Assembly (NCBI GenBank): GCA_001029775.1
Contig: CP011215.1
Location: 32,148-96,147, forward strand
Reading direction: 5' to 3'
Source: Candidatus Campbellbacteria bacterium GW2011_OD1_34_28
GTDB taxonomy: Bacteria; Patescibacteriota; Minisyncoccia; Phycocordibacterales; UBA12079
DNA length: 64,000 nucleotides
Position numbers and translations under genes: made by a program
Notes under the pieces: generated by a model
What the model was told of the DNA's origin: nothing
The model's database searches: none
What the model saw: only the letters and a program-made list of their open reading frames with translations
Part shown: in pieces, positions 1 through 64,000 of the stretch
Position numbering within the stretch: position 1 is the stretch's first letter
Layout of the letters: every line of letters starts with the position of its first letter

Positions 1-738
1 AGTTTTTCCAACAGGAACAAAAGCAATTCTTTCACTTCCCTTCAACTTCAAATCAAAAGAAAATGTGTTCTTTGAAGAAAGGGCACCAGAGGGAACATTG
101 ACACTAAGACCAGAGGAACTTTTACCAAGACCTTCCATCGTAACTCTCTTTGCCTCAATTTCTCCGTTAGGATATATGCTTCCGCCAATATCTCTAATAA
201 CATCATCTGTTTTTATTCCAGAAATAAATTGAAGCTTTTGATTATTTAGATTGAAATCGGTTCTCTCTTCCAACCCTCTGATGTCTGGAATACCAATAGA
301 GATAAAAGCATTATTCCAATGTATAGATTGCAAACCGATACCCAAAGAAATAAAATCTGGTTTTTCAAAATCACCAGAAAAAGAAATGTTTGAAGAATAA
401 ACAACCGCATCATAAATTCCACGAGATCTTAATTCGGGAGAAATAGTTGTTTCAATATTTAAATGCTCTGGGAGAAAATGCGCATAGGCTGTTTCTTTAA
501 TTTGTTTTCCATCGACTGTTTTGTATGAATCATAAGGGACCGTCAAAATAGGTCCGGCTATAATTTGCTCGTTTCCCCATTTTGATGTTATATCCTGAAT
601 AGCAAATTGACGGTTATTTTCTCTGTCATATATAACAGATTTAATCATTCCGACAGGGATAAGTAATAAAAGAGCAAGAATTGCAACAAAAACAGCTTTA
701 AGAGTTGTGCTTTGTAATATTTTTTGTATTTTATTCAT
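1..738 (-). CDS. creD: Inner membrane protein of the cell-envelope-integrity (CreD) family. N-terminal 246 aa only; the 3' end runs off the window.
   Basis: Minus-strand ORF from ATG at 736-738, open to position 1. Translation MNKIQKILQSTTLKAVFVAILALLLLIPVGMIKSVIYDRENNRQFAIQDITSKWGNEQIIAGPIL... has the signal-anchor plus periplasmic domain pattern of CreD-family proteins. Not in the ORF track because it reaches the window edge. Confidence 0.5.
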   Translation of the reverse strand, partial: MNKIQKILQSTTLKAVFVAILALLLLIPVGMIKSVIYDRENNRQFAIQDITSKWGNEQIIAGPILTVPYDSYKTVDGKQIKETAYAHFLPEHLNIETTISPELRSRGIYDAVVYSSNISFSGDFEKPDFISLGIGLQSIHWNNAFISIGIPDIRGLEERTDFNLNNQKLQFISGIKTDDVIRDIGGSIYPNGEIEAKRVTMEGLGKSSSGLSVNVPSGALSSKNTFSFDLKLKGSERIAFVPVGKT

Positions 739-747
739 AATGCCATT

Positions 748-1341
748 TTACCACTTATTCAAGATTTTGAAATCTTTTAACAATGTTTCTCTCATTCCTC
801 CGTTATATAAAGCTACGGCCGGATGATATAAAGGTATTATTTTCACTTTGCCGTATGAAAAATCTATTTCATAAGATTTTCCGTGTGCTTTGCTAATCGG
901 TTCAATCTGATTTTCCAAACCAAAATGTCGCATCACATATTCAAAAGAAAACCTGCCGAGTGTTGCAATTATTTTTGGCTGGATTATCTCAATTTGTCTA
1001 TCTAAAAAAGGACCGTACAATTTTATTTCTTCTCGAGATGGATCACGGTTGTCCTCGGGTCTATCTTTCACAATATTGGTTATATAAACATTTTCTCTTT
1101 TTAGATTCACAGAAACAAACATACTGTCTAGAAATTTTCCTGATGCACCACAAAAAGGTTTGCCTGTCTGAGCTTCTTTTTTTCCAGGAGCTTCTCCGAT
1201 AAACATAATTTTTGAATTTAAACTCCCTTCCCCAACAACCGGAAAAAACTTGTTTTCAGTGCGATATTTATACAAAGGAGATTGCTTGAAATCGCTTAAT
1301 TCCTTTTCAATTTTTTTCATCAATTTTGCCTTGTCTTGCAT
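748..1341 (-). CDS. Uracil-DNA glycosylase, family 4/5 type
   Basis: 197 aa. Contains GEAPG...E and PFCGASGKFL motifs and a HPAV motif near the C-terminus, typical of family-4 UDGs. Confidence 0.75.
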   Translation of the reverse strand: MQDKAKLMKKIEKELSDFKQSPLYKYRTENKFFPVVGEGSLNSKIMFIGEAPGKKEAQTGKPFCGASGKFLDSMFVSVNLKRENVYITNIVKDRPEDNRDPSREEIKLYGPFLDRQIEIIQPKIIATLGRFSFEYVMRHFGLENQIEPISKAHGKSYEIDFSYGKVKIIPLYHPAVALYNGGMRETLLKDFKILNKW

Positions 1342-1439
1342 AAAAAGAATTTTATCATATTTTTGTAGCTTCCTGTTTTGATTTGTGATATAAATTTATC
1401 AGAAATGAATCTTTTAAAAAACCTTAACAAGGAGATTTT

Positions 1440-2147
1440 ATGTCCGTCCTAACTTGTATGATTCTCTCTGGCGAACTCTGTAGCTCTGATATCACAAAAG
1501 CAATTGAGTTAAGCAATTACGACAGAGAAGCAATCACTGCTGGACTGAAAACAAACAAACTATCAACCAGACAAATGCTAAAAATTTTGAAAGGGGTCGA
1601 AGAACGAGTCTTTCAGGGGAAAGATGATGTTTCCTCAAAAATTGTGGAAAAAATCAGTTTTAAGGGACTTTCGTGGGAGAAAAAAATCGGAATGATACCT
1701 GAACATAAACACAACATTCCACTCACCTGCAGAATAGTTAAATCAATTTTTTGGAAAAACCTTAGTCAAAAAAATTTGGAGAAAGCCGTCAGACTATCTG
1801 AATACAACCACTTCGTCCTAATTGCCGCAATAGAAACGGGCAATCTTACAAATCAGACAAAATTTGAGGCGATTAAAAAAGTCTCTGGTAATGGCAAAGA
1901 TCGCCCACGCATTGCTGATACAGTTATTCGGATGAACCACTGGGGGGAAATGAGTGTGATTGATTGCTGTATGGCGATAACATTAAGTGGAGGAAACAGA
2001 AAAATCGCCGAATCAGTCAGAGATCACATAGATCTCACAAGAATGTCTCTAGAAACTATTCTCAAAGTAATAGAGCTCTCCGGCAGACATATAGTGATTA
2101 TGAATGCTGTTGGAGAGGAGTTGAAAAGAAGAAATCTGAGAAAGTAA
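1440..2147 (+). CDS. Hypothetical protein with three internal helical repeats of about 70 aa
   Basis: 235-aa ORF preceded by a strong SD (AAGGAG, 7 nt upstream). Internal repeats are AIELSNYDREAITAGLKTNKLSTRQMLKILKGV, AVRLSEYNHFVLIAAIETGNLTNQTKFEAIKKV and AITLSGGNRKIAESVRDHIDLTRMSLETILKV. No family recognised. Confidence 0.5.
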   Translation: MSVLTCMILSGELCSSDITKAIELSNYDREAITAGLKTNKLSTRQMLKILKGVEERVFQGKDDVSSKIVEKISFKGLSWEKKIGMIPEHKHNIPLTCRIVKSIFWKNLSQKNLEKAVRLSEYNHFVLIAAIETGNLTNQTKFEAIKKVSGNGKDRPRIADTVIRMNHWGEMSVIDCCMAITLSGGNRKIAESVRDHIDLTRMSLETILKVIELSGRHIVIMNAVGEELKRRNLRK

Positions 2148-2155
2148 TTTTATTT

Positions 2156-2200
2156 AAGCCGGAAAAACTTTGTACACAAAGTTTTTCCGGCTTATTTTAT
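2156..2200 (+). terminator. Rho-independent terminator
   Basis: Perfect palindrome aagccggaaaaactttgtacacaaagtttttccggctt followed by attttattt. Confidence 0.6.
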
Positions 2201-2248
2201 TTGAGTTTTTATTGTTTCTATGTTATAAATAGTACCTAAGTTTAATAG

Positions 2249-2764
2249 ATGTCACAAAAAACTCACACAAGAATAAATGAAGCTATCAGGGCCCGCGAGG
2301 TTAGGGTTATTGCCGAGAACGGTGATAATTTGGGTGTCATTACAACAAAAGAAGCTATTCAAAAAGCTCAGGAGGTTGGATTAGACTTGATCGAGATTTC
2401 ACCAAACAGCAATCCTCCCATTGCAAAGATAATGGATTATGGTAAATTTCAATACGAACAAAACAAGAAAGCTAAAGTTGCAAAAGCGAAAGCTCATGTA
2501 ACAGAAACAAAAGTAATTCAAATAAAGATAGGAACAAGCGAACACGATTTAAATTTGAAAGCAAAAAACATATCCAAATGGCTGAAAGAAGGAAATAGAA
2601 TAAAATTGGATCTATTCTTGATGGGAAGAACAAAATATATGGATATGCAGTTTCTAAAAGGAAGATTGGAAAGAATTTTAAATCTGATAACCGAGGAATA
2701 CAAGGTAGCAGATGAGCCAAAAAAAGGGCCAAAGGGATTAACCATGACCCTGGAAAGAAAATAA
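2249..2764 (+). CDS. infC: Translation initiation factor IF-3
   Basis: 171 aa. INEAIRAREVRVIAENGDNLGVITTKEAIQKAQEVGLDLIEISPNSNPPIAKIMDYGKFQYE is a canonical IF-3 N-domain. Followed by rpmI and rplT in the conserved operon order. Confidence 0.9.
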   Translation: MSQKTHTRINEAIRAREVRVIAENGDNLGVITTKEAIQKAQEVGLDLIEISPNSNPPIAKIMDYGKFQYEQNKKAKVAKAKAHVTETKVIQIKIGTSEHDLNLKAKNISKWLKEGNRIKLDLFLMGRTKYMDMQFLKGRLERILNLITEEYKVADEPKKGPKGLTMTLERK

Positions 2765-2844
2765 ATAAACTTAGATTTAAGTGGACTTGAAAAAATATAG
2801 ATATTAATGTAATATAGTGAGGTCTAAAATATCTGCGTTGATCT

Positions 2845-2879
2845 GCGTAACATTCGCATCGATTTACGCTTTATTTTTT
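2845..2879 (+). promoter_or_regulatory. Possible attenuator or terminator-like hairpin in the infC-rpmI spacer
   Basis: Stem gcgtaa(2845-2850)/ttacgc(2864-2869) followed by tttatttttt. A direct repeat atctgcgt x2 lies immediately upstream. Sits 10 nt before the rpmI ATG. Confidence 0.25.
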
Positions 2880-2889
2880 AAATAAAGCT

Positions 2890-3069
2890 ATGAAAACAAA
2901 CAAATCATACAAAAAAAGAATAAAAGTAAGTAAAAACGGAAAACTTGTTACAAGAAAGATAGGACAAGGTCACTTCAACGCGAAAGCATCTGGAACAAAA
3001 AATCTTAAAAAGAGACGCACGTCATCAATCACAATGACAAACAAATCAAAAGCAAGATTTTTAAGCTAA
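2890..3069 (+). CDS. rpmI: 50S ribosomal protein L35
   Basis: 59-aa ORF MKTNKSYKKRIKVSKNGKLVTRKIGQGHFNAKASGTKNLKKRRTSSITMTNKSKARFLS. Basic, with a typical L35 N-terminus. Absent from the ORF track because it is under 60 aa. Confidence 0.85.
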   Translation: MKTNKSYKKRIKVSKNGKLVTRKIGQGHFNAKASGTKNLKKRRTSSITMTNKSKARFLS

Positions 3070-3101
3070 AAACTAATTTACTAAAAACTAACAACTAGAA
3101 T

Positions 3102-3482
3102 ATGACAAGAGTAAAAAGAGGAACAACCTCGCTAAAAAGAAGAAAGAAAGTTTTGAAACTAGCAAAAGGATTCAGAAATGCTAGATCAACAAAAGAGAGA
3201 CAGGCTCACGAGGCTTTGATGCATGCAGGAGTTCACGCCTTTGCTCACAGAAGAGACAAGAAAAATGACTTTAGAAGATTGTGGCAAACAAAGATGAACG
3301 CAGGACTAAGAGCAATCGGATTTACATACAGCAAATTCACAGGCGAACTAAATAAAAAAGGAATCGCTTTGAACAGAAAAATGTTGGCAGAAATTGCAGA
3401 AAAACATCCAGAAACATTGGAAAGAATTGTAAAACAAGTTACATCCGCAACACCTACAACAAAAGCTACTGTTACAGAATAA
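3102..3482 (+). CDS. rplT: 50S ribosomal protein L20
   Basis: 126 aa. MTRVKRGTTSLKRRKKVLKLAKGFRNARSTKERQAHEALMHAGVHAFAHRRDKKNDFRRLWQTKMNAG is a canonical L20. Confidence 0.92.
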   Translation: MTRVKRGTTSLKRRKKVLKLAKGFRNARSTKERQAHEALMHAGVHAFAHRRDKKNDFRRLWQTKMNAGLRAIGFTYSKFTGELNKKGIALNRKMLAEIAEKHPETLERIVKQVTSATPTTKATVTE

Positions 3483-3493
3483 TAACCAAAAAC

Positions 3494-3521
3494 AAAAAAT
3501 CTCCTTGCGGAGATTTTTTTG
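3494..3521. terminator. Bidirectional rho-independent terminator
   Basis: aaaaaatctccttgcggagattttttt: stem tctcc/ggaga with A-run and T-run flanks. Serves rplT (+) and the convergent minus-strand gene. Confidence 0.7.
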
Positions 3522-3599
3522 TTTATAAGTTTTATGATTTAAGATTTAGAATTTATAAATTTTTTCTTTATAAACTTTCTACTTTATAAACTTTATTAA
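3522..3599. repeat. Tandem CTTTATAAA-like 9-mer array
   Basis: ctttataaa / ctttcta / ctttataaa / ctttattaa at 3566-3599, plus degenerate tttataagt and tttataaat units upstream. Confidence 0.5.
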
Positions 3600-4232
3600 C
3601 TACAAAATTCTATCCTGACAATATGTCCCATTAAATCCATCAGAATTTTTATAAGCTCTCACAATTCCCTCTTTGTCTTTCTTTACCAATTCCAAAACTC
3701 TTTCAACCAATTTTTTTGGATCAGAATCAAAAACAATTTGATCATTTTTTCTATTGCTTCTCTCAATAATTGTTTTAATTGTTTCGTCCATCAGCCAATC
3801 TCCTTCTAAAATGCCAATTGGCTTTCCATCTTCATAGGCCACAGTGAATTCGTGAATTGTGCCAATTCTTCCGCAACCAATAAAAACCGCGTCAGATGCT
3901 CTGGTCAAAAACAAATCTCTTCCTGGGTATCCAAAACCGGTGTAAACCATCAAATCCATATAATCAACAGGTAATCTGTAAATATTTCTGTGCTCATACT
4001 CACTAGATGCAGGAGAAAATCCTATAGAGATTCCCCCTTCTTCTTTACATCCTTTCGCTGCTTGCAAAGGAAATCCTGTTGTCGCACCGGTCACAAGAAT
4101 TGCGCCTTGTTTGGCAATCTCTCTCCCAAGTTCTTCTGCTAAATCAAAAGATGCTGCTCCACAATGACTTGTTTCAGCCGCTCCTGATACGCACAACTTT
4201 GGTTTAAAATTTCCGTCTTCTTTTATATTCAT
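3600..4232 (-). CDS. LOG-family / TIGR00725-like Rossmann-fold nucleotide-binding protein
   Basis: 210 aa. VTGATTG near the N-terminus and GCGRIGTIHEF (a variant of GGxGTxxE), characteristic of the LOG / lysine-decarboxylase-like family. Confidence 0.55.
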   Translation of the reverse strand: MNIKEDGNFKPKLCVSGAAETSHCGAASFDLAEELGREIAKQGAILVTGATTGFPLQAAKGCKEEGGISIGFSPASSEYEHRNIYRLPVDYMDLMVYTGFGYPGRDLFLTRASDAVFIGCGRIGTIHEFTVAYEDGKPIGILEGDWLMDETIKTIIERSNRKNDQIVFDSDPKKLVERVLELVKKDKEGIVRAYKNSDGFNGTYCQDRIL

Positions 4233-4299
4233 AAATTAATTTAAAATTACTATTACTTATATAATAACAAATTTTTTAGAAAAAATTATACAAAAATGT

Positions 4300-4746
4300 T
4301 TACAAACTATTTTTATTAATTTTTTCCAAGTCTTTTCTATAAAATTTTGAAACAACAACAAAAGCCATAATAGCTCCTATCATATCCATCAACAAATCCA
4401 ACAATGTGTCGTCTATATAATTGTTAGAAAAATCAACCTCTATTATAAATTCAAAAATCTCCCAACCAAGACCGATTAAAATACCGGAAAATAAAGAAAT
4501 AAAAAACATTTTTCTTTTATTAACAGTACCTTCTTTTGTAAAAATACTTTTACCACCTTTTTTTGAAAAACCAGAAGAGTAATAAAACCACAAAGCTGAA
4601 AGTCCTACCCAAAGACCGCCAAGAAAATGCATCATTATATCAAACCACCAAATCCTCCAATAAAAATAATAGTTCACCGCCAACTCATTTAGTGCGGCAA
4701 TAAACAAAATCAATATAAATGTAAAAATAAAAAGTTCTTTTCTCAT
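4300..4746 (-). CDS. Small polytopic membrane protein (VanZ-like?)
   Basis: The ORF track extends to 4863. The upstream 39 codons overlap a GC-rich structured element, so MRKELFIFTFILILFIAALNE... (ATG at 4744-4746) is taken as the start. Four hydrophobic segments. Confidence 0.45.
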   Translation of the reverse strand: MRKELFIFTFILILFIAALNELAVNYYFYWRIWWFDIMMHFLGGLWVGLSALWFYYSSGFSKKGGKSIFTKEGTVNKRKMFFISLFSGILIGLGWEIFEFIIEVDFSNNYIDDTLLDLLMDMIGAIMAFVVVSKFYRKDLEKINKNSL

Positions 4747-4751
4747 TGTCT

Positions 4752-4930
4752 CTAAATAAGAAAACCCGCTCCTCGATTTGAGAGAGCTGGTTTTCGCCTG
4801 GGCCACCTGAGGCATTATCCCTAGTATATAACTAGAGTGGGTATGCTCTGGGTACTGCACCAAGGTGCAATATCCACACGAGCCCCCTCATAATGCTTTA
4901 GTAGGAAAAATACTCTGCAGGTGACCTTCT
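4752..4930 (-). ncRNA. Candidate structured small RNA, identity unknown (6S- or SRP-like in size), with its own promoter and terminator
   Basis: A 170-nt block much GC-richer than its flanks. The closing helix GGUCACCUG (from plus 4918-4926) / CAGGUGGCC (from plus 4801-4809) is complete only on the minus strand (one U-G wobble; C-A mismatch on plus). Internal helices GCAUUAU/AUAAUGC and UGCAC-CUUG-GUGCA. TTGCAA-17-TAATAT promoter-like hexamers sit just upstream on the minus strand. Downstream is a terminator hairpin gaaaacc...gggttttc followed by a U-run (plus 4757-4796). Confidence 0.35.
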
Positions 4931-4946
4931 AATATTATTACATCTT

Positions 4947-4997
4947 AAAAAAAACTTGCAATAACAATATTGCAAGTTTTTTTATTTTTTTATTACT
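4947..4997. terminator. Bidirectional rho-independent terminator downstream of ndk
   Basis: A8-cttgcaata-acaa-tattgcaag-T8: perfect 9-bp stem with A and T runs on both sides. Confidence 0.65.
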
Positions 4998-5064
4998 CCT
5001 TAAAAAAGCTTTATTATTCAAGGGTTCCGTCTATGTTTACATCGTAAAGAATTTGTTCTTGAAA

Positions 5065-5643
5065 TTAAATTCTTGTTCTATAATGTATTTTTTCTTCAGG
5101 TCTTTCATAAGAATGAATTTCATCTGGACTAAACCAAAAATCAATTTCTTTTTGTGCTTCAGTCGGGTTATCAGTTGCATGAATTATTGTTAGATTTGGT
5201 CTATTTGATTTATTCGCAAGTTCAAATGTGTCATGTGAATAGTCCCCTCTGATTGTTCCAGGAGCCGCTTCGTCAATATTTGTAGGACCTGTTAATCTTT
5301 TTACTGTCATAACAGCGTTATGTCCTTCAAGAACTACAGCGATAATCGGTGAAATTTGCATATCGTGAATCAAACCTTCAACAATATTTTTTCCTACGGG
5401 AATAGGGTCTGCATCTTCTGGCATTCCCAATTTTTTCTTATAAAGCTCTCCCTTTTCTCTAAACCATTTTTCATCTTTTTCGTAATGTTTTTCAAGAACC
5501 TCTCTAGAAGCCTGAATCATTTTAATTGCAGAGATTTTCAAACCAACCCTTTCAAATCTTTGAATAATTTCTCCAACAATACCTCTGGCGATAACATCTG
5601 GTTTTAATAAAACCAAAGTCTTTTCTTTTGTTAAGTGTTTCAT
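5065..5643 (-). CDS. ndk: Nucleoside diphosphate kinase, with an internal insertion and C-terminal extension
   Basis: 192 aa. LVLLKPDVIARGIVGEIIQRFERVGLKI and the catalytic-His region NLTIIHATDN match NDK. An insertion of about 40 aa (EKHYEKDEKWFREKGELYKKKLGMPEDADPIPVGKN) and a tail of about 30 aa are extra. Confidence 0.8.
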   Translation of the reverse strand: MKHLTKEKTLVLLKPDVIARGIVGEIIQRFERVGLKISAIKMIQASREVLEKHYEKDEKWFREKGELYKKKLGMPEDADPIPVGKNIVEGLIHDMQISPIIAVVLEGHNAVMTVKRLTGPTNIDEAAPGTIRGDYSHDTFELANKSNRPNLTIIHATDNPTEAQKEIDFWFSPDEIHSYERPEEKIHYRTRI

Positions 5644-5699
5644 TTTTGTTTTAATTTAACTAATAAATAAAATTTAATACCCCCAATCTTACCACAATA

Positions 5700-5905
5700 G
5701 GTCCATTTTTCAAAAAATTGTGGGTTGCTTCACTTCGTTCGCAAAGACGGATTTTGCGAAGCAAAATCCGTCACCCTCGTCGTCTTCGCGAGGCGAAGCC
5801 GAAGCGATCCACGTCGTTTTTTTTTGGATTCCTGCCTGTCGTGTTGTTGCTTTTCTTTCAGAAAAGAGGCGGGGCAAATTTCCCGCCTAAATCCTAAACC
5901 CTCTT
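5700..5905. repeat. GC-rich hairpin-dense intergenic repeat element, copy 1
   Basis: Perfect hairpin gacggattttgc-gaa-gcaaaatccgtc, the words cgtcttcgcgag and gaagcgatccacgtcg, and the terminal hairpin ggcggggcaaatttcccgcc followed by taaatcctaa. About 55% GC against a genome of about 33%. Confidence 0.6.
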
Positions 5906-5907
5906 AA

Positions 5908-6603
5908 TTATTTCTGCATCGTAACCACCCAAAATTTTCTTTTGAAAACCCTTCCGTTCACAGTAGAATAACTCTCTGTTTTTTTCATATCCAATATTTT
6001 AAAATATTTTGAATATATTTCTATAAAATTATCTTTTGAAAAAACTCTTTCTATCAAACCTGTTTCTGGCATTATATAAGTATCTTTTTCTCTAGCTGAG
6101 TTGTTTTTCAAAAGAAATTGAGCATTTTTATCTCCATCTTTACACAAAGCTCTCACAAAAAATATTCCGTCTTTTCTCAAAACACGATTTACTTCTGACA
6201 GATAAATTTCTCTTTCTGCTTCATCCAAAGAGTTAGAACTTGTGATATCAATAACCAGATCAAAATATTCATTTTCAAACGAATATTTTTCTCCAATACT
6301 TTGCTTTATATATTTAGCACCAAGATTTCCAGCTCTTGTTTTTGCTGTATCAATCGCAGTTTGAGAGATTTCCATACCAAAAACATCCGCCTGTTTTTCG
6401 GCTAAATAATTTGCATTTCTCCCAGTCCCCGATCCTAAATCCAAAACCCTTAACCCCTCAAAACTTACAGGGACTCGGTCCCTGTAAGTTTTGAGGTATG
6501 TTTTATACCATTTTAAAAATTTCAAAAAAACAGACTGCGGTTTGTCGTGTCCTGTTACCAATTTTGGATTTCTGTATTCTTTTTCCCAAATATCTTTTTG
6601 CAT
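5908..6603 (-). CDS. Class I SAM-dependent methyltransferase
   Basis: 231 aa. The VLDLGSGTGRNANYLAEK motif I is followed by DVFGMEIS and DLVID. Confidence 0.75.
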   Translation of the reverse strand: MQKDIWEKEYRNPKLVTGHDKPQSVFLKFLKWYKTYLKTYRDRVPVSFEGLRVLDLGSGTGRNANYLAEKQADVFGMEISQTAIDTAKTRAGNLGAKYIKQSIGEKYSFENEYFDLVIDITSSNSLDEAEREIYLSEVNRVLRKDGIFFVRALCKDGDKNAQFLLKNNSAREKDTYIMPETGLIERVFSKDNFIEIYSKYFKILDMKKTESYSTVNGRVFKRKFWVVTMQK

Positions 6604-6720
6604 AAAATAAATATACCAATATACGAATTATGCGAATAAAACGAATAAATACAAATATTAGGAATCGTTATTTGTAACGATTTGTATAATTCGTATCATT
6701 CGTATATTAGTATGTTTATC

Positions 6721-7485
6721 TTAAATTTTTGTCAGAATTTCGGGGTCACCATCTGTGATTAAAATAGTGTGCTCAAAATGTGCACTTCTACTGCCATCCG
6801 CAGTTCTAAAAGTATATCCATCTTTATCTAAAACAACATGTTTCTTTCCTTCATTCAACATCGGTTCAAGAGCGAGAACCATTCCCTTTTGCAATTTTGT
6901 CCCTTGTCCTTTCTTGCCAACATTTGCTATGTATGGCTCTTCATGGACATTTTTTCCAACGCCGTGTCCACCCAACTCATCTATTACACCAAATTTAAAA
7001 GGTTTAACAAAATTTTCAATAGCATATCCAATATCGCCTGTCTTGTTTCCTGCCCTAGCCTGTTTAATTCCTTCATACAAAGACTGTTTTGTTACCTCAA
7101 TCAATTTTTTTGCTTCTTTATCTATTTCTCCCACTCCAACCGTCATTGCCATATCGGTAACTAATCCGTTGTGAACAAGCCCTAAATCAATTCCCACAAT
7201 ATCACCTTCTTGTAACACCTTTTCATTACCCGATGAAATGCCGTGCACGACTTCATCGTTTACTGACACACACAAAGTAGCAGGATATGGAAATCTGGCC
7301 CCTTCCGGTTTGTAATGCAAAAAAGCAGGCTTGTCACCGCCTTCTCTAATCAACTGTTCGGCATAATCGTTTAAATCATTAATTACCGCCCCCGGAATAA
7401 CCTTTTTTGCTGTTTCATTCAAAATAAAGGCAAGTCTCTTGCCTCCTTCTCGTAATATATTTATTTCACTTTCTGTATATATCAT
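6721..7485 (-). CDS. map: Methionine aminopeptidase type I
   Basis: Conserved MetAP-I metal-ligand blocks (VVHGI, GDIVGIDLG, HGVGKNVHEEP, LALEPM, HFEHT). The start is moved to MIYTESEINILREG (ATG at 7483-7485) because the longer ORF would read through the upstream terminator hairpin. Confidence 0.88.
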   Translation of the reverse strand: MIYTESEINILREGGKRLAFILNETAKKVIPGAVINDLNDYAEQLIREGGDKPAFLHYKPEGARFPYPATLCVSVNDEVVHGISSGNEKVLQEGDIVGIDLGLVHNGLVTDMAMTVGVGEIDKEAKKLIEVTKQSLYEGIKQARAGNKTGDIGYAIENFVKPFKFGVIDELGGHGVGKNVHEEPYIANVGKKGQGTKLQKGMVLALEPMLNEGKKHVVLDKDGYTFRTADGSRSAHFEHTILITDGDPEILTKI

Positions 7486-7503
7486 TATTTTGAGTATACA
7501 AGT

Positions 7504-7530
7504 AAAAAAGTCTTGAAACAAGACTTTTTT
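7504..7530. terminator. Bidirectional rho-independent terminator
   Basis: aaaaaagtcttg-aaac-caagactttttt, a perfect palindrome. Confidence 0.65.
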
Positions 7531-7661
7531 AAACAACAAACTACAATCACCAAATCACAAACAAATTCAAAATAACAAATACGAAATCCGAGACAAGTGT
7601 TTATTATTTTGAAATTAAAATTTGTAATTTGTTTAGAATTTAAAGTTTAAAAAATCTGATT

Positions 7662-8255
7662 TTACAATCCGATTTTTTCAATCATTTCTTGATAAACTTG
7701 CTCTATCGTTTGTTCCCCATTTACCTCGACAAATTTATATGTTGAATTATTTTTTAAATATTCAATTGCTGGCAAAACATCTCTATCAAACCAATCCAAT
7801 CTTTTCTTTACCTGTTCCTCATCGTCATCATGTCTTCCCCTGCCCAACAATCTTGCTGTTGACCATTCACGAGAAACATTCATATATACAACAGTTGGAT
7901 CTTCTCTTTTATAAAATCTGATTGCAGAATCGAGTACTTCAGCTTCGTTCAAACGACGAGGTGTCCCGTCCAGAATAAGATGTTCACTGCCTTTCATTTC
8001 CTCAATCAGATCTTTTCCCCAAAGATACACAACCAAAAATTCTGGCTGTAATTCTCCTTTTTCAACAATTTCTCTTGAAAGTCTATTTGAATAACTATCA
8101 TTTTCCCAAAATTTTCTTAAAACATTACCTGTACTAATATAATTGATCCCGATTTCAGGATTTTTTTCTTGTAATTTTTTTGATAACAAATCAATCTGTG
8201 TTCCTTTTCCACAACCAGACCGACCGATAAAAATGTAGGTTTTTTGTGCAGACAT
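7662..8255 (-). CDS. adk: Adenylate kinase family (nucleoside monophosphate kinase)
   Basis: P-loop YIFIGRSGCGKGTQ, ILDGTPRRLNEAEVL, and the LID-region RGRHDDDEEQVKKRL. The start is set at MSAQKTY (ATG at 8253-8255). The 85 upstream codons of the track ORF lie in the GC-rich repeat and are rejected. Confidence 0.78.
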   Translation of the reverse strand: MSAQKTYIFIGRSGCGKGTQIDLLSKKLQEKNPEIGINYISTGNVLRKFWENDSYSNRLSREIVEKGELQPEFLVVYLWGKDLIEEMKGSEHLILDGTPRRLNEAEVLDSAIRFYKREDPTVVYMNVSREWSTARLLGRGRHDDDEEQVKKRLDWFDRDVLPAIEYLKNNSTYKFVEVNGEQTIEQVYQEMIEKIGL

Positions 8256-8289
8256 ACTAATATACAAATTATACGAATAATACTCTGAA

Positions 8290-8600
8290 TTATACTTGAT
8301 TTTCTGAAGCCCTGCCTCTTCTCTTCCAGGAAAGAGGCAGGGATTCACGAAGTTATTTTGGATTGCTTTGTCGTTTCGTTTCACTCCACTCCTCACAAAG
8401 ACGACGAAGTTGTCGTCTTTGTGAGGAGCTTGCGACGAAGCAATCCACGCCGTCCGTTCGTCGTTCTGGATCGCTTCGCTACCGCTCGCGAAGACGAAGT
8501 TTTGCTCCACAAAACTTCGTGACGAATTTCCGCAGGAAATTCGTCTTTGCGAGCGAAGCGAAGCAATCCACGTCGTTCATTTGTCTTCGTTACTATCGAC
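8290..8600. repeat. GC-rich hairpin-dense intergenic repeat element, copy 2
   Basis: Hairpins ccctgcctct..agaggcaggg, the 17-bp stem ctcctcacaaagacgac-gaagtt-gtcgtctttgtgaggag, gaagttttg..caaaacttc and gacgaatttcc-gcag-ggaaattcgtc, plus the family words gcgaagcaatccacgtcg and tctttgcgag. Confidence 0.6.
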
Positions 8601-11600
8601 TATAAACTATCGACTGTCGTCGTAGCTGTCGGTTCTACCACAGGATCTGTTGTCGTTGCTGGTTCTGTTGTTACAGCTGTTGAATCTTCAACAAGTACTG
8701 TTCTTGTACTTGTTGAAGTATTTGTTCCATCAAACGCTGTGTAAGTAACTGTGTATTCTCCGGCGATTGTTGTGTCTACTATATCTAGGTCGTGAGTATC
8801 TACTATTAGAGAGTTTCCTTGGTAGTCTACTGCTGTAGCGCCTAGATCAATATAGTTGCTGTTTATTTCTACTACGGCTGGGTTGTTGCCTGTGATTGTT
8901 ATAACTGGTGCGATAGCATTCTGGATTGCTTCGCTATCGTTCGCAGAGACGGAAGATGTGTTAGAAGAAGTATCTGTGTTTTCCAACAAACTTCTCAACT
9001 GATCTTTGTTTATACACACATCATCGATACAAATTTCTTGTCTCGCTTTTATTTTATCCGCAACCAATTCTGTAACCGAAGCCAAAACATTTGAAATTCT
9101 TTCATCCAATGTGTTTATCAATTCTTGCATTGCTTTTACAATCACCGAAGTCAATTTTGGATAATCAAGGTTCATGATAGTACCTTTGTCGTCGTGTCCG
9201 ATGACTTCGGGAATTAACAAGTCAACTTCTTCTGCGATGAATCCGATTTGAGTAGATGATGAATTAATAAAGTCTGATTTCCAATTGAATGATACAGGGC
9301 GTAATTGGAGTACTGTGTCTAGACCGTATGTTAGATCGTTTATGTTTGTTTTGAATCTCTCTGATGATGCTCCACAGGCGGTTGTTGATGTGGCTAGTTC
9401 TCCGCTGGTTGATATACAAGCGTAATAACCTGTTCCGTCGTTGGTTAGACCGGTGAAAGCAGCTGTTCCGTTTACGGAAAGAGTTCTCCATGGGGTGGTG
9501 GTGCCGATGCCGACGTTGCCACCGAAATAGTTCGTGCCACCTTGCGAATATATAGAATAATTATTTGAAGATCCTTTATTTGGAGTTTCTATGTATAGCT
9601 GATATTGATTGGCAAGGACACTGGCGCCTCCATTTTCATAATTATTAAGATAGATATTGTAAGCATTCGTCACATTACCAGACGATCCCCAAACGCCAGA
9701 ACCGGCTTCAGAATATATTCCATAGATATTGCCAATGTTAGCGGTGGATCCGGACATAGCTCCGCCATAAGCTGCTACTTTCATACCGTATATATTTGAT
9801 ATATTTGATACTCCTGCATTTTCCAATCCTGAAGCGGCAAAACCACTTGATTCTGTTCCAATTATAGTTGTCACATCTCCATTTCCATAGAAAGTTCCCT
9901 TGTTAACGGATCCCTTAATTTCTTGGGTATCGCCGGAACCATAAACTCTGGCATCAGAAAATGCTCCATAAACCCAATTAATATTACCATTTCCATCATG
10001 ATATGCTGTTGTTCTAATTCCTTGCATTCCTGAACTAGAAAAATTCGTATTATCTCCAAAAGGTGTTGAAATAGCATTATTAATACCAATACCTTGTCCT
10101 TCTTTTTCAATGCTCAGCTTCCCCAACGGACTCATCGTCCCCACACCCACATTCCCATTATTCAACACAGCAAACAAAGAAGTGGTTGCACTCGCTGTAG
10201 AGCTGGCGATATTGAACAAAGTTGTGTTTGTTTCTCCGTTGTTTGCGTGGATTGATAGTTTTGCAAAAGGTGAGGTGGTGCCGATGCCTATTTTGCCACT
10301 TGATAGAGTCGTTCCCGTTCCATTTATTCCTGTTCCAAAAATTAAGTTTCCAATGTTTAATTGATTTGAGGCGGTGGCAGAAGGAGCATCAACATCGTAA
10401 CCTATAACAAGGTTGTTTGATCCTGTTGTTAAATTATTACCTGCTTGGTATCCAAGAAAAATATTATTTGAACCAGAAACCAATGAACCTGCATTGTATC
10501 CAATACCAACACTCCTAGAAGGTGATCCCCCATAAGCCAAGGAATTTATGCCAATAGCGACATTATAACTTCCTGTACTGTTGTTATATAATACTGAATC
10601 TCCTATTCCAACGTTAGAAGCTCCTGTAGTATTTGAATAAAGTGACATATCTCCCACAGCGCTGTTCAATCCGCCTGTTGTATTTGAAACCAAAGATTCT
10701 GTTCCGAGAGCAATATTATAACCTCCGGAAATATTTGCATACAAAGACATTGATCCGCTTGCTATGTTACGAGAACCACCAATATTTGAAAATAAAGCAT
10801 AAGATCCTGAGGCTATATTATTATTTCCAGTCGTATTTGAATAAAGGGATGTGTATCCGCTGGCAACATTGTTGTATCCTTCGGTATTGAAATGCAAAGA
10901 CTTGTACCCAAAAGAAGCATTGAGATAGCCTGTCGTATTTGAATATAGCGACTGATATCCTACCGCTGCGTTTCTATAACCAGAAGTATTTGAACGCAAT
11001 GACTGATAACCAATACCAACATTATAATTATCTGTTAGATCATCACTTCTTCCAGCCTCATATCCAAAATAAGTAGAACCACCCAAACCGGTTTGAGAAA
11101 CCCTTCCATACACGGATAACTTTGCTCCTGCGTTTTCTGAGGTTGTTGTTCCAATACTAACTCTATTATTTACTGAATCAATAACCAGAGTATCTGTATC
11201 AAAAACAGCACTGTCTATTGTCAAATTTGAAATATTTCCGTTAGTAAAGTTTAATTCTGTTCCTGAAACATTTGAGGTGCTAATGTTTGAATCATAAATT
11301 TCAACCCCACCCAAATTATCTATATCGTTGGTAGCAGAGATCACTTGATATGTGTTGGTGATTTGAGCATTTGTATTTGATGAGAGTTTGTAGATTTCAC
11401 TTCTTAATTCGTTGTTTAGTTTTTGAAGATCTTCCAGTGTGACGCCTGGTGTTTGGATTACTCTTTCTACTACGGTTTCTTTTATTATTTCTCTGATTGG
11501 GTTTGTAACGATGGTGGTGGTCTTTGGGGTTGCGGGAACTGAAGGAACATTTTCCGAGATCTCACCTCTGTCCGCTTCGCTCTCCGAGGAAAGACCTCGG

Positions 11601-11869
11601 GAAATTTCGTCTTCGTTTGTGCTATTGGTTGTTAGCTGTCCACTGTCAGCTGTTTCTTCAGCGGAGCTGAAAAAACCCGAGATTGTTCTGTATACATAAA
11701 CAGCCGTCTTTTCAACGGTGTTCAAATTGGAAATATTTTGAACTTCACTCGCTTCAACTTTTTGTAGAAAAAGTAAATTATCATCATTTGCTAGAAAACC
11801 ACCTCCCAACATCAACATAACGGCAAATACGATAAAAAACTGTTTTATAAATTTATCAATAAGATTCAT
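8600..11869 (-). CDS. Giant secreted surface protein 1 (1089 aa), built like a phage tail fibre. Signal anchor, block shared with giant 2, 14-15-aa xNTAxGYxSLxSNTTG repeat array, intramolecular-chaperone (Peptidase S74) domain, coiled coil, DUF5011-type Ig domain, Thr/Pro-rich tail.
   Basis: N-terminal signal MNLIDKFIKQFFIVFAVMLMLGGG. About 20 tandem repeats of the type NAAVGYQSLYSNTTGYLNASFGYKSL. ASSERFKTNINDLTYGLDTVLQLRPVSFNWKSD...IGFIAEEVDLLIPEVI matches the tailspike C-terminal intramolecular-chaperone consensus. ITITGNNPAVVEINSNYIDLGATAVDYQGNSLIVDT...GEYTVTYTAFDG is DUF5011-like. Confidence 0.8.
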   Translation of the reverse strand: MNLIDKFIKQFFIVFAVMLMLGGGFLANDDNLLFLQKVEASEVQNISNLNTVEKTAVYVYRTISGFFSSAEETADSGQLTTNSTNEDEISRGLSSESEADRGEISENVPSVPATPKTTTIVTNPIREIIKETVVERVIQTPGVTLEDLQKLNNELRSEIYKLSSNTNAQITNTYQVISATNDIDNLGGVEIYDSNISTSNVSGTELNFTNGNISNLTIDSAVFDTDTLVIDSVNNRVSIGTTTSENAGAKLSVYGRVSQTGLGGSTYFGYEAGRSDDLTDNYNVGIGYQSLRSNTSGYRNAAVGYQSLYSNTTGYLNASFGYKSLHFNTEGYNNVASGYTSLYSNTTGNNNIASGSYALFSNIGGSRNIASGSMSLYANISGGYNIALGTESLVSNTTGGLNSAVGDMSLYSNTTGASNVGIGDSVLYNNSTGSYNVAIGINSLAYGGSPSRSVGIGYNAGSLVSGSNNIFLGYQAGNNLTTGSNNLVIGYDVDAPSATASNQLNIGNLIFGTGINGTGTTLSSGKIGIGTTSPFAKLSIHANNGETNTTLFNIASSTASATTSLFAVLNNGNVGVGTMSPLGKLSIEKEGQGIGINNAISTPFGDNTNFSSSGMQGIRTTAYHDGNGNINWVYGAFSDARVYGSGDTQEIKGSVNKGTFYGNGDVTTIIGTESSGFAASGLENAGVSNISNIYGMKVAAYGGAMSGSTANIGNIYGIYSEAGSGVWGSSGNVTNAYNIYLNNYENGGASVLANQYQLYIETPNKGSSNNYSIYSQGGTNYFGGNVGIGTTTPWRTLSVNGTAAFTGLTNDGTGYYACISTSGELATSTTACGASSERFKTNINDLTYGLDTVLQLRPVSFNWKSDFINSSSTQIGFIAEEVDLLIPEVIGHDDKGTIMNLDYPKLTSVIVKAMQELINTLDERISNVLASVTELVADKIKARQEICIDDVCINKDQLRSLLENTDTSSNTSSVSANDSEAIQNAIAPVITITGNNPAVVEINSNYIDLGATAVDYQGNSLIVDTHDLDIVDTTIAGEYTVTYTAFDGTNTSTSTRTVLVEDSTAVTTEPATTTDPVVEPTATTTVDSL

Positions 11870-11947
11870 TAATATTTAAAGTTATTATTTAATATTATTA
11901 TAGTAATAATAACACAATAGATAATGAAAAATATTATAAAGACTGTG

Positions 11948-12035
11948 GATTTCTTTCTATTTATATAGACCTGTCAATTTTTTAACCAAAAAATCTGACA
12001 AAGACTTTAAATATTCATCGTCATAAACAAAGACA
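11948..12035. repeat. Duplicated fragment of the obg 3' end and its downstream sequence
   Basis: About 85 bp (tatatagacctgtcaattttttaaccaaaaaatctgacaaagactttaaatattcatcgtcataaaca) nearly identical to 18905-18990 (the obg stop-codon region). Lies between giant genes 1 and 2. Confidence 0.7.
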
Positions 12036-12076
12036 ACATTCTCACAGAAAAAGAGGATTTTCGTCTGCATTATTCC

Positions 12077-15000
12077 CTATTGACTATCAACTACCGGTTC
12101 CGTCGTTGTAGCTACAGAATCTAGACTATCGACTATTGCCTCTTCAACAAGTACTATTCTCGTACTTGTTGAAGTCAGTGTTCCATCAAACGCTGTGTAA
12201 GTAACTGTGTATTCTCCTGCTGTTGTTGTGTCTACTGTATCTGCGTCTATTGTATCTACTATTAGAGAGTTTCCTTGATAGTCTACTGCTGTAGCGCCTA
12301 GATCAATATAGTTGCTGTTTATTTCTACTACGGCTGGGTTGTTGCCTGTGATTGTTATTGTGGGAGGAGTGGTGTTTGAAGGTTCTGCTGTTGGCTGTTG
12401 GCTGTTGGCTGTATTAGTGTTATCAACACCCTCTAAAGCATTCAATCTAGCTTCCAATTCATTCAATCTATTTTCAAGACCAGAAACTTTTGCGATCAAT
12501 TCTTGTGTCTTGTTCCAAATTTCCTTAATCGCATTTACCAAAACCGAAGTCAGCTTTGGATAATCAAGGTTCATGATAGTACCTTTGTCGTCGTGTCCGA
12601 TAACTTCGGGAATTAACAAGTCAACTTCTTCTGCGATGAATCCGATTTGAGTAGATGATGAATTAATAAAGTCTGATTTCCAGTTGAAAGATACAGGGCG
12701 TAGTTGAAGGACTGTGTCTAGACCGTATGTTAGATCGTTGATGTTTGTTTTAAATCTTTCTGACGATGCTCCACAAGCGGTTGTTGATGTGGCTAGTTCT
12801 CCTGTTCCAGCGTTGGCACAGACATAATAGCCAGTGCCGTTGTTAGCAAGACTTTGAAACGCTACTGTTCCATCTACGGTTAGTTTGTAATTTGGAGTAG
12901 TTGAACCGATTCCGATGTTGCCGGTTGAGATGGTTGTGCCGTTTCCATCTATACCTGTCCCAAAGATTAGATTTCCAATTGTCATTGTGTTATTACTTGT
13001 TGCCGTTGGTGAATCAATGTTGTAACCAATAACTATGTTGTTGTCTCCCGTTGTTAAGGTCTCTCCAGCCTGATAGCCAAGTAATATATTATTATCTCCT
13101 GTCGTTAAATTAACCCCAGATCGATACCCAATAATAACACCCCCCTGATTGTAGGATACTGTGCTAACACCTTGACCGGCTTGATAACCGATCGCAACAG
13201 TAGAAGTAGCTGATCCATTATATCGATTTGCCTGAGTACCTATTGCCACATTTGAAGAACCTGTTCGATTACTACGAAGAGATTCAGACCCAATTGAAGT
13301 ATTGTAAGTTCCTGTAGTATTTAAAGACAGCGAATCATATCCGAGAGCGCTATTATAATTTCCTGTGGTGTTATTAGTTAAAGAAAAACCGGCGGCCATA
13401 TTATAAGAACCTGTTGTATTTGCACCCATGCTTAAACCTCCAACGGCTGTATTATAAATTCCTGTTGTATTGACATCCAAGGCACCAGCTCCAACCGCGG
13501 TATTATAATAACCTGTAGTATTGGCTTTCAATGCTTGATAGCCTACAGCAGTATTACTACTACTTGTTGTTGCTAAATAAAGTGCTTCGTAACCCAAAGC
13601 GGTGTTATTTAGAGCACCACTCAACAAAGCGTTTCCTGCTCCAATACCGACAGAAACAGAACGACTGGTTGAAGAGGCAAAAAGTATTTTGCTTCCCCCA
13701 ATAGAATATCCTCCATTTGTTGTATCTGTAGAATTAAATGCTGTTGCAGAAATCGATGAGGTTGCTGTTAAACTATTGACGGTTAAATCACCAGATATCC
13801 ACGCACTACCTTCTACACTCAACTTTCTGAAAGGTGAGGTGGTGCCGATGCCCACATTCCCCTTCAAAGCCGTAGTTGTGATACTGTCATTTCCAAGAAC
13901 AACAGAGTTGCTTCCTACTCCTGTGGCATCGTAACCGATTACAATTTCGTTTTGGTCATTGTCAGCAAGGGCTTTGGTGTTGTAGCCTAAGAATGTATTG
14001 TAGTCTCCTGTTGTGTTACCTGTTGAGCCGTTGGCAATGTAGCGACCTGCATTGTATCCAAAGGCTATATTATAATGACCTGTGGAGTTAGCATAGAGAG
14101 AAGAATAACCAACTGCAGTGTTATACATACCCGTAGAGTTGGCATAAAGAGAAGTGTACCCACTTGCAGTGTTGTATCTGCCTGAAGTGTTTGAAAAGAG
14201 AGATTCATAACCACTTGCAGTGTTGTGATAACCGGAGGTGTTGGACTGAAGAGAAGAATATCCAATCGCGGTGTTGTGATAACCGGTGTTGTTGTTATAC
14301 ATAGAGCTACCACCATAAGCAGTATTACGGTAACCTGTGGTATTAAGGTATAAAGTAAAAATTCCACTTGCGGTGTTACCATAACCAGTATTATTGGTGA
14401 AAAGAGCATTAACACCATTTGCAGTGTTAAAGTAACCTAGAGTATTTGCATAAAGAGCACGGTAACCTGTTGCGGTGTTATAACTGCCATGACTTGCGCT
14501 TGTCGCCGTGCTACCCATCGTAAGATTTCCCGCTTCTTCTCCCACAAAAGTATTCTGTCCTGTTGTCGTCACAGTTCCGTTGTTTCCATAATTGAAATTA
14601 TGAATGAAACTTGTTCCGTTTTTTGAGATTACCCCGTATTGATTTGTATTAGTGGTGTTGTCCAAATTCAAATTACCTTGATAGATATCGAGTTTTGCAG
14701 AAGGAGTCATTGTTCCTATTCCTGTATACCCAGAAGGGCCAGCAAAAAAAGAAATGAAATCTTGAACTCCATCGTTTGTTCCTATTAAAACACTATTGGC
14801 AATATTATTATTTAAAGAACCTCCTCCTGATCCACTATAGCCAAAACCTATAGTAATTGATTTCGTCGCCGAAGCCTTCGCTGTGCCTCCTAAAACAACT
14901 GAATACTGACCGGCAGCTGTTGCCCCTCCTTTTCCAAAAACAGAAGAATACTGCCCACTAGCAATACCTGAACCAACAACAATAGACCCTTCACCTGTTG

Positions 15001-18000
15001 CACTACTACTTTCTCCTAATGCTATGGATTTCCATCCACTTGCAGAACCATTAATCATGGAAACATTAACGCCACCAGAAGAGTTAACCTTAAATCCATT
15101 AGACACTTCTAGTTTGGCTGTCGGACTCGCCGTCCCAATGCCCACATTCCCCGTACTCCTATCCACCACCAATTTGTTTGTTCCCACAGCAAAACCACCA
15201 GCAAAAGTAGAAGTTGCTGTTGTTGAAGTTGCGTTGAAATAGTCGGCAACGACATCTCCGACAACGGAAAGTTTTGCGAAAGGTGAGGTGGTGCCGATGC
15301 CGACATTTCCTCCTAAAAACACCCCTGCATAATTGTTGATTGCTCCTGTAGAAGCATTCACCAATAACCCGTAGGCATTTGTTACTACGGCTTGGCTTGT
15401 GCTCACTGGTTTAGTTGGCACAAGAATACTATAAGCATTTGTAATAGAAACATTTGCACTTGTGCTTTTCCAAGGCCATGCGGTGACTAAACTTGCTGCT
15501 TCTGTAACCACTTGATTTGCAGTAGTGCTATACAGTTGCATATTACCCAATTTAGTTCCGTATATTGTATCGTAAGTCGTTGGATCAGAACCAGATAGAG
15601 TTACAAGATGATCACGCAATGTTATTCCCGTAACGCCCGAAGATGTCAATGTGGTGACGGGATTAATATCAAGAAATGATGCAGGGGCGGTAGTATTGAT
15701 TCCTAAATATCCAGATGAATTTATTCTTGCTCTTTCAAATGTATTAGCTGAACTACTTGTTGTCCAAAAACTAAGGTATCCCTGTGCATTTCCACCGGTC
15801 GAATTTTCCTTTGCTCCTTTTATTGAACCAAAAGTCCAAAAACCAGTTGAACCGGAGTATACACCACCCAATCCGATGCTTCCCCCTTTATTAATCGCGT
15901 TTGTATCAGTAGACATTACAAGCATATTACCGGCATATTGGTCATTGCTACCCAATACTAAATCGCTTCCACGTATATCAAGCGTACGCTGTGGGTTTAT
16001 CGTACCAAGGCCCACAACAGGTGTCGCGAGGTTAATATTTGAAGTCAAGCCATTAACAACCAATCCTGAAAACTGAGGAGAATCAGTCGTTCGCAGACTC
16101 TGGCTCAATGAGACATTGCCACCACTAATTGAGAGATTTCTGACAGTTTCATTTTTAATCCAAGTGGTCCCTATATATATTGAATTTGCTAAAGCAATAT
16201 ACCCGGTCGGAGTTAGATGCAAATAATCAGCGAGAGCATACGAGGCAAGAAGGGTGTCAGGATTGGTTGGATCTTCGAGCGCAGAATAAGCATCTATCCT
16301 ATAGTCAACATCGGATGCCATGTTAAGTATCCAATTATTAACATCTTCTAAAACTACCTGACGAGCTTCCGTCCATGAAGTGCTAGTTTTAAACGGAGTA
16401 ATCGTAACAGCCACAACCTTAGATCCGTTGGCGTTAGCCGCAGTGTACATAGCTTGTAAATTACTTTCAATAGTGGCGGCAGATGCGTTTGCTGCTATAT
16501 CATTTATACCTCCCAGGATAATTACATATTCAGCATCGTCAACTACTACATCACCAGAAAAACGCGCTGCCATTTGTGTAGTAGTATTGCCTCCAACGCC
16601 TTTGCTATTCACATTCCATAATGCCCCCAGTAAATCAGCCAATGCACTTCCATAGTTTGTTAAGCTATCACCTATAGCATATACTTGATGAGTTTGAAGA
16701 ATGTTCACTTTATTCAGAGAAATATCTCCGTTTACATCAAACTTCGCTCCCGGACTCTCCGTCCCCACCCCCACATTCCCTGTAGAATAATCAACAACAA
16801 ATTTGTTTGTTCCAACAGCCAAACCTCCTGCAAATGTAGAAGTTGCTGTGGCTGATGTTGCTGTAAAGTAAGGGGCAGAAATTGAACTTGTGGCAGTAAT
16901 TGAATTAGCGGTTAAATCACCACTGATCCACGCATTACCTTCTACACTCAACTTTCTGAAAGGTGAAGTCGTCCCAATCCCAACATTTCCACTTGCTCTC
17001 CAAACATCTGTTCCGTTGGATGTCCAATTACCAACGGCTGAACCTGATAAAAGATTACCACCCCAGTATAAATCATTGGAGATGTTGTAAAGTCTGTCGG
17101 TTGTGATTGATGGAGCTGATATTGGTGCAAGGTATGTTGCTCCGTTTACTGAAAGAGTATCTGAAGGTGTTGTTGATCCGATGCCTACACGGTTGTTGAT
17201 TGAATCGATGTAAAGAGTGTCTGTGTCAAAGATTGTGTCTCCTGATACGGTAAGAGTGTTTAGAGTGGTGTTGCCTGTTACAGTTAGATTGCCAGAGTAT
17301 GTTCCACTGGTTGCAGAAATAGGGCCACCGTATGTAGAGGTAGCTGTGCCTGTGACAGTTAGGTTTTGAATTGTTCCGTTGGTAAAGCTTAGTTCTGTTC
17401 CTGAGACATTTGAGGAACTGATGTTTGAGTCGGTGATTGTGACACTACCCAGATTGTCGATGTTGTTAGTAGCAGAGATTACTTGGTAGGTGTTGGTGAT
17501 TTGAGCATTTGTATTTGAAGAGAGTTTGTAGATTTCACTTCTCAGTTCGTTGTTTAGTTTTTGAAGATCTTCCAGTGTGATGCCGGATGTTTGGATTACT
17601 CTTTCTACAACAACTTCTTTGATTATTTCTCTGATTGGGTTTGTAACGATGGTGGTGGTCTTTGGAGTTGCGGGAACTGAAGGAACATTTTCCGAGATCT
17701 CGCCTCTGTCCGCTTCGCTCTCCGAGGAAAGACCTCGAGAAATTTCGTCTTCGTTTGTGCTATTGGTTGTTAGCTGTCCGCTGTCAGCTTCGTCAACGCT
17801 ATCAGCTGTTGGCTGTAAGCTATCAGCTTCGTTACTAAACAAATTATTAACAAACTTATACCAAACAATCGCAAACTGTTCCACAGGACTTGCTGTTTCG
17901 TAGACTGCTAAAGCTAGGTTGTTTACACCCGTCTTCGCGAACGAAGTGAAGCGACCTGCCTCGCCGGCAGGCAGGTCCATGTCGTCCGTTTTCTGGATTG

Positions 18001-18541
18001 CTTCGTCATAAACTCCTCGCAAAGACGACGAACCAGAGACAATTTTGTTTTTTAATCCATCTAAATAATCTAAAAAGTCTTGTGTATATGTATCTACTGT
18101 TTTTACATTTTTACTGTCTTTTATTTCTTTGATGGGAGAATTGTCATTGCTATCAAGAATTTGTGTTTTGAACAAATCTCTTTTTTCTGCACCAACTTTG
18201 TATGTTATTTCTTTTGTGTTTTTTACCGCAGAAAAAACAGCCTCCCCTGTTTTGTTGAGTTGGTTTAATATGTCTCCTGAAAAGTAACCTGCTCCGATTA
18301 AGAGAATCGCTAAAACAGCCGTTGACAATGCTCTCACTGGCAAAATCATCGGCTTGTTTGTTTTGTTTTTATATTCAAAAAGTTTTTCTAATTCAACAAA
18401 ATATTCCCCTTCTACCTTTGTAAAATCTATCTTTTCTTCACGGCACAGGTCTTTAATATGTTCTTCATCCAATTCTATGATTTTTGTCGCTTTTTTTGTT
18501 GAAAGATACCTTTTGCCATTTAAAAATATCTCACTTTGCAT
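12077..18541 (-). CDS. Giant surface protein 2 (about 2150 aa). N-terminal HTH-like cytoplasmic segment plus TM anchor, block shared with giant 1, repeat arrays, embedded SGNH/GDSL esterase domain, tail-fibre NTA-GY repeats, Peptidase S74 intramolecular chaperone domain, coiled coil, DUF5011 Ig domain.
   Basis: Track ORF is 12077..18589; the preferred start is MQSEIFLNGKRYLS (18541). TM segment LSTAVLAILLIGAGYF. A 110-aa block (ADSGQLTTNSTNEDEISRGL...NAQITNTYQVISATN) is nearly identical to giant 1. The SGNH motifs are AIGDSLT, GGNTT, GINDI and DYLHLT. The C-terminal 230 aa are nearly identical to giant 1. Confidence 0.8.
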   Translation of the reverse strand: MQSEIFLNGKRYLSTKKATKIIELDEEHIKDLCREEKIDFTKVEGEYFVELEKLFEYKNKTNKPMILPVRALSTAVLAILLIGAGYFSGDILNQLNKTGEAVFSAVKNTKEITYKVGAEKRDLFKTQILDSNDNSPIKEIKDSKNVKTVDTYTQDFLDYLDGLKNKIVSGSSSLRGVYDEAIQKTDDMDLPAGEAGRFTSFAKTGVNNLALAVYETASPVEQFAIVWYKFVNNLFSNEADSLQPTADSVDEADSGQLTTNSTNEDEISRGLSSESEADRGEISENVPSVPATPKTTTIVTNPIREIIKEVVVERVIQTSGITLEDLQKLNNELRSEIYKLSSNTNAQITNTYQVISATNNIDNLGSVTITDSNISSSNVSGTELSFTNGTIQNLTVTGTATSTYGGPISATSGTYSGNLTVTGNTTLNTLTVSGDTIFDTDTLYIDSINNRVGIGSTTPSDTLSVNGATYLAPISAPSITTDRLYNISNDLYWGGNLLSGSAVGNWTSNGTDVWRASGNVGIGTTSPFRKLSVEGNAWISGDLTANSITATSSISAPYFTATSATATSTFAGGLAVGTNKFVVDYSTGNVGVGTESPGAKFDVNGDISLNKVNILQTHQVYAIGDSLTNYGSALADLLGALWNVNSKGVGGNTTTQMAARFSGDVVVDDAEYVIILGGINDIAANASAATIESNLQAMYTAANANGSKVVAVTITPFKTSTSWTEARQVVLEDVNNWILNMASDVDYRIDAYSALEDPTNPDTLLASYALADYLHLTPTGYIALANSIYIGTTWIKNETVRNLSISGGNVSLSQSLRTTDSPQFSGLVVNGLTSNINLATPVVGLGTINPQRTLDIRGSDLVLGSNDQYAGNMLVMSTDTNAINKGGSIGLGGVYSGSTGFWTFGSIKGAKENSTGGNAQGYLSFWTTSSSANTFERARINSSGYLGINTTAPASFLDINPVTTLTSSGVTGITLRDHLVTLSGSDPTTYDTIYGTKLGNMQLYSTTANQVVTEAASLVTAWPWKSTSANVSITNAYSILVPTKPVSTSQAVVTNAYGLLVNASTGAINNYAGVFLGGNVGIGTTSPFAKLSVVGDVVADYFNATSTTATSTFAGGFAVGTNKLVVDRSTGNVGIGTASPTAKLEVSNGFKVNSSGGVNVSMINGSASGWKSIALGESSSATGEGSIVVGSGIASGQYSSVFGKGGATAAGQYSVVLGGTAKASATKSITIGFGYSGSGGGSLNNNIANSVLIGTNDGVQDFISFFAGPSGYTGIGTMTPSAKLDIYQGNLNLDNTTNTNQYGVISKNGTSFIHNFNYGNNGTVTTTGQNTFVGEEAGNLTMGSTATSASHGSYNTATGYRALYANTLGYFNTANGVNALFTNNTGYGNTASGIFTLYLNTTGYRNTAYGGSSMYNNNTGYHNTAIGYSSLQSNTSGYHNTASGYESLFSNTSGRYNTASGYTSLYANSTGMYNTAVGYSSLYANSTGHYNIAFGYNAGRYIANGSTGNTTGDYNTFLGYNTKALADNDQNEIVIGYDATGVGSNSVVLGNDSITTTALKGNVGIGTTSPFRKLSVEGSAWISGDLTVNSLTATSSISATAFNSTDTTNGGYSIGGSKILFASSTSRSVSVGIGAGNALLSGALNNTALGYEALYLATTSSSNTAVGYQALKANTTGYYNTAVGAGALDVNTTGIYNTAVGGLSMGANTTGSYNMAAGFSLTNNTTGNYNSALGYDSLSLNTTGTYNTSIGSESLRSNRTGSSNVAIGTQANRYNGSATSTVAIGYQAGQGVSTVSYNQGGVIIGYRSGVNLTTGDNNILLGYQAGETLTTGDNNIVIGYNIDSPTATSNNTMTIGNLIFGTGIDGNGTTISTGNIGIGSTTPNYKLTVDGTVAFQSLANNGTGYYVCANAGTGELATSTTACGASSERFKTNINDLTYGLDTVLQLRPVSFNWKSDFINSSSTQIGFIAEEVDLLIPEVIGHDDKGTIMNLDYPKLTSVLVNAIKEIWNKTQELIAKVSGLENRLNELEARLNALEGVDNTNTANSQQPTAEPSNTTPPTITITGNNPAVVEINSNYIDLGATAVDYQGNSLIVDTIDADTVDTTTAGEYTVTYTAFDGTLTSTSTRIVLVEEAIVDSLDSVATTTEPVVDSQ
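17925..18045. repeat. GC-rich repeat element, copy 3, embedded in-frame inside giant gene 2
   Basis: cttcgcgaacgaagtgaagcgacctgcctcgccggcaggcaggtc...ggattgcttcg...tcgcaaagacgacgaa shares the gacctgcc..ggcaggtc hairpin and family words with copy 4. It is translated as ...DDMDLPAGEAGRFTSFAKTG... with no stop. Confidence 0.55.
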
Positions 18542-18639
18542 ATTTATCTTTAGCCAAATTATACCAATAATTAAGGCTAATTTAAACAAAAAAGGGTGCG
18601 TAAGTGTTGATAAATAAATTGAAGCTTATAGCTCTATAG

Positions 18640-18895
18640 CACAGACGAAAACGAAGCTGACAGCGGACAGTCAATAGCTAACAGCACGGATGATGTGGAT
18701 TGCTTCGCTACGCTCGCAATGACGACGAAGGTGACGGAATTTCGTTTTGCGAAATTCCGTCTTCGCGAGGAGTGAAGCGACCTGCCTCGCCGACAGGCAG
18801 GTCGTTTCACCTTCGGTTCGCAAAGACGGACAAAGGCGGGAAATTTGCTTCGCAAATTTCCCGCCTAAATTCTAATTTCTAATTTCTAAATTCTC
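18640..18895. repeat. GC-rich hairpin-dense intergenic repeat element, copy 4
   Basis: Hairpins gacggaatttcg-tttt-gcgaaattccgtc and gacctgcct-cgccgac-aggcaggtc, the 12-bp stem ggcgggaaattt..aaatttcccgcc, the words ggattgcttcgc, cttcgcgagg and tcgcaaagacgg, and a tail ctaattt x3. Confidence 0.6.
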
Positions 18896-18899
18896 GTCT

Positions 18900-19874
18900 T
18901 TATTTATATAGCTCTGTCAATTTTTTAACCAAAAAATCTGACAAAGACTTTAAAGATTCATCGTCATAAACAGAAACAGAGACAACATCTTCACAATATT
19001 TTCTCAATTTTTCTTCCGCCTTTTTTGTTGTCTTGCTGTCAACCAAATCAGTCTTTGTCAAAATAATAATCTCGGATTTTTCAGCCAATTCTGGATCAAA
19101 TTTTTTCAATTCATTTTTAATTGTTTTATATGCTTTTACAACATCTTCATTTTCAAGAGAAATACAGTGCAAAAGAAGTTTTGTCCTTTTTATATGTCTT
19201 AAAAACTTGTGTCCCAAACCTTTTCCCTCTGATGCCCCTTCTATAAGCCCCGGAATATCCGCCAAAATATATTTGTACAATTCTCCCAAATTTGGTTCCA
19301 ATGTTGTAAAAGGATAAGCTCCCACTTTTGCATTTGCACGAGTTAATTCGTTAAGCAAAGAAGATTTTCCAGCACTTGGCAAACCGATAAGACCAGCGTC
19401 CGCAATCAATTCTAGCTCAATAAAAAATTCTGCGTCTTCGCCTTTTTTCCCCTCCGTAGATTCTACTGGGCTAGTATTTTTTGAACCCTTAAAATTTTCA
19501 TTTCCCAAACCGCCGTGACCTCCTTTCAAAACCAAAATATTCTCTCCCTCCTTAATCAATTCAAATTTTTCATCAGTTATCAAATTTTTTACAATAGAAC
19601 CAATAGGCAAATCAATAAACAAATCATCACCATTTTTTCCATGCATACTATTTTTCTCTCCATTTCCTCCGTTTTCCGCAGTAAACTTTTTATTTTTTGT
19701 GTAACGAGAAAGAACCTCTATATCTCTAATTGCACGAATATAGACATCGGCACCTTTTCCGCCATTGCCCCCAGCAGGACCCATAAGAGGTTTGTATTTT
19801 TCTCTTCTCCATCTAACAACACCGTCTCCCCCTTTTCCGGCTCTGGCATAAATTTTTAGTTCATCTATTAACAT
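18900..19874 (-). CDS. obg: GTPase Obg/CgtA
   Basis: The Obg fold Gly-rich N-domain (KIYARAGKGGDGVVRWRREKY...GGNGGKGADVYI) followed by a G-domain with GLPSAGKSSLLN, DIPGLIEGA and LTKTDL. The start is chosen at MLIDELKIY (19874); the track ORF extends 12 codons further. Confidence 0.85.
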   Translation of the reverse strand: MLIDELKIYARAGKGGDGVVRWRREKYKPLMGPAGGNGGKGADVYIRAIRDIEVLSRYTKNKKFTAENGGNGEKNSMHGKNGDDLFIDLPIGSIVKNLITDEKFELIKEGENILVLKGGHGGLGNENFKGSKNTSPVESTEGKKGEDAEFFIELELIADAGLIGLPSAGKSSLLNELTRANAKVGAYPFTTLEPNLGELYKYILADIPGLIEGASEGKGLGHKFLRHIKRTKLLLHCISLENEDVVKAYKTIKNELKKFDPELAEKSEIIILTKTDLVDSKTTKKAEEKLRKYCEDVVSVSVYDDESLKSLSDFLVKKLTELYK

Positions 19875-19918
19875 AAGAGACAGTATATATGTAGCAAAAA
19901 TAAAGAGCAACTTTTATT

Positions 19919-21118
19919 TTATTTATATTTAAGAGCAGTCAAAGGATTAAGCCTTGATGCTTTTATAGAAGGGTAAACTCCTGTGAGCAATCCGATTATT
20001 GTTGAAAAGACAATAATGAAGACAACAAACCAAACTGGTTGATAAAACAGGTCCAATGCCCTTCCACCAAAAGTTTTAGCCAAAATATTGACACCCAAGT
20101 TTGCAATTTCTCCTCCCAAATATCCGACAATAAGACCTCCCAAACCTCCCAAAAAACCCATCAAAATAGATTCAAACAAAAAGAGTTGAACAATATCTTT
20201 TCTTGTTATTCCAATAGCTCTCATAATACCGATTTCATTAATACGCTCCAACAAAGCGATTGTCATTGTGTTAAACATTCCAATAGCAGAAACAAGCAAA
20301 GCGATCAAACCAAACAAGGCCAAGATAATTTGGACTATTTTAAATATTTTATTTGCCTGATCAATAGTATCTGACAAAGATGAAACCAAAAATCCTCTTT
20401 CTATAATACTACTCCTGATACTCTCTATGCTTTCGTTATTTATAGACTTGACCTTCAAAAAATCATATTCAGTCAAACCAAGATCACTTATTGTTTTTTC
20501 AGGAATATAAATAAAATTTGTATCCTGACTCTCTACGACACCAACCACTTTGTATGAATCTTCCCTCTTGAATATTTGATCTTCAAAAGAACCATCTTCT
20601 GTTTCTTTTGAGACGAAGATTGTTAAAAATACTTCTCTTCCTATGATTTCTTGCGGTGTCATATCAAAAAGCTGTGCGCCTGCCGAAGAAATTACGACAC
20701 TGTGCTCATTTTCATCTTCAAAAAATTTCCCTTTCATAGGAAGGATTCCGTCCAGACGAAAAAAAGATGGCGTAACAGAATATACAAGTCCGTCTCCTGT
20801 GAATTCACCTATTGTGATGTGTGCAGATAGATTTACAACAGGACTTACTTCTACTACTCCTGTAATAGATCTGATCTCTTCCAGATCTCTTTGTGTTATT
20901 GTTATCAGATCAGTTGATCCCGCAGAAACATCCAAGCTCAAAAGAGAATCTACTGTCGTAATTTGACCCAAAATTACATTTTGAATACCATAACCCAAGG
21001 ACACAAGAAACAACACGGCTCCAATACCGACGCTTACTCCGAGTATGGTAAGAAATGTTCTAAGAGGTCTAGTCTTGAACATTCTTGTTGATAGTGAAAA
21101 TGTATCAATAATTCTCAT
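19919..21118 (-). CDS. ABC transporter permease, FtsX-like (MacB/LolCE family)
   Basis: 399 aa. N-terminal TM, large periplasmic domain, then three C-terminal TM segments containing the FtsX signature region GIMRAIGITRKDIVQLFLFESILMG. Confidence 0.75.
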   Translation of the reverse strand: MRIIDTFSLSTRMFKTRPLRTFLTILGVSVGIGAVLFLVSLGYGIQNVILGQITTVDSLLSLDVSAGSTDLITITQRDLEEIRSITGVVEVSPVVNLSAHITIGEFTGDGLVYSVTPSFFRLDGILPMKGKFFEDENEHSVVISSAGAQLFDMTPQEIIGREVFLTIFVSKETEDGSFEDQIFKREDSYKVVGVVESQDTNFIYIPEKTISDLGLTEYDFLKVKSINNESIESIRSSIIERGFLVSSLSDTIDQANKIFKIVQIILALFGLIALLVSAIGMFNTMTIALLERINEIGIMRAIGITRKDIVQLFLFESILMGFLGGLGGLIVGYLGGEIANLGVNILAKTFGGRALDLFYQPVWFVVFIIVFSTIIGLLTGVYPSIKASRLNPLTALKYK

Positions 21119-21124
21119 AATTTG

Positions 21125-22471
21125 TTAATTCTTGTATTTACCCAAAATTAATAATTCAAATCCTCTAGTCATTTTTTTAGCAGTTCTACTATCCAAACCA
21201 AGTCCTGATTCTTTAATAGGCAAGTCTAATATTTTCTTAAACATTTTAGAGTCGATCTTGTTATCAAGTCTGTCTTTTATAGCATTGTCTAATATTGTCA
21301 ATTGTTGTGATATTTGCAAATCAACGCTAAATGTCTCCAACAAATATTGTCTAATTTGAACCACCTCTTCCAATTCATCAAAGTTTTTATCTTTATTTTT
21401 TTGATCTTCAAGATCTCTAATATTTTTTATTTCATTGATTAAATCAAAAATCTTGTCTGCTATTTTTCTTGCATTTCTCTTATCCATTCCAAGTCCTCCA
21501 TCTTCAACTTCTTTATCCAAATAGTCATAAAAGTTCATCTCGCCTTCTCTTATACCATATTCTAACAACTCTCTGACCTTGGCTTCTATTTTTGAAACAT
21601 CGTCTGCTGTCATACCGATGAGAGCTTCTGTAACAATCTCTTTTGATTTGAAAGGAATAATACTGTTGATTGAATCTAAAATCGAAGGGAACGATCTGGA
21701 CAACAATTCTAATTCTCTAGAAACTGAAATCTGAGGTTTTTGTTCAATTGTTGAGACAACCTTGTCGTTTATTGCTCGGTTTACTTTTGTCTGAATTAAC
21801 ACCCCGTCTTTAATGTGAAAAACTCTGTGGGCATAATCCAAATAAGAAGCGTCGTGAGTAACCAGAATAATTGTCTTCTTTTGTTCATCATTAAGTTGTC
21901 TCAAAAGAGACATAACGTCCGCTGCCGATTTTGAATCGAGGTTACCTACGGGTTCATCCGCCATCAAAATATCTGGATCATTTATTAGAGATCTACAAAC
22001 AGCGACTCTTTGTTGTTGTCCTCCAGAAAGCTCGTTTGGCAATTTGTGAGACTGCAAGCCAACCCCAAATTTGTCTAACAAGTTTTGAGCCTTTTCTTCT
22101 CTCTCTTTAATCTTTGCACCAATGGCAATCTGTGGTAACACAACATTTTTAATAACACTAAGAGAAGCAATCAGATAATATGCCTGAAAAATCATTCCTA
22201 TTTTCTTTTGGTGGAGAGTTTCTATCTCTGATTGTTTAAGTCCGTTCAGTTTTTTATTATCAATATAAACATTTCCCTCGATGTCTGTTTCCAAACCAGA
22301 GATAGAATAAAGCAATGTTGATTTTCCACAACCAGACGGACCAAAGAAAATTATAAATTCTCCTGGAAAAATTTCGAGTGAAATATTTTTCAGTACTTTT
22401 GCTTCATTAGTTTTACCCAAATTATAGGTAACATTTAAATTTTCTACTTTTACAATAGGGTCAATGGACAT
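21125..22471 (-). CDS. ABC transporter ATP-binding protein (MacB/LolD type) with an unusual C-terminal extension of about 220 aa
   Basis: Walker A GPSGCGKST, signature LSGGQQQRVAVCRSL, Walker B ILMADEPVGNLD, H-loop VTHD. The extension has two copies of a motif: EDGGLGMDKRNARKIADKIFDL and KESGLGLDSRTAKKMTRGFELL. Confidence 0.8.
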   Translation of the reverse strand: MSIDPIVKVENLNVTYNLGKTNEAKVLKNISLEIFPGEFIIFFGPSGCGKSTLLYSISGLETDIEGNVYIDNKKLNGLKQSEIETLHQKKIGMIFQAYYLIASLSVIKNVVLPQIAIGAKIKEREEKAQNLLDKFGVGLQSHKLPNELSGGQQQRVAVCRSLINDPDILMADEPVGNLDSKSAADVMSLLRQLNDEQKKTIILVTHDASYLDYAHRVFHIKDGVLIQTKVNRAINDKVVSTIEQKPQISVSRELELLSRSFPSILDSINSIIPFKSKEIVTEALIGMTADDVSKIEAKVRELLEYGIREGEMNFYDYLDKEVEDGGLGMDKRNARKIADKIFDLINEIKNIRDLEDQKNKDKNFDELEEVVQIRQYLLETFSVDLQISQQLTILDNAIKDRLDNKIDSKMFKKILDLPIKESGLGLDSRTAKKMTRGFELLILGKYKN

Positions 22472-22495
22472 AATTAAAATTATTTTATTTAGCTT

Positions 22496-25400
22496 TTATC
22501 TACCGCGAATATCTCCAACCCAACCAAATATATCTTCAACATTTGACATAATTACCTGGAATACAGACTCTCTGTGTCTAGGAGTAAGGATTGTATAAAC
22601 TTTTGACAAACTTACATTTCCTCCAGAGTCGGTGCTTTCTACCCTAAAGCTGTAAACTGTTCCTAGATCAAACGAAGTAATTACAACCACGTGTTTCTTC
22701 GTATATGTGCTGTCTAATTTTGTCATATTGGCTAGTGGTTTGTCCATACCAATAATTCCTTTTTGGTAATAAACTTGACTTGTTGAAGGTTCGTTAGTTA
22801 ACCAAGTGATGATGCTTTGAATTTTACTTTCTTTACCTGTAGAAATAGCTGAATCTGTCTTTACGGAATAAATCAAAGGAGGGAGGTCATCTTCTGATGT
22901 AGAAAAAGTAGGAATCTTTTTGCTTGTGATAGAACCGTCTACACCCTTGCTGGTCAATTCAACATCATAAAATACTCCTGCTTCCAAATTGTCCAATTCA
23001 ATTTCGTGAATAAAACTATTTCTTTTATCCGAAATTGTTGTTGTTTCCTCGATAGAAAGAGTATTATTTCTGTACGGTGTATATCGAACAGTTCCATCTG
23101 CCTCTACGTTTGTAACCCACTGAAAGACAACTGATTCGTTTGAATTTTTCTTTATTGTATAAGAAGAAATTTCCAATTCTTCAGATCTTGTTTTGAAAGT
23201 AAAGTCAGGAGAGTACCCGATTGTTCCTACAGAGGCTTTGCTTCTTACTTGATAATGATAATTCGTCTCTGGTTCCAAATCATAAATCATTACTGTGTGA
23301 TCTGTTGTGCTTGTAGAATTTCCACCTATTACCTGTACATATCCCATCTCATCAGAATTTGTTCCTTTGAAATCTTTTTCCTGAGCAATCGCAACAAAAG
23401 AACCCGCTGGCTTGTCAGTTCTCCAAGAGATGGTTGCTGTCTTGGCTGTTGTCACAACCTTTGGTTCTCCGCTCATAAGAGGTGCAGAGATTCTTGTAGA
23501 CAAATATTCCAAATTAGTAAACTGTTCTGAAACTGTTGTCTCCAAAGTTCCAAGAGAAACTTGAGAAGAAATCTTGAGAGCCAATCCCATTGCCTGTCGC
23601 ACAGTAGAAACAAACAATTCATCCAATTCTTCTGCTGTCATTGTCTTTGACAAAGAGTCATCGCCTTCATTATTTTTTTCCAACTGATCAACAAACGATA
23701 TTGTCTCAAAACTCTTCTCTGGAGAACGATAAACATTTCCGAAAGAATCATTTCCTGCAACCTTAAAGAAATATGTTTTTTCTGGAAGAAGATAATTCAA
23801 ATTTACTTCGTGAATATTACCCATGCTGAGACTTCCTATCGTCGTTCCATAACTATTTGTCAAACCGTACTCGACAAAACCATTAGCGCTTTCATCAGTT
23901 TTCCATCTAATTTTTGCCGAAGTATCTGTTATATTCAAAATTTCTATATCTGAAAATCCTGGAGCCGTAACATCTGCATCACTTTGTCTTCTACTTACAG
24001 CGGCGCCCTGTCTAGCTGCCAATTCTCTTGCCAAAACTTCCGACTCTAAAGAAAGTTCTTCTAGGGTTGTAAAATCTGCTTCATCAGAAACAACACTGTT
24101 TCCATTAGCATCTGAGGAATAAACCCTGTAATAATATTTTGTGCTGGTTGCTAAGTTGATAAGGGCAACTGTGTGATCACGGTTATAATTGACCGCCAAA
24201 GAAGTACTTGTCGCATAATCGCTTATGTCATTACCACTTTCTGGACCAAAATAAACTCTCGCATTTGCATCTTCGTCAGTCGTCCACTGAATAATAGCAG
24301 TCGTATCTGAAATAGAAGAACTATCCGGACCTGTTGTTATAGTCGGAGAGGTTGTATCATTGTTTGTTGTAAAACTATAATAATCTCCAGAAAAATTGTC
24401 TAATGCAATATTACCTTCAGCATCAACAGACTTAACATAGAAATAATAGGTTGTTGCCTGATCCAACCCTGTAATATCTGCAGAGTGCGCAGTTGTAAGA
24501 TTAACTGAACCTTGAAATTCTGAGGAAACACTAAGATCGGGGTTAAGAGAATAAACAACAGCAGTATCAGCAAGAATGTCAGTATTCCAAACTATTGTTA
24601 CCATATTATTATCTACATGAGAAACAAGAACATCAGAAATCACCGCTCCTGGATTTGTTGTAAATGTATATCCTGGACCATCGTTATCGTCAGTATCTGA
24701 ATTTCCTGACAAGTCGGAAGACATTGCTTGGAAATAATATGTTGTATCTGGTGTTAACCCAGTAAGAAAAATTTGGTGCTGTCCGATACCGCTTTCTGAA
24801 TCTGCCATGGTTGAAACACCGACTTCGCCAGAAAATTGATATGGGATTGTTGAATAACCCACAGTTGAACGAGATACCTCGTCAGTATCCCAAGTTACCA
24901 CTGCACTCTGTGTTGTAACTGATCCAACAGAAACATTAGAAATGGTCGGAGGAACATTGTCTCCACCTCCCTGTCCATCAGCGAGTTCGCTCACTTCACT
25001 TGAATAATATGATGATGTACCGTAAGTGTCTTCTGTTGAAATCTTGTAATAATAAGTTGTGGATGTTGCAATTCCGCTATGTACATAATAGTTTGTTGTA
25101 CGAACATTTACTCTATCTAACAAAGAATAGTCGGTTCCGTTTGTAGAAGACCAAATATTGTATCTTCTGAAATTTGTGATATTTGTCGTCGCAGGTTTCC
25201 ATGCCAAAAACATATAGTAACTTCCTGTTACATAGTTTGCGACATCATACGCTTGTAAATTCAAAGCTGTTTCCATTGTCTCAACAGATGCACTAACAGT
25301 ATTTCCCAAAGCATCTCTAAATTGAACATAGGCAATGTCAGGGTCAGTCTCGAGAGTAATTGTGGAAGAACTTTGGTAAGCTTCCCAAGCACCATCGCTA

Positions 25401-28400
25401 TAGTCCGACGCCAATCCGATCTTCATTTCAATAGAATTATCGTCTGACACATCAAAATTTAATGTAGCAGGAGATGTTGTTGCTGTTACAGTAACATAAG
25501 TAGAAGATGTTGCAGGATCTTTTGTATCCAAACTAAACGATGAAGATGTCACGGTCTGACTATTTGATGAACAGGAAGAAACCAATCTTATCTGCATCGT
25601 TTCATTATATGTTCCGTCGTAGTCAATTTTTGCATCCCAAATAATTTGTTTAGCGGTGCTAGAAGAAACACCAGTTCCATAATCACCAGACAAACTGGTT
25701 GCATCCAGCCAACTTGCACCATCCCAATATTTTAACGAAACACTTGATACAGCAGAGCATCCTTCATAAATAGAATAATCATAACCAACGATTACTTTTC
25801 CTAAAGTTCCCGAATCTGTTGATTGAGAAGATGTCAAATTTGAAATTGCAACAGTCGTCAGATTAAAATCGGCTGTCATAGAGCTCGCTATATTATTGGC
25901 AGCTTCGTTGTCGTTTACGGTCACTCTAATTTTTGCTGTAGTTGTTGAAGTATCCAAACCTATCTGTAACTGAGGATCCCATGTCATCGTATAAGTTGAA
26001 TAGCTGGCCTCATCTACTGCTTTGTTGTCAGTAGATGTAGCATTCATTCCGGCTGTTATGTTACCCCATGTCGAACCACCATCAAGAGAATATTCAAATG
26101 AAGGTGTTAATTCATTTGGACTATTTGTTCCTGTGGTTGAGTCTATGTCTCTAACAGAATAAACAATTTCAACAATTCCATCTGTTCTTTGTACTGCAGT
26201 GGCTTCACTTTGGAAATCAGGAGTTTCGTTCACTACATATTCAAGACCCGCGCTAGTTACCATCGGCACAGCACCGTTATCAGATTCCAATGTTATTTTG
26301 TATTGCATCCATTGATCGGCCGTCATATCGGTAAATTCTGTTGAAACATCCGTAATACTGCAGACAATGTCTGTTCCTGTTTTTACACAACTTCCCACAT
26401 CACTTTGAAAAAAACCTCCATCTACATCATCATCTCCTAAAAAGTTCGACGCTGTGTCTGTGTCAGGGGCAGGTCCGTCTGTAGAGGTAGCAGTTCTCAA
26501 CTGAAACTTGACTGCAGTTCCAGCAGGCAAAGATTCGTTCTCGGACCAATTTATTTTTGAAACAATATTTACGATATCATTACTGTTATACCAGCTTGAA
26601 AGAAGTGTCCCTGTTGTAGTTGTGTAATTTATATAATTAAAAGAAATATCTTGTAGTTGAGGCGTTACAGAAATATCTGTGGTTGAAAAAACAACCTGAT
26701 ATTGAATATATTGATCGGTGTTGTTAACACAACTAGAAGCAGACGCAATATCCGTGATGCCTTTATCACTTCGACTGAAAGCGGGACAACTAGAAATGGC
26801 GGTTTCCCCCGAACAAGAAGCATCGTCGCAAGTTCTAACTTTTATTTGTAAATCTGTATCAGTCAAAATAGAGCCAGATTCATTTTCTGTCCAATCGATT
26901 GTTGTTAAACCTGTGTTAGCTCCCAAATTTTGAATATCTGATGTATATACACCCGAAGATTCATACTCAACCACGATGTTCAGTGAAGAAGTGTTTGCCG
27001 TCGGAGCAGTAGTTCCAGAAATATTACTAGATTTCACATGGATGCGTCCTACACCTCCATCCCCACCATCAACACTTCCACAATCATCACTTGTACCATC
27101 ACCCGCTCCACCAGAAGCCGTAACATGTGAAGCCGTGCCAAGAACTACGGAATTACCTGTCAGATAAATAGATCCTCCCGATCCGCCCCCGTTAGGAGAG
27201 GTGTGCAAAGTCGGACTTGTTCCATTGCTGACAATGTTTCCAACGGAGGAATTTATAGAACCTGCACCAATATACACTATACCACCACCATCTCCACCAG
27301 TATCTCCAAAATTGGCAGCCGTACCTCCTGCGCTTCCAAGATAAAATTTGCTTAAATCTGCAATTCCATAAATAGATCCTCCAACAGCAGGAGCCATCCC
27401 TTGTCCTACAGCTCCATATCCTCCACCTGCACCAGTTGCAATAAAACAAAAAGGATCATCTAAATAATATGCCCCACCTCCTCCAAGATTAGCACTCGTA
27501 GAAACTGCACCTAGTTTACTATATGATTCTCCTTGCACAGCAGTAACAGCAGATCCCCTAAATCCTTTTCCTGTCATATTAATACTTCCGCCACTTCCAA
27601 CTGTTACAGCACCACTCGCCAAAAACGCCAATACTCCACCTTTGGATCCATTCCAATCGCTGGCTGTCAAAACACCTCCCGAAATTGTTAGGTCGGTATA
27701 ACGAGGAACTCTTTGCAACATCACTCTTTGGTTTGTTGTTGCTGTTCCTATGTTGGTATCGTCGGAATCAGTACCGTCTCCATAATATTTTGTTTTGTTG
27801 CTAGCGAAAGTAACTGTATTTGAAGAAACAGACAGTACTTCAAAGATTTCATAATTTCCAACATTTCCATAGTTTGAGGCTGTTCCTTGCAAATTTATTA
27901 ATAAAACAGAATCTCCTGCGGATAAACAGCCAGCGGAAGGAGATGTTGACAAAGTAGCCGTGTTTGAAGAAAGTGCTGTAGCACTATAAGAAACTCCGTC
28001 TCCTCCATCGGCACAACTTCTTCCACTTGCAAGAGTATCAGTATTTATATTTACAGTTCCGCTAGAAATAGTAACGCTACCGTCTGCGTAAGTTCCTTCG
28101 GGAATTTCTTCCAACTCAATGCTTCCTGCGGTTTGAGTTCTGCTTGTACTGCTATCTGTCCCACCAGAAAAATCGGTATCAGTATGAGTGTCTTCTGCTT
28201 TGTCTATTCTATTAAAATTAATTGTTGCAGAAGATAGCGCAGATGTCTGCGATAAATCCGACGATGCACCAAAAGTCACTTTGTATTGAACATATCTATT
28301 TCCATCTGTAACACAAGGATCGCTAGATATATCATTTCCACTTGTAATATTTGAACAGCTTGTCCAATTATTAGCACCAGCCATATCTGTACTAGTTCCT

Positions 28401-29182
28401 GTTCTCACTTTCACAGTAAGAGTCGAGTTGGAAGGAACAGAAGAACTGAAAACTAGTGTTCCAAAATTTGCGTTTCCTAAAGTATCATAAACAGGAGAAG
28501 TATAAGTTCCGGTGCTGTAATAACTTCCGCCATTCAAACTTAGTTGAACAGAACCAGAAGTACCACTTCCACTTGTTCCTGTTTGAGAATTTGTTCCTGC
28601 GTCAAAATCTGTGTCGGTTGTTTGTGTCCATGAAGCTGCAGCAGTTGCAAGAGTAACACCGTCAGAAGAAGTAACAACACCAGTTGATGAATCAAAACTT
28701 GTAACCGTTGGAGTCGGAGAAGAGTGTGTAACATAAGTTCCGGGACTAGCAGAAGCATCCCAATCAGTTTGTGTCCATGAATAAGTGGCGGCATACGCTC
28801 TTGGAGCAGGTCCTAAAGATAAATTTAGTACAGAAACCATTAACAATAGAACCAAAGTAGAAGATAAAATTTGAGGAATAGTTTTTTTAATTTTTTTGAT
28901 ACTAAAAATATCTTTCAAAAACAAAAAAACAACATCTCTCATGCGAGGACTCTCATCTTTTATATATACAGCTCTGCTAGCTTCTTCTTTTACAAGTTCT
29001 AAAAAAGATTTTTCAACATACATTTTTCCTTTTACAGTTTTTGTATTTATTTCTTTGTCATAACAAAAACTGACTATGTATTCTTTTTTATAGCCTGTTA
29101 AATCTGAAGCCCTTTCCAGAGAAATATACTTTTGTACTTTTGATACAATTTCTTTATGCTTCATCACACTAAATGATAACAT
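22496..29182 (-). CDS. Giant surface protein 3 (2228 aa). N-terminal HTH-like segment plus TM anchor, Gly-rich beta-helix-like region, multiple fibronectin type III domains.
   Basis: N-terminus YISLERASDLTGYKKEYIVSFCYDKEINTKTVKGKMYV, then TM IPQILSSTLVLLLMVSVLNLSLG. Gly-rich segments (GGGGAYY, GGDGGGIVYIGAGS, GGGSGGSIYLTGNS). At least five FN3-like units (for example PPTISNVSVGSVTTQSAVVTWDTDE..., SPTITTGPDSSSISDTTAIIQWTTDE..., APGFSDIEILNITDTSAKIRWKTDE...). Confidence 0.8.
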   Translation of the reverse strand: MLSFSVMKHKEIVSKVQKYISLERASDLTGYKKEYIVSFCYDKEINTKTVKGKMYVEKSFLELVKEEASRAVYIKDESPRMRDVVFLFLKDIFSIKKIKKTIPQILSSTLVLLLMVSVLNLSLGPAPRAYAATYSWTQTDWDASASPGTYVTHSSPTPTVTSFDSSTGVVTSSDGVTLATAAASWTQTTDTDFDAGTNSQTGTSGSGTSGSVQLSLNGGSYYSTGTYTSPVYDTLGNANFGTLVFSSSVPSNSTLTVKVRTGTSTDMAGANNWTSCSNITSGNDISSDPCVTDGNRYVQYKVTFGASSDLSQTSALSSATINFNRIDKAEDTHTDTDFSGGTDSSTSRTQTAGSIELEEIPEGTYADGSVTISSGTVNINTDTLASGRSCADGGDGVSYSATALSSNTATLSTSPSAGCLSAGDSVLLINLQGTASNYGNVGNYEIFEVLSVSSNTVTFASNKTKYYGDGTDSDDTNIGTATTNQRVMLQRVPRYTDLTISGGVLTASDWNGSKGGVLAFLASGAVTVGSGGSINMTGKGFRGSAVTAVQGESYSKLGAVSTSANLGGGGAYYLDDPFCFIATGAGGGYGAVGQGMAPAVGGSIYGIADLSKFYLGSAGGTAANFGDTGGDGGGIVYIGAGSINSSVGNIVSNGTSPTLHTSPNGGGSGGSIYLTGNSVVLGTASHVTASGGAGDGTSDDCGSVDGGDGGVGRIHVKSSNISGTTAPTANTSSLNIVVEYESSGVYTSDIQNLGANTGLTTIDWTENESGSILTDTDLQIKVRTCDDASCSGETAISSCPAFSRSDKGITDIASASSCVNNTDQYIQYQVVFSTTDISVTPQLQDISFNYINYTTTTGTLLSSWYNSNDIVNIVSKINWSENESLPAGTAVKFQLRTATSTDGPAPDTDTASNFLGDDDVDGGFFQSDVGSCVKTGTDIVCSITDVSTEFTDMTADQWMQYKITLESDNGAVPMVTSAGLEYVVNETPDFQSEATAVQRTDGIVEIVYSVRDIDSTTGTNSPNELTPSFEYSLDGGSTWGNITAGMNATSTDNKAVDEASYSTYTMTWDPQLQIGLDTSTTTAKIRVTVNDNEAANNIASSMTADFNLTTVAISNLTSSQSTDSGTLGKVIVGYDYSIYEGCSAVSSVSLKYWDGASWLDATSLSGDYGTGVSSSTAKQIIWDAKIDYDGTYNETMQIRLVSSCSSNSQTVTSSSFSLDTKDPATSSTYVTVTATTSPATLNFDVSDDNSIEMKIGLASDYSDGAWEAYQSSSTITLETDPDIAYVQFRDALGNTVSASVETMETALNLQAYDVANYVTGSYYMFLAWKPATTNITNFRRYNIWSSTNGTDYSLLDRVNVRTTNYYVHSGIATSTTYYYKISTEDTYGTSSYYSSEVSELADGQGGGDNVPPTISNVSVGSVTTQSAVVTWDTDEVSRSTVGYSTIPYQFSGEVGVSTMADSESGIGQHQIFLTGLTPDTTYYFQAMSSDLSGNSDTDDNDGPGYTFTTNPGAVISDVLVSHVDNNMVTIVWNTDILADTAVVYSLNPDLSVSSEFQGSVNLTTAHSADITGLDQATTYYFYVKSVDAEGNIALDNFSGDYYSFTTNNDTTSPTITTGPDSSSISDTTAIIQWTTDEDANARVYFGPESGNDISDYATSTSLAVNYNRDHTVALINLATSTKYYYRVYSSDANGNSVVSDEADFTTLEELSLESEVLARELAARQGAAVSRRQSDADVTAPGFSDIEILNITDTSAKIRWKTDESANGFVEYGLTNSYGTTIGSLSMGNIHEVNLNYLLPEKTYFFKVAGNDSFGNVYRSPEKSFETISFVDQLEKNNEGDDSLSKTMTAEELDELFVSTVRQAMGLALKISSQVSLGTLETTVSEQFTNLEYLSTRISAPLMSGEPKVVTTAKTATISWRTDKPAGSFVAIAQEKDFKGTNSDEMGYVQVIGGNSTSTTDHTVMIYDLEPETNYHYQVRSKASVGTIGYSPDFTFKTRSEELEISSYTIKKNSNESVVFQWVTNVEADGTVRYTPYRNNTLSIEETTTISDKRNSFIHEIELDNLEAGVFYDVELTSKGVDGSITSKKIPTFSTSEDDLPPLIYSVKTDSAISTGKESKIQSIITWLTNEPSTSQVYYQKGIIGMDKPLANMTKLDSTYTKKHVVVITSFDLGTVYSFRVESTDSGGNVSLSKVYTILTPRHRESVFQVIMSNVEDIFGWVGDIRGR

Positions 29183-29248
29183 GGATTTGTCAAAAACACT
29201 GTGGAAAATTAAACAAAAAATCTAAAAAATTATAGAAATTTTTGCATT

Positions 29249-29875
29249 CTAAAATTTTTTTATCTTTTTAAAATACCAAATCAAAATAATAGCCGTAATA
29301 AGAAAAATAGAGACAAAACTAGTCAAAAATACATTGTCAAACAAGACAATTTTGTAACCATAAGCAAAAATAAATGAAAAAGGGATAATTCCTATAAAAG
29401 AAGCCAGTAAATATTTTCCCATCTTCATATTTGTCAAAAGACCAATTAAATAACTTATTACATCCACAGGGATAACCATTCTCAAGAAAACAACCCACCA
29501 AAAACCGATATCCTCTGGCAAATACTTGTGATATTTAACAACATCTTTTTCTGAAATAAATTTCATCAAAATTGGTCTCCCAAAACCTCGTGCAATCCAA
29601 AAAGCAATTGCTGAACCAATAAACCATCCAATGATAGAGTAAATAGCTGTTTCAAATTGACCCAACAAAACACCCACGGCTGGAACAATCGGCAAGATAA
29701 CCAACGGTTCAAATACAGTAGAAAGCACCATCAAAAAAATAAAAACAAAAATACTTAAGATTGAATTGTCTACTACAAATTTACTAAAATAATCCATAGG
29801 AGCCTGCCAGAAAAAAAACACTATTGTAAGAACAACAAACAAGACAATAAAAATGTTTTTTAATAATTTTATCAT
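29249..29875 (-). CDS. DedA / TVP38 / SNARE-associated family membrane protein
   Basis: 208 aa. Polytopic, with LPIVPAVGVLLG and ARGFGRPIL, typical DedA motifs. Confidence 0.65.
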   Translation of the reverse strand: MIKLLKNIFIVLFVVLTIVFFFWQAPMDYFSKFVVDNSILSIFVFIFLMVLSTVFEPLVILPIVPAVGVLLGQFETAIYSIIGWFIGSAIAFWIARGFGRPILMKFISEKDVVKYHKYLPEDIGFWWVVFLRMVIPVDVISYLIGLLTNMKMGKYLLASFIGIIPFSFIFAYGYKIVLFDNVFLTSFVSIFLITAIILIWYFKKIKKF

Positions 29876-29890
29876 TTGTATGTAACAAAT

Positions 29891-30898
29891 TTAAACTGTT
29901 ACCAAATTTATAGGATCGTTTTTTTCAAATGCTTTTATATTTTCAACAGTTACTGAAAAAATTCTTTCTATGGCTTCTTGTGTGTTGAAAGCATTATGTG
30001 GAGTAATAATAACCTGTGGGTGATCGATCAAATATTGATTTTCCAAAACAGTTTTCAAAGTATCGGGATTAGGGTGTTCTTGAGTGAGTAAACTAACTTC
30101 ATCATTCATCAAACTTTCTTCTTCTAATACATCCAATCCTGCGCCAGACAAAATACCCTTTTCAAGTGCCTCAACTACCGCGTCTGTCTCAACCACTTCC
30201 CCTCTAGATGTGTTTATCAAAATTGCGCCTTTCTTTATTTTCGAAATATTTTCTTTATTGATCAAATGTCTTGTGTGAGGATTCAGAGGAACATGCAAAG
30301 AAATAATATCTGATTCGGACAACAAATCGTCAAAATCTGCATATTCAAAATTTAATTCTTTTGCAAAATCCTCGTCTCTTTTAATATCAAAAGCGATTAC
30401 TTTCATTCCAAATCCATTTGCCATTCTGATAGAGTGCTTTCCAATATTTCCAACACCAACGATACCCATTGTCTTGCCCGCCAAATCAGAACCTCTTAAG
30501 CCTTCTTGAGAGAAACTTCCTTGCTCAACTATTCTATTATAAGCGGGATATATTTTTCTTGTTAGCGACAAAAGTAATGCAAAAGAAAATTCTGCAACAG
30601 TATTTTCTCCGTATGTTGGCACATTTGAAACTTTTATATTTCTTTTCTTTGCTTCTTCCAAATCGATATGGTCATATCCGGTTGAACGAGTAACAATAGA
30701 TTTTAAATTTGGAAAACGATTCATTTCATCAATTCCCACAGGAGAATTTACGAAAACAACCAACATTTCTGCTTGATCGTCTTTATATGCGACATTGTCT
30801 TGAGTTGTTCCTTTCAAAAAAACTATCTCATTTCCTGACAATCTTTCTGAAAAATAATCTTTTTCTTTTCCCTCTTCGTAAAAATATACGATTTTCAT
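29891..30898 (-). CDS. D-isomer-specific 2-hydroxyacid dehydrogenase (D-lactate / phosphoglycerate dehydrogenase family)
   Basis: 335 aa. NAD-binding GKTMGIVGVGNIGK, a catalytic R/E/H arrangement, and HVPLNPHTRHLIN. Confidence 0.8.
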   Translation of the reverse strand: MKIVYFYEEGKEKDYFSERLSGNEIVFLKGTTQDNVAYKDDQAEMLVVFVNSPVGIDEMNRFPNLKSIVTRSTGYDHIDLEEAKKRNIKVSNVPTYGENTVAEFSFALLLSLTRKIYPAYNRIVEQGSFSQEGLRGSDLAGKTMGIVGVGNIGKHSIRMANGFGMKVIAFDIKRDEDFAKELNFEYADFDDLLSESDIISLHVPLNPHTRHLINKENISKIKKGAILINTSRGEVVETDAVVEALEKGILSGAGLDVLEEESLMNDEVSLLTQEHPNPDTLKTVLENQYLIDHPQVIITPHNAFNTQEAIERIFSVTVENIKAFEKNDPINLVTV

Positions 30899-30946
30899 AA
30901 TTTATCTTTTAAATTTAACTACTATGTTTTTAGTATAACATTTTTA

Positions 30947-30990
30947 TAAAAAATTGCCGTACAGGTGTGCACACCTGTACGGCAATTTAA
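30947..30990 (-). terminator. Rho-independent terminator (GC-rich perfect palindrome)
   Basis: attgccgtacaggtgtgc/gcacacctgtacggcaat followed by a T-run on the minus strand. Downstream of the 86-aa Cys-rich gene. Confidence 0.65.
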
Positions 30991-30993
30991 AAC

Positions 30994-31254
30994 CTAACGA
31001 CGGCCAAATCTTCCGACCGCAGTCTTTGATGTAGTAGGGCGCTGACGATCGACCAAGCCGTGGATCTCGTTTTTGTAGAAATCACATTTACGACAACCGG
31101 CCTTTTTTTCGTTATAACTTCCCTGAACATCTCCATGACACAAGGTTCCTCTGACGGAAAAACAAATCCTTCCATTATTGGGATATGCGGGGCACTTGTC
31201 TTTGGCCTGGCACCCTTTCCCGTGTTCCCAGCAATTCATTTCTTTTGTTGCCAT
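30994..31254 (-). CDS. Small cysteine-rich protein (7 Cys, basic C-tail), probable metal-binding protein, no family assigned
   Basis: 86 aa, MATKEMNCWEHGKGCQAKDKCPAYPNNGRICFSVRGTLCHGDVQGSYNEKKAGCRKCDFYKNE.... Local GC is clearly higher than in the neighbours. Has its own terminator. Confidence 0.5.
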   Translation of the reverse strand: MATKEMNCWEHGKGCQAKDKCPAYPNNGRICFSVRGTLCHGDVQGSYNEKKAGCRKCDFYKNEIHGLVDRQRPTTSKTAVGRFGRR

Positions 31255-31348
31255 ATTTCTCTTTCTCCCCTTTTAAAAGTAGTTTAGTATCCAACGATAC
31301 CGAAAAACATCCATCTCAAAAGGTACACCACAAAAACAAAAACGTCAA

Positions 31349-32536
31349 TTAAATCTCTTTTGAGATTTGTTGCAGTCTTTGATATTTTACCAATCTTTCT
31401 TGCTGTCTAGGAGACCCTGCTTTTATTCCATAGGCTCCAATACCTACTGCTAAATCAGCAATAAAATCGTCCATTGTTTCTCCTGAACGGTGTGAACAAA
31501 TTATTTTCCATCCCGCTCCGCGTGCAATTTTCACTGCACTATAAACCTCGCTTAATGTTCCAATTTGATTCGGTTTTATTATCACAGCATTCGCTCGTCT
31601 ATTTCTGGCAGAATCCAAAATCTGTTTTGCGTTCGTCGTCGTCAAATCGTCCCCCACAATTATCAAATCTTCGTCTCCCGATTTCAATTTCCAATCACGA
31701 GATTCTTTTACCATATCTGAAAAAGCAGAAAAATCTGATTCTTCAAAGGGATCCTCTATGCTGAAAAGTGGAAAATTCTCAACTAAATCTTTATAAATTT
31801 TTTGTAATTCATTTGATGTATATTCTTTTTCAAAAAGTTTATACCGTCCATCTTTGTAAAGCTCTGAACCAGCAACATCAATAGCGATTTTCATATCTGA
31901 ATCCATCAAACTATAAATCAACTCAAAAGGTTCTTCCACACGACTCATCTGTGGAGAAAAACCTCCTTCATCCCCTATTTTTACTTCGCCATATTTTTCT
32001 TTTACCACCTCGCCCAATTTATCCAAAAAAGTAACGGCGTTGTCATACGAGTTACAATCTGTGACAATCATAGATTCTTGAAAAGGAATCCTGAAATCGG
32101 CGTGAGCTCCGCCATTTATCACATTCATAAACAATTTTGGCAAAGCGGGATTCGTATCTACACCAGAAATTTCATTTATATATTTCCAAAGAGGTTTGTT
32201 TTCTAATTTTGATGCCAATCTGGTAACAGCCAAACTTACTCCGAGAGTTGTATTCCCACCCAATTTTGATTTGTCTTCTGTTCCGTCTAATTCAATCAAA
32301 ATTTTATCAACTCCTTGTGGGTCTATTTCCAAGTTTAAAATAGCAGGAGCAATAATTTCTTCAATATTTTTTATAACTGTTTCAATAGGAACATTTTTTG
32401 CTTCACGAGAACCAGCACTTTTTCCAGAAGGAACAGACGCTGTGACACAAATATTTTCAGAACAAACCTCTACTTCAATGGTGGGTTCTCCACGAGAATC
32501 TTTTATTTCTTTTGATTTTATTGATGTTATTTTCAT
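31349..32536 (-). CDS. eno: Enolase (phosphopyruvate hydratase)
   Basis: 395 aa. SVPSGKSAGSREA, the metal ligands SIEDPFEE and IVGDDL, IKPNQIGTLSE, and SHRSGETMDDFIADLAV. Confidence 0.88.
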   Translation of the reverse strand: MKITSIKSKEIKDSRGEPTIEVEVCSENICVTASVPSGKSAGSREAKNVPIETVIKNIEEIIAPAILNLEIDPQGVDKILIELDGTEDKSKLGGNTTLGVSLAVTRLASKLENKPLWKYINEISGVDTNPALPKLFMNVINGGAHADFRIPFQESMIVTDCNSYDNAVTFLDKLGEVVKEKYGEVKIGDEGGFSPQMSRVEEPFELIYSLMDSDMKIAIDVAGSELYKDGRYKLFEKEYTSNELQKIYKDLVENFPLFSIEDPFEESDFSAFSDMVKESRDWKLKSGDEDLIIVGDDLTTTNAKQILDSARNRRANAVIIKPNQIGTLSEVYSAVKIARGAGWKIICSHRSGETMDDFIADLAVGIGAYGIKAGSPRQQERLVKYQRLQQISKEI

Positions 32537-32569
32537 ATGTAAATAAAATTATATCACAAAGAATTAAAC

Positions 32570-32600
32570 AAAAAGTAGGACGTCCGACGTCCTACTTTTT
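32570..32600. terminator. Bidirectional rho-independent terminator
   Basis: aaaaagtaggacg-tccg-acgtcctacttttt, a perfect palindrome. Confidence 0.65.
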
Positions 32601-32602
32601 GT

Positions 32603-34981
32603 TTATTTTTTATTCTTTTCTGTTTTGTTTACATTGATAGTTGTTTTAATCACAGTATCTGGAATTACCGAGATAGAATCGATTTCACAATCCACCAAGA
32701 ATTTTACGAACTCTGGAAAATCGCTTGGCGCCTGTCCACAAATTCCAACTTTGGTTTTTGTTTTCTTTGCTTTCTCAATCAAATCTTTAATCAAAATTTT
32801 AACAGCTTCGTTGTTTTCATTTGAAACTCCGGCCACATCCAATGTTCCTGTCGAGTCTCTGTCAATTCCCAAAGTCAGCTGAGTCAAATCGTTTGAGCCA
32901 ATTGAAAATCCGTCAAAAATCTTTGCAAATTGTTCTGCCAAAATAATATTTGAAGGAATCTCTGCCATAACATAAATTTCTAATCCGTTTGTTCCTCGTT
33001 TCAATCCATACTTTGCCATAATTTCTTGAACTTTTTTACCTTCTTCAACTGTTCTACAGAAAGGCACCATAATTTTTGTATTAGTTAATCCCATTTCATT
33101 ACGAACTTTTACAAGAGCCATACATTCCAATTCAAAAGCTGGCAAAAATTCTGGAGAATAATAACGAGATGCTCCTCTGTACCCAATCATCGGATTTGAT
33201 TCCACAGGCTCGTAAGAGTGTCCTCCAATCAAGTTTGCATATTCGTTGCTCTTGAAATCAGAAAGTCTGACAATCACTGGTTTTGGATAAAAAGCAGCAG
33301 AAATTCGGGCAACACCTTCGGCAAGCTTATCAACAAAAAATTGTTTTTTGTCTTTATAACCAATAGTGAAAGCTTCAATTTCTTTTTTAGTTTTGGCATC
33401 TTGTTTGCTGAAATTTATCAATGCCAAAGGGTGAGCTTTGATAGTATTGTTGATAATAAATTCAAGTCTAGCCAATCCTACTCCGTCATTTGGAATAAAT
33501 GAACTTGAAAAAGCCAACTCTGGTTCCCCAAGATTCAACATTATTTTTGTCTTTGGTCTTTCAAGATTTCCAATATCAGTTTTTATAACTTCGTATTTCA
33601 ATTCTCCTTTGTGAACTTTTCCTGTTTCTCCGTCCGAGCAATTCACAGTCACTTTTTGTCCCGATTTCAAAAGGCCTGACCCTGTTTCTGTTCCAACAAC
33701 ACAAGGAATGCCCAACTCTCTTGAAACAATCGCTGCGTGACAAGTACGCCCTCCTTTGTCCGTAATAATTGCAGAAGCAATCTTCATGATTGGTTCCCAA
33801 TCTGGATCAGTCATGGTAGTTACCAAAACCTGTCCTTTTTTGAATTTGGTAATATCTTTGACATTCATAATCTTGTTAACGACACCGGCACCTATCTTTT
33901 GTCCAATACTTTGTCCTGTGATTATTACATCGCCTTTTTCTCTCAATTTATATTCTTCAATAGTATTTTTATTTTTCTGACTCTGAACAGTCTCAGGACG
34001 AGCTTGTACGATGTAAAGTTTTTTGTCTCTACCATCCAATGCCCATTCCATATCCATCGGACGATTGTAGTGCTTTTCAATAGTGATTGCCCATTCAGCC
34101 AACTGCTTTACTTGTTCGTCAGTAATAGATTGTTTTGCTTGATCAGCAGAACTGACAGCGATATTTTTAACTGGGTTTTTTAGGTCAGATGTATAAACCA
34201 TTTTTACATCTTTTTTGTTTATTGTTTTTGAGATTATGGATTTTGTTGGTTTGAAATAATAAAACTCGTCTGGAGTTACTCTACCCTGCACAATATTTTC
34301 TCCCAAACCGTAAATAGAACTTATCAAGACAGTGTTTTCAAAACCTGATTCTGTATCAATAGAAAACATAACACCCGAGCTCGCCAAATCAGAACGAACC
34401 ATTTTTTGGATACCCACGGAAAGAGAAATACTGAAGTGGTCAAAGCCTTTATCGGCCCTGTAAGAAATTGCTCTGTTTGTAAACAATGACGCGATACATT
34501 TTTTAACTGCAATCAACAATTCTTTTTCTCCCTTAATATTTAAATATGTTTCTTGTTGTCCTGCAAAAGAAGCGTCTGGCAAATCTTCTGCTGTGGCAGA
34601 AGAACGAACAGCCACATCCACATTGGCTGTACCATACAGCTTGGACAATTCTTTATAAGCCGAAACAACATCTCTTTTCAAATCTTCTGGGAATTCTGCT
34701 TTTAAAATTACTTTTCTCACCTTTTCTCCTCTGGTCATAAGATTTCTTATATCGTGAGTATTCAAATCTTTCAAAATCTTTTTTATCTCATCCATCGTTC
34801 CGCTTTCTTTCATAAATTTTACATAAGCTTCCGCAGTCGTAGCAAAACCATTTGGGATATTTACTCCTTTACTAGTAAGCTTTTGATACATCTCTCCAAG
34901 AGACGCATTTTTTCCCCCAACCAAAGGAACATCTTTATTGGTCAAATTTTTAAACCAAATTACACTTTTTTCTGTCTCCAT
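32603..34981 (-). CDS. ppsA: Phosphoenolpyruvate synthase (pyruvate, water dikinase)
   Basis: 792 aa. Domain order is N-terminal ATP-grasp, then the phosphohistidine domain (GGRTCHAAIVSRELGIPCVVG), then a PEP-utilizing C-terminal TIM barrel. Confidence 0.85.
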   Translation of the reverse strand: METEKSVIWFKNLTNKDVPLVGGKNASLGEMYQKLTSKGVNIPNGFATTAEAYVKFMKESGTMDEIKKILKDLNTHDIRNLMTRGEKVRKVILKAEFPEDLKRDVVSAYKELSKLYGTANVDVAVRSSATAEDLPDASFAGQQETYLNIKGEKELLIAVKKCIASLFTNRAISYRADKGFDHFSISLSVGIQKMVRSDLASSGVMFSIDTESGFENTVLISSIYGLGENIVQGRVTPDEFYYFKPTKSIISKTINKKDVKMVYTSDLKNPVKNIAVSSADQAKQSITDEQVKQLAEWAITIEKHYNRPMDMEWALDGRDKKLYIVQARPETVQSQKNKNTIEEYKLREKGDVIITGQSIGQKIGAGVVNKIMNVKDITKFKKGQVLVTTMTDPDWEPIMKIASAIITDKGGRTCHAAIVSRELGIPCVVGTETGSGLLKSGQKVTVNCSDGETGKVHKGELKYEVIKTDIGNLERPKTKIMLNLGEPELAFSSSFIPNDGVGLARLEFIINNTIKAHPLALINFSKQDAKTKKEIEAFTIGYKDKKQFFVDKLAEGVARISAAFYPKPVIVRLSDFKSNEYANLIGGHSYEPVESNPMIGYRGASRYYSPEFLPAFELECMALVKVRNEMGLTNTKIMVPFCRTVEEGKKVQEIMAKYGLKRGTNGLEIYVMAEIPSNIILAEQFAKIFDGFSIGSNDLTQLTLGIDRDSTGTLDVAGVSNENNEAVKILIKDLIEKAKKTKTKVGICGQAPSDFPEFVKFLVDCEIDSISVIPDTVIKTTINVNKTEKNKK

Positions 34982-35034
34982 ATTTCTCTAAATTTTTAAT
35001 GTTTTTAATGTTTCTTTATTCTAGCACAAAGAAA

Positions 35035-36324
35035 TTATTCGCTATCCTCACCCGTGAGGACAAAATACCAATCTGCAACATTTGCCCCTGTCCTTCCTGT
35101 ATTGATATGTCCACCAACTTTTTTGAAAAATTCATAAGAATTGTTTTCTTTTAAAAAGTCTTCTGTCTCAAGCCCCTCGTCAGATGCTCGTTTGAACAAA
35201 TCTTTGTCTCCGATAGCACCCGCTGTATCGCTATTGTCCCACCCATCGGATGCCGAAGCAACAACCACCATATTCGGGACAATATACGGCAAACTCGCCA
35301 AAACAAATTCTTGATTTCTTCCGCCTATTCCATTTCCTTTTACCTTAACCGTTGTTTCCCCTCCCCAAATATGACAACTTTTTGGCAAATAATTTTTTGT
35401 AACAATTTTTTCAGACACAGAAACTACTTCTCCTTCTAATTTGTTGTCTTCTATATACGCATCATATCCTAAATCTTCTGCCTTTCTTTTCATTGCCTCA
35501 AGACCAACCATGTTTGAACCCAAAAGAATATTAGTGACATTTTCAAAAAATTTTTCTTTCTTTGGGGTTTCCGTTAAAGAGATATTTAAATGACGCATTG
35601 AATTTTGCATATCGTATTTTTTTAAAACATCCTCTGCATCTTTGATTGTTGTTTTGTCCATAACAGTTGGACCAGAAGCAATCACACTCAGATCGTCCCC
35701 TGGTACATCAGAAAGAATAAAAGAAACCAATTTTGCAGGATATGCAAACTCGGCAAATTGTCCGCCCTTTATAGAAGAAGTGTGTTTTCTTACCGTGTTT
35801 ATCTCTGTTATATTTGCTCCTTTTTTCATCAACTCTTCAATAAATTCTTTTTGATTTTGAAAATCTGTTTTATATGGCAAACACAACAACGCAGATCCAC
35901 CGCCAGAAATAACGGTCAAAACAAGATCTTTTTTCGTAGCTTGTTTCAACATCTCAATAATTTGTTCTGTGACAAAAACATTTTTTGCGGAAGGAAATGG
36001 GTGTGTCCCTTCTTCTGAAAGCAAATTTTTAAATTCGTCTTTTTTTACATCCAAAACAATACCACTCGTTATTTTATCTCCCAAAATATCTTCCAATGCT
36101 TTTGCCGAACTAACCGCACATTTTCCAATAGCAATAACAAAAATCCTTTCATAATCATTGAGACAAATTTTTTGATCAGCAAAACAAATATGTCCGTCTC
36201 TTACTTCTATTTTTGATTTGAAAAGACGCTCTACCATGATGGCTTCGTATCCTGTTTCCAATATTTCCAAAGCATCTCTTTTCAATTTAGATGTTCCTAA
36301 TTCATCAATATTTTTGATTATCAT
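35035..36324 (-). CDS. Glycerate 2-kinase (MOFRL family; DUF4147 + MOFRL)
   Basis: 429 aa. VIAIGKCAVSSAKALE, a Gly-rich SGGGSALL, and C-terminal MOFRL-like blocks. Confidence 0.7.
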   Translation of the reverse strand: MIIKNIDELGTSKLKRDALEILETGYEAIMVERLFKSKIEVRDGHICFADQKICLNDYERIFVIAIGKCAVSSAKALEDILGDKITSGIVLDVKKDEFKNLLSEEGTHPFPSAKNVFVTEQIIEMLKQATKKDLVLTVISGGGSALLCLPYKTDFQNQKEFIEELMKKGANITEINTVRKHTSSIKGGQFAEFAYPAKLVSFILSDVPGDDLSVIASGPTVMDKTTIKDAEDVLKKYDMQNSMRHLNISLTETPKKEKFFENVTNILLGSNMVGLEAMKRKAEDLGYDAYIEDNKLEGEVVSVSEKIVTKNYLPKSCHIWGGETTVKVKGNGIGGRNQEFVLASLPYIVPNMVVVASASDGWDNSDTAGAIGDKDLFKRASDEGLETEDFLKENNSYEFFKKVGGHINTGRTGANVADWYFVLTGEDSE

Positions 36325-36349
36325 AGATTAAATTTTAACATAAAAAAAT

Positions 36350-36388
36350 AAAAACTATCCGCGATTTAGCGGACAGTTTTTATTTTTT
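36350..36388. terminator. Rho-independent terminator
   Basis: ctatccgc-gattta-gcggacag (7 of 8 bp) flanked by A5 and T5AT6. Confidence 0.5.
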
Positions 36389-36391
36389 CAT

Positions 36392-36790
36392 CTATTCTGT
36401 TGTTACCCCTTCAAAGTGCTCATCGTCGGCTTCGGCCTGTTCTTTTGTCGCATGAACAACCCCGTCTCTATGATGCGCAGGAGAATAAATTGTGTAAAGC
36501 TTCATATCTTCTGTTTCAGAAGTATTTATAATATTATGTCGAGCACCAGCTGGTATAACGATCGCAAAACCATCACTTATCTCTGTTTCCACTCCATCCA
36601 ACACAACCTTTCCTTTTCCAGCATCTACTCTAAAAAATTGGTCATTATCCTCATGAACCTCCATTCCAATTTCTTCCATCGGTTTCAAACTCATCAAAAC
36701 TAATTGACTATATTTGCTTGTATAAAGAACCTTTCTAAAATTAGAATTTTCTTTTGTTAGATTTTCAATATTTTCTACAAATCCTTTCAT
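36392..36790 (-). CDS. Cupin-domain protein
   Basis: 132 aa. GFAIVIPAGARHNIINTSETEDMKLYTIY is the cupin_2 motif-2 region. Confidence 0.65.
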   Translation of the reverse strand: MKGFVENIENLTKENSNFRKVLYTSKYSQLVLMSLKPMEEIGMEVHEDNDQFFRVDAGKGKVVLDGVETEISDGFAIVIPAGARHNIINTSETEDMKLYTIYSPAHHRDGVVHATKEQAEADDEHFEGVTTE

Positions 36791-36874
36791 AATAGTTAAA
36801 AATTAATTTAATAAAATAAATTATAACATACAAAAAACATGCTCGTGAAAATTTAATAAATTACAATTTTAATA

Positions 36875-38509
36875 TTATTCCAAAAACAATCTCGCGACTC
36901 TTATCTCGTCAAAACCAAAATCATCACCCAAAATTTCTTTAACTGGGGTCAATTTTTTGTCCTTTGTTTTTTTGAATGCTTTTAATATCTTTTCTAATCT
37001 ATTTTTTTCAAAACCTTTTTTAATATAATCAATATCAATCTTTTCACCAGATTCAAGTAGCTTTTCAATATGGCCGACAATTGTTTCTTTGGTTACCTCT
37101 CTTTTATCTGCTATTTCTTGTAAAGAATTTTTTTCATCTATCAACAGTTTTGTTTTTTCGTAGGTTGAAAGACTCTCTTGTTTTTCTTCTTTTGTTGGAC
37201 TAACAAGATCCAAAAAAGTTTCTTGAATTTTTTTGACTTCATTTTCAGAAAAACTGCTCAACTCGTCAACAGCCTTTTCAGAAAACAATAATAATTTTTT
37301 ATCTAATTCAGAAACTTCTTTGTTGATCCTTAGGGCAATATCATTCAAACCCATCAGTCTCAAACCTTCTATTTTTTTTACACGAGAAAGAGCCACATAC
37401 CCCATTCCCTCAACAAAAGATTTTGATAAATCAATTTCTGCACAGTCCAAACTCATTCCCTGACTTTTATGAATCGTAATTGCCCACGCCAAACGCAAAG
37501 GAATTTGTTTTAATTCTGCTTTTATTTTTCCATCTTCATCAATTACCCAAGATTCTTCTTCTACCTCGATTATCCTTCCGTCGTATGTTTTAACAATCGG
37601 CAATCCTCCGGCGCTAAAATCTATGACTTTGCCGAGTGTTCCATTTACATACTTCTTGATGGGATTATTTTTTAAAAACATAACAACAGCACCTTTTTTC
37701 AACCTCAATTCTTCTTGTGCCAAACAGCTCTTTTTCAATGTCTCTACCAATTTTCTATTACCTTTGGTATGCATTTCAAAAATCTTTAGGGAACCTTCTA
37801 TCAAATCCAGCTGTTGATTGTTTATGATATCAATATCAGCATTATGTGTGTAAAGTTTTGTAGGAACTATTTCCGAATTAATTTGTTTTTTATACCGAAG
37901 TCTCAAAGGAGCCAACACATTTTCTCCTGCATTATCTTGCCTGATATTATTCAAAATATTTGTCAGAGTATCACAATCTTGACGATATTGTTCATCAAGA
38001 TAACAAACCTTCAAATCCATATCATTCCAAACATTTGCCTTATTTATAAAACAAAATCCTTCATTGTTTTTACTTATCGGAGGCAGTTGAAAAAAATCTC
38101 CAGACAAAATAACTTGCATTCCACCAAAAGGAAAATCTTTTTGTCTAAAAGCTCTGCAAACTTTGTCTATCAAATCCAAACGATAATGATGCAACATAGA
38201 CACCTCGTCTATTATCAAAACTTTTGTATTTTGAAATCTTTTTGCTAGATGACTTTTTTGTAAAAGAGAATCCATCTCCCATTCATTTAAATCATCGTTT
38301 ATTCCTATCCCTGCCCAAGAATGAATTGTCATCCCGCCCAGATGAGTAGAAGCAATCCCAGTTGATGCCGTTACCGCTACACTAACATCATTTTCTTTCA
38401 AAAAATTTATATATTCATTAAGGAGATATGTTTTTCCACTACCAGCAGCACCCGTTAAATAAACATTGTGACCCATTTTTAAGATTTCTAGTGCCTCTTT
38501 TTGTTTCAT
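36875..38509 (-). CDS. ATP-dependent DNA helicase, PIF1/RecD family, with a C-terminal HTH-containing domain
   Basis: Walker A LTGAAGSGKTYLL, Walker B LIIDEVSM, the PIF1 signature region, and a C-terminal SH3/UvrD_C-like part. The last 100 aa or so look like a wHTH. Confidence 0.75.
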   Translation of the reverse strand: MKQKEALEILKMGHNVYLTGAAGSGKTYLLNEYINFLKENDVSVAVTASTGIASTHLGGMTIHSWAGIGINDDLNEWEMDSLLQKSHLAKRFQNTKVLIIDEVSMLHHYRLDLIDKVCRAFRQKDFPFGGMQVILSGDFFQLPPISKNNEGFCFINKANVWNDMDLKVCYLDEQYRQDCDTLTNILNNIRQDNAGENVLAPLRLRYKKQINSEIVPTKLYTHNADIDIINNQQLDLIEGSLKIFEMHTKGNRKLVETLKKSCLAQEELRLKKGAVVMFLKNNPIKKYVNGTLGKVIDFSAGGLPIVKTYDGRIIEVEEESWVIDEDGKIKAELKQIPLRLAWAITIHKSQGMSLDCAEIDLSKSFVEGMGYVALSRVKKIEGLRLMGLNDIALRINKEVSELDKKLLLFSEKAVDELSSFSENEVKKIQETFLDLVSPTKEEKQESLSTYEKTKLLIDEKNSLQEIADKREVTKETIVGHIEKLLESGEKIDIDYIKKGFEKNRLEKILKAFKKTKDKKLTPVKEILGDDFGFDEIRVARLFLE

Positions 38510-38514
38510 AAAAG

Positions 38515-38556
38515 TAAGTATAAAGTTAAAAGTTTATAAAGTCTATAAAGTTATTT
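38515..38556. repeat. Tandem TATAAAG(T) 9-mer-like array (minus-strand orientation CTTTATAGA / CTTTATAAA) directly upstream of the helicase start
   Basis: gtataaagttaaaagtttataaagtctataaagtta; the reverse complement carries 3 CTTTATAxA units. Confidence 0.45.
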
Positions 38557-38564
38557 AAATTAAA

Positions 38565-38590
38565 CAAAAATCGCCAAAGGCGATTTTTGT
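38565..38590. terminator. Bidirectional rho-independent terminator downstream of secA
   Basis: aaaaatcgcc-aaa-ggcgattttt. Confidence 0.65.
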
Positions 38591-38626
38591 TTTCTACATT
38601 CGTTCTTGCTACCTACTACTTTTTAC

Positions 38627-41158
38627 TTATTTCCCGTGGCACTTTTTATATTTTTTGCCCGACCCACAAGGACACAAATCATTTCTTCCAATCTTTTCTT
38701 CTTCCCCTTTTACAATAGGTTGTTGATTTTTTTCTGTACCAGATCCTTCTTGTTCTGCAATATTTTTTGCACTCTCATGAGTCGCTTTCAATTGTTGTTG
38801 TTCTCTAACAAAAGCCCCCTCTCCCATACTTGGCAAAAAGTGCAAAATCTTTTCGTTGATCACCCACTGCATTTCTTTAAACATAGTCAGTCCCTCTCTC
38901 TTGTATTCTACAAGAGGGTCTCTTTGGCCATAAGCACGCAAGTTAACAGACGATCTCAAATAATCCATTACTTCTAGATGTTCCACCCAAAGCATGTCAG
39001 TTGTCTGCAAAAGCAATCTTCTCATTACCGTAAAAAATTCTGCTTCCCCCAAAGTATCTTTTTTGTCTTGAACAAGTTTTTCCATTTCTTCTTTTGTGCC
39101 AAAAACCTCGTTTGCCAAAGCAATTGTTCTAGGAGAATAAACATCCTCAATTATTTCATTCAAAAAATCGGAGATCTCTTCATTTGCTCCAAACAAAATT
39201 CTTCTTCTCTTTTCATAAACAATTTTTCTTTGGAAATTTAAAACATCGTCATATTGTAAAACATGTTTTCTTGAATCAAAGTTGAATCCTTCTATTTTTG
39301 TCTGAGCCGATTCCAAAGAACGAGTAATCATTTTGTTTTGTATCGGTTCGTCTTCTGGAATACCCAATCTGCCCATCATGTTTTTTACCATGTCAGATGC
39401 GAATATCCTCATTAGAGAGTCCTCCAAAGAAACAAAAAATTGTGTTTCTCCTGGATCGCCCTGTCTTCCCGAACGACCTCGCAACTGATTATCAATTCTC
39501 CTTGAATCATGTCTTTCAGTACCGATAACAAACAAACCACCCAAAGATTTTACTTCTTCATATTTTGTCTTATCAAAAGGTACACCTCCTAGTTTGATAT
39601 CTACTCCACGACCTGCCATATTGGTTGCAATAGTTACTCTGCCCTTTTCTCCAGCACGAGCGACGATCTCTCCTTCTCTCTCGTGATTTTTTGCATTCAA
39701 CAATTCGTGTTTTACTCCTTCTGCTTTCAAATATTGTGAAAGCAATTCATTTTTTTCAATAGAAACAGTACCAATCAAAACAGGTTGGCCGTTTTTATTT
39801 AATTCTTTTATCTTTTTAGCAAGCGCTTTAAATTTTCCTGTCTCTGTTTGAAAAATCAAATCATCTCTGTCTATTCTCTTTATTTCCCTATGTGTTGGAG
39901 CAACAGTTGTTTCCAAACCATAAACTTTATAAAATTCTTCTGCCGATGTTTTGGCTGTACCTGTCATACCCGACAATTTTTTGTATAGGCGGAAATAATT
40001 TTGGAAAGTAATAGAAGCGAAGGTACGAGATTCTTTTTGAACTTTCAGCCCTTCCTTTGCTTCAATCGCTTGGTGTAAACCATCAGACCATCTTCTTCCT
40101 GGTTGCATACGACCAGTAAATTCATCCACGATAACAACCTCGCCTTCTCTTACAACATATTCTTTGTTTGCACTGAACAAAGCCTTTGCTCTGACCGCTG
40201 TTTCCAAATGGTGAACAAATTTAATTCCTCTCTCTGTATAAATATTTTCTATTCCCAAAAACTTCTCCGCTTTCTCAATTCCCAAATCTGTCATCTTTAT
40301 TGCTTTGTATTTTTCTTCAACGGTAAAATCTTGGTCTTTTATCATTGTCTGCGCAATCTTTGCAAATTTTGCGTAAAGATCTTCTGACTCTGTTGTCGGA
40401 GCAGAAATAATCAACGGAGTTCTCGCCTCATCAATCAAAATAGAATCTATCTCGTCTACAATCGCAAAATTGTAACCACGTTGACGGATTTCTTCTTTTC
40501 TATATTCAATATTGTCTCTCAAATAATCAAAACCAAATTCATTGTTTGTTCCATAAGTGATATCAGCATCGTATGCCTGTTGTCTTGTACAGGGACGCAA
40601 AAATTCATTTACAACTTTGTATGATCCCTCTTCGTCTCTTTCTTCATCCAACTCTTTGTGGTTGGGGTCATAAATATAAGAAGCTTCACTGTTTATTATT
40701 CCAACGCTCAATCCCAAAAATGAATAAATCTGTCCCATCCAAACGGCATCTCTTCGTGAAAGATAATCGTTTACCGTAACAACGTGAACTCCTTTTCCTG
40801 AAAGTGCATTTAAATAAACTGGCAAGGTCGCTACCAAAGTTTTTCCTTCTCCTGTTCTCATCTCGGCGATTCTTCCTTGATGCAAAATAACACCTCCGAT
40901 CAACTGAACATCATAATGCCTTTCATTCAAATTTCTTTTTGATGTTTCTCGAACAACAGCAAAAGCTTCGGGAAGTAAATTATCCAACGCTTCTCCCTCT
41001 TTTAATCTATTCTTAAATTCTTGTGTTTTTGCTTTCAAATCATCATCGGACAAAGAAGAAACCTCGCTTTCAAGAGAATTTATTTTTTCTACGATTGGTT
41101 GTATTTTTTTCAAATACTTTTTATTTTCGTCACCAAAAATGTTCTTAATATTCATCAT
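38627..41158 (-). CDS. secA: Preprotein translocase ATPase SecA
   Basis: 843 aa. DEAD motor GKGVHVVTVNDYLSRRDA, the preprotein-crosslinking domain, and a C-terminal zinc-binding tail CPCGSGKKYKKCHG. Confidence 0.92.
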   Translation of the reverse strand: MMNIKNIFGDENKKYLKKIQPIVEKINSLESEVSSLSDDDLKAKTQEFKNRLKEGEALDNLLPEAFAVVRETSKRNLNERHYDVQLIGGVILHQGRIAEMRTGEGKTLVATLPVYLNALSGKGVHVVTVNDYLSRRDAVWMGQIYSFLGLSVGIINSEASYIYDPNHKELDEERDEEGSYKVVNEFLRPCTRQQAYDADITYGTNNEFGFDYLRDNIEYRKEEIRQRGYNFAIVDEIDSILIDEARTPLIISAPTTESEDLYAKFAKIAQTMIKDQDFTVEEKYKAIKMTDLGIEKAEKFLGIENIYTERGIKFVHHLETAVRAKALFSANKEYVVREGEVVIVDEFTGRMQPGRRWSDGLHQAIEAKEGLKVQKESRTFASITFQNYFRLYKKLSGMTGTAKTSAEEFYKVYGLETTVAPTHREIKRIDRDDLIFQTETGKFKALAKKIKELNKNGQPVLIGTVSIEKNELLSQYLKAEGVKHELLNAKNHEREGEIVARAGEKGRVTIATNMAGRGVDIKLGGVPFDKTKYEEVKSLGGLFVIGTERHDSRRIDNQLRGRSGRQGDPGETQFFVSLEDSLMRIFASDMVKNMMGRLGIPEDEPIQNKMITRSLESAQTKIEGFNFDSRKHVLQYDDVLNFQRKIVYEKRRRILFGANEEISDFLNEIIEDVYSPRTIALANEVFGTKEEMEKLVQDKKDTLGEAEFFTVMRRLLLQTTDMLWVEHLEVMDYLRSSVNLRAYGQRDPLVEYKREGLTMFKEMQWVINEKILHFLPSMGEGAFVREQQQLKATHESAKNIAEQEGSGTEKNQQPIVKGEEEKIGRNDLCPCGSGKKYKKCHGK

Positions 41159-41204
41159 TTATTTTTTTAGCTTTAAATTACGAAATACTCTGGGTAGCAA
41201 TATT

Positions 41205-41440
41205 GCTTAAATTTTCTCTCAAAAAATTAAAAGTGCTATCGCTCGCGAAGAGAAACGAGGACATCGTGGATCGCGTCGCTTCGCTCGCGAAGACGAATTT
41301 TCTGAAAGAAAATTCGTTGACGAAGTTGGGCTTTGCCCAACTTTGTCTTTGCGAGCCTTGGCGAAGCAATCCACGTCGTCGTTCGTCTTTGCGAGCCTTG
41401 GCGAAGCAATCCAGTTTCGTAATTCAAAGTTCTTTTATTA
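41205..41440. repeat. GC-rich hairpin-dense intergenic repeat element, copy 5
   Basis: Hairpins gacgaattttct-gaaa-gaaaattcgt and gaagttgggc-tttg-cccaacttt. A tandem direct repeat tcgtctttgcgagccttggcgaagcaatcca x2. The words ctcgcgaag and gcgaagcaatccacgtcg. Confidence 0.6.
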
Positions 41441-41451
41441 CAGCATATACT

Positions 41452-42486
41452 TTACCACATAACGACTTCTGTTTCTATGTTTATCCCTGTTTTCTCTTTT
41501 ACATCTTTGGCTATTTTTTCTACAAGATTTTTTACATCTTTTGCTGTGGCATTCCCGTGATTAATCACAATCAAAGAATGTTTTTCAAAAATCCCCGCTT
41601 CCCCATCTTTGTAACCCTTCCAACCAAACTGTTCCAAAAGATGGCCAAGTGGAATTTTATGTTCTCCTTGCAGAGAAGTATTACATCCTATATCAATTTT
41701 ATAATGTGGCATATCAGGAGAGATTTTTTTAAGGGCGAACAATGTCTCACTATTGACGACAGGAAGTTTAAAGAAAGATCCGGCTGTTCCAAATTGTTTT
41801 AAATCAGGAAGTTTATTTTTTCTAATGAAAAGTAATATCTCTCTCATCTTTCCAAGGCTAACATTTTTCTCTTCCAAATTATTTTCTTTCAAATAATTTT
41901 TTACATCTTTGTAGTCCAAATTTAATGTGCCTTCTTTTTTTAAAACAAAATTTACTCTCAGAATAATATATTTCTTCCCCTCCTCTGTTTTAAAAATACT
42001 GTGTCTATAAATAAAATCACACTGTTTGTTAGTTAAAATCTCAATTTCCAAAGTTTCTATATTAAACACTTCGACACTCTCCACAGAATCCTTAACCTCT
42101 GCACCATAACATTCAATATTTTGAACAACACTCGCTCCGACCGTTCCAGGAATATAAGAGAGATTTTCTAAACCATATAGATTTTTGTCTACAGTTTGTT
42201 GGACCAAATCATCCCAAACCTCTCCTGCTCCCACAATCACTTGGGACTCCGAATCCCAAGTGACTCCTTTTATTTCAATTTTCAAAACCAAACCGTCTAC
42301 GCCTTCATCAGAAATCAAAAGATTGGATCCTCCGCCCAATATATAGAGAGGCAGTTGATTTTGCTTCGCAAAAATCACTGCGCCTTTCAAGTCCTCTTCA
42401 TTTTTTATAACAGCAAAATATCTAGCGCATCCGCCAATTTTAAAAGTAGTATAATCCGCAAGCAAAACATTTTCTTCAATATTCAT
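41452..42486 (-). CDS. murB: UDP-N-acetylenolpyruvoylglucosamine reductase
   Basis: 344 aa. FAD-binding GGGSNLL and a MurB C-terminal domain. Confidence 0.85.
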   Translation of the reverse strand: MNIEENVLLADYTTFKIGGCARYFAVIKNEEDLKGAVIFAKQNQLPLYILGGGSNLLISDEGVDGLVLKIEIKGVTWDSESQVIVGAGEVWDDLVQQTVDKNLYGLENLSYIPGTVGASVVQNIECYGAEVKDSVESVEVFNIETLEIEILTNKQCDFIYRHSIFKTEEGKKYIILRVNFVLKKEGTLNLDYKDVKNYLKENNLEEKNVSLGKMREILLFIRKNKLPDLKQFGTAGSFFKLPVVNSETLFALKKISPDMPHYKIDIGCNTSLQGEHKIPLGHLLEQFGWKGYKDGEAGIFEKHSLIVINHGNATAKDVKNLVEKIAKDVKEKTGINIETEVVMW

Positions 42487-42502
42487 ATAAAAACATTATA
42501 AC

Positions 42503-42539
42503 AAAAAACACCAGATTTTATAAAATCTGGTGTTTTTTT
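42503..42539. terminator. Bidirectional rho-independent terminator
   Basis: aaaaaacaccagatttt-ataa-aatctggtgttttttt, a perfect palindrome. Confidence 0.65.
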
Positions 42540-42540
42540 A

Positions 42541-42578
42541 CTTTATGAACTTTATAACTTTACAAACTTTATAAACTT
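42541..42578. repeat. Tandem CTTTATAAA-like 9-mer array
   Basis: ctttatgaa ctttataa ctttacaaa ctttataaa, immediately beside the terminator. Confidence 0.5.
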
Positions 42579-42579
42579 C

Positions 42580-44760
42580 TTACGGTCTTCTCCCTGCCCT
42601 AATTTCACTTATATAAAATTCTCCTTGTTCTTTAAACTCTGGATTTATCTCAATTGCTTTTTGCAAAACCTCTATAGACTTTTCTCGATTGCCAATATCA
42701 AGATAGCTGGCAGCCAAAGACAAATAATTTTGTAACTCGTTAGGTCTATTTTCAACGGCAAATTCCAAAATCTTTATCAGTTTTGAATATTGTTTTGTAT
42801 CATAATAAGCTTGAATTATTCTTGGGTTGTCTACTAGAACGGTTCCAAAAGTTTCCATCAAAATTCCATCTGCCAATTCTTGGTCTCCTAGACGAATAGC
42901 ATTTGCAGCATAATAAGCGGCTGCATCCTTAAAGCTCTTGTCCAATTCATAAGCTTGTTTGTAATAAACCAAAGCCTCTTCGCTCTTTTCTTGCAACTGC
43001 AAAACAGTTCCCGTCATAAACAAAATTGATTGTTTGTTTGGGGACAACTCACTCGCTCTCATAAAATGGGGCAAGGAATCATCATATGCACCAAAGCTAG
43101 ATAGCAATGTTCCCGCAATAACTTCTGTTCTTGCATTGTTTGGATCTCTTTCAATTTCTTTTAACATTTCTGCAAAAGCAAAATCGGCAACTCCTTGTTT
43201 GATTTCTGTAGTAGTGTCGGCAGATGCAACTTGAATTGCAAATTGTGCTAACTGTTCACGAACCTCTTGATTTCCAAAAGATTCATAAGACAAAGATTTT
43301 TGATAATTCTCCAAGTTAACATTTATATTTCCTTGTGGTCGCAATGCTTCCAATAGATGATAAGCCGTAAAAAATCCTTTTGTATTTACAAAATAAATTG
43401 AACCAAACATAACAACAACAATTACAGGCATTGCAACAAAATATTTTTTGTCACCAATCACTTTCTCATAATTAAACAAAATCCTTCCAGAATTTAAATT
43501 GTGCAAATAAGCAAGTAACGAGAAAAACAAAATATAACTGATCAGGTTATCAAACACAAAGAAATTGTGAATAAAATATCCTGCAAGCAATCCAATCAAA
43601 ATTGCTTTTTCTATCAGAGAGAAATGAGAATTTTTATCTCTAATCAAATAATACAAAATTGCAAAAAACAAAGACAGATATCCAATCAATCCCAAAATAC
43701 CACCCGCAATCAACCAATCAAAGAAAACATTGTGAGTTCTATCAAACCATTGCTCTTGATCATACATTCCGGGGTCATAATACTTGTTGAATACATAGTT
43801 AAAGTTTTCCTGTCCCCAACCCAATATAGGTCTTTCTTTAAAACCTTGAAATGCCATATCCCAAACCAAAAAACGAGATTTGGTTGTTGTTTCTTGCAAA
43901 GAGATATTGGCAAATCTATTCAACACAGGACTATTCTGAACAAAACTACTATCTTTCACCAAAATAAAACCTCCAACAAACAAAACCAAAGCAACTAATA
44001 CTCCCATAGCTATTTTCTTCAATTTTAAATTTTCTTTTTCAAACAAAGAAATTATAATCGCCGATATCATCAATCCCACAAGCAATCCCAAAATTGCTCC
44101 TCTAGTAGCGGTGTAATACAAAATCACTGTTTCCAAAACAATTACCAAACCGTACAGATAAGAAATCATATTCAAACCTTTTCTTTTTGCCAACATAAAG
44201 ATCGTCAAGAAAATATGCACGAGCAAATAAACGGCAAAGTAAGCCGAGTTTCCAAATGTTGCATCAAGACGAACACCTCCTTGGTGAACTTCTAATACTC
44301 CCAGCAACTGCATAACCCCGTAAAGAGAAAGACCAACACTGGCAACAATAGATGTATTCAAAAATCTTGCCCAAAGTTTTGAAGATGTCAAAACGCTTCC
44401 GACAACAACCAAATATCCAAAAAGGTGAACCAAAGTTACCCAACCCTCCATTCTTTCAAAATTACTCCAAATACTTTTCAAAGGATTTACTCCCATAAAA
44501 TCTGAAAGTCCAATCAAAGCAACAAAAATTGCCGAAAAAACCAATATCAGAGAATTCTTTAATCTGTACTCAGGATTGCGAAGTGAAAGAATCAGCCATA
44601 ACCCGATCATTATCTCTACCAAAATTCTAAAAACAAAAGCTTTTCCTGTTATAAAAGGAAAAAACAAATTTCCATAAACAACGAAAGGAATAAAAGGAAC
44701 TAAAAATATCGCCGTGAATAAAATGTATTTAAGTATATTATCTATTTTTGCCAAATTCAT
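42580..44760 (-). CDS. O-antigen ligase / Wzy-like polytopic membrane protein fused to C-terminal TPR repeats
   Basis: 726 aa. About 12 TM helices with a Wzy_C-like periplasmic loop, then a soluble domain of about 250 aa with TPR-like repeats (YYKQAYELDKSFKDAAAYYAANAIRLGDQE...). Confidence 0.65.
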   Translation of the reverse strand: MNLAKIDNILKYILFTAIFLVPFIPFVVYGNLFFPFITGKAFVFRILVEIMIGLWLILSLRNPEYRLKNSLILVFSAIFVALIGLSDFMGVNPLKSIWSNFERMEGWVTLVHLFGYLVVVGSVLTSSKLWARFLNTSIVASVGLSLYGVMQLLGVLEVHQGGVRLDATFGNSAYFAVYLLVHIFLTIFMLAKRKGLNMISYLYGLVIVLETVILYYTATRGAILGLLVGLMISAIIISLFEKENLKLKKIAMGVLVALVLFVGGFILVKDSSFVQNSPVLNRFANISLQETTTKSRFLVWDMAFQGFKERPILGWGQENFNYVFNKYYDPGMYDQEQWFDRTHNVFFDWLIAGGILGLIGYLSLFFAILYYLIRDKNSHFSLIEKAILIGLLAGYFIHNFFVFDNLISYILFFSLLAYLHNLNSGRILFNYEKVIGDKKYFVAMPVIVVVMFGSIYFVNTKGFFTAYHLLEALRPQGNINVNLENYQKSLSYESFGNQEVREQLAQFAIQVASADTTTEIKQGVADFAFAEMLKEIERDPNNARTEVIAGTLLSSFGAYDDSLPHFMRASELSPNKQSILFMTGTVLQLQEKSEEALVYYKQAYELDKSFKDAAAYYAANAIRLGDQELADGILMETFGTVLVDNPRIIQAYYDTKQYSKLIKILEFAVENRPNELQNYLSLAASYLDIGNREKSIEVLQKAIEINPEFKEQGEFYISEIRAGRRP

Positions 44761-44844
44761 ACCGTTAAAATGATTAAAATTATTAATAAATATGTATTTT
44801 CATAAATGATAGCATAATGATAAGATTAAGACATCTTTACATCC

Positions 44845-46104
44845 ATGAAAAAAATTATAGAAAATTACAGAAATAAAACCTACAAATTCCTCCGCTGGAG
44901 CGAAAAATGGACCAAAACAGACATGATATACCTCACCAAAGGCGGTTTTTGGCTTACACTAGGACAAATTTTTTCTTCTATATCAGGATTGCTTTTAGCG
45001 ATTGCATTTGCCCACTTCATCCCCCAAGAAATTTACGGAAATTACAAATATATATTATCTCTTGTCGGAATTTTAAGTGCCCTATCTCTTTCAGGAATTG
45101 GTGTATCTATAACACAAAATGTTGCTCGTGGTTTTGAAGGATCTCTGGAACAAGGTTTTTGGGAAAATCTTCGTTGGGGAATATTAGTGATATTAGCATC
45201 GTTAGGTGGTTTCATTTATTATTTTTTAAATGAAAATTATACTATCGCCTATTCTCTATTAATAGCAGGAACAACATACCCTATATTACAAAGTGCTTCT
45301 TTTTATGGATCATTTTTGGGAGGGAAAAGAGAATTCAAAGCTTCAACAATAATAGGAATATTTAGAAGTATCATTCCAGCGTTTCTAATTTTTCTAACAA
45401 TTGTTTTTACTCAAAATCTACTTGCTATTATTACAGTCTATTCTTTATCCCACGCCATAACAGCTTTGTTTTTTTATTTTTACACTATTAAAAAATTTAA
45501 GCCAAACAACAAAATAGATGAAAAAAATATAAATTTTGGAAAACATTTAAGTTTAATGGGTTCGCTTGGTACAGTCGCCGACAACCTGGAAAGCATTTTA
45601 ATTTTCCATTTTTTTGGAGGCGCTCAGTTGGCAGTTTATACTTTTGCTACCGCTCTTCCAAAACAATTTAATTTTTTAAAAAAAGCGATCCAAACAATGG
45701 CCCTACCAAAACTCAGCCAAAAATCAATTCCTGAACTGAAAAAAATTCTTCCTACAAAAGTAACAATGCTTTTCTTTGCTCTTATTCCTATTGTTGGTGC
45801 GTTTATATTGTCAGCGCCTTATATATATAAAATATTTTTTCCCCAATATCTTGATTCTGTAATTTATTCTCAGGTTTTGTCTCTATATATACTTCTCTTC
45901 CCTAGTCTTTTTTACACACAGGCTTTGGTTGCTCATGCAAAAAAAAGCTACCTTTATGTAACGGGAGTTACGCTACCCATAATCCAAATAATATCTCTTC
46001 TTATTCTTCTCCCTATTTACGGAATTTGGGGAGCTGTCTTTTCAACTCTTATACTAAGACTTTCAAATTTTATAATCTCTCTCTTCTTGTTTAATAGAAT
46101 GTAA
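44845..46104 (+). CDS. Oligosaccharide flippase (Wzx / MOP superfamily polysaccharide biosynthesis protein)
   Basis: 419 aa. About 12 TM segments and an N-terminal region typical of Polysacc_synt family proteins. Confidence 0.65.
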   Translation: MKKIIENYRNKTYKFLRWSEKWTKTDMIYLTKGGFWLTLGQIFSSISGLLLAIAFAHFIPQEIYGNYKYILSLVGILSALSLSGIGVSITQNVARGFEGSLEQGFWENLRWGILVILASLGGFIYYFLNENYTIAYSLLIAGTTYPILQSASFYGSFLGGKREFKASTIIGIFRSIIPAFLIFLTIVFTQNLLAIITVYSLSHAITALFFYFYTIKKFKPNNKIDEKNINFGKHLSLMGSLGTVADNLESILIFHFFGGAQLAVYTFATALPKQFNFLKKAIQTMALPKLSQKSIPELKKILPTKVTMLFFALIPIVGAFILSAPYIYKIFFPQYLDSVIYSQVLSLYILLFPSLFYTQALVAHAKKSYLYVTGVTLPIIQIISLLILLPIYGIWGAVFSTLILRLSNFIISLFLFNRM

Positions 46105-46109
46105 ATTAT

Positions 46110-46138
46110 AAAAGGGCGAACAAGTGTTCGCCCTTTTT
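46110..46138. terminator. Bidirectional rho-independent terminator
   Basis: aaaagggcgaac-aa-gttcgcccttttt. Confidence 0.65.
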
Positions 46139-46151
46139 CCCGCAGGACATT

Positions 46152-47024
46152 TTACTTCCTACGCAATTTTTTCTTGATGGGAACTTCGCGGTCGAGAACG
46201 ACCTTTTCGCCGTTCCCAAACCCTTCTTCAAAAACACGAATGTCGCGGATCATCAACTCGAAACCTTTCGGCTCGAGTGACGCTGCCTGATCAGACCCCC
46301 ACATCGTCCGATCCAGAGTAATGTGTCGTTCAACGACGCATGCACCCATGGCGACTGCGCACAAAGAAAGACTGATGCCTCTCTCGTGTCCACTATATCC
46401 GATGGGGTAATTCGGGTAACGCTTTTTGAGCGTGTTAATGACGGCCAAGTTGGCCTCCTCATTTTCCGATGGATATGTGGATACCGCATGCAGTATCACC
46501 AAAGGAATCTGGTGTTCAAAAAAAATTGCCACGGCCCGATCAATCTCTTCAACCGTGCTCATGCCCGTAGAAATAATCACCGGACGGTTTTTAGAAGCAA
46601 CGTGATTCAAAAGACCGATATCGGTCAAGCTCGCGGAAGCGATTTTGTGACAAGGCGGATCAAACTCATCCAGAAAATCAACGCTGGCCTCGTCCCACGG
46701 AGACGCAAACCACAAGATGCCTTTCTCTTTGCAGTAAGCATCAATTTCTTTATATCCGGCAAGGTCAAACTCGAGGCCGTATTTCAGGTCACCATTGGTC
46801 GTACCAAAAGGATTTTCCCTCGGCATTGCCAACTCTTCCTGTGTGTAGACGATATCAATCGTCCTCTTCTGAAATTTAACCGCGTCAGCACCCGCCGAAA
46901 CAGCCATATCAATGAGTTTTTTGGCAGTCTCCAAACTGCCGTTATGATTGATACCGACTTCGCCAATGATAAAACACGGCGCACCATTACCGACTTCTTT
47001 CCCTCCGATTTTGACTGATTTCAA
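46152..47024 (-). CDS. Nonulosonic acid synthase (NeuB/PseI/LegI family N-acetylneuraminate-synthase-like), no SAF domain
   Basis: 290 aa. CFIIGEVGINHNGSLETAKKLIDMAVSAGADAVKFQ and the TIM-barrel NeuB core. Ends before where the C-terminal SAF domain would be. Confidence 0.75.
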   Translation of the reverse strand: MKSVKIGGKEVGNGAPCFIIGEVGINHNGSLETAKKLIDMAVSAGADAVKFQKRTIDIVYTQEELAMPRENPFGTTNGDLKYGLEFDLAGYKEIDAYCKEKGILWFASPWDEASVDFLDEFDPPCHKIASASLTDIGLLNHVASKNRPVIISTGMSTVEEIDRAVAIFFEHQIPLVILHAVSTYPSENEEANLAVINTLKKRYPNYPIGYSGHERGISLSLCAVAMGACVVERHITLDRTMWGSDQAASLEPKGFELMIRDIRVFEEGFGNGEKVVLDREVPIKKKLRRK

Positions 47025-47215
47025 TTTTTTCTCCGTTCTCTGATGTTAATGTGAATAGTTCACCATACAATTTGTCTGCGCCAATTAAAACACAACAAAA
47101 ATATAAAATCAATAGAAAATTTAAAGTATTGCTAAAAATAAACTCTTATGTTTTAATTCACACAGAAATCAGCTCTAAAACATACTAAATATTCACAAAG
47201 TGAAAGGAGTAAAAA

Positions 47216-48019
47216 ATGAAAAAAAAGATCTATGGCTTGTCGGCTATAAACATTGAGCTGACAAACAGGTGCAACAAAGCCTGTTGGATGTGTGGGCGAA
47301 GAAAGGTGGAAAAGGATTATCCCAAACTTGCTCTGCAATATGGTGATATGGATTTCAATCTACTCAAAATTATCGCACCACAGATTCCCCCGAGGACTGT
47401 GATCCAATTTCACAAAGACGGCGAAGGATTGCTCTATCCCCGATTTGGAGAAGCTGTCAGGCTTTTTAAAAATCAAACAATCAAATGTCTCACGACCAAC
47501 GGAAAATTGTTAGCTGAAAAGGCCGCTGAAATAATCGGTAATCTGGATACAATTTCTCTTTCTATAATTCAAGACGACCCCGAAGCCGACGAGCAATACG
47601 AGGTCATCAAAAAATTTCTGGAAATGAAAGGCTCTCAAAAGCCCTTCGTGATTTACCGTCTACTTGGAGATGTTTCCTCGGACAGATATGAAAATCTCCC
47701 TGGCATTATTGTCCGCAGAATTCTTCATTCTCCGATGGGTAGTTTCAAATATCAAAAAAAGACGACTATCCCCGAAATCGGTTTTTGTCTTGATTTGATG
47801 AATCATCTCGTGATTAGCAATACTGGTGAGGTTTCTTTCTGTGTTCGCTTTGATCCCAACAAAATCGGAGTGCTTGGGAACATTAAAGAACAAACACTTT
47901 CGGAAATTTGGAACGGCGAAATGCGACAAGAAATTATAAACCTTCATATTGCCGGACGGAGGGATATGGTCACTCTCTGCTCAACCTGTGAATATTGGGG
48001 CGTTCCGACCAGCCCCTGA
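47216..48019 (+). CDS. Radical SAM protein with a SPASM/twitch-like C-terminus
   Basis: 267 aa. CNKACWMC (Cx3Cx2C) near the N-terminus and C-terminal Cys pairs (CVRF...LCSTCEYWG). SD AAAGGAG lies 9 nt upstream. Confidence 0.65.
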   Translation: MKKKIYGLSAINIELTNRCNKACWMCGRRKVEKDYPKLALQYGDMDFNLLKIIAPQIPPRTVIQFHKDGEGLLYPRFGEAVRLFKNQTIKCLTTNGKLLAEKAAEIIGNLDTISLSIIQDDPEADEQYEVIKKFLEMKGSQKPFVIYRLLGDVSSDRYENLPGIIVRRILHSPMGSFKYQKKTTIPEIGFCLDLMNHLVISNTGEVSFCVRFDPNKIGVLGNIKEQTLSEIWNGEMRQEIINLHIAGRRDMVTLCSTCEYWGVPTSP

Positions 48020-48021
48020 AC

Positions 48022-48047
48022 AAAAGCCACGCTTCGCGTGGCTTTTT
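48022..48047 (+). terminator. Rho-independent terminator
   Basis: aaaagccacgc-ttcg-cgtggctttttt. Confidence 0.65.
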
Positions 48048-48052
48048 TATTT

Positions 48053-49003
48053 TTATTTAGTACCAATAATCAAAGAAATCTCTTTTGGAAAATTGTTTAC
48101 CAGTTTGGTATATACCCTATTTTCGCTGGAAAGATCATTATATGTTTCCTTGTCAGGATCTATAAATTTTGATGTAAAAAATATCTGAATTTTTGGTGGT
48201 AATTTTGAAAAAATATTCTTTAAAATTCTTACAAAAAAATTATTACTATCGGAACGAGCAATATTATAATGTTCAAAATTTGAAAAATTTGTCAGCATAA
48301 AATATTTTTTCCAATCCTTCAATCTAAATTCTTGTTCGCCGTTCATTCTTCTCGTTAATCTCTCCTTTACATCAACCCCCATGTTCTTCTTTGCCTCTTC
48401 AGAATATTCCTTATCCAGCATATTCTTCAAATCATCTTCTTTCAAATAATCCGCCCGAGCTTTATCAAAACAAAAAATTACACCTCCTGGCTTCAACACT
48501 CTGTGGATTTCAGATAATGTCTTTTGTAAATCATTGGAGTGATGCAAGGAAAAAAAATCAAAAACAAAATCAACAGAATTGTCTTTCAGCTCCAAATTAT
48601 TAAACTCACCCACGACACCAACAACTTTTTCGCTTTTCTTTTTTCCTAAAACAAAGTCGGCAATAACAGGCATCAATTCAGTCACAATATTTTCGCAAAC
48701 TTCAACAGCATAAATCTTTTCCACTTTTTTGTTATCTGCCAAAACAGCACTAAAAAATCCCGGTCCCGCCCCTACTTCCAAACCAACGCCTTTTATTTTT
48801 TTATTTAAAAAATTTTTATTTATGTATTTAAAAAATTTTTTTACATCAATAATAGTAATATTGGGAGCAACATTATCAAATGTAATTTTTTTAATTATTT
48901 CAACAGGGTTAGAATCTTTTAAAGAAATTGCAAAATCTGTCCGATAATGACTATCAATTTCTTTTTTTAACTCTGGTTGAATCTTCCAATTTAATATCTG
49001 CAT
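48053..49003 (-). CDS. Class I SAM-dependent methyltransferase
   Basis: 316 aa. GVGLEVGAGPGFFSAVLA motif I and VLKPGGVIF. Confidence 0.7.
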   Translation of the reverse strand: MQILNWKIQPELKKEIDSHYRTDFAISLKDSNPVEIIKKITFDNVAPNITIIDVKKFFKYINKNFLNKKIKGVGLEVGAGPGFFSAVLADNKKVEKIYAVEVCENIVTELMPVIADFVLGKKKSEKVVGVVGEFNNLELKDNSVDFVFDFFSLHHSNDLQKTLSEIHRVLKPGGVIFCFDKARADYLKEDDLKNMLDKEYSEEAKKNMGVDVKERLTRRMNGEQEFRLKDWKKYFMLTNFSNFEHYNIARSDSNNFFVRILKNIFSKLPPKIQIFFTSKFIDPDKETYNDLSSENRVYTKLVNNFPKEISLIIGTK

Positions 49004-49026
49004 AAATTACATAATACCCCAAAAGC

Positions 49027-49055
49027 ATTGACTACCCTAGCTAATTTGTTTATAT
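49027..49055 (+). promoter_or_regulatory. Sigma70-type promoter candidate for the cytidylyltransferase gene
   Basis: TTGACT (49027-49032), a 17-nt spacer, then TATATT (49050-49055), about 50 nt upstream of the ATG at 49104. Confidence 0.4.
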
Positions 49056-49103
49056 TGAAAAAAGAAAAAATGTTCTATAAACCCAAATCATGAGGATAAA
49101 ATA

Positions 49104-49826
49104 ATGAATATTGTAGGAATAATACCTGCCCGAGGCGGGTCAAAAGGGATCCCCTCGAAAAACACGAGGAGATTGTATGGGAAACCTTTGATAGCGTGGA
49201 CGATATTGACCGCGCTAAAAAGCAGTTTAGACAGGGTGATTGTTAGCACCGATGATCCAAAAATAAAGAAGATTGCAAAAAGATATGGCGCAGAGGCACC
49301 ATTCTTGAGACCTGCAAAATTAGCCGGCGACAAAGGTGGAATAGAACCGGTGTTGAAACACACTGTTGAATGGCTATTTAAAAACGAACATTATCACGCG
49401 GATATTGTTGTATTACTTTTACCGACCTCCCCTCTTCGCCAACCACGGCATATAGACAAAATTATTGATCATTTTATAGAAACAGGTGCCGATTCGATAG
49501 TGTCTGTATCTGAAGCAATTGCCAACAACAATCCATATTGGATGCTTCAAAGAGATCAAAATGGCAGGGTAATTCTTGCAAACGGAAAACCTTTGACCGA
49601 AATCAAAGACCGCAGACAAGAGCTTCCTCCTTATTTCATTAGAAACGATTTGGTATATATCCTTAAAAATGAAAATCTTTACGAGGAAAAACCAAATCTT
49701 TATGGAAAAAAAGTAGAACTTTTACAGACAGAACCAGAGTTTGATATTGACATCAACAACGAACAAGACTGGTTGCTCTGTCAATTCAAAATGAAGCAAC
49801 TTCGGAAAAAAGGATATTTCCGATAA
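49104..49826 (+). CDS. CMP-nonulosonic acid synthetase (acylneuraminate cytidylyltransferase, NeuA/PseF/LegF family)
   Basis: 240 aa. IIPARGGSKGIPSKN at the N-terminus; the CTP_transf_3 fold. Confidence 0.78.
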   Translation: MNIVGIIPARGGSKGIPSKNTRRLYGKPLIAWTILTALKSSLDRVIVSTDDPKIKKIAKRYGAEAPFLRPAKLAGDKGGIEPVLKHTVEWLFKNEHYHADIVVLLLPTSPLRQPRHIDKIIDHFIETGADSIVSVSEAIANNNPYWMLQRDQNGRVILANGKPLTEIKDRRQELPPYFIRNDLVYILKNENLYEEKPNLYGKKVELLQTEPEFDIDINNEQDWLLCQFKMKQLRKKGYFR

Positions 49827-49828
49827 AC

Positions 49829-49858
49829 AAAACGCGTAGGGCAACCTACGCGTTTTTT
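49829..49858. terminator. Bidirectional rho-independent terminator shared by convergent genes
   Basis: aaaacgcgtaggg-caa-cctacgcgtttttt. The 3' half overlaps the last codons of the minus-strand hydrolase gene. Confidence 0.6.
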
Positions 49859-50739
49859 ATTTCTTCAAGTAGAAACTCTTTAATTAAATTAATTATTTTT
49901 TCACTCCCGAATTCATCTCCTCCATGAGTAGCTCCTTCTATGGGGTAAAAATATGACCTCAGCCCCATCTTGTTATAAAGATAATTAAGATGTGAACTTT
50001 GACTTATAGAAACAGTAACATCCTTATCTCCATGAAATATAATTACAGGGGGGTCATCAGAAGTTAAATAATACACTGGACTGGCAGATTCTAGTAACCT
50101 ACTAGATATATTACCAAGCCTATTAAAAGAAGGTGATTCTATATCAAACAGACTAAGATCGCTAATACCATAAAAATCAACAATAGCATCCACTTTTGAT
50201 GAATATTCTAGGTTTCCCCCAACAGTACCCTCGAGTTCGGCAACATCCCCACTTAATCCCAGTAACAAGGCTAGGTGTGCTCCGGAAGACCCACCTCCAA
50301 CTATTATACTAGATGTATTGTAGCCATAGTTATCAGCGTTAGCCCTCAACCATCGAATGGCCCCTTTTATTTCTTGAATTTGTCGTGGGTGGGAATCGAT
50401 GTTAGTCAGACTATAATTTATATAAGCAACAGCATATCCGCTCTTTATAAATTTCTTAAATATTTGATTTGCATCTTTTTTATCACCATTTGTCCAACCT
50501 CCCCCATGTATCCAAACAAGTAATGCTGATGGTTCGTCTGGTATATACAAATCAAGTGTTAGTGATTTTTTATCTGCATATCTTATATCCTTAATAACAA
50601 TCGCTGATTCTTTACACATACCTACCATTCTTTTATCGTCTATTTCTTTTTCGATCATAATATAACCTACAATGCCAACAAAAATCACAACCAGTATTGT
50701 AATTTGTGTAGAAATATTTGTATAAATCCTCATATCCAT
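49846..50739 (-). CDS. Alpha/beta hydrolase (esterase/lipase fold, HGGGW type)
   Basis: 297 aa. N-terminal TM or signal, the oxyanion motif WIHGGGW, and the nucleophile elbow GGSSGAHLAL. Confidence 0.7.
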   Translation of the reverse strand: MDMRIYTNISTQITILVVIFVGIVGYIMIEKEIDDKRMVGMCKESAIVIKDIRYADKKSLTLDLYIPDEPSALLVWIHGGGWTNGDKKDANQIFKKFIKSGYAVAYINYSLTNIDSHPRQIQEIKGAIRWLRANADNYGYNTSSIIVGGGSSGAHLALLLGLSGDVAELEGTVGGNLEYSSKVDAIVDFYGISDLSLFDIESPSFNRLGNISSRLLESASPVYYLTSDDPPVIIFHGDKDVTVSISQSSHLNYLYNKMGLRSYFYPIEGATHGGDEFGSEKIINLIKEFLLEEIKNA

Positions 50740-50760
50740 ATAGACAATCTCAATTTAACA

Positions 50761-52149
50761 TCATAAAAAATAATTATTAATTTCATTCAATATGTATTGA
50801 CCAATCCTTTCTCCAGACCTACCATCTAATTTCCAAAATTGTTGATCAATCACCATTTTTCTCTTATCTCTATTCAAAGATGGATCATTTATATATTTAT
50901 TAATGATATCAATTAATTCTTCTTTTGAGTTTACAACACTCATTCCGCCAAGATCAAGCATCTTTTTCATATGATCCTCATCATGATATCTTTTCACACT
51001 TTCTATATATTTTTTATTTTCAAAACCATCAAAATTGACAACAATCTGTGGTTTATCGTAAACCAAAGCATCTATACCAAGAGTAGTAGCAATCCAAATA
51101 ATTAAGTTTGAGTGAAATAATGAATCAGCTAAATGATTTGTGTCGTCTGGTCTAAACTCGACGTCCTTACCTTCACCTATGCCAGGCTTATCAAATATAA
51201 AATTATTATCTTTTACAAAATCACCAATGGGCAAATCTCTACCAGGATGCAACCTCACTAAAAATTGTACATCCGCAGGAATTTCATTACTGTTTAAGGC
51301 GTCTTTCAAAATCTGACAAATTTGCCAATCAGTATCAGAAAGAGGATCCCCTACAGGAGAAAACATTATTATTTTCTTTTTTATATCAGCCCCTATTTTA
51401 TTGCAAAATAATTCTCGAGAAATCCTTTTCTCATTTAATAATTTATCAAACTGCGGCAATCCTCCAACATAAATATCATTTTGTGGGACAAGATGAATAA
51501 ATTCCGCATCAGCTTTAATCGTCTCATTATTAACTATCAATTTATCAGGCAAAACCCTAAGGAGTCCTTTACTATTGCAATTATCCCAAGATCTAACCAT
51601 TCCAACTGAATGAATTTTTCTATATTTTGCATCTCTCAAAAAAAAGGAATCTGTGCTATCAAAAACATCTGTAACAAAAACACAATCAGGATTATATTTA
51701 TCGAAATATTCTGCTAAAAAATTTTTAGGAACAAAAAGATAATCAAAAAAACGAAAGATTTTTTTTGCTATTTTTGAAGATGCAAAAAATTTAGTAAAAG
51801 TTATTTTATAAAAATATTTTAAAAAAATAATTAACGACTTCGATCGATTTATTTTTTCTCTTTTTTTATACCAAAGATAATGAGAATTAATTAAAAGCAG
51901 AGAAATACGTGAGAAAAAAACATTAATTCTATTTTGAGAAATTTTTCTAGGATTTACTCCTTCAAAAACAACCTTCTCACTAGAATAATATTTTTCGAAT
52001 AATTTTTTCTTATGCTCTGGAACGAAAACAACGATTTCTAAATTATTATCACTTTTTAGTACTTTAAAGACATCCGAATTTAATATATTCTTCGATATAA
52101 TCCCATGGAAACTTGTGATAAATAAAACTTTCTTATTTTTTACTGACAT
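50761..52149 (-). CDS. Putative polysaccharide biosynthesis transferase. Has TagB/TagF (CDP-glycerol glycerophosphotransferase) or capsule-synthase-like features; the exact family is uncertain.
   Basis: 462 aa. The C-terminal block ADSLFHSNLIIWIATTLGIDALVYDKPQIVVNFD resembles the TagF ADxLITDYSS..DxxxLDKPIIFY region. Confidence 0.4.
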   Translation of the reverse strand: MSVKNKKVLFITSFHGIISKNILNSDVFKVLKSDNNLEIVVFVPEHKKKLFEKYYSSEKVVFEGVNPRKISQNRINVFFSRISLLLINSHYLWYKKREKINRSKSLIIFLKYFYKITFTKFFASSKIAKKIFRFFDYLFVPKNFLAEYFDKYNPDCVFVTDVFDSTDSFFLRDAKYRKIHSVGMVRSWDNCNSKGLLRVLPDKLIVNNETIKADAEFIHLVPQNDIYVGGLPQFDKLLNEKRISRELFCNKIGADIKKKIIMFSPVGDPLSDTDWQICQILKDALNSNEIPADVQFLVRLHPGRDLPIGDFVKDNNFIFDKPGIGEGKDVEFRPDDTNHLADSLFHSNLIIWIATTLGIDALVYDKPQIVVNFDGFENKKYIESVKRYHDEDHMKKMLDLGGMSVVNSKEELIDIINKYINDPSLNRDKRKMVIDQQFWKLDGRSGERIGQYILNEINNYFL

Positions 52150-52152
52150 AAT

Positions 52153-53097
52153 TTAAATATTTCTCACTTTCTTAAAAACAAAACCTGACGGGAAAAACTC
52201 ATTAACAAATCTTCCCAAAAAAGAACCTGTGGAATAAATATTTCTCTCTTTTTTTGATAATCTGGTTTTTTTATTATTACAATGCATTTGTCTTTGTTTT
52301 TTAGATAACAATCTTTTCATGAATGAATACAACTCAAACATATAATAAACAAATTTTGGCTTCTGGTAAACCAATTTAAATCCATGTTTATTAAATACTT
52401 CGATCATTCTTTTTTTTGAAAAATAACTACAATGATATGGTGGTTCAAACTGTCTTTCAAAATAATTTTGATCATTTTTAAAAGAATTAAGTGAAAACAA
52501 ATTATTTTTTACAAACACAACTCCTGATTCATTCATAATCTTATTCAGGGCCTGCAAATTTTTATTAGGATCTCTCATGTGTTCTAAAACATCATTCATA
52601 ATAACCACATCGATATTTCTTACAGGTAGTTCGGATAATTCCCCCGAATAGACATCTCTTATTTTTTTCTCTTTACATCTGTTAATAGCATCAACAGATA
52701 CATCAACACCAAAAACATTAGAGCCCATATCTTTGGCAACTAACAACCCATAACCCTCTGCGCAACCAACATCTAACAAATTACTATTTTTAAGTTTTTT
52801 AAATCGATTCAATAACAAAAGAATATTCGTATACACTTTTTTGTGTTCATTTCTATTATCTGCATAGCTAACTTCCGTACCGTCATTTTTTATGTTACTA
52901 CAAAAAGCCTCTGGATTATCATAATTATCAAAATAATACCTATTATAGTAATCGGAGTAATTAAAATCTTCTTTCACAAACATAAAATCACACCCTCTAC
53001 ACACAGACAATGTATATTCAAATCTTTTTCTAAGATCGTATATATCTTTATTATGACACAAAGGACATTTATCTTGTATTGTGTTTTTATTTTCCAT
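52153..53097 (-). CDS. SAM-dependent methyltransferase with an N-terminal zinc ribbon
   Basis: CPLCHNKDIYD...CRGCDF, then LLDVGCAEGYGLLVA motif I. Confidence 0.65.
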   Translation of the reverse strand: MENKNTIQDKCPLCHNKDIYDLRKRFEYTLSVCRGCDFMFVKEDFNYSDYYNRYYFDNYDNPEAFCSNIKNDGTEVSYADNRNEHKKVYTNILLLLNRFKKLKNSNLLDVGCAEGYGLLVAKDMGSNVFGVDVSVDAINRCKEKKIRDVYSGELSELPVRNIDVVIMNDVLEHMRDPNKNLQALNKIMNESGVVFVKNNLFSLNSFKNDQNYFERQFEPPYHCSYFSKKRMIEVFNKHGFKLVYQKPKFVYYMFELYSFMKRLLSKKQRQMHCNNKKTRLSKKERNIYSTGSFLGRFVNEFFPSGFVFKKVRNI

Positions 53098-53674
53098 AAT
53101 TTTTCTTTACCAAATAAATAATTTGATCATTCCATTTATACTTTTCAATTAATTTCAAATTATCTCGAACAAATAATTCATTCAGATTATCTTCGGTCAA
53201 ATTATTAACCCATCCTTTATTTAACCTCTCTAACTTAGATTTTTCTTTGTCAAAATGGGAATACGAAATAATCATATGTTCACCATATCTTGATAATTGT
53301 TCTATTGCATCTTTTGGGTTTCTTGCGTATTCCAAAACACCACTCAAAATTACATAATCGTATTGATAATTCACGCTTGGATAAATATTTGAATTAAAAT
53401 CACAAAACAAAACGCCCGTACGATTAGCTATCAAATCACAAGGTTGATATTCACAATCTTTTTTTAAAAAAGATCTTAAATTTTGATCGCCACAACCAAT
53501 GTCAAGAACCCTGCTTTTATCAGGAATAATTTTGGCAATCAATCTATTTCTTTCATACCAAGCTGTTGGAGACTTTTCAGAAACATTCTTCCATCTTTCT
53601 AGGTCATTTTTTATAAAAATAACTCTCAGCGAGATAAATATTTTTTTTATTTTATTAATGATTCGTTCACTCAT
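53087..53674 (-). CDS. SAM-dependent methyltransferase
   Basis: 195 aa. RVLDIGCGDQNL motif I. Overlaps the upstream gene end by 11 nt. Confidence 0.6.
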   Translation of the reverse strand: MSERIINKIKKIFISLRVIFIKNDLERWKNVSEKSPTAWYERNRLIAKIIPDKSRVLDIGCGDQNLRSFLKKDCEYQPCDLIANRTGVLFCDFNSNIYPSVNYQYDYVILSGVLEYARNPKDAIEQLSRYGEHMIISYSHFDKEKSKLERLNKGWVNNLTEDNLNELFVRDNLKLIEKYKWNDQIIYLVKKNYGK

Positions 53675-53690
53675 ACTGCTAACAAATAAA

Positions 53691-54848
53691 CTATATAATA
53701 TACGGGGTTAGATACTCTTTAATAGAAATTGAACAACTCCTAAATTCTGAGAAATCTAAAACATTTTTCTTTGAACCATCCATTGCATCCAATATTGTAT
53801 TTAAAAATATCTCCGGCTTTTGAATGATGTCGTTAATTGAGAAAAAACAATCCTCCTTGAAAAACATACTCAAATTTAACACTTTTTCGTCATAAATAAT
53901 AGGTATGATTGGCAAATCTTTTACATTAGATGCCAAAATGATAGCATGCAATCTTGAGCACACAAATAGATCCAATTTTGACGACAAATCAAGAAATTCT
54001 TGCGGAGTGTCTACTATGTGTTTCTCTATATTTATATTTTTTGATAATTTCTGATATAAATACTCAAATAAGACATCATCTTTCTTTTGTGCTGTCGGCA
54101 AATAATACAATGTATATTGTTTAATTTCGGAAAGTTTATTTAAGGAATATGCAAGTGAATTTATAAAATCATTGACAGATTTCTGGTCAGACAAATCTGC
54201 TTTCCAAAAAGCCAAATTTAAACCAATGATTAATTCATTATGATTATTTTTTTTTCTATCAATACTATCAAAGTGAAAAACTGGATCATTGATAACATAA
54301 ATATTATTTCTCAAATTAAATAAGATTTCCTCTAGTGATTTTTTACTTTCTTTATCTCTAACAGATATAAAATCGACATCTTTTATGTGATTTACTAAAT
54401 TAATCACTTTTTTATTACTTATTTTGTTTACACCAATAGACCAAACAAAAATTCTCTTCTTGAAAAATTTAGCGATTCTTAGTGGAATTATATAAAGACT
54501 CAACCAATCAGGTCTATTTCTAATGATTCCACCACCACCCCACACAAACAAATCACAATAAAATATATCGATGATGACACTCATTGTCCCCCAAATCTTC
54601 TCAAAAGAAAGGTAATCTCTATTGTTTTTTACAATCTCTAAAATCTTTATATTTTTAATACTGAATAAATTTGGATGTGATTTAAAAAATTTACTTATAT
54701 CAATAACAATAACTGTTAAAACAACATTCTTATTTATTGATAAAATGTCTTTAATAATTGTGTCACAAATAGCTTCATCTCCAAGATTGCCCATCCCATA
54801 AGCCGCCGATATTACAATTCTTTTTTTACTCTTGTATTTCATAAACAC
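53691..54848 (-). CDS. Polysaccharide pyruvyl transferase (CsaB/WcaK family)
   Basis: 385 aa. N-terminal GMGNLGDEAI and the PS_pyruv_trans fold length. Confidence 0.65.
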   Translation of the reverse strand: MFMKYKSKKRIVISAAYGMGNLGDEAICDTIIKDILSINKNVVLTVIVIDISKFFKSHPNLFSIKNIKILEIVKNNRDYLSFEKIWGTMSVIIDIFYCDLFVWGGGGIIRNRPDWLSLYIIPLRIAKFFKKRIFVWSIGVNKISNKKVINLVNHIKDVDFISVRDKESKKSLEEILFNLRNNIYVINDPVFHFDSIDRKKNNHNELIIGLNLAFWKADLSDQKSVNDFINSLAYSLNKLSEIKQYTLYYLPTAQKKDDVLFEYLYQKLSKNINIEKHIVDTPQEFLDLSSKLDLFVCSRLHAIILASNVKDLPIIPIIYDEKVLNLSMFFKEDCFFSINDIIQKPEIFLNTILDAMDGSKKNVLDFSEFRSCSISIKEYLTPYII

Positions 54849-55926
54849 TTATATATTTTTGAGATATTTTATCCCAAGAAAAATCTTTAACCCATTCTCT
54901 TGCGTTATCAGACATTTTAACATACAAAGCATCGTCTTCTAACAAAATCTTTATCTTTTCTGCCGATTCCTCGGGATTTTCATTATGAACTAAAAAGCCA
55001 TTATAACCATCTTTTATGGCATCTTCTCCACCATTGCCATATGATCCTATCACGGGCAAACCCAGAGCATTCGCTTCCAAATAAACCAAACCAAAACCCT
55101 CAAAATTAAATTCGTTGCTTACTGGGTTTAAAACAAAAATCTTTGATTTATTAAGTAATTCAAACTTTTTTGAATCATCCGCATTTCCATAAAAAAAGAC
55201 ATTTTCTTCCAATCTTTTTTCTTTTACTATTTTTTCTAGCAACTCAAAATATTTTTTATCTCTTTGAATTCCAACAATGTAATATTTAATGTCTGGAATG
55301 TTTTCTCTAACCAAAGCCAAGGCATTTAGTGTGATATGAAAACCTTTTCTATTTTTCAACACACCGATACCGATGATAGAATTCTCTTTTTCAACAGAAG
55401 TCGTAAAAGAGGATATTTTATCACTAACACCATTTGGAATAATGACAATATTTTCAAAATTTCCATATTCCAAAATTCTATTCTTTGTGTAATTGCTAAT
55501 ACAAATAATTTTTTTGGCTTTAATATAAGAAAATATCTGAATAGTTTTATAGATAATACAGTCAAAACCTTTTACACCGTACGATCCGTGAATAGTCAAA
55601 AAATAAGGGACTTTAAAAAACAGAGATAAAATAAAAGTAAAAAATAGATATGGTTCAACAAAACAATGAATTAGATTTGGTTTTCCAAAATCATTTTTTA
55701 AAAAAAACCTGATAGCATCCCAAAGAGCTGTGAATTGATTTTTACGCAGTCGCAAAGGATCAGGCAACAATTCTATTTGTTTTATGTTTTTATAGGAATC
55801 ATTTTTTTTATGACAAATAACCAAAACATCAAAACCGTTTTGGATTAAACCGTTAACCATATCCAAAGAATACCTCTCCCATCCAGATCTTTCTCCTAAA
55901 CTATTAGTAATAATTAAAGCTTTCAT
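54826..55926 (-). CDS. Glycosyltransferase family 4
   Basis: 366 aa. C-terminal EX7E-type region GFGLVYLEANALGLPVIGSYGNGGEDAIKDGYNGFLV. Confidence 0.75.
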   Translation of the reverse strand: MKALIITNSLGERSGWERYSLDMVNGLIQNGFDVLVICHKKNDSYKNIKQIELLPDPLRLRKNQFTALWDAIRFFLKNDFGKPNLIHCFVEPYLFFTFILSLFFKVPYFLTIHGSYGVKGFDCIIYKTIQIFSYIKAKKIICISNYTKNRILEYGNFENIVIIPNGVSDKISSFTTSVEKENSIIGIGVLKNRKGFHITLNALALVRENIPDIKYYIVGIQRDKKYFELLEKIVKEKRLEENVFFYGNADDSKKFELLNKSKIFVLNPVSNEFNFEGFGLVYLEANALGLPVIGSYGNGGEDAIKDGYNGFLVHNENPEESAEKIKILLEDDALYVKMSDNAREWVKDFSWDKISQKYISVYEIQE

Positions 55927-57065
55927 TCTTTTATAAAATTAATTATATTTTCTACTCTTTTATCCCAAGTATAGTTTTGAACATCTATAAATGCCTGATT
56001 CCCTATTTTTTTAGCGAAAAGATCATCACTCAAAACAATATTTATTCCACTTGCCAAGGAATCAAGATTGTCTGGCTCAACCAAGACAGAATTTTCTTCA
56101 TTTAAAATTTCCCTTATTGAAGGTAAACCAGAAGCCACAATCGGATTACCACTTGCCATATATTCGAACAATTTCATTGGCGACATATACAAAGCATAAT
56201 GTTCAATATTTGGATAACTCATAATCAAAACATTTGAAATTTTCAAATATTCTGGAATCTTTTTCTTTGGAATGTGAGTCACCAATTTATAAGATTCTTG
56301 ATTTATATTAAATTTTTCAAAAATTTTTACGATATCTTCAATCTCGGATTTATTTATACCAACCAACAAAAAAAATGCTTGTTTATTTTTTTCTAATATT
56401 CTAGGAAAAACCTCTATAATATCTTCCACCCCCTTACTTTTTCCCATTGTCTTTAATTTTCCAATATAAGTAACAACCTTTTTATCAGAGGGTATGTCAA
56501 ATTCTTTACGCAAAATATTTTCGTCAGGCAAATTTAAAAAATTCTTTAAATCAACAGCATCCGGAGACCAAAATATCTTTTTCTCATCAACACCATATTC
56601 TTTTACATAAAAATCTTTCAATTTTTGTGTAATAGCAATAATATTTTTTACTTTTCTAAAAACTCTTTTAGAAATAAAGTTGTTTTTAGCGATGTGAATT
56701 TCGAGAACCAGATTATTTTTAAAGAAACTGAGAAACCACAAAGGTAATTCGTCTCTAGAATAGATTAGATCTGATTTTTTAAACAGAGAATAAATTGTTG
56801 CAAATTTTGCAAAATTTGTTGATTGAATCCAAAATCCTATTTTACCAAACCTGACTAAATCTAAAACCGGCAATTTAACAATTTTAAAATTTTCTTTTAT
56901 ACCGTAAAAATCAAAAGGTGTCTCGTTTGTATTATTCAATCTTTTTGGAACAACAAGAGTTACATCGTTTCCTGCATTAGCAAAAGCAGAGCACATCTCC
57001 ATTATCTGGACTCCGTGTGCTTTTTCTGTTGGTATTCTTATGTTAGCAATATAAATTATTTTCAT
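55923..57065 (-). CDS. Glycosyltransferase family 4
   Basis: 380 aa. SPMKLFEYMASGNPIVASGLPSIREIL. Start overlaps the previous stop (ATGA). Confidence 0.75.
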   Translation of the reverse strand: MKIIYIANIRIPTEKAHGVQIMEMCSAFANAGNDVTLVVPKRLNNTNETPFDFYGIKENFKIVKLPVLDLVRFGKIGFWIQSTNFAKFATIYSLFKKSDLIYSRDELPLWFLSFFKNNLVLEIHIAKNNFISKRVFRKVKNIIAITQKLKDFYVKEYGVDEKKIFWSPDAVDLKNFLNLPDENILRKEFDIPSDKKVVTYIGKLKTMGKSKGVEDIIEVFPRILEKNKQAFFLLVGINKSEIEDIVKIFEKFNINQESYKLVTHIPKKKIPEYLKISNVLIMSYPNIEHYALYMSPMKLFEYMASGNPIVASGLPSIREILNEENSVLVEPDNLDSLASGINIVLSDDLFAKKIGNQAFIDVQNYTWDKRVENIINFIKE

Positions 57066-57072
57066 TCCACTA

Positions 57073-57762
57073 TTATTTTACCTTACAAAAATAAACGATT
57101 TGGTGTCCAAGCATATTTTTCCAAATATTTTTTAAAGGAGGCACCAAACCAAACAAAGAAAAACCATTTGATGAAACAGATTTTTCAATATCTAACCCCA
57201 TTGCATTCAGCCAATCCAAAAAATCTATATGCGACCAAAATCTAATATGCTCTGACGGATGATAAACCCATTGAGTAAAAAATCTTCCTCCAAAAAATAG
57301 CCCTATTCTATATCTATAAAAAGCACTATTCGGTACGGTAATAATAAAACTTTTTGTGTATTTCTTCAATTCTCCAATAATTTCTTCTGGATTTTTTGTA
57401 TGTTCCAAAACTTCACTCAAAATAATAACATCAAATTTCCCATCCAATTTTAAACTATCTATTTTTTCCAAATCAATCTGCAAACTTGAAATGTTATATT
57501 TTTGAAAACCCCTCAAAACTTCTTCTGAAATATCCGCAACTTTTATGTCGATCCCCTTCTCTTTCAATTCAACAGGGAGACGAGAATTTCCACATCCAAT
57601 ATCCAAAACTTTTTTATCAATAGCAATATTGTTCAAGATAATCAATTCTCTCTCCTTCATTTTTTTATTTATTTCAAAACCTCTTTCAGACCAATATCGG
57701 TTATAATCGATTTTCTTTATCTCTGAAAAATTTGGTTTTCTTGTGCCTTCAAATTTAAACAT
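57073..57762 (-). CDS. Class I SAM-dependent methyltransferase
   Basis: 229 aa. KVLDIGCGNSRLPVELKEKG motif I. Confidence 0.7.
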   Translation of the reverse strand: MFKFEGTRKPNFSEIKKIDYNRYWSERGFEINKKMKERELIILNNIAIDKKVLDIGCGNSRLPVELKEKGIDIKVADISEEVLRGFQKYNISSLQIDLEKIDSLKLDGKFDVIILSEVLEHTKNPEEIIGELKKYTKSFIITVPNSAFYRYRIGLFFGGRFFTQWVYHPSEHIRFWSHIDFLDWLNAMGLDIEKSVSSNGFSLFGLVPPLKNIWKNMLGHQIVYFCKVK

Positions 57763-57763
57763 C

Positions 57764-58804
57764 TTATTTCTTTAAATCATTTAACAAATCTCTCACTAAT
57801 ATCTTGGGAGTTAATCTTTTATTGAAGATATCAAATGCATTGTTTGATATTTTTTCTCTCAAAAAATCGTCTTTTTTTATTTTGATTATCTTTTGAGCCA
57901 AGTCTCTTCCATCGGCTCTGTTACACAAAATAATGCTTTCATTATCCTCAAATAATTCTTTAATAGCAAGAGTACTAGCTGTTATTACAGGTTTCCTTAT
58001 AGCAATTGCTTCATAAACTTTGTTTGGAATGACATTGTCAGCTTTTTCGGTATTTCCAAAAATCCCCAAACAAAGATCAGCTTTGTTCATATATTCGGAT
58101 AATTTTTCATAAGAAATATTTTCAATAAAATTGATATTATCAAACTTTTTACCCAAATACTTTTTTTTGATATTTGTTCCTATTATATTAAATTGGATAT
58201 CTTTTTCTTTTTCCAAAATCTTTGCCGATTCTATTATGTATTCAACCCCCTGCAATGGAATAAAACTCCCGTGAAAATGAACTACAAAATTTTTGTCCTT
58301 TCTTTCACTATCTTTCGGATAAAAAATAGAGTTGTCACTTCCAACAAAGACACGAATAAATTTATCTTTATCTATTTTAAAATTTTTAGAAAAATAATCT
58401 ATATGTCTGTTTGTATCCAAGAGAATTTTTTCAGCGAACATACAACTATACCAATCTAAAAACCAATCTCTAAAGCCTCTCGGACTAAAAGGTTTGTACA
58501 ACTTTCTATCCCAGACATTTGAATCGTAAAGAGAAACAAAAGCATCAAAAATAATATCTTTACCAAACAAAAGATATGCAAGCCACACGACAGAATGACC
58601 CGGGAAAGCAACTATTATATAATCAAATTTTATATCTTTAATTTTTTTATATTCCTCCAACAAAGCAATGTATTTTTTTATTTTTCCAGATTTTGGATCT
58701 ACTTTGCATTCAAAAACATCAAAACCGTTTTGCTTGAAACCAGAAATCAATACTCTATTTCTAGAATATTCAGGATTATAAATACCAAAAAAGCAGATTT
58801 TCAT
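57764..58804 (-). CDS. Glycosyltransferase (GT-B fold, GT4-like)
   Basis: 346 aa. The C-terminal domain with NKVYEAIAIRKPVITAS resembles the GT4 E-x7-E region. Confidence 0.6.
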   Translation of the reverse strand: MKICFFGIYNPEYSRNRVLISGFKQNGFDVFECKVDPKSGKIKKYIALLEEYKKIKDIKFDYIIVAFPGHSVVWLAYLLFGKDIIFDAFVSLYDSNVWDRKLYKPFSPRGFRDWFLDWYSCMFAEKILLDTNRHIDYFSKNFKIDKDKFIRVFVGSDNSIFYPKDSERKDKNFVVHFHGSFIPLQGVEYIIESAKILEKEKDIQFNIIGTNIKKKYLGKKFDNINFIENISYEKLSEYMNKADLCLGIFGNTEKADNVIPNKVYEAIAIRKPVITASTLAIKELFEDNESIILCNRADGRDLAQKIIKIKKDDFLREKISNNAFDIFNKRLTPKILVRDLLNDLKK

Positions 58805-58806
58805 AT

Positions 58807-59841
58807 TTAAAAATGAGTTTTTATTTTCTTTATCAAATTAACAACAGAATAATTTTCTCTTACAAAATCACTTAATTCCTTTTTATTATTATACCCCTCT
58901 TTCAAAATTGAAAAGATCTTATCTGCCAACTCGTTCTTATCATCATTTTTTAAGATAAGTTTGTCATCTCTCAAAATATTCACAAATGTTTTATTGAGAG
59001 CAATTGCCGGCGTTCCGCAAAGCAATGATTCCAACACTACCTTGTCTAATCCCCCCGTCGGGGCAAGATTTATACTAAATCCTGACTCATAATAATATAG
59101 ATGTATAAAATTGTTTGGAACACTCCCAATAAAAATTATATTGTTTTCCAAACCCTTATTGTCAACAAAATCTTTAACACTCTTATAATAACCATTATCA
59201 AAATCGGAAAAACCTCCTACCAATGCAACTTTTAAATCGCGTACACCTTTTTCGTTAACCAAGACATCAACTGCTTCAACCAAAAGTTTTTGATTTTTTA
59301 TTGGAGATATTCTACCAACACAAACAGCTGTATATTTTCTTTGTTCTACATTTTTATATTGATATTTATCTACATCTATACCATGACCTACTATTTTCAA
59401 CTTTTTGCTTCTTAGCAGAAAGCTTTCTTTTGATGCAGAAAAAATTACATTCGTGATTTTTTCAGCGATTCTTAATTTAAGATCAATATTTTTATGGGTG
59501 TACCACAAAGCAAGTCTGTTTCCTCTCAACCTCCAAAACAAACCGCCTAAAACAACATAAATAGGATTCATGTGGACAAATACACGGTCATATTCATTGC
59601 GATTTTTCCAAATATATTTATAGAAACGAAAAAAAGCTCTTAGCTTATAGCTTATAGCTGATAGCTCGTCTTTGCCTAAAGACAATACTTTTACATTGTT
59701 AGGTAAATTGTGTTCCCCCTCGTAAAGACAGATCACTGTTACCTTTTCATAATTCTTGGCAAATTCAATAACCCACTGGTGAAAAAAACCGAGAACATCA
59801 TCATGTTTATCTATTTTCTGCGTAATTATAAGCAAATTCAT
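58807..59841 (-). CDS. Glycosyltransferase family 4
   Basis: 344 aa. GLDKVVLESLLCGTPAIA. Contains an imperfect heptamer tract. Confidence 0.7.
   Translation of the reverse strand: MNLLIITQKIDKHDDVLGFFHQWVIEFAKNYEKVTVICLYEGEHNLPNNVKVLSLGKDELSAISYKLRAFFRFYKYIWKNRNEYDRVFVHMNPIYVVLGGLFWRLRGNRLALWYTHKNIDLKLRIAEKITNVIFSASKESFLLRSKKLKIVGHGIDVDKYQYKNVEQRKYTAVCVGRISPIKNQKLLVEAVDVLVNEKGVRDLKVALVGGFSDFDNGYYKSVKDFVDNKGLENNIIFIGSVPNNFIHLYYYESGFSINLAPTGGLDKVVLESLLCGTPAIALNKTFVNILRDDKLILKNDDKNELADKIFSILKEGYNNKKELSDFVRENYSVVNLIKKIKTHF
59635..59669. repeat. Imperfect heptanucleotide tandem tract (AGCTNNT x5) inside a glycosyltransferase gene
   Basis: agctctt agcttat agcttat agctgat agctcgt; encodes ...DELSAISYKLRA... 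Confidence 0.6.
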
Positions 59842-59845
59842 ATTT

Positions 59846-61003
59846 TTACTTTAAACAACTCTCCCAATCTTCTTTCATTTTATTCAAATACTCTTGTTTG
59901 TCTTTTATAACATTTTCTTCAATTCTTTTTCTGGCTTTAATGGACATATCACACAAAAGCAATTTATCCTTCAAAAGTTTTTTAATTTCTGCGACAAAAC
60001 AATCTTTATCACCTGTCTTACATACTTTTATATCCCCTTCTTTTAACACACCGCCTACCAAACCAACATCAGTTGTCAGAATAGGACATCCCGATGCAGA
60101 GGCTTCTATCAAAGACATCCCGTAACCCTCGTAGTTAGAAGTGAACAAAAACAAATCGGCTGTTTTGTAATAAGAAAACAAATCTTTTTGCCATCCTTCG
60201 AAGATTATACTAGCTGATAGCTTATAGCCGATAGCTGATAGCTCTAGTTTTCTTTTCAAAGATCCGTCGCCTACAATAACAAGTCCTGCTTTGGGATGTT
60301 TCTTAATAATTTTCTTCATTACTTTTATAGCCATAGAAATATTCTTCTCTTTTTCTAAACGACAAGTCATCAAAATAATAAAATCAAATTGAGGATATTT
60401 TTTGTGCAAATCAAAGGCGGGTATTTTATTTTCGTAATTTTTAATATCAACAAAAATTGGCAAAACAATTGGTTCAGTTTTTAGTTTATAGTTTTTAGTT
60501 TTTAGAGACTGACTTATTCGCTCGCTAACTACCCTCACCCCATCGGCTTTTGGTAATAAAAATTTTGCCAAACAAACTCTGACACGATTTAAGAAAGATT
60601 CTTTTATAAAATATTTACTCAAAAAATCAGTGTGTATTTGTAAGTGCAATTTTGCACCTGTTTTTTTCGCAATCCACCAACCTACAAAACCAGTTTCAAA
60701 AACGTCCTGAGTCGTAACCAGATTACCTTCTACTTTCCACTCTCTACTTTCAAAAATTTCTTTAGAAATTTTTATTGCATCAAAAATATAAAACCAACGA
60801 TTTCTGGAATTTGTTGGATATAAAGTAACATTGGTCCCTAAAATCCTTTCTACTTGATACTTACTACTTGCTACTCTTGTCGACGAATTGAATATCACAA
60901 TATTTAGTTCGTCGACAAGTTTGCCATACTGAACAACCCTCTGTCGAACGGCAGAATCCCTCTCAAGAATCTTTCTATCTGTTGAAATCATTAAAATTTT
61001 CAT
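59846..61003 (-). CDS. Glycosyltransferase family 4
   Basis: 385 aa. GMSLIEASASGCPILTTDVGLVGGVL. Contains three distinct heptamer tracts. Confidence 0.7.
   Translation of the reverse strand: MKILMISTDRKILERDSAVRQRVVQYGKLVDELNIVIFNSSTRVASSKYQVERILGTNVTLYPTNSRNRWFYIFDAIKISKEIFESREWKVEGNLVTTQDVFETGFVGWWIAKKTGAKLHLQIHTDFLSKYFIKESFLNRVRVCLAKFLLPKADGVRVVSERISQSLKTKNYKLKTEPIVLPIFVDIKNYENKIPAFDLHKKYPQFDFIILMTCRLEKEKNISMAIKVMKKIIKKHPKAGLVIVGDGSLKRKLELSAIGYKLSASIIFEGWQKDLFSYYKTADLFLFTSNYEGYGMSLIEASASGCPILTTDVGLVGGVLKEGDIKVCKTGDKDCFVAEIKKLLKDKLLLCDMSIKARKRIEENVIKDKQEYLNKMKEDWESCLK
60211..60247. repeat. Imperfect heptanucleotide tandem tract (TAGCTNA x5) inside a glycosyltransferase gene
   Basis: tagctga tagctta tagccga tagctga tagctct; encodes ...LELSAIGYKLSAS.... 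Other tracts in the same gene are TTTTTAG x4 (60478-60505) and TACTTNN x4 (60851-60878). Confidence 0.6.
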
Positions 61004-61067
61004 TTGTATTCATAGTAGCACCCAAACAGACAAAAATTAAGACCGAGCATCTGCTCGGTCTTATTGT

Positions 61068-61247
61068 TTACCTACGAAATCTCCAGTTGGTGGTCCTTGC
61101 CCATTCGCGACCACTTTCAAGAACATCGTCACCTTTTTTAAAAATTCTTTTCACGAAAGAAGCTGTTTGTGGGTCAATCCTTACAGGATACCCCTTTCCC
61201 TCCAGTCCATACTTTTTTGCAAAAGTAATTTTATTTTGTTGTGACAT
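61068..61247 (-). CDS. Small hypothetical protein (59 aa)
   Basis: MSQQNKITFAKKYGLEGKGYPVRIDPQTASFVKRIFKKGDDVLESGREWARTTNWRFRR. The start is taken at the internal Met of track ORF 61068..61319. Basic C-terminus. Confidence 0.35.
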   Translation of the reverse strand: MSQQNKITFAKKYGLEGKGYPVRIDPQTASFVKRIFKKGDDVLESGREWARTTNWRFRR

Positions 61248-61257
61248 AAATATTCCC

Positions 61258-61476
61258 TTAGAATTGTTTACATTTACGATATCGAACAGGGTTATCCCCG
61301 CAAGATATCGTCTCAACACGGCCTCGAAGATTATTCAAAAAACCACGAACAATATTTTTGTCAGATCCGATTTTATTAGAGATTTCATCAATTGTCACAC
61401 CACTCTCTTTTTCTTCCCAATCTGGAATAGCTTCAAAAACTTTTTGTTTTAATTTGTCAAAAAAATCATTGCTCAT
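61258..61476 (-). CDS. Small winged-helix DNA-binding protein (72 aa), putative regulator
   Basis: VTIDEISNKIGSDKNIVRGFLNNLRGRVETI has a wHTH-like pattern. Lies 10 nt upstream of the 59-aa ORF. Confidence 0.4.
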   Translation of the reverse strand: MSNDFFDKLKQKVFEAIPDWEEKESGVTIDEISNKIGSDKNIVRGFLNNLRGRVETISCGDNPVRYRKCKQF

Positions 61477-61536
61477 ACAAATCTCCTCTTTTTTACAAAG
61501 ATAGGTTAAATCTTGTCTGAATATATAGTAATTACT

Positions 61537-62643
61537 CTATTTTTGCAACAAAACATCCACCAACTCATCCAGCATCTTTTCTTCATCAAAATGTTTCAGT
61601 TTTTCTTTGGCATTTGCGACAAGCTTGTCAGCAAAAACCCTCTTTTTTGACAACTTCAAAATTGCCTCTTTCAATTGTTCTTTATTGTTGTAATCAATCA
61701 AAAGACCTTCTCTTTCATCTTTTATCAATTCTGGATTTCCGCCTACATTGGTCGTGATTATCGCGGTTCCAACACTCATCACTTCTAACAACTGATGAGA
61801 AAGCCCTTCATAGCCAGTATTTAAAACAAAAATGTCTGATGCTTTTATTTGTTTTAACAAATCATCCTTACCCAAACGACCAGACAAAACCACTCTATTT
61901 TCCAAGCCCATTTTTTTTATTTTTTCTTGCAATTTATCATAATCAGGACCCTCTCCTGCAATAATCAATCTTGTCTCGGGCAATTCATTTACGACATCTA
62001 TCAAAGTGTCATACCCTTTCCAAGGAACAAGTCTACCCGCAGAAAAAATAGCCGTACCACTTATTTTGTAACGAATTCGCAAACTATATTTTTCTTCAAT
62101 AATATCAACAGGGGCAAAAGCGTTGTAAATAACGGTTATTTTTTTTTCATCGATTCCCCAACCAGACACTATATCTTTTAAATAATTGCTTGGAGTGATT
62201 ATTTTTTCTGCTCTATCGGCCGTAAACTTTTCTATTTTTTTCAAAAGCTCTGTTTTGAAATCAAATTTTCTTTTCCAAAAATTTTCTGGGTAAACAAAAT
62301 CCATCTCTTGTGCGCTTTTGCTTTGTTGAAATTGTTCCCAAGCGTAATCACCCACCACCTTCAAAACAAATTTCTTATTTATCTTTTTACAAGCACAAGC
62401 AGTTGGAAAGCCGACAGAAACAGGATCTTGAACATAGATTAGATCGGCATCTCTCCCCAATTTCTTTACTTTTTGATAATAAACAAAATGTCTAATTATT
62501 TTTGGCAGATGTCGCACCTCACTGAAACTTAAAATTTTTACACTGATTTCTTTTTCTGGAAGCCTGTCAAAAAGCAACTTTGAATAAGTTGCCGGGCCTC
62601 CCATATCAGGAGGGTATATTCCTGTGCATACCAATAATTTCAT
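61537..62643 (-). CDS. Glycosyltransferase family 4
   Basis: 368 aa. GLSHQLLEVMSVGTAIITTNVGGNPELI. Confidence 0.75.
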   Translation of the reverse strand: MKLLVCTGIYPPDMGGPATYSKLLFDRLPEKEISVKILSFSEVRHLPKIIRHFVYYQKVKKLGRDADLIYVQDPVSVGFPTACACKKINKKFVLKVVGDYAWEQFQQSKSAQEMDFVYPENFWKRKFDFKTELLKKIEKFTADRAEKIITPSNYLKDIVSGWGIDEKKITVIYNAFAPVDIIEEKYSLRIRYKISGTAIFSAGRLVPWKGYDTLIDVVNELPETRLIIAGEGPDYDKLQEKIKKMGLENRVVLSGRLGKDDLLKQIKASDIFVLNTGYEGLSHQLLEVMSVGTAIITTNVGGNPELIKDEREGLLIDYNNKEQLKEAILKLSKKRVFADKLVANAKEKLKHFDEEKMLDELVDVLLQK

Positions 62644-62712
62644 TATTATATATAGAATAGCAATTTTAAAGAGAAAAATAAAATACCGCGCCCAAATGGA
62701 CGCGGTAAGAGA

Positions 62713-63153
62713 TCAGAATGTAATCTGCGACGAATAAAGCTCGTTTCTGACCATCTCAAAGATATCACAATTAGCAGAGATGTTGAACCTTCTAATACAA
62801 AAATCTGAGACATAGGTTATCTCTGGAATAGAAGGAGAAACAAGAACATTTTTATTAACAATAACTTTCTCACAAAATTTAGGTTTCCAATTTTTGTCTT
62901 GAGAAATACCCTCAAACGAGCACTTTCTCTCTCCAGAAACCATATCATAAAAATAAAAAAGAATTGCAATACGATTCAGATCCAAAACCAATCCGATACA
63001 CTCAATACCGTCGATTTCTCCCAAATCCCTGCGGAAAGTAATTTCTTCTCCAAACAAAAAATCTTTTGAGCACGAAAAAATATCCATGACTTCCCTCATC
63101 AAAAAATTAATTTGAACAAATCCTAAATGAGAGAATATAAAAAATCTGGTCAT
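62713..63153 (-). CDS. Hypothetical protein of about 130-146 aa in the glycan cluster
   Basis: ORF with no clear signature. The true start may be MREVMDIF (63099). No TM. A cupin-like small sugar-modifying enzyme is possible. Confidence 0.35.
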   Translation of the reverse strand: MTRFFIFSHLGFVQINFLMREVMDIFSCSKDFLFGEEITFRRDLGEIDGIECIGLVLDLNRIAILFYFYDMVSGERKCSFEGISQDKNWKPKFCEKVIVNKNVLVSPSIPEITYVSDFCIRRFNISANCDIFEMVRNELYSSQITF

Positions 63154-63162
63154 TAGTCAACA

Positions 63163-64000
63163 TCACTTGGAAACAGGGTTTCCAAGTAGATTGTTAAAGA
63201 CTTTTTGCTTCATATCATTAGCAATAATATTCCAATCATATTTTTCAAATACCATTTTTTTGGCAGTAGCAACAACAATCTTTACATTTTCAGGACTATT
63301 TAAAATATCTTTTATCGTCTCTGCAATTTGCTCGGGGCTTCTCTTGTCTACTGCCCAACCCGTCGCCTGCTTGTCAGGATTTCTCTTTGCGTCAAACAAA
63401 AAATCAGCTATACCACCCTCTTGTGTAGCGATTACAGGAATTTCACAAGCCATTGCTTCAACAAAAGAATTACCAAATCCTTCGGAAAGAGCAGGGCGAA
63501 TAAAAATATCTGATATTCTCAAATATTTTGGCATTTCTTTGTGACTAACAAGCCCTAAAAATTTTACGCGATTTTCAACACCTTCTGTTTTTGCAAGACT
63601 CATCAAATCTTCTTTGTCCGGACCTTCACCCAATACAACAAATTTTATATTTTCTGGTAAATATTTTAATGATTTAATAACATCGTCAACGGCATTTTTC
63701 AAAACAAGTCTGGATGTTGTGATCATAAATTTGTCACCTTCTTTTTTATCCAATTTTTTCTTCAATTCACCCAAATCACTTTCAGAATAAATTTGTGAAA
63801 AATGTTTTGTATCAACCGCATTGGGAACAATTTCTACTTTTCCCTCAAAACCCATATCTTTTGCCCAAAATCCTAAATAGTTTGAAATCGCCTGAATAAC
63901 ATCGGCTTTTGTAAAGATTTTTACAAACAAAGGATACACAAACCTAACCTTTCTTTTTATATAATCAATTGGGTCGCCTTCTTGAAGTGTTAGTAGGTAT
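63163..64000 (-). CDS. Glycosyltransferase family 4 (5' end beyond the window)
   Basis: The reading frame stays open past 63939 to the window edge (...YLLTLQEGDPIDYIKRKVRFVYPLFVK...). The C-terminal domain has SEGFGNSFVEAMACEIPVIAT, the GT4 EX7E region. The track's M at 63939 is a GTG inside the gene. Confidence 0.7.
   Translation of the reverse strand, partial: YLLTLQEGDPIDYIKRKVRFVYPLFVKIFTKADVIQAISNYLGFWAKDMGFEGKVEIVPNAVDTKHFSQIYSESDLGELKKKLDKKEGDKFMITTSRLVLKNAVDDVIKSLKYLPENIKFVVLGEGPDKEDLMSLAKTEGVENRVKFLGLVSHKEMPKYLRISDIFIRPALSEGFGNSFVEAMACEIPVIATQEGGIADFLFDAKRNPDKQATGWAVDKRSPEQIAETIKDILNSPENVKIVVATAKKMVFEKYDWNIIANDMKQKVFNNLLGNPVSK

Follow-up and report, generated by a model that had tools for sequence, protein, structure and literature searches.

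The genes of two very large proteins, giant 1 and giant 2, lie in a 64-kb stretch of DNA, referred to here in its full length as the window. It comes from a member of the Patescibacteria (CPR), which are ultra-small bacteria, and the source of this one is groundwater. Judging by flanking-gene content, the host genome is cellular and of the Paceibacterota/Campbellbacteria type: the two genes lie among adk, map, ndk, obg, secA, eno, ppdk and murB, with adk, map, obg and an ABC/FtsX transporter as the immediate neighbours. Relatives were found among the GTDB representatives in related Paceibacterota and Saccharibacteria MAGs, and in a related Paceibacterota MAG the giant adjoins adk and map as well, so that synteny is conserved. 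The identical giant 1 protein recurs on 7 groundwater contigs in public databases. In the 64-kb window, neither the Rfam nor the tRNA scan gave any match. The giants have a GC content of 40-43%, compared with 33-35% in the flanks. Both giants are encoded on the minus strand (read on the plus strand, the frame contains many stop codons), and the features identified in them are listed below in window coordinates.

8600..11869, minus strand: giant 1, 1089 aa, N-anchored phage-fibre-like surface protein with subterminal S74 domain (ORF, Pfam, PHROG)
11783..11851, minus strand: giant 1 hydrophobic helix, aa 7-29, membrane or signal anchor (Kyte-Doolittle scan)
11226..11651, minus strand: giant 1 copy of the N-terminal stalk-base module (blastn vs giant 2)
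10613..11023, minus strand: giant 1 array of 17-residue repeats, NxAxGxxSLxSNTxGxx, aa 283-419 (regular 17-aa spacing)
9374..9418, minus strand: giant 1 Cys818...Cys832 loop, directly before the predicted cleavage site
9062..9367, minus strand: giant 1 S74 intramolecular-chaperone domain and C-terminal helix, aa 835-936
9365-9367 and 9350-9352, minus strand: giant 1 codons of Ser835 and Lys840, respectively; predicted scissile bond between Ala834 and Ser835
8969..9034, minus strand: giant 1 Cys947/Cys952 beta-hairpin and short helix, ICIDDVCINKDQLRSLL (AF2)
8690..8902, minus strand: giant 1 Ig-like domain PF16403, aa 990-1060 (Pfam)
8603..8689, minus strand: giant 1 Thr/Pro/acidic low-complexity tail, aa 1061-1089, ending in VDSL
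12077..18589, minus strand: giant 2, 2170 aa (ORF, Pfam, blast vs giant 1)
18275..18337, minus strand: giant 2 single transmembrane helix, aa 85-105 (hydropathy)
17365..17789, minus strand: giant 2 copy of the N-terminal stalk-base module (blastn vs giant 1)
16199..16675, minus strand: giant 2 GDSL/SGNH hydrolase domain inside the fibre, aa 639-797 (PF13472, E=3.3e-20)
12431..12766, minus strand: giant 2 S74 domain and heptad coiled coil, aa 1942-2053 (Pfam)
12764-12766 and 12749-12751, minus strand: giant 2 codons of Ser1942 and Lys1947, respectively; predicted scissile bond between Ala1941 and Ser1942
12146..12358, minus strand: giant 2 Ig-like domain PF16403, aa 2078-2148 (Pfam, E=7.2e-9)
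12080..12145, minus strand: giant 2 short Thr/Pro/acidic tail, aa 2149-2170, ending in VVDSQ

A Kyte-Doolittle hydropathy scan revealed one N-terminal hydrophobic helix in each giant and none elsewhere. In giant 2 this helix is preceded by a predicted cytoplasmic N-terminal domain of ~80 aa, which has a weak, below-cut-off match to HTH_17 (E=0.0095). A sortase or other C-terminal anchor was considered and rejected, as the giants have no LPXTG motif and their C-terminus is not hydrophobic. The fibre bodies match phage tail-spike and virion-structural PHROGs; the repeat array of giant 1 is hit by phrog_23837 (E=1e-53) and by the tail-spike family phrog_4636 (E=3.5e-25). All three motifs of the GDSL/SGNH domain (GDS, GGN and DxxH) are present in giant 2. 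While NCBIfam holds no model for giant 1 or giant 2, databases already name such proteins “tail fiber domain-containing protein”.

Giant 2 is a paralogue of giant 1 with a mosaic build: the two have the N-terminal stalk-base, S74 and Ig modules in common and differ in the middle. The stalk-base modules are 89.7% identical over 426 nt (blastn; 65% identity in blastp), the S74 DNA modules (275 nt) 93.5%, with 15 synonymous and 3 non-synonymous differences, and the Ig DNA modules (226 nt) 91.6%. Giant 1 has four Cys residues in total (818, 832, 947 and 952). The C...C pair upstream of SSxRFK is part of the family consensus. The second pair forms the hairpin of the AF2 model (strands at model residues 147-149 and 152-154, helix at 156-168, block-mean pLDDT 70-84); giant 2 has no hairpin of this type, and the motif is present in ~46% of the closest 150 representatives.

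The sequence-only reading of this DNA had placed a Peptidase S74 domain in both giants on the strength of a 73-aa peptide. The peptide is indeed there and identical in both (giant 1 aa 834-906, 9152-9370; giant 2 aa 1941-2013, 12551-12769; minus strand), and the intervals proposed for the domain, 9110-9370 and 12515-12770, were correct to within ~40 nt, the coding strand being the minus strand. In the profile search that had been suggested as a check, PF13884 (Peptidase_S74) matched both proteins above its gathering cut-off of 22, in giant 1 at aa 835-889 (E=6.3e-13, 49.3 bits) and in giant 2 at aa 1942-1996 (E=1.3e-12, 48.2 bits). Position 1 of the profile corresponds to Ser835 and Ser1942, and Lys840 and Lys1947 follow five residues on. 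The Ser/Lys dyad is thus present in both giants; it is also kept in 53 of the 55 homologues that cover the site. Taken together, the S74 matches and the dyad are far beyond chance. When the PDB was searched with a single sequence (phmmer), only the Ig domain was reached; S74 structures required a profile of 64 homologues, which then matched the phage tail fibre 8jov (1.4e-17), 6f45 (1.3e-13), the MYRF ICA 7dc3 (1.4e-9) and Bdellovibrio Bd3182 8ojn (8e-7), the last of these through VGIGTTxPxxxLxV loops. The domain of the giants has the ICD fold, and its identification as an S74 intramolecular chaperone is supported by the sequence profile, by the profile matches to solved structures and by this fold.

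S911/K916 in endoNF and S587/K592 in MYRF constitute the catalytic dyad, the two residues that neither protein can do without (PMC8326128). On the basis of that study and of the 64-homologue profile alignments, we equate the dyad of the giants with the known ones. In the consensus SDxxxK, an Asp follows the nucleophile (PMC10769870), whereas the motif of the giants is S-S-E-R-F-K, with a Ser at this +1 position. Most Patescibacterial relatives have this Ser in common and a minority keep SD. Since the +1 Asp is absent from the residues found essential (PMC8326128), the missing Asp neither excludes S74 membership nor proves activity. The S74 segment has a dN/dS of 0.05-0.13 at dS up to 0.89, and four genes are identical over residues 1-56 of the 89-aa alignment, a stretch that includes the cleavage site.

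What follows the S74 domain needed some correction. The “coiled coil” described there turned out to be largely the C-terminal helix of the S74/ICA domain itself: the last profile position of the phage family phrog_28992 aligns to giant 2 aa 2042. This helix, which in the S74 family builds a triple coiled coil and thereby drives trimerisation, is predicted to span 34 residues (model residues 104-137; monomer model) and shows clear heptads in giant 2 (LENRLNELEARLNALE). Beyond it, giant 1 has ~150 aa and giant 2 ~120 aa of truly extra sequence. The DUF5011 Ig-like domain and the Thr/Pro-rich tail claimed for this region are found in both giants, the former as PF16403 (Bact_surface_Ig-like), the present name of that family. 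The S74 domain of the giants is therefore not the extreme C-terminus. In phages it is, as had been stated: 0 of 227 matching phage records run past the S74 part.

Relative to phages, the arrangement is thus as unusual as the sequence-only reading had called it, but among the closest relatives it is not, since 122 of the 150 closest cluster representatives (best 150 of 35,850 matches) carry >100 aa after S74. A subterminal S74 domain is the norm in this Patescibacteria group and not a one-off. The extensions are heterogeneous: low-complexity tails like that of giant 1 end most relatives, many extensions consist of low-complexity acidic/Thr/Pro sequence only, and just ~17% of the same closest representatives (best 150 of 35,850 matches) have the Ig domain. 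Some relatives carry 2-3 S74 copies per chain with intact S...K motifs, as read by eye. For giants 1 vs 2 alone, the Ig domain gave a dN/dS of 0.75 and appeared near-neutral; this was overturned by adding three more genes, which brought the values against relatives to 0.17-0.31. The Ig-like module is under purifying selection and hence does something. PF16403-type Ig domains are found in surface proteins and glycan-active enzymes.

In characterised members of the family, cleavage takes place N-terminal to the catalytic Ser. The bond cut in MYRF lies between P586 and S587 (PMC8326128), and that in Bd3182 precedes S782, where the exchange S782A abolishes self-cleavage (PMC10769870). Due to this position of the cut, the predicted released fragment includes the S74 domain; instead of the ~170 aa estimated earlier, the giant 1 fragment would comprise 255 aa (27.6 kDa) and that of giant 2 229 aa (24.8 kDa). 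The tested S74 domains with an intact dyad, namely those of endoNF, T5 pb1, MYRF and Bd3182, all self-cleave (PMC8326128, PMC4690869, PMC10769870). By analogy with these proteins, trimerisation, cleavage site and release can be predicted for the giants, and autoproteolysis at the Ser once the chains have trimerised is plausible.

Our main reading, to which we assign a probability of roughly 60%, is that the giants are chromosomally encoded trimeric surface fibres of Patescibacteria, built of phage tail-fibre and tail-spike modules, which cleave themselves and shed a chaperone-Ig cap. Each chain would be exported via Sec and held in the cytoplasmic membrane by its single N-terminal helix, N-in/C-out. 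Outside the cell, the S74 domains and C-terminal helices of three chains would associate, thereby setting the chain register and nucleating the folding of a trimeric beta-helical fibre in C- to N-terminal direction. After trimerisation, Ser835 (Ser1942 in giant 2), activated by Lys840 (Lys1947), would cut the preceding Ala-Ser bond. The mature fibre would then end in a C-terminal tip formed by the loop stapled by two Cys residues (...C-x13/14-C-G-A), and the detached fragment would be a trimeric, acidic assembly of S74 domain, helix, Cys hairpin (giant 1 only), Ig-like domain and Thr/Pro tail. Any role of Ig domain and tail is speculative. The likeliest options are that the Ig domain may aid assembly at the wall, where it would keep the C-termini in place or in solution until the trimer has formed, or may form a shed, glycan-binding cap.

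Phage matches in the fibre body and the S74 domain, together with the elevated GC content, could also indicate that the giants are tail-fibre genes of a phage or prophage and that the region is not really cellular. We consider this extremely improbable. No further phage gene is located nearby, the neighbours being the housekeeping and transporter genes named above, and both giants have N-terminal membrane anchors. IMG/VR viral contigs contained no relative in a single-protein scan, and none of the phage records spans S74 and Ig together. The GC shift can probably be attributed to the Gly/Thr/Ser/Ala-rich composition of the giants. A prophage origin was thus rejected on account of the genomic context, the syntenic locus in another Paceibacterota MAG and the lack of IMG/VR relatives.

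Two further alternatives accept a cellular fibre and differ from the self-cleavage model in the fate of its C-terminal part. Spending a conserved, selected Ig domain on a discarded fragment makes no obvious economic sense, so that a version without cleavage or without dissociation is conceivable, and the Ser in place of the consensus Asp of SDxxxK (PMC10769870) also speaks against the model. S74 might then be a trimerisation and registration module only, with no or rare cleavage, and Ig domain and tail would stay in place as a distal ligand-binding tip. Retention of the extension in 122/150 closest representatives (best 150 of 35,850), purifying selection on the Ig domain, the concentration of giant 1/giant 2 differences in one loop, the surface and glycan-active context of PF16403-type domains and again the +1 Ser would all agree with this. 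However, dispensable catalysis is hard to reconcile with a dyad kept in 53/55 homologues and a cleavage-site segment that is invariant at dS up to 0.89, and every tested protein with an intact dyad cleaves itself; we therefore regard this possibility as unlikely. The cleavage product itself could also be what matters, with the trimeric S74-Ig fragment acting as a secreted or cap-like effector, e.g. a soluble lectin, a decoy or a removable tip mask. As the anchor is N-terminal and no anchor signal follows S74, a cleaved fragment would have no covalent tether; selection on the Ig domain and the family-wide presence of the extension fit as well, and the relatives with 2-3 intact S74 motifs in one chain suggest polyprotein-like processing. 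The extensions are, however, heterogeneous, with an Ig domain in so few of the closest representatives, and a generic physical role suits them better than that of a specific effector, so that we think an effector is quite improbable. The self-cleaving fibre with a shed cap remains our preferred reading.

Host attachment and recognition by Patescibacteria (CPR) are a largely open question, and their tiny genomes devote many kilobases to giant surface proteins. If many of these giants are self-cleaving trimeric fibres of phage type, they would be concrete candidates for host recognition. As a tentative generalisation, which we consider rather unlikely, the S74 domain of Patescibacteria fibres might be subterminal by design: trimer-dependent self-cleavage would shed the cap and unmask a disulfide-stapled adhesive tip for host recognition by these episymbionts, the fibres would be cell-borne counterparts of phage receptor-binding fibres, and relatives with several S74 domains would be processed as polyproteins. 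The phage paradigm does not account for the conserved extension after S74, which may point to a new use of S74 cleavage. A literature search linking S74 or intramolecular chaperones with Patescibacteria, CPR or Saccharibacteria returned nothing relevant. Precedents exist both for cellular S74 fibres, in the Bdellovibrio MAT proteins, and for an internal S74 domain, in MYRF.

Among the known systems, the phage S74 ICDs, such as those of the K1F endosialidase endoNF (3GW6), the T5 L-shaped tail fibre pb1 (4UW8) and the GA-1 neck appendage (3GUD), end their proteins, whereas the giants add 120-150 aa made up of linker, Cys hairpin, Ig-like PF16403 domain and Thr/Pro tail. The chaperone released in phages is a bare domain of ~90-130 aa. 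Phage ICD proteins are located on the virion and have Asp at +1; the giants are anchored in the cell membrane and have Ser. Catalysis in endoNF also needs a stalk residue, Arg897. YadA-like trimeric autotransporter adhesins resemble the giants as long, repetitive surface fibres, the trimer being predicted for the giants. Similarity to YadA_head is weak and below the cut-off in giant 2 (E=0.005) and stronger in the relative P0079 (E=7.7e-12). In place of the YadA-type C-terminal beta-barrel anchor, for which Pfam gave no match in the giants, the giants have an N-terminal TM helix, and S74, not the membrane anchor, is presumably what drives trimerisation. An internal S74 domain has already been described for the MYRF ICA (7DC3). 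There, the C-terminal side is membrane-anchored by a TM helix after the ICA, and an N-terminal DNA-binding trimer is freed inside the cell. In the giants, nothing hydrophobic follows S74; the anchor is on the N-terminal side and the part released, outside the cell, would be the C-terminal one, so that they would be a topological mirror image of MYRF.

The closest parallel in a cell is offered by the S74 subgroup of the mosaic adhesive trimers (MAT) of Bdellovibrio bacteriovorus, e.g. Bd3182 (PMC10769870; PDB 8OJN). Both groups are chromosomal, ~1000 aa or longer, and form mosaic, modular, phage-like fibres (with a predicted trimer in the giants) in a bacterium living on other cells. They also have capping-loop motifs in common (VGxGTxxPxxxL; profile match E=8e-7), with VGxGxxxPxxxL occurring 3 times in giant 1 and 9 times in giant 2. 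MAT S74 proteins end in the S74 domain, while the giants carry the extension. MAT proteins of the diderm Bdellovibrio start with a cleaved signal peptide and a conserved beta-rich N-terminal domain of ~130 aa, whereas the giants of the Patescibacteria have an uncleaved-looking N-terminal TM anchor, with a cytoplasmic pre-domain in giant 2, and a stalk-base module of their own. Self-cleavage of the MAT S74 domain exposes the tip of the fibre, and the same is predicted for the giants. If this is true, the MAT principle would extend to a second, unrelated group of bacteria living on other cells.

The peptide that the sequence-only reading had assigned to a Peptidase_S74 domain (S74), the self-cleaving intramolecular chaperone domain (ICD) of phage fibres, was found at about the place given for it, but on the minus strand and with corrected boundaries; the plus strand at window positions 9110-9370 contains many stops. 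The same 73 residues occur in giant 1 and giant 2, two adjacent large membrane-anchored surface proteins, and both proteins match PF13884 above its cut-off. The S74 domain in these cellular fibre proteins is thus real and had been recognised correctly. The two genes contain the following features (window positions):

8600-11869, minus: giant 1, ORF of 1089 aa
10613-11023, minus: giant 1, array of 17-residue repeats (NxAxGxxSLxSNTxGxx), strict spacing
9152-9370, minus: giant 1, 73-residue peptide, aa 834-906
giant 1 aa 835-889: Peptidase_S74 PF13884 (Pfam E=6.3e-13, 49.3 bits, cut-off 22)
8690-8902, minus: giant 1, PF16403 Bact_surface_Ig-like (Pfam), aa 990-1060
8603-8689, minus: giant 1, short Thr/Pro/acidic tail
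12077-18589, minus: giant 2, ORF of 2170 aa
16199-16675, minus: giant 2, mid-fibre GDSL/SGNH hydrolase, aa 639-797 (PF13472 E=3.3e-20)
~13250-14479, minus: giant 2, array of the same 17-residue repeats, strict spacing
12551-12769, minus: giant 2, 73-residue peptide, aa 1941-2013
giant 2 aa 1942-1996: Peptidase_S74 PF13884 (Pfam E=1.3e-12)
12146-12358, minus: giant 2, PF16403 Bact_surface_Ig-like (Pfam), aa 2078-2148
12080-12145, minus: giant 2, short Thr/Pro/acidic tail

The first position of the PF13884 profile falls on Ser835 in giant 1 and Ser1942 in giant 2, with Lys840 and Lys1947 five residues on. The catalytic Ser-Lys dyad, which had been left to be looked for, is therefore present in both, and its spacing is that of the indispensable dyads of endoNF (S911/K916) and of MYRF, the myelin regulatory factor (S587/K592; PMC8326128). 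It is conserved in 53 of the 55 homologues that cover the site. The S74 consensus is SDxxxK (PMC10769870), whereas the giants, like most Patescibacterial relatives, have Ser in place of Asp after the nucleophile. A profile of 64 homologues was compared with solved structures and matched a phage tail fibre (8jov, 1.4e-17), 6f45 (1.3e-13) and the MYRF ICA (7dc3, 1.4e-9), with a weak match to the GA-1 appendage chaperone (3gud) as well. In these matches the motifs aSSeRFKenI, GFIAEEV and LdYpkL line up. In an AF2 model covering aa 800-1089 of giant 1, block-mean pLDDT values are 89-98 in the S74 core and 89-97 in the Ig domain. Both giants were also aligned with two genes from a related MAG. Over an 89-aa S74 segment, all four share the first 56 residues without a difference, cleavage site included, at a synonymous divergence of up to 0.89; dN/dS of the domain was 0.05-0.13.

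Behind S74, the Ig-like domain and Thr/Pro-rich tail that had been proposed are found in both giants. A coiled coil had also been listed as a separate domain. A long helix does follow the core (34 residues in the AF2 model; heptads in giant 2), but in known ICDs the C-terminal helix belongs to the domain itself and brings about trimerisation (PMC8326128), and this is where the phage family phrog_28992 stops, so the helix is not an extra domain. Truly additional in both giants are a linker, the Ig-like domain and the low-complexity tail; giant 1 alone also has a disulfide-type beta-hairpin plus helix (ICIDDVCINKDQLRSLL) after S74. With a dN/dS of 0.17-0.31, the Ig-like domain is under purifying selection and is thus not junk. 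Amino-acid differences between the two Ig modules (8690-8902 and 12146-12358, minus strand) are concentrated in one segment, DTHDLDIVDTTIAG vs DTIDADTVDTTTAG, which may be a variable loop; the remainder is near-identical. The tails end in VDSL (8603-8689, giant 1) and VVDSQ (12080-12145, giant 2), and the close relatives P0001, P0002, P0076 and P0077 carry EPxATTT-type repeats and then a terminal (I/V)VDS(L/Q). A tag conserved at the C-terminus could explain this, or simply shared ancestry.

The arrangement had been called unusual, which holds in relation to phages but not among the giants' own kin. Of 50,697 phage records searched with tblastn, 227 matched the S74 part only (query residues 9-130) and none covered at least 80% of the S74-to-end query. 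When a 90-aa S74 segment was run exhaustively against 1.84 billion cluster representatives, 35,850 proteins matched at E<=1e-3. Among the best 150 of these, 122 continue for more than 100 aa beyond the S74 match (median 156 aa), most end in an acidic/Thr/Pro/Ser low-complexity C-terminus, ~46% have a Cys-hairpin motif and ~17% at least one PF16403-like Ig domain; all representatives with names are Patescibacteria. An extension after S74 is the rule in this group, and giants 1 and 2 are typical members of a large Patescibacterial protein class. Its annotation in databases goes no further than 'tail fiber domain-containing protein', and we found no description of the class in the searchable literature. 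Sixteen scanned relatives (P0136, P0175, P0180 and 13 others) have 2-3 S74 copies per chain, ~150-560 aa apart, with S...K visible at every copy, which implies either that such fibres are cut internally several times, like polyproteins, or that there are copies which do not cleave. A related giant of Campbellbacteria GW2011_GWD1_35_49 (L018, LBQN01000002.1, 5560-5700) has an in-frame stop and lacks ~35 codons, among them those of the Cys loop and of the SSERFK cleavage site, so that gene callers give a separate 178-aa 'protein' from MNLDYPKL; the cause is either decay to a pseudogene or a collapsed assembly.

That the giants are cellular proteins is borne out by their surroundings. The genes next to them encode adenylate kinase, methionine aminopeptidase, Ndk, Obg and an ABC/FtsX transporter; farther away come SecA, enolase, PPDK, MurB and a surface-glycan cluster, and no phage genes are present in the region. 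Giant 1 occurs in identical form on seven groundwater-metagenome contigs, and in a related Paceibacterota MAG the syntenic position, adjoining adk and map, is taken by a giant of 1508 aa. The closest named relatives belong to Candidatus Campbellbacteria, Paceibacterota, Parcubacteria and Zambryskibacteria; those in Saccharibacteria are more distant. The public contigs shown for the locus (L001-L004, ~42-51 kb) all four stop ~3.3 kb past giant 1, within giant 2, probably because the N-terminal module is repeated in both giants; giant 2 is therefore truncated in public assemblies. The glycan biosynthesis cluster (42580-63939) encodes a Wzy_C O-antigen-ligase-like protein with TPRs, a flippase, NeuB, a radical SAM/SPASM protein, a pyruvyl transferase, a glycerophosphotransferase and several GT1/GT4 enzymes; the stretch at 52-60 kb has a GC content of only 28-30%.

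Giants 1 and 2 each have exactly one hydrophobic helix, which is N-terminal. It spans aa 7-29 of giant 1 and aa ~85-105 of giant 2, where a pre-domain of ~80 aa precedes it. The two proteins should therefore be oriented N-in/C-out, with the S74 end distal. A third giant (22496-29182, minus strand, 2228 aa) contains fn3 / Pur_ac_phosph_N repeats as well as an AgmC_N-like stretch below threshold (71 bits vs a cut-off of 275); it has no S74 domain and is another class of surface giant at the same locus. Giant 2 (~18340-18589) and giant 3 (~28880-29182, both minus) begin with a cytoplasmic domain of ~80-100 aa before a single TM helix. The two domains resemble each other weakly (blastp 3e-5), that of giant 2 has a sub-threshold HTH_17 match (E=0.0095), and the relative P0157 has N-terminal Phage_int_SAM domains; they could be membrane-tethered DNA-binding-like heads on surface giants.

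Giants 1 and 2 are mosaics with three DNA modules in common, namely the N-terminal stalk base (426 nt, 89.7% identity), S74 (275 nt, 93.5%) and Ig (226 nt, 91.6%), and unrelated intervening sequence. The 17-residue repeats match phage PHROGs 23837, 6002 and 4636 (virion structural / tail spike; E down to 1e-57). VGIGTTxPxxxLxV motifs, three in giant 1 and nine in giant 2, align with the capping loops of Bd3182, an S74 member of the Bdellovibrio mosaic adhesive trimer (MAT) fibres (8ojn, E=8e-7). The hydrolase of giant 2 looks intact (GDS, GGN and DxxH motifs) and recalls phage tailspikes with SGNH esterases acting on surface glycans.

The analysis itself establishes what the domain is, together with its dyad, fold, topology signals and context. 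In the most likely mechanism, Sec would export the chains and the N-terminal helix would keep them anchored. By analogy with characterised family members, three S74 domains with their helices would join, set the chain register and nucleate folding of the upstream fibre. Ser835 or Ser1942, activated by Lys840 or Lys1947, would then cleave the Ala|Ser bond before it and free a trimeric acidic fragment, predicted at 255 aa (27.6 kDa) in giant 1 and 229 aa (24.8 kDa) in giant 2; the ~170 aa proposed before had been counted from the wrong domain end. A conserved Cys-x13/14-Cys loop lies directly upstream of the predicted site and, stapled, would form the end of the mature fibre. For the Ig-like domain and tail, we favour a role in assembly or solubility, or as a shed cap. 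Two alternatives are live: the chain may not be cleaved and display the Ig domain at the fibre tip, or the released trimer may itself be the functional product.

The giants may lead to the structures with which CPR bacteria recognise hosts. Their known counterparts are S74-assembled trimeric fibres. In the Bdellovibrio MAT family, S74-terminated trimeric cellular fibres have been demonstrated, and Bd3182 self-cleaves at S782, which S782A blocks (PMC10769870); MYRF is characterised by an S74/ICA domain in an internal position (PMC8326128). In contrast to MAT fibres, in which S74 is terminal, the N-anchored giants have it subterminally, with a conserved extension behind it.

Follow-up and report, generated by a model that had tools for sequence, protein, structure and literature searches.

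Gene-fragment relics in the form of truncated pseudogenes are known from the junctions of segmental or tandem duplications in bacteria. Foreign DNA can also be added to a genome by homology-facilitated illegitimate recombination, an additive integration in naturally transformable bacteria that is anchored by one homologous flank. Integrase-dependent islands and prophages duplicate their att sites, which results in direct repeats of a gene 3' end around the insert while the gene remains intact, and in hypervariable mosaic loci for surface or tail-fiber-like proteins with Peptidase_S74 intramolecular-chaperone C-termini, conserved blocks serve as recombination anchors.

We examined a locus of Candidatus Campbellbacteria bacterium GW2011_OD1_34_28, one of the groundwater Patescibacteria (Paceibacterota, Campbellbacteria-like), whose genome has been assembled many times. 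The analyzed stretch of DNA (GCA_001029775.1, CP011215.1:32148-96147), in the following referred to as the window, comprises 64,000 nucleotides, and all positions are counted from its first letter. Downstream of obg, the gene of the Obg/CgtA GTPase, the window contains two giant genes, B and A, and between them a copy of the obg 3' end, which we refer to as the relic. A search of the literature on the Candidate Phyla Radiation (CPR) for giant or S74 proteins gave nothing specific to this obg-adk locus. The relic is very probably a non-functional scar at a head-to-tail junction, which connects obg codon 294 with a position no more than 30 nt after the stop codon of a giant gene. Truncated relics at duplication or insertion junctions are a known kind of feature, of which this is a new instance in a Patescibacteria genome; it reveals no new mechanism and no new kind of element.

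Gene content of the obg-adk locus

All genes of the locus lie on the minus strand and follow each other, 5' to 3', in the order of Table 1, from the VTT-domain gene to the methyltransferase gene. The assignment of the obg product rests on TIGR02729 (366 bits, with a cutoff of 280) and on the Pfam domains GTP1_OBG and MMR_HSR1, and the adk product is 91% identical at the amino acid level to that of the gene after the single giant gene in L001, the closest relative with the full locus. Comparison with orthologs gave gene starts that are shorter than the longest ORFs: obg begins with ATG 19874, a start common to the related loci L001 and L047, and not with TTG 19910; giant B begins with ATG 18541 and not with TTG 18589, from which the longest ORF would encode 2170 aa; and adk begins with ATG 8255 and not with GTG 8510.

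Table 1. Features of the obg-adk locus in 5' to 3' order of the minus strand, followed by the patches shared between the A and B units
Feature	Position in the window	Strand	Remarks
VTT-domain gene	29249-29875	-	
Giant C	22496-29182	-	fn3 and purple-acid-phosphatase repeats; unrelated to giants A and B
ABC ATPase	21125-22471	-	
FtsX/MacB-type permease	19919-21118	-	
obg (Obg/CgtA GTPase)	18900-19874	-	324 aa from ATG 19874; TIGR02729 and Pfam
Intact obg tail	18900-18995	-	codons 294-324 and TAA; functional counterpart of the relic
Spacer B	18542-18899	-	to ortholog-supported ATG 18541; unrelated to spacer A
Giant B	12077-18541	-	2154 aa from ATG 18541; B-type N-terminus
Linker	12047-12076	-	30 nt, from giant B stop (12077-12079) to relic
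Relic of the obg 3' end	11957-12046	-	83/90 identities
Spacer A	11870-11956	-	87 nt; orthologous to the obg-giant spacer of relatives
Giant A	8600-11869	-	1089 aa; A-type N-terminus; ortholog of the single giant of L001
adk	7662-8255	-	Pfam ADK domain; conserved right flank of the giant-gene locus
map		-	
Methyltransferase gene		-	
Patch 1, N-terminal block	A 11226-11651 / B 17365-17789	-	89.7% (blastn)
Patch 2, Peptidase_S74 block	A 9129-9403 / B 12528-12802	-	93.5% (blastn)
Patch 3, C-terminal Ig-like block	A 8677-8902 / B 12133-12358	-	91.6% (blastn)
Patch 4, relic/obg tail	11958-12046 / 18901-18995	-	87.4% (blastn)

A truncated copy of the obg 3' end

Exact mapping aligned the relic with the intact obg tail, which is coding throughout, at 83 identities in 90 ungapped positions (92.2%). 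The corresponding blastn match comprised 95 columns with one 6-nt gap and had an E-value of 7e-29, and of 1e-29 in the comparison within the window. This gap is an in-frame deletion, as the relic is without one TCTGTT unit of the TCTGTTTCTGTT tandem. The relic consists of 29 codons and a TAG stop codon in place of the TAA of obg, and its encoded tail reads CENVVFVYDDEYLKSLSDFLVKKLTGLYK, compared with CEDVVSVSVYDDESLKSLSDFLVKKLTELYK in the intact protein. The boundary of the homology is the stop codon, so that nothing 3' of obg is included, and at the other end the relic is truncated at codon 294 of 324, with the obg start and the functional domains missing. As it covers only the last 29 codons, after the main motifs of the G domain, it cannot encode a GTPase.

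The local alignment score of 65.5 has to be compared with 9.3 +/- 1.2 (maximum 15.5) in 300 composition-preserving resamples, and the next-best match of the relic across the 64-kb window reached only E=0.05. The resampling and the window-wide blast search thus ruled out chance or AT-rich low-complexity similarity. An initial annotation of the window had already recognized the fragment as a copy of the obg 3' end, which is confirmed by the identities and the single indel, and the low-complexity explanation that it had named as the alternative is not borne out by the blastn comparison it proposed. The match it placed at 11948-12035 and 18905-18990 is real, but these limits need to be corrected to those in Table 1. 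It had described the match as last codons plus downstream sequence, which is right for the codons but not for the downstream part, and its terms "upstream" and "downstream" are valid only in the minus-strand orientation of these genes.

The junction in other assemblies

It is conceivable that an assembler concatenated two strain haplotypes, obg-giant B and obg-giant A, and thereby created the junction. Several assemblies indeed break in the 5' region of giant B, where contigs of four other assemblies end at positions 18275, 18200, 18087, and 17526, which may be due to repeats or population heterogeneity. In addition, a scaffold with a 100% identical obg region (L042) goes from obg into unrelated DNA: it departs at its position 11043, corresponding to window position 18832, after a terminator-like hairpin, and continues with higher-GC DNA and then rpoB/rpoC. 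This departure is either a chimeric join at the repeated hairpin or a structural variant. However, L041 and L099, two contigs that stem from different samples and different assemblers, have an identical 301-nt junction from the end of giant B through linker and relic into spacer A, even though L099 has 5 differences to the window at other positions. The same upstream context was found in all nine of the nine contigs that carry giant A, and the private protein-damaging changes of the relic described below would be unexpected in the live obg of another strain. In view of the identical junction in L041 and L099 and the common context in nine contigs, an assembly artefact is very unlikely. Among these nine contigs, there was no deletion variant between the two obg tails.

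Shared patches and N-terminal types of giants A and B

Pfam searches found Peptidase_S74 and bacterial Ig-like domains at the end of both giants A and B, and in addition a GDSL lipase domain in giant B. By blastn, the A and B units have four collinear same-strand matches of ~87-93.5% identity, and the relic is the outermost of these. The three patches within the giants are mutually closest, with 89-93% identity between A and B versus 79-83% to L001 and 85-87% to L047. In patch 1, A and B are 89.4% identical in the MAFFT alignment, which exceeds the identity to L001 (81-83%) or L047 (85-87%); in patch 2, 93.5% compare with 83% to L001; and in patch 3, 91.6% compare with 79-81%. The A/B patches are also marginally closer to each other than giant B is to the giant gene of L102 (88-91%), which belongs to another Campbellbacteria assembly. 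The DNA between the patches is unalignable, the giants are 32-42% identical at the amino acid level outside the patches, and only ~28% of giant A lies inside them. There is consequently no continuous A/B homology from breakpoint to breakpoint, only the tail and the three patches.

The N-termini of the two proteins, 75 codons in the case of A and ~250 codons in the case of B, differ from each other and represent two old types of the giant gene at this locus. The first 75 residues of giant A are 87% identical to L001 and 85% identical to L047, and over ~800 residues giant A is 58% identical to the giant of L001. A 37-nt inverted repeat with 84% complementarity (17757-17793 and 18651-18687) brackets the promoter-like site and the first ~250 codons of giant B, and one of its arms is the motif coding for ADSGQ...NST at the start of an A/B patch. 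No inverted variant between the repeat arms was present among the fetched contigs.

Spacers, linker, and breakpoints

The two spacers, 87 nt in the case of A and 310 nt in the case of B when counted to the longest-ORF start, are unrelated (42% identity). Spacer A is orthologous to the obg-giant spacers of L001, L047, and L103, with 87.4% identity to that of L001, and the spacer alignments revealed a conserved TATAAT motif that lies in spacer A and outside the relic. In spacer B, GC-rich hairpin elements come after a terminator-like hairpin, and there is also a promoter-like site (18586-18558); when positions 18590-18910, a range that takes in most of spacer B, were folded as RNA, the hairpins were very stable (z=-7.3).

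Such GC-rich hairpins form a family in this genome of ~34% GC (18690-18870, 8380-8580, 17929-18032, 5720-5897, and 41265-41379) and fill spacer B and the spacer between giant A and adk. One cluster is located in frame in the N-terminal region of giant B, where it encodes ...SSLRGVYDEAIQKTDDMDLPAGEAGRF..., and the ortholog of giant B in L100 has a different 94-nt insert at the same spot. The in-frame cluster recalls the in-frame Rickettsia palindromic elements.

One breakpoint of the junction is obg codon 294, and the other lies somewhere in the 30-nt linker after the giant B stop codon. Comparison of the linker with the part of obg that precedes the breakpoint gave no significant similarity (13/17, p~0.12), and neither did comparison with the 3' flank of giant A (p~0.09), a region that is short and variable. 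It also did not match the conserved stop-plus-flank region common to giant A and the L102 giant, and hand alignments were no better.

The locus in related genomes

In L001, whose Obg is 94.5% identical at the amino acid level, the gene order is VTT, obg, one giant gene of 1508 aa, adk, map, and methyltransferase, and the relic is absent. The obg tail, the spacer, and the N-terminus of the giant in L001 align without interruption with relic, spacer A, and giant A (L001 4472-5403 corresponding to window 12046-11142). L047 and L103 likewise have an A-type spacer and an A-type N-terminus after obg. In two relatives with an Obg identity of 72-73% (L048 and L093), a giant gene of at least 2645 aa with a B-type N-terminus directly follows obg, and these N-termini are distant from giant B (38-50% aa identity). 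In the assembly of L100 and L102, there is one B-type giant only, with a length of at least 2814 aa and in parts 88-97% identity to giant B at the nucleotide level, and neither a relic nor an A-type gene comes after it. The stop codon and 3' flank of the L102 giant resemble the flank of giant A and not the linker; the L102 contig begins inside the giant, and its next gene codes for a sortase and is not adk. In L097, obg is followed by gatB, and a giant gene is absent.

A tblastn search with the tail found no second obg tail in the fetched loci outside this same genome, with one copy per relative, and no lineage was found in which a close B-type giant is the sole giant directly behind obg. The donor search with the unique N-terminus of giant B returned only two partial proteins from one assembly, of which one is the only giant at its locus, of the B-type and on a contig that does not include the upstream region, and the other belongs to an unrelated locus, and the search with the N-terminus of giant A returned only obg-adjacent A-type fragments. 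As giant A and the relic keep the spacer, the N-terminus, and the adk flank of the closest relatives, giant B is, judged by this comparison, the extra gene, and giant A occupies the context of the nearest relatives.

In L047, the single giant gene (11072-13590) combines an A-type N-terminus (85% identical to giant A) with a giant B-like body (66% over 440 aa), and this arrangement shows a mosaic exchange between A and B forms. L101 (GCA_003489565.1, DNLU01000004.1) carries a paralog of the giant family at an unrelated locus (6299-7216), next to genes for a glycosyltransferase and a Y1 transposase-like protein. This paralog has a third, short type of N-terminus and two copies of the EQFAV.WY motif.

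Age of the relic and changes at the locus

In an alignment that also included L047 and L103, the tails of the relic, the obg of the window, and L001 form a trichotomy with one informative site per grouping, based on 90 nt only. The relic is 92.2% identical to the obg tail of the window and 87.8% identical to that of L001. The dS values between the window and L001 are 0.19-0.74 for flanking genes and 0.31 for obg. In view of the flanking-gene dS, the 5-6 private changes of the relic are fewer than expected for an origin before the split from L001, and their number is compatible with the local tail divergence (pS 0.15).

Upstream of the locus in the minus-strand orientation, the window is 98-99% identical to L047 and L091 at the nucleotide level as far as ~29340 inside the VTT gene, after which the VTT tail is very divergent. 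In agreement with this, dS between the window and L047 is 0.07-0.08 in two upstream genes and 0.52 in obg. The genes for giant C (2228 aa), the ABC ATPase, and the FtsX/MacB permease between VTT and obg are present only in this lineage, and in all relatives VTT, sometimes together with MYG1, lies directly before obg. The obg gene is itself mosaic: window-specific substitutions stop at nt ~690 (~window 19185), with 29 before and 2 after this point (permutation p~0.03). The alignments suggest that the block 19919-29340 came in by one import with crossovers in VTT and obg, and the polarity of the obg change-point fits an upstream import with giant C better than an import of giant B.

A donor origin of the intact obg 3' end is not supported, as the window-specific substitutions are fewer there and not more numerous, which instead fits the separate upstream import. 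A single import that includes the VTT tail, giant C, the ABC genes, obg, giant B, and the relic was also considered; its left edge is sharp, but the obg change-point argues against it, and it is further disfavored by the relic and spacer A, which are not L047-like. Based on the VTT breakpoint, the jump of dS in obg, and the mosaic giant of L047, imports and exchanges via conserved flanks are thus the normal mode of change at the obg locus. The comparison hints that the obg neighborhood is a recombination hotspot among related lineages.

Does the relic have a function?

The relic differs from the intact tail by ~1.5 synonymous and ~4.5 nonsynonymous changes and by the deletion of two codons, which gives pN 0.065 versus pS 0.085, albeit from tiny counts. 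Five changes are private to the relic and one is private to the intact tail. The changes of the relic include S to F, S to Y, and the loss of two codons at sites where the four intact obg genes do not vary, and from the alignment they look neutral.

An ORF of 37 aa (11957-12070, MQTKILFFCENVV...LYK) covers the relic, and one could therefore ask whether it encodes a small protein, or whether the relic serves as terminator or promoter for giant B or A. The ORF has an ATG and retains its stop codon, its sole indel is in frame, and it shares the frame of giant B with a single TAG between them. Nevertheless, the changes are neutral-looking and nonsynonymous at positions that are invariant in obg, and no gene was called at the relic in the annotations of L041 and L099. 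An Rfam search with the relic had no match at E<=1, neither a terminator-like nor a minus-strand promoter-like site was found in it, the fold of the relic-linker-spacer A transcript was no better than that of shuffled sequences (z=-0.57), and the conserved TATAAT of spacer A sits outside. A functional element is therefore very improbable, and the 37-aa ORF is best treated as spurious. The ORF is separated from giant B by the TAG stop codon and two codons, so that a hypothetical read-through would add an Obg-derived tail to giant B.

Origin of the second obg tail

We infer that two copies of the unit consisting of obg, spacer, and giant gene recombined unequally and illegitimately, which gave rise to the junction. 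A point no more than 30 nt past the stop codon of one giant gene would have been joined to codon 294 of the obg gene in the other copy. The upstream unit would thereby have kept its whole obg, followed by spacer B and giant B, and the downstream unit would have kept the obg tail only, followed by spacer A, giant A, and adk; the relic would then have decayed slowly without function. The giant gene can be pictured as a hypervariable, mosaic gene of a surface protein. As to the partner, the chances are about even that the recombining copies already carried divergent B-type and A-type alleles, which would have been stacked in one step, for example by recombination between chromosomal DNA and DNA from a closely related cell. 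Such a partner is favored by the end of the homology at the stop codon, by the two native-looking types of unit, and by the uptake of homologous DNA at the locus, and stacking is also supported by spacer B and a B-type N-terminus of the kind that follows obg in L048 and L093. On the other hand, the A/B patches (89-93%) and the two obg tails are mutually closest, as predicted by an intragenomic duplication, and stacking would consequently need a very close donor or later gene conversion.

For this reason, a strict tandem duplication of obg tail, spacer, and giant gene by unequal crossing-over between identical sister copies, followed by homologous replacement in one copy, stays a serious rival, although we regard it as less likely than stacking. 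In the obg-proximal copy, B-type sequence would have replaced the spacer, the N-terminus, and the central body, or the reverse would have happened distally, and this second step is plausible as allelic replacement occurs at the locus. The units are head-to-tail and collinear, and the distal unit opens with an obg tail, as expected after such a duplication. However, at least two events would be needed where one suffices, no homology is left in the spacers, the match ends exactly at the stop codon, and just the small fraction of giant A given above lies in shared patches. The linker is in addition unlike the 3' flank of giant A or the L102 giant, which is a weak point as this flank is short and fast-evolving.

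An older pair is quite improbable by comparison: the arrangement of giant B, relic, and giant A would predate the split of L001, L047, and L103, recombination between the obg-tail repeats would have removed giant B from these lineages, and the A/B patches and the obg tails would be kept similar by gene conversion. It is in line with the age of both N-terminal types, with direct repeats of 90-96 nt that are a substrate for precise deletion to the structure of L001, and with the trichotomy of the tails, which does not demonstrate that the relic arose after the local split from L001. Yet the private changes in the 90 nt of the relic fall short of the ~14 or more that this age predicts (from per-lineage dS/2 to L001 of ~0.1-0.37 in flanking genes and ~0.15 for obg), three independent precise losses or one shared loss would be required in addition to ongoing gene conversion, and there was no relic in the other lineages examined and no deletion variant in the population. 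Site-specific insertion of spacer B and giant B as an integrase-mediated island at the obg 3' end, with duplication of the target as attL and attR, would account for obg 3'-end direct repeats around a 6.8-kb insert that the closest relatives lack. This is again hardly credible, as the insert (12047-18899) encodes giant B alone, with no integrase, recombinase, or transposase, and no recombinase adjoins it (the neighbors are the ABC transporter and adk); 8% divergence and an indel separate the two repeats, and the insert has three internal patches in common with the neighboring gene, which is unexpected for an unrelated island.

The preferred illegitimate joining of two obg-giant units agrees with the initial annotation in that the fragment marks the boundary of two head-to-tail giant units and is collinear with three further A/B patches, and the single-copy state expected in related genomes exists in L001. 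However, a copied unit of obg tail, spacer, and giant gene, as proposed there, is not supported as a continuous copy that can still be seen, given the unrelated spacers and the end of the homology at the obg stop codon. Direction and breakpoint of the duplication had been taken as fixed, which holds for the breakpoint at obg codon 294, while the second is defined only within 30 nt. The view that the duplication created giant A is also not supported, as a head-to-tail junction is symmetrical and giant A is the copy in the context of the relatives.

Implications and comparison with known systems

The relic is a marker for the enlargement of a set of giant surface proteins in one Patescibacteria lineage with a reduced genome, with one breakpoint exact to the codon. 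It warns against annotating the 37-aa ORF as a gene, and it explains the tendency of assemblies to break at this locus. A more far-reaching idea, which we consider unlikely, is that in Campbellbacteria-like Patescibacteria the obg 3' end is a recurrent recombination anchor for a hypervariable giant surface-protein island, at which A, B, and other alleles are captured from relatives and can be stacked, and the tail repeats allow precise loss or re-expansion of a cassette. If this were true, the locus would act at the population level as a gain/loss switch that changes which surface proteins an episymbiont has at its disposal, and the GC-rich hairpins of spacer B and giant B could belong to this plasticity.

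Compared with att duplications, the obg locus has the same kind of direct repeats of a gene 3' end around an insert and an intact gene, but it is without a recombinase, its repeats have diverged, and patches of the insert are homologous to the adjacent resident gene. Like hypervariable mosaic surface loci, the giants consist of unalignable repetitive bodies between conserved blocks (N-proximal, S74, and Ig-like), and relatives such as L047 carry differing combinations of blocks. In contrast to phage tail-fiber-like loci, they are chromosomal genes in the obg-adk interval, where two forms have been stacked and not exchanged for one another. The relic resembles the gene relics at bacterial duplication junctions in its truncation to a 3' end, its decay, and its absence from single-copy relatives, with the difference that the A and B units are not near-identical and represent two old allelic types that were maybe stacked. 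With regard to homology-facilitated illegitimate recombination, no microhomology was established at the illegitimate join. The structure at obg nevertheless fits one homologous crossover in obg combined with one illegitimate join, a process by which a foreign unit would be gained and part of the anchor gene would be left behind in duplicate, as found here, and the block of giant C and the ABC genes shows that imports via flanking homology do take place at the obg locus.

Follow-up and report, generated by a model that had tools for sequence, protein, structure and literature searches.

Palindromic repeats that lie in-frame within genes are best known from Rickettsia. As far as the account in PMC10969869 describes them, Rickettsia palindromic elements (RPE; Ogata et al., 2000) are about 150 bp long, encode a conserved peptide, are dispersed through a small AT-rich genome, lie in-frame in many unrelated genes and vary in presence and absence among orthologues. 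Compared by description, they appear to be the closest analogue of the repeat reported here from the window (the whole stretch of 64,000 nucleotides that was analysed), which is likewise palindromic, dispersed, in-frame, translated, and present or absent among orthologues. The two differ in that RPE are of about 150 bp with a conserved peptide whereas the window repeat is built of 30-70-nt modules in differing orders, and in that RPE occupy many unrelated genes whereas, within genes, the window repeat was seen only in linkers belonging to a single family of surface proteins of a CPR bacterium. A phenomenon of the Rickettsia type is thus seen in a CPR (Patescibacteria) genome, concentrated at one cassette site.

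REP and REPIN sequences are short GC-rich imperfect palindromes that cluster in intergenic regions, in many cases as inverted pairs that make long hairpins, and the window repeats resemble them as short GC-rich intergenic palindromes occurring in inverted pairs. In contrast to REP/REPIN-RAYT systems, however, the gene bracketed by window-type modules is a GIY-YIG nuclease gene; no RAYT (Y1_Tnp) gene is present among the scanned window ORFs, and a Y1_Tnp gene at the related locus L003 (29.3 bits) has no module words nearby. Bacterial MITEs (ERIC, BOX and others) are small, non-autonomous elements with inverted ends that can form in-frame fusions adding peptide sequence (PMC10969869). The window repeat is also small, has inverted ends, lies inside an ORF and adds peptide sequence, but it differs from a MITE in that the junctions of its 68-nt unit show no target-site duplication relative to the homologous locus L001, a parent insertion sequence was not found, and the candidate full-length form carries a GIY-YIG gene. 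With its occupied and empty versions of a syntenic site (L013 versus the window), this form recalls a free-standing GIY-YIG homing-endonuclease gene; it departs from one, as far as sequence alone can tell, in encoding a catalytic domain only, in the inverted modules around it and in the many gene-less copies of its flanks.

A modular repeat within giant gene 2

The product of giant gene 2 is a cell-surface protein of an ultra-small CPR bacterium, consisting in order of an HTH-like N-terminus, a membrane anchor, a variable linker and a tail-fibre-like body, with Pfam matches to GDSL lipase, Peptidase_S74 and Bact_surface_Ig-like. Very probably, the segment 17926-18035 of its coding sequence is a gene-less copy of a modular, hairpin-forming repeat, which supplies some 36 residues of the spacer that follows the anchor. 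The features of the gene and of the repeat are:

18558..18586, minus strand: sigma-70-like promoter, TTTAAA, 17-nt spacer, TGGTATAAT, directly upstream of the ATG at 18539-18541
12077..18541, minus strand: giant gene 2 coding sequence from the first ATG, 2,154 aa (ORF and translation)
18362..18508, minus strand: HTH_17-like domain, residues 12-60, a weak HTH_17 match
18281..18349, minus strand: hydrophobic segment MILPVRALSTAVLAILLIGAGYF, after the basic stretch KNKTNKP (read from the translation)
17994..18035, minus strand: end-module, 42 nt, made of CGTCTTTGCGAGG, a spacer and CGAAGCAATCCA
17926..17993, minus strand: hairpin unit, 68 nt, with the core GACCTGCC-N9-GGCAGGTC at 17953-17977
17857..17925, minus strand: conserved motif VNNLALAVYETASPVEQFAIVWY, directly after the cassette site
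17749..17833, minus strand: second in-frame repeat family, words CAGCTGATAGC and GCTGACAGCGGACAGC, translated ADSLQPTADSVDEADSGQLTTNST
17934-17941, plus strand: word cttcgcga
17946-17954, plus strand: word gtgaagcga
17953-17977, plus strand: hairpin core gacctgcc-N9-ggcaggtc
17995-18005, plus strand: word ggattgcttcg
18016-18027, plus strand: word ctcgcaaagacg

An earlier note on this DNA had pointed to a GC-rich repeat at 17925-18045 that is translated without a stop. The words that it quoted were all recovered on the plus strand between 17934 and 18027, and the minus-strand ORF 12077..18589 indeed reads through as ...SSSLRGVYDEAIQKTDDMDLPAGEAGRFTSFAKTGVNN...; the element itself stands, while orthologue alignment moves its boundaries to 17926-18035 and divides it into two modules. 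Local GC content is 0.55 against a window mean of 0.35. The hairpin unit, translated as KTDDMDLPAGEAGRFTSFAKTG in a segment that varies among orthologues, matches the intergenic sequence at 18757-18803 with 92% identity over 49 nt (blastn, E = 1e-11), bearing out the proposed kinship to an intergenic copy, and is 98% identical over 51 nt to a composite found elsewhere in the homologous gene of L003 and L004. The match to the intergenic copy also includes 33 nt at 97% identity (family D17), and the agreement between in-gene and intergenic sequence is far above chance. The end-module is translated as SSLRGVYDEAIQ and is complementary to the intergenic copy at 8412-8447 (89% over 36 nt; I6). In the DNA alignment it contains 7 nt (18007-18013) more than the homologous module of L001, which is read in another frame as SSLRGTKQS. 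End-module readings comprise these two, SVFASVAKQS and SVIARNEAIQ, together with RFTSFAKTG in reverse, so that the repeat modules are read in at least two frames and in both orientations. The order of modules differs from that of the intergenic copy, which makes the repeat family modular.

As RNA, the in-gene copy folds at -44.4 kcal/mol (z -1.9), marginally better than shuffled sequences. The outer words CGTCTTTGCGAG and CTCGCGAAGACG pair in this fold as terminal inverted repeats and the core pairs too; inverted arms were also detected within the repeat family. The second in-frame family at 17749..17833 is 84% complementary over 37 nt to the intergenic sequence at 18651-18687 (I8, I15) and shares 97% identity with giant gene 1 at 11611-11649 (D11).

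Giant gene 2 starts upstream of the repeat

Giant gene 2 begins at 18541, before the repeat is reached. The starting methionine is common to the homologues P0005, P0001 and P0007, and about 80 nt upstream of the ATG are conserved in L001, including the promoter-like TTTAAA-17-TGGTATAAT, which agrees with 10 of 12 consensus positions and has an extended -10. Relative to L001, dN/dS is 0.14 over the 176 codons upstream of the repeat and 0.04 over the 26 codons just downstream in the same frame, values that indicate purifying selection on both flanks. The HTH-like domain (dN/dS 0.09) matches HTH_17 at E 0.007, under the Pfam cut-off, which its homologue P0011 exceeds (37.2 bits), and an HTH-like N-terminal domain is common to 253 library proteins. 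Within roughly the first 400 residues, which make up the N-terminal region, MILPVRALSTAVLAILLIGAGYF alone is a candidate for a signal or membrane anchor; the segment is conserved in P0005, P0001 and P0007. Because the predicted structure of the N-terminal 317 aa is uninformative (pLDDT 33), we infer rather than observe that the linker is unstructured.

The earlier note had also suggested that translation might begin downstream of the repeat. The upstream frame would then be an artefact of a stop-free GC-rich element. Such spurious frames do exist, as in the adk frame 7662..8510 and a 273-codon frame across the repeat array of L011, and the gene call in L004 begins inside the repeat; repeats of this kind can thus mislead gene callers on starts. 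For giant gene 2, however, the selection on the upstream codons and the conserved promoter-like site and ATG speak against a later start, a scan of 17400-19000 gave no minus-strand promoter-like site downstream of the repeat, and the translation offers neither an ATG nor a hydrophobic anchor for hundreds of codons past it. We therefore consider a downstream start extremely improbable.

A third suggestion was that the first 200 or so codons, encoding the HTH-like domain and the anchor, descend from an independent gene that the repeat fused to the giant gene. It is in keeping with such an origin that the paralogous giant gene 1 has a different and shorter N-terminus, its homology with giant gene 2 beginning only at ADSGQLTTNST, and that library proteins bearing an HTH-like N-terminal domain mostly reach a length of only about 300 aa. 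Fusion through the repeat is nevertheless very unlikely, since in P0005, P0001 and P0007 the shared N-terminus runs on into the shared body across a different filling or no repeat filling, NNLALAVYET...WY follows the site in all three, and another paralogue, L007, has a homologous HTH-TM N-terminus. The shared join means that any fusion would be old and independent of the present repeat copy.

A variable cassette site between two conserved protein blocks

Protein alignment places the repeat at a variable cassette site flanked by two conserved blocks, ...L(K/R)N(K/R)IVS and (V/I)NNLALAVYET. The filling measures 36 aa in the window, 38 aa in P0005 (VTADSLQLIADSVDETDLSVFANEVKQSTFVSSSLHKS), 11 aa in P0001 (DSSSLRGTKQS) and 52 aa in P0002; the 68-nt hairpin unit is absent from P0005 and from P0001/L001, and no repeat words occur at the P0007 site. 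The motif VNNLALAVYETASPVEQFAIVWY that follows is found in P0001, P0002, P0003 and P0005 and is more diverged in P0007. With the flanks kept, the frame always maintained and a different filling in each of five homologues, the site supports the remaining suggestion of the earlier note, that of a repeat inserted in-frame and tolerated in a linker. An equally GC-rich, conserved segment in all orthologues, which that note took as the mark of ordinary coding sequence, was looked for in the homologues and not found: the protein at the site is without conservation.

At the DNA level the window sequence corresponds to the L001 module plus 7 nt and 68 nt, a division that presumes the shared module to be homologous and not independently acquired. 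L002, whose flanks are 94-96% identical to those of the window, has a decayed hairpin copy that is equally long and free of indels but agrees with the window at only 25 of 40 core positions; at 11 of the 15 differing positions the window has G or C and L002 has A or T. The five sequences are unrooted and could reflect either insertion in the window lineage or loss or decay elsewhere. Sequences most closely related to the window carry the names Campbellbacteria and Pacebacteria. The paralogue L007 contains two in-frame repeat clusters, one of them between the HTH-like domain and the membrane anchor.

All comparison sequences come from metagenome assemblies, in which mis-joins at repeats are possible, and the locus itself could be a chimera produced by repeat collapse. 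The hairpin unit does have a second, identically oriented copy within 826 nt (D17), and in L004 a repeat array at a contig end abuts the in-gene copy without the N-terminus. Yet three independent assemblies carry the same N-terminus continuous into the same body, and both flanks are colinear with L001 and L002, so that a chimera has only a very slight chance of being the explanation.

On our preferred reading, of a repeat copy in a tolerant spacer, copies would arrive, or be replaced, when they recombine or undergo gene conversion with copies elsewhere; the closest lies at a distance of 826 nt and is oriented alike. A copy would then persist because the spacer accepts almost any sequence and because the GC-rich element is stop-free in three of its six frames, while selection would purge out-of-frame outcomes; here 7 + 68 nt amount to 75 nt relative to L001. 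This offers a concrete path from non-coding repeat to protein sequence, and to variation in giant surface proteins, which CPR episymbionts probably use for host contact.

The dispersed repeat family and GIY-YIG genes

Repeats of this family form six clusters in the 64 kb. With at most one mismatch allowed, GGATTGCTTCG occurs 11 times against 0.63 expected from shuffles; for CTCGCRAWGACG there are 14 occurrences, where 0.26 would be expected. The intergenic clusters lie at 5720-5812, 8359-8575, 18650-18866 and 41265-41415. Three copies of particular relevance are:

18650..18866, no strand assigned: repeat cluster in the intergenic region that separates obg from giant gene 2 (sequence)
8359..8570, no strand assigned: repeat units U (8467-8570) and V (8359-8447), between giant gene 1 and adk
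8921..8956, minus strand: further in-frame end-module, SVSANDSEAIQ, within the C-terminal linker of giant gene 1 (word search, six-frame translation, protein sequences)

The end-module at 8921..8956 is absent at the paralogous position of giant gene 2. The cluster at 18650..18866 holds the reference hairpin unit (18757-18829), further modules and a hairpin just 3' of the obg stop; it folds at -84.9 kcal/mol (z -7.07), and none of 200 shuffles was as good. Intergenic arrays also occur in L011 and L012. Among open frames of 250 codons or more, taken from the window and from 15 of the loci fetched, the only genuine long genes with repeats belong to the surface-protein family, the other repeat-bearing frames being spurious.

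These data bear on a further possibility, that the segment is ancestral coding sequence and the intergenic copies are linker fragments of giant genes, decayed after frequent rearrangement. Giant genes have been duplicated and rearranged, with paralogues present, the 3' end of obg is duplicated (D12) and two clusters adjoin giant genes. Against this, unrelated housekeeping genes have copies between them too (ndk and a methyltransferase gene; secA and murB), as does the stretch that follows dnaK in L011. Hairpins form better from the intergenic copies (z -7 versus -1.9), GIY-YIG genes of other phyla are flanked by these words, and the protein at the site lacks conservation; an ancestral coding origin is accordingly most unlikely.

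Small GIY-YIG genes appear to be tied to the same end-words in several phyla. In all nine fetched contexts modules lie within about 100 nt of the GIY-YIG gene, on both sides in eight and downstream only in L032. The contexts are L004, L011, L013-20, L023, L021 (Ferriphaselus), L022 (Kapabacteria), L029 (Ignavibacteria), L031 (Pseudomonadota) and L032; L029 has 31-nt arms with 90% complementarity. The protein, of about 96 aa, consists of the catalytic domain only (PF01541, E 3e-15 for the L004 gene) and has at least 7,965 homologues. A scan of window ORFs found none for a nuclease or transposase.

The family end-words may thus act as inverted ends, with a full-length form carrying the nuclease gene; were this so, the in-gene copy would be a non-autonomous relic. 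Tentatively, and with more doubt than confidence, we propose that the words CGTCwTTGCGAG...CGAAGCAATCC are the inverted ends of an undescribed multi-phylum mobile element whose sole gene encodes this GIY-YIG protein, and whose gene-less CPR derivatives serve as in-frame cassettes that diversify, and through recombination sometimes truncate, anchor-adjacent spacers of giant surface proteins. To our knowledge GIY-YIG is no known transposase, and how the repeats spread we infer from sequence comparison. If the link is confirmed, a very common unnamed repeat family would gain a candidate mobilising enzyme. Two arrangements recall free-standing homing-endonuclease genes. Throughout L013-L020 the order is giant gene, GIY-YIG gene, adk and map, and at this syntenic site alignment shows U, GIY-YIG gene, U in L013 and a single U in the window; a nearly identical GIY-YIG gene block also stands in two differing genomic contexts, L004 and L011.

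A modular hairpin repeat in the reading frame of giant gene 2

Giant gene 2 encodes a surface protein with GDSL-lipase, Peptidase_S74 and Ig-like domains, which shares its body from ADSGQLTTNST onwards, and not its N-terminus, with its paralogue, giant gene 1. The earlier note described a GC-rich repeat lying in frame within this gene and related to an intergenic copy. All of the repeat words that it quoted are present at 17925-18045, and the minus-strand open reading frame 12077..18589 translates through the element without a stop, as SSSLRGVYDEAIQKTDDMDLPAGEAGRFTSFAKTG; the predicted tryptic peptides of the repeat-encoded stretch are GVYDEAIQK, TDDMDLPAGEAGR and FTSFAK. The segment is an island of high GC content (0.55 against a window mean of 0.35), and its kinship with the intergenic cluster upstream of giant gene 2 was confirmed by matches of 33 nt at 97% identity (direct-repeat pair D17) and of 49 nt at 92% identity (E 1e-11), a likeness that is not due to chance. 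Words of the family are 17 to 50 times commoner than in shuffled sequence. The principal features are as follows.

Giant genes and members of the GC-rich repeat family in the window
12077-18541, minus strand: giant gene 2, 2,154 aa
8600..11869: giant gene 1
17926-18035: in-gene repeat copy of giant gene 2
17994-18035: its end-module
17926-17993: its 68-nt hairpin unit
17945-17977 and 18771-18803: direct hairpin copies, 826 nt apart
8921-8956: in-frame end-module of giant gene 1
5720-5812, 8359-8575 and 41265-41415: further clusters, all intergenic once the over-long adk frame is trimmed

The family is modular. An end-module consists of CGTCTTTGCGAG, a variable spacer and CGAAGCAATCCA, and end-modules often form inverted pairs that flank short variable hairpins; the core of the hairpin unit is GACCTGCC-N9-GGCAGGTC, with a 9-nt loop. 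It is unlikely that the intergenic copies derive from fragments of the gene, because copies also lie between unrelated housekeeping genes, the same words are found in other phyla, and the better hairpins are the intergenic ones (folding z of -7.07 for the intergenic cluster against -1.9 for the in-gene copy). No intrinsic-terminator-like site was found in the giant gene 2 region (17400-19000). Rfam gave no family match for the window region and eight related loci, a 40-residue search with the translated element gave none, and the exact hairpin pattern occurred at only two loci of a metagenome scan, both intergenic arrays. A scan of a genome collection returned one already-known Paceibacterota genome and weak unrelated matches. 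Literature searches by repeat words or translated peptides, incomplete in coverage and so no proof of novelty, returned only unrelated primer matches.

Translation start and variable filling of the cassette site

The first ATG of giant gene 2 (18541; predicted N-terminal peptide MQSEIFLNGK) is preceded by a promoter-like site, TTTAAA-17-TGGTATAAT, with its -10 box at 18558-18566, and this site, the ATG and about 80 nt upstream are retained in a Paceibacterota genome (L001). The N-terminal 60 residues resemble HTH_17, a weak match for which one homologue nevertheless exceeds the Pfam cut-off, and are followed by a hydrophobic anchor, the only one in the N-terminal region. Compared with L001 in the same frame, dN/dS is 0.14 upstream of the repeat (176 codons) and 0.04 downstream of it (26 codons). 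Purifying selection on both sides in one frame places the repeat inside the translated gene and the start upstream of it. This selection, the conservation of promoter and ATG, and the placement of the sole anchor all contradict the proposal that the true start lies downstream of the repeat. AlphaFold2 gave no usable fold for the N-terminal 317 residues (pLDDT 33). The HTH_17-like domain (18350-18541) is shared with 253 library proteins (P0011-P0153), mostly of about 300 residues, with a few giants of 1,699 to 3,878.

Protein searches found few homologues, in which the flanks ...LKNKIVS and VNNLALAVYETASPVEQFAIVWY are kept and the filling between them differs each time. A comparison of orthologues for presence or absence of the segment, as the earlier note had suggested, thus showed conserved flanks, a variable site and, in L001, no hairpin unit. 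Only five homologues cover the site, and all comparison sequences are metagenome assemblies.

Filling of the cassette site in giant gene 2 and its homologues
Window: 36 aa
P0005 (N-terminus 94% identical; compared by protein sequence only): 38 aa, other modules, without hairpin
P0001 / L001: 11 aa, end-module alone
P0002 / L002: 52 aa, other repeat words and a decayed hairpin
P0007: without repeat words

The element is in frame, varies between homologues and occupies a cassette site with conserved coding sequence on either side, which supports an in-frame insertion tolerated in a linker. That the upstream codons were a separate gene fused through the repeat is contradicted by three independent assemblies, which carry the same N-terminus and body with different or no repeat filling; since all three make the same join, an assembly chimera across the repeat is also unlikely.

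At the level of DNA, the window has the L001 module plus 75 nt, made up of 7 nt and the 68-nt hairpin unit, and from one indel to the other the two genomes are read in different frames. L002 agrees with the window at 94-96% of flanking positions and throughout the last 24 nt of the unit, whereas the 40-nt hairpin core matches at 25 of 40 positions without an indel; where the two differ, the window mostly has G/C and L002 A/T. This confinement to the core points either to replacement of one copy by another, through gene conversion or re-insertion, or to fast decay of the copy in L002.

In two Campbellbacteria assemblies (L003, L004) the homologous gene carries the window's composite at another position, with 98% identity over 51 nt. 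A paralogue in the Paceibacterota genome (L007) contains two clusters in frame, of which one separates the HTH-like domain from the anchor. The module of giant gene 1 lies in a C-terminal linker (SVSANDSEAIQ) and is missing at the paralogous position of giant gene 2. In a survey of open frames of 250 codons or more, taken from the window and from 15 of the loci fetched, in-frame copies within genuine long genes were confined to this surface-protein family.

Upstream of the L001 orthologue, tandem GTAAGGT/GTAAGGA-type 7-mers (5690-5830) replace the GC-rich cluster of the window. A duplicate of the 3'-terminal 78 nt of obg lies upstream of giant gene 1 (11958-12035 and 18901-18978, 94% identity), and in L005 obg is immediately followed by the orthologue of giant gene 1; this arrangement suggests that giant gene 2 arose, or was inserted, between the two through a duplication.

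Association with GIY-YIG genes and possible mode of arrival

The hairpin repeat family of the in-gene element also flanks GIY-YIG nuclease genes. In L004 an array of hairpin units starts right after a 96-residue GIY-YIG gene, and L011 has the identical protein in another context, within a block of about 99% identical DNA that takes in the gene with its immediate flanking sequence and terminates in modules.

GIY-YIG genes adjoining repeat modules
L004: 7326-7616
L011: 4974-5264
L013: 1501-1797

With seven further contexts, from CPR genomes (L013-L020, L023, L032), Ferriphaselus (L021), a Pseudomonadota MAG (L031), Kapabacteria (L022) and Ignavibacteria (L029), versions of the modules adjoin a GIY-YIG gene of about 96 residues in all nine contexts fetched, across several named lineages. 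Most have inverted module copies on both sides (in L029, arms of 31 nt that are 90% complementary); L032 has modules only downstream. The GIY-YIG family has at least 7,965 homologues at E <= 1e-10, and a link between it and the repeat family in several phyla is possible. L013-L020 share synteny (giant gene, adk, map) with the window, and where the window (8359-8570) has a single repeat unit, U (8467-8570, between giant gene 1 and adk), they have U, the GIY-YIG gene and U (1300-1920 in L013). The window thus carries an empty or deleted site. The nuclease may mobilise the modules. Literature on GIY-YIG genes with inverted repeats, MITEs, CPR or COG2827, incomplete in coverage, does not describe the association; neither Rfam nor the literature describes it or the family, which is not proof that they are undescribed.

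No target-site duplication marks the in-gene copy, and its direct copy is 826 nt distant; copies would arrive, or be overwritten, through recombination or conversion among members of the family. Tolerance would come from a permissive spacer and from GC-rich units that are stop-free in three of six frames, with only frame-preserving outcomes surviving. A possible consequence of recombination between the two direct hairpin copies is loss of the promoter together with the first ~190 codons. In L004 (7617-8060) the orthologue closest in the body to giant gene 2 lacks the HTH-TM N-terminus; a hairpin array runs up to the in-gene copy there, and the start is called within the repeat. This junction looks like a product of repeat-mediated deletion, although a mis-join at a contig end is just as possible.

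In how it works the element resembles the Rickettsia palindromic elements, single elements of ~150 bp that encode a conserved peptide and are inserted in many unrelated genes (PMC10969869). However, the window family has no such ~150 bp conserved-peptide element and, among the long frames surveyed, is not inserted in many unrelated genes. It probably does not belong to that lineage. In form it is like REP/REPIN elements and MITEs, but it lacks the RAYT gene of the former, a search for a RAYT/REP association giving no support, and the target-site duplication or parent insertion sequence of the latter. It is best called a variant of the 'in-frame palindromic repeat'. A Campbellbacteria relative carries an IS200-like Y1_Tnp gene (L003, 3545-4213; 29.3 bits) with no module words adjoining.

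Spurious reading frames and neighbouring repeats

Repeat arrays are unusually stop-poor and give rise to spurious protein calls. The adk open frame (7662-8510) runs about 85 codons too far through a repeat cluster, the real start being the ATG at 8255, as in L013; a plus-strand frame (41203..41802) over the cluster at 41265-41415 looks spurious; and one frame of a pure repeat array in L011 (2045-2863) has no stop for 273 codons. A AGCTGATAGCT-type word of a second repeat family, at 60212-60242 in a glycosyltransferase-like frame (59846..61003), is read as ELSAIGYKLSAS and may be due to chance or represent a further copy in frame. An AT-rich GTATAATTCGTAT-type repeat, which may be promoter-associated, occurs upstream of adk and near map (6603-6723, which holds a 55-nt inverted pair, and 8252-8283), and also in relatives (L001, 5860-5920; L013, 1990-2035).
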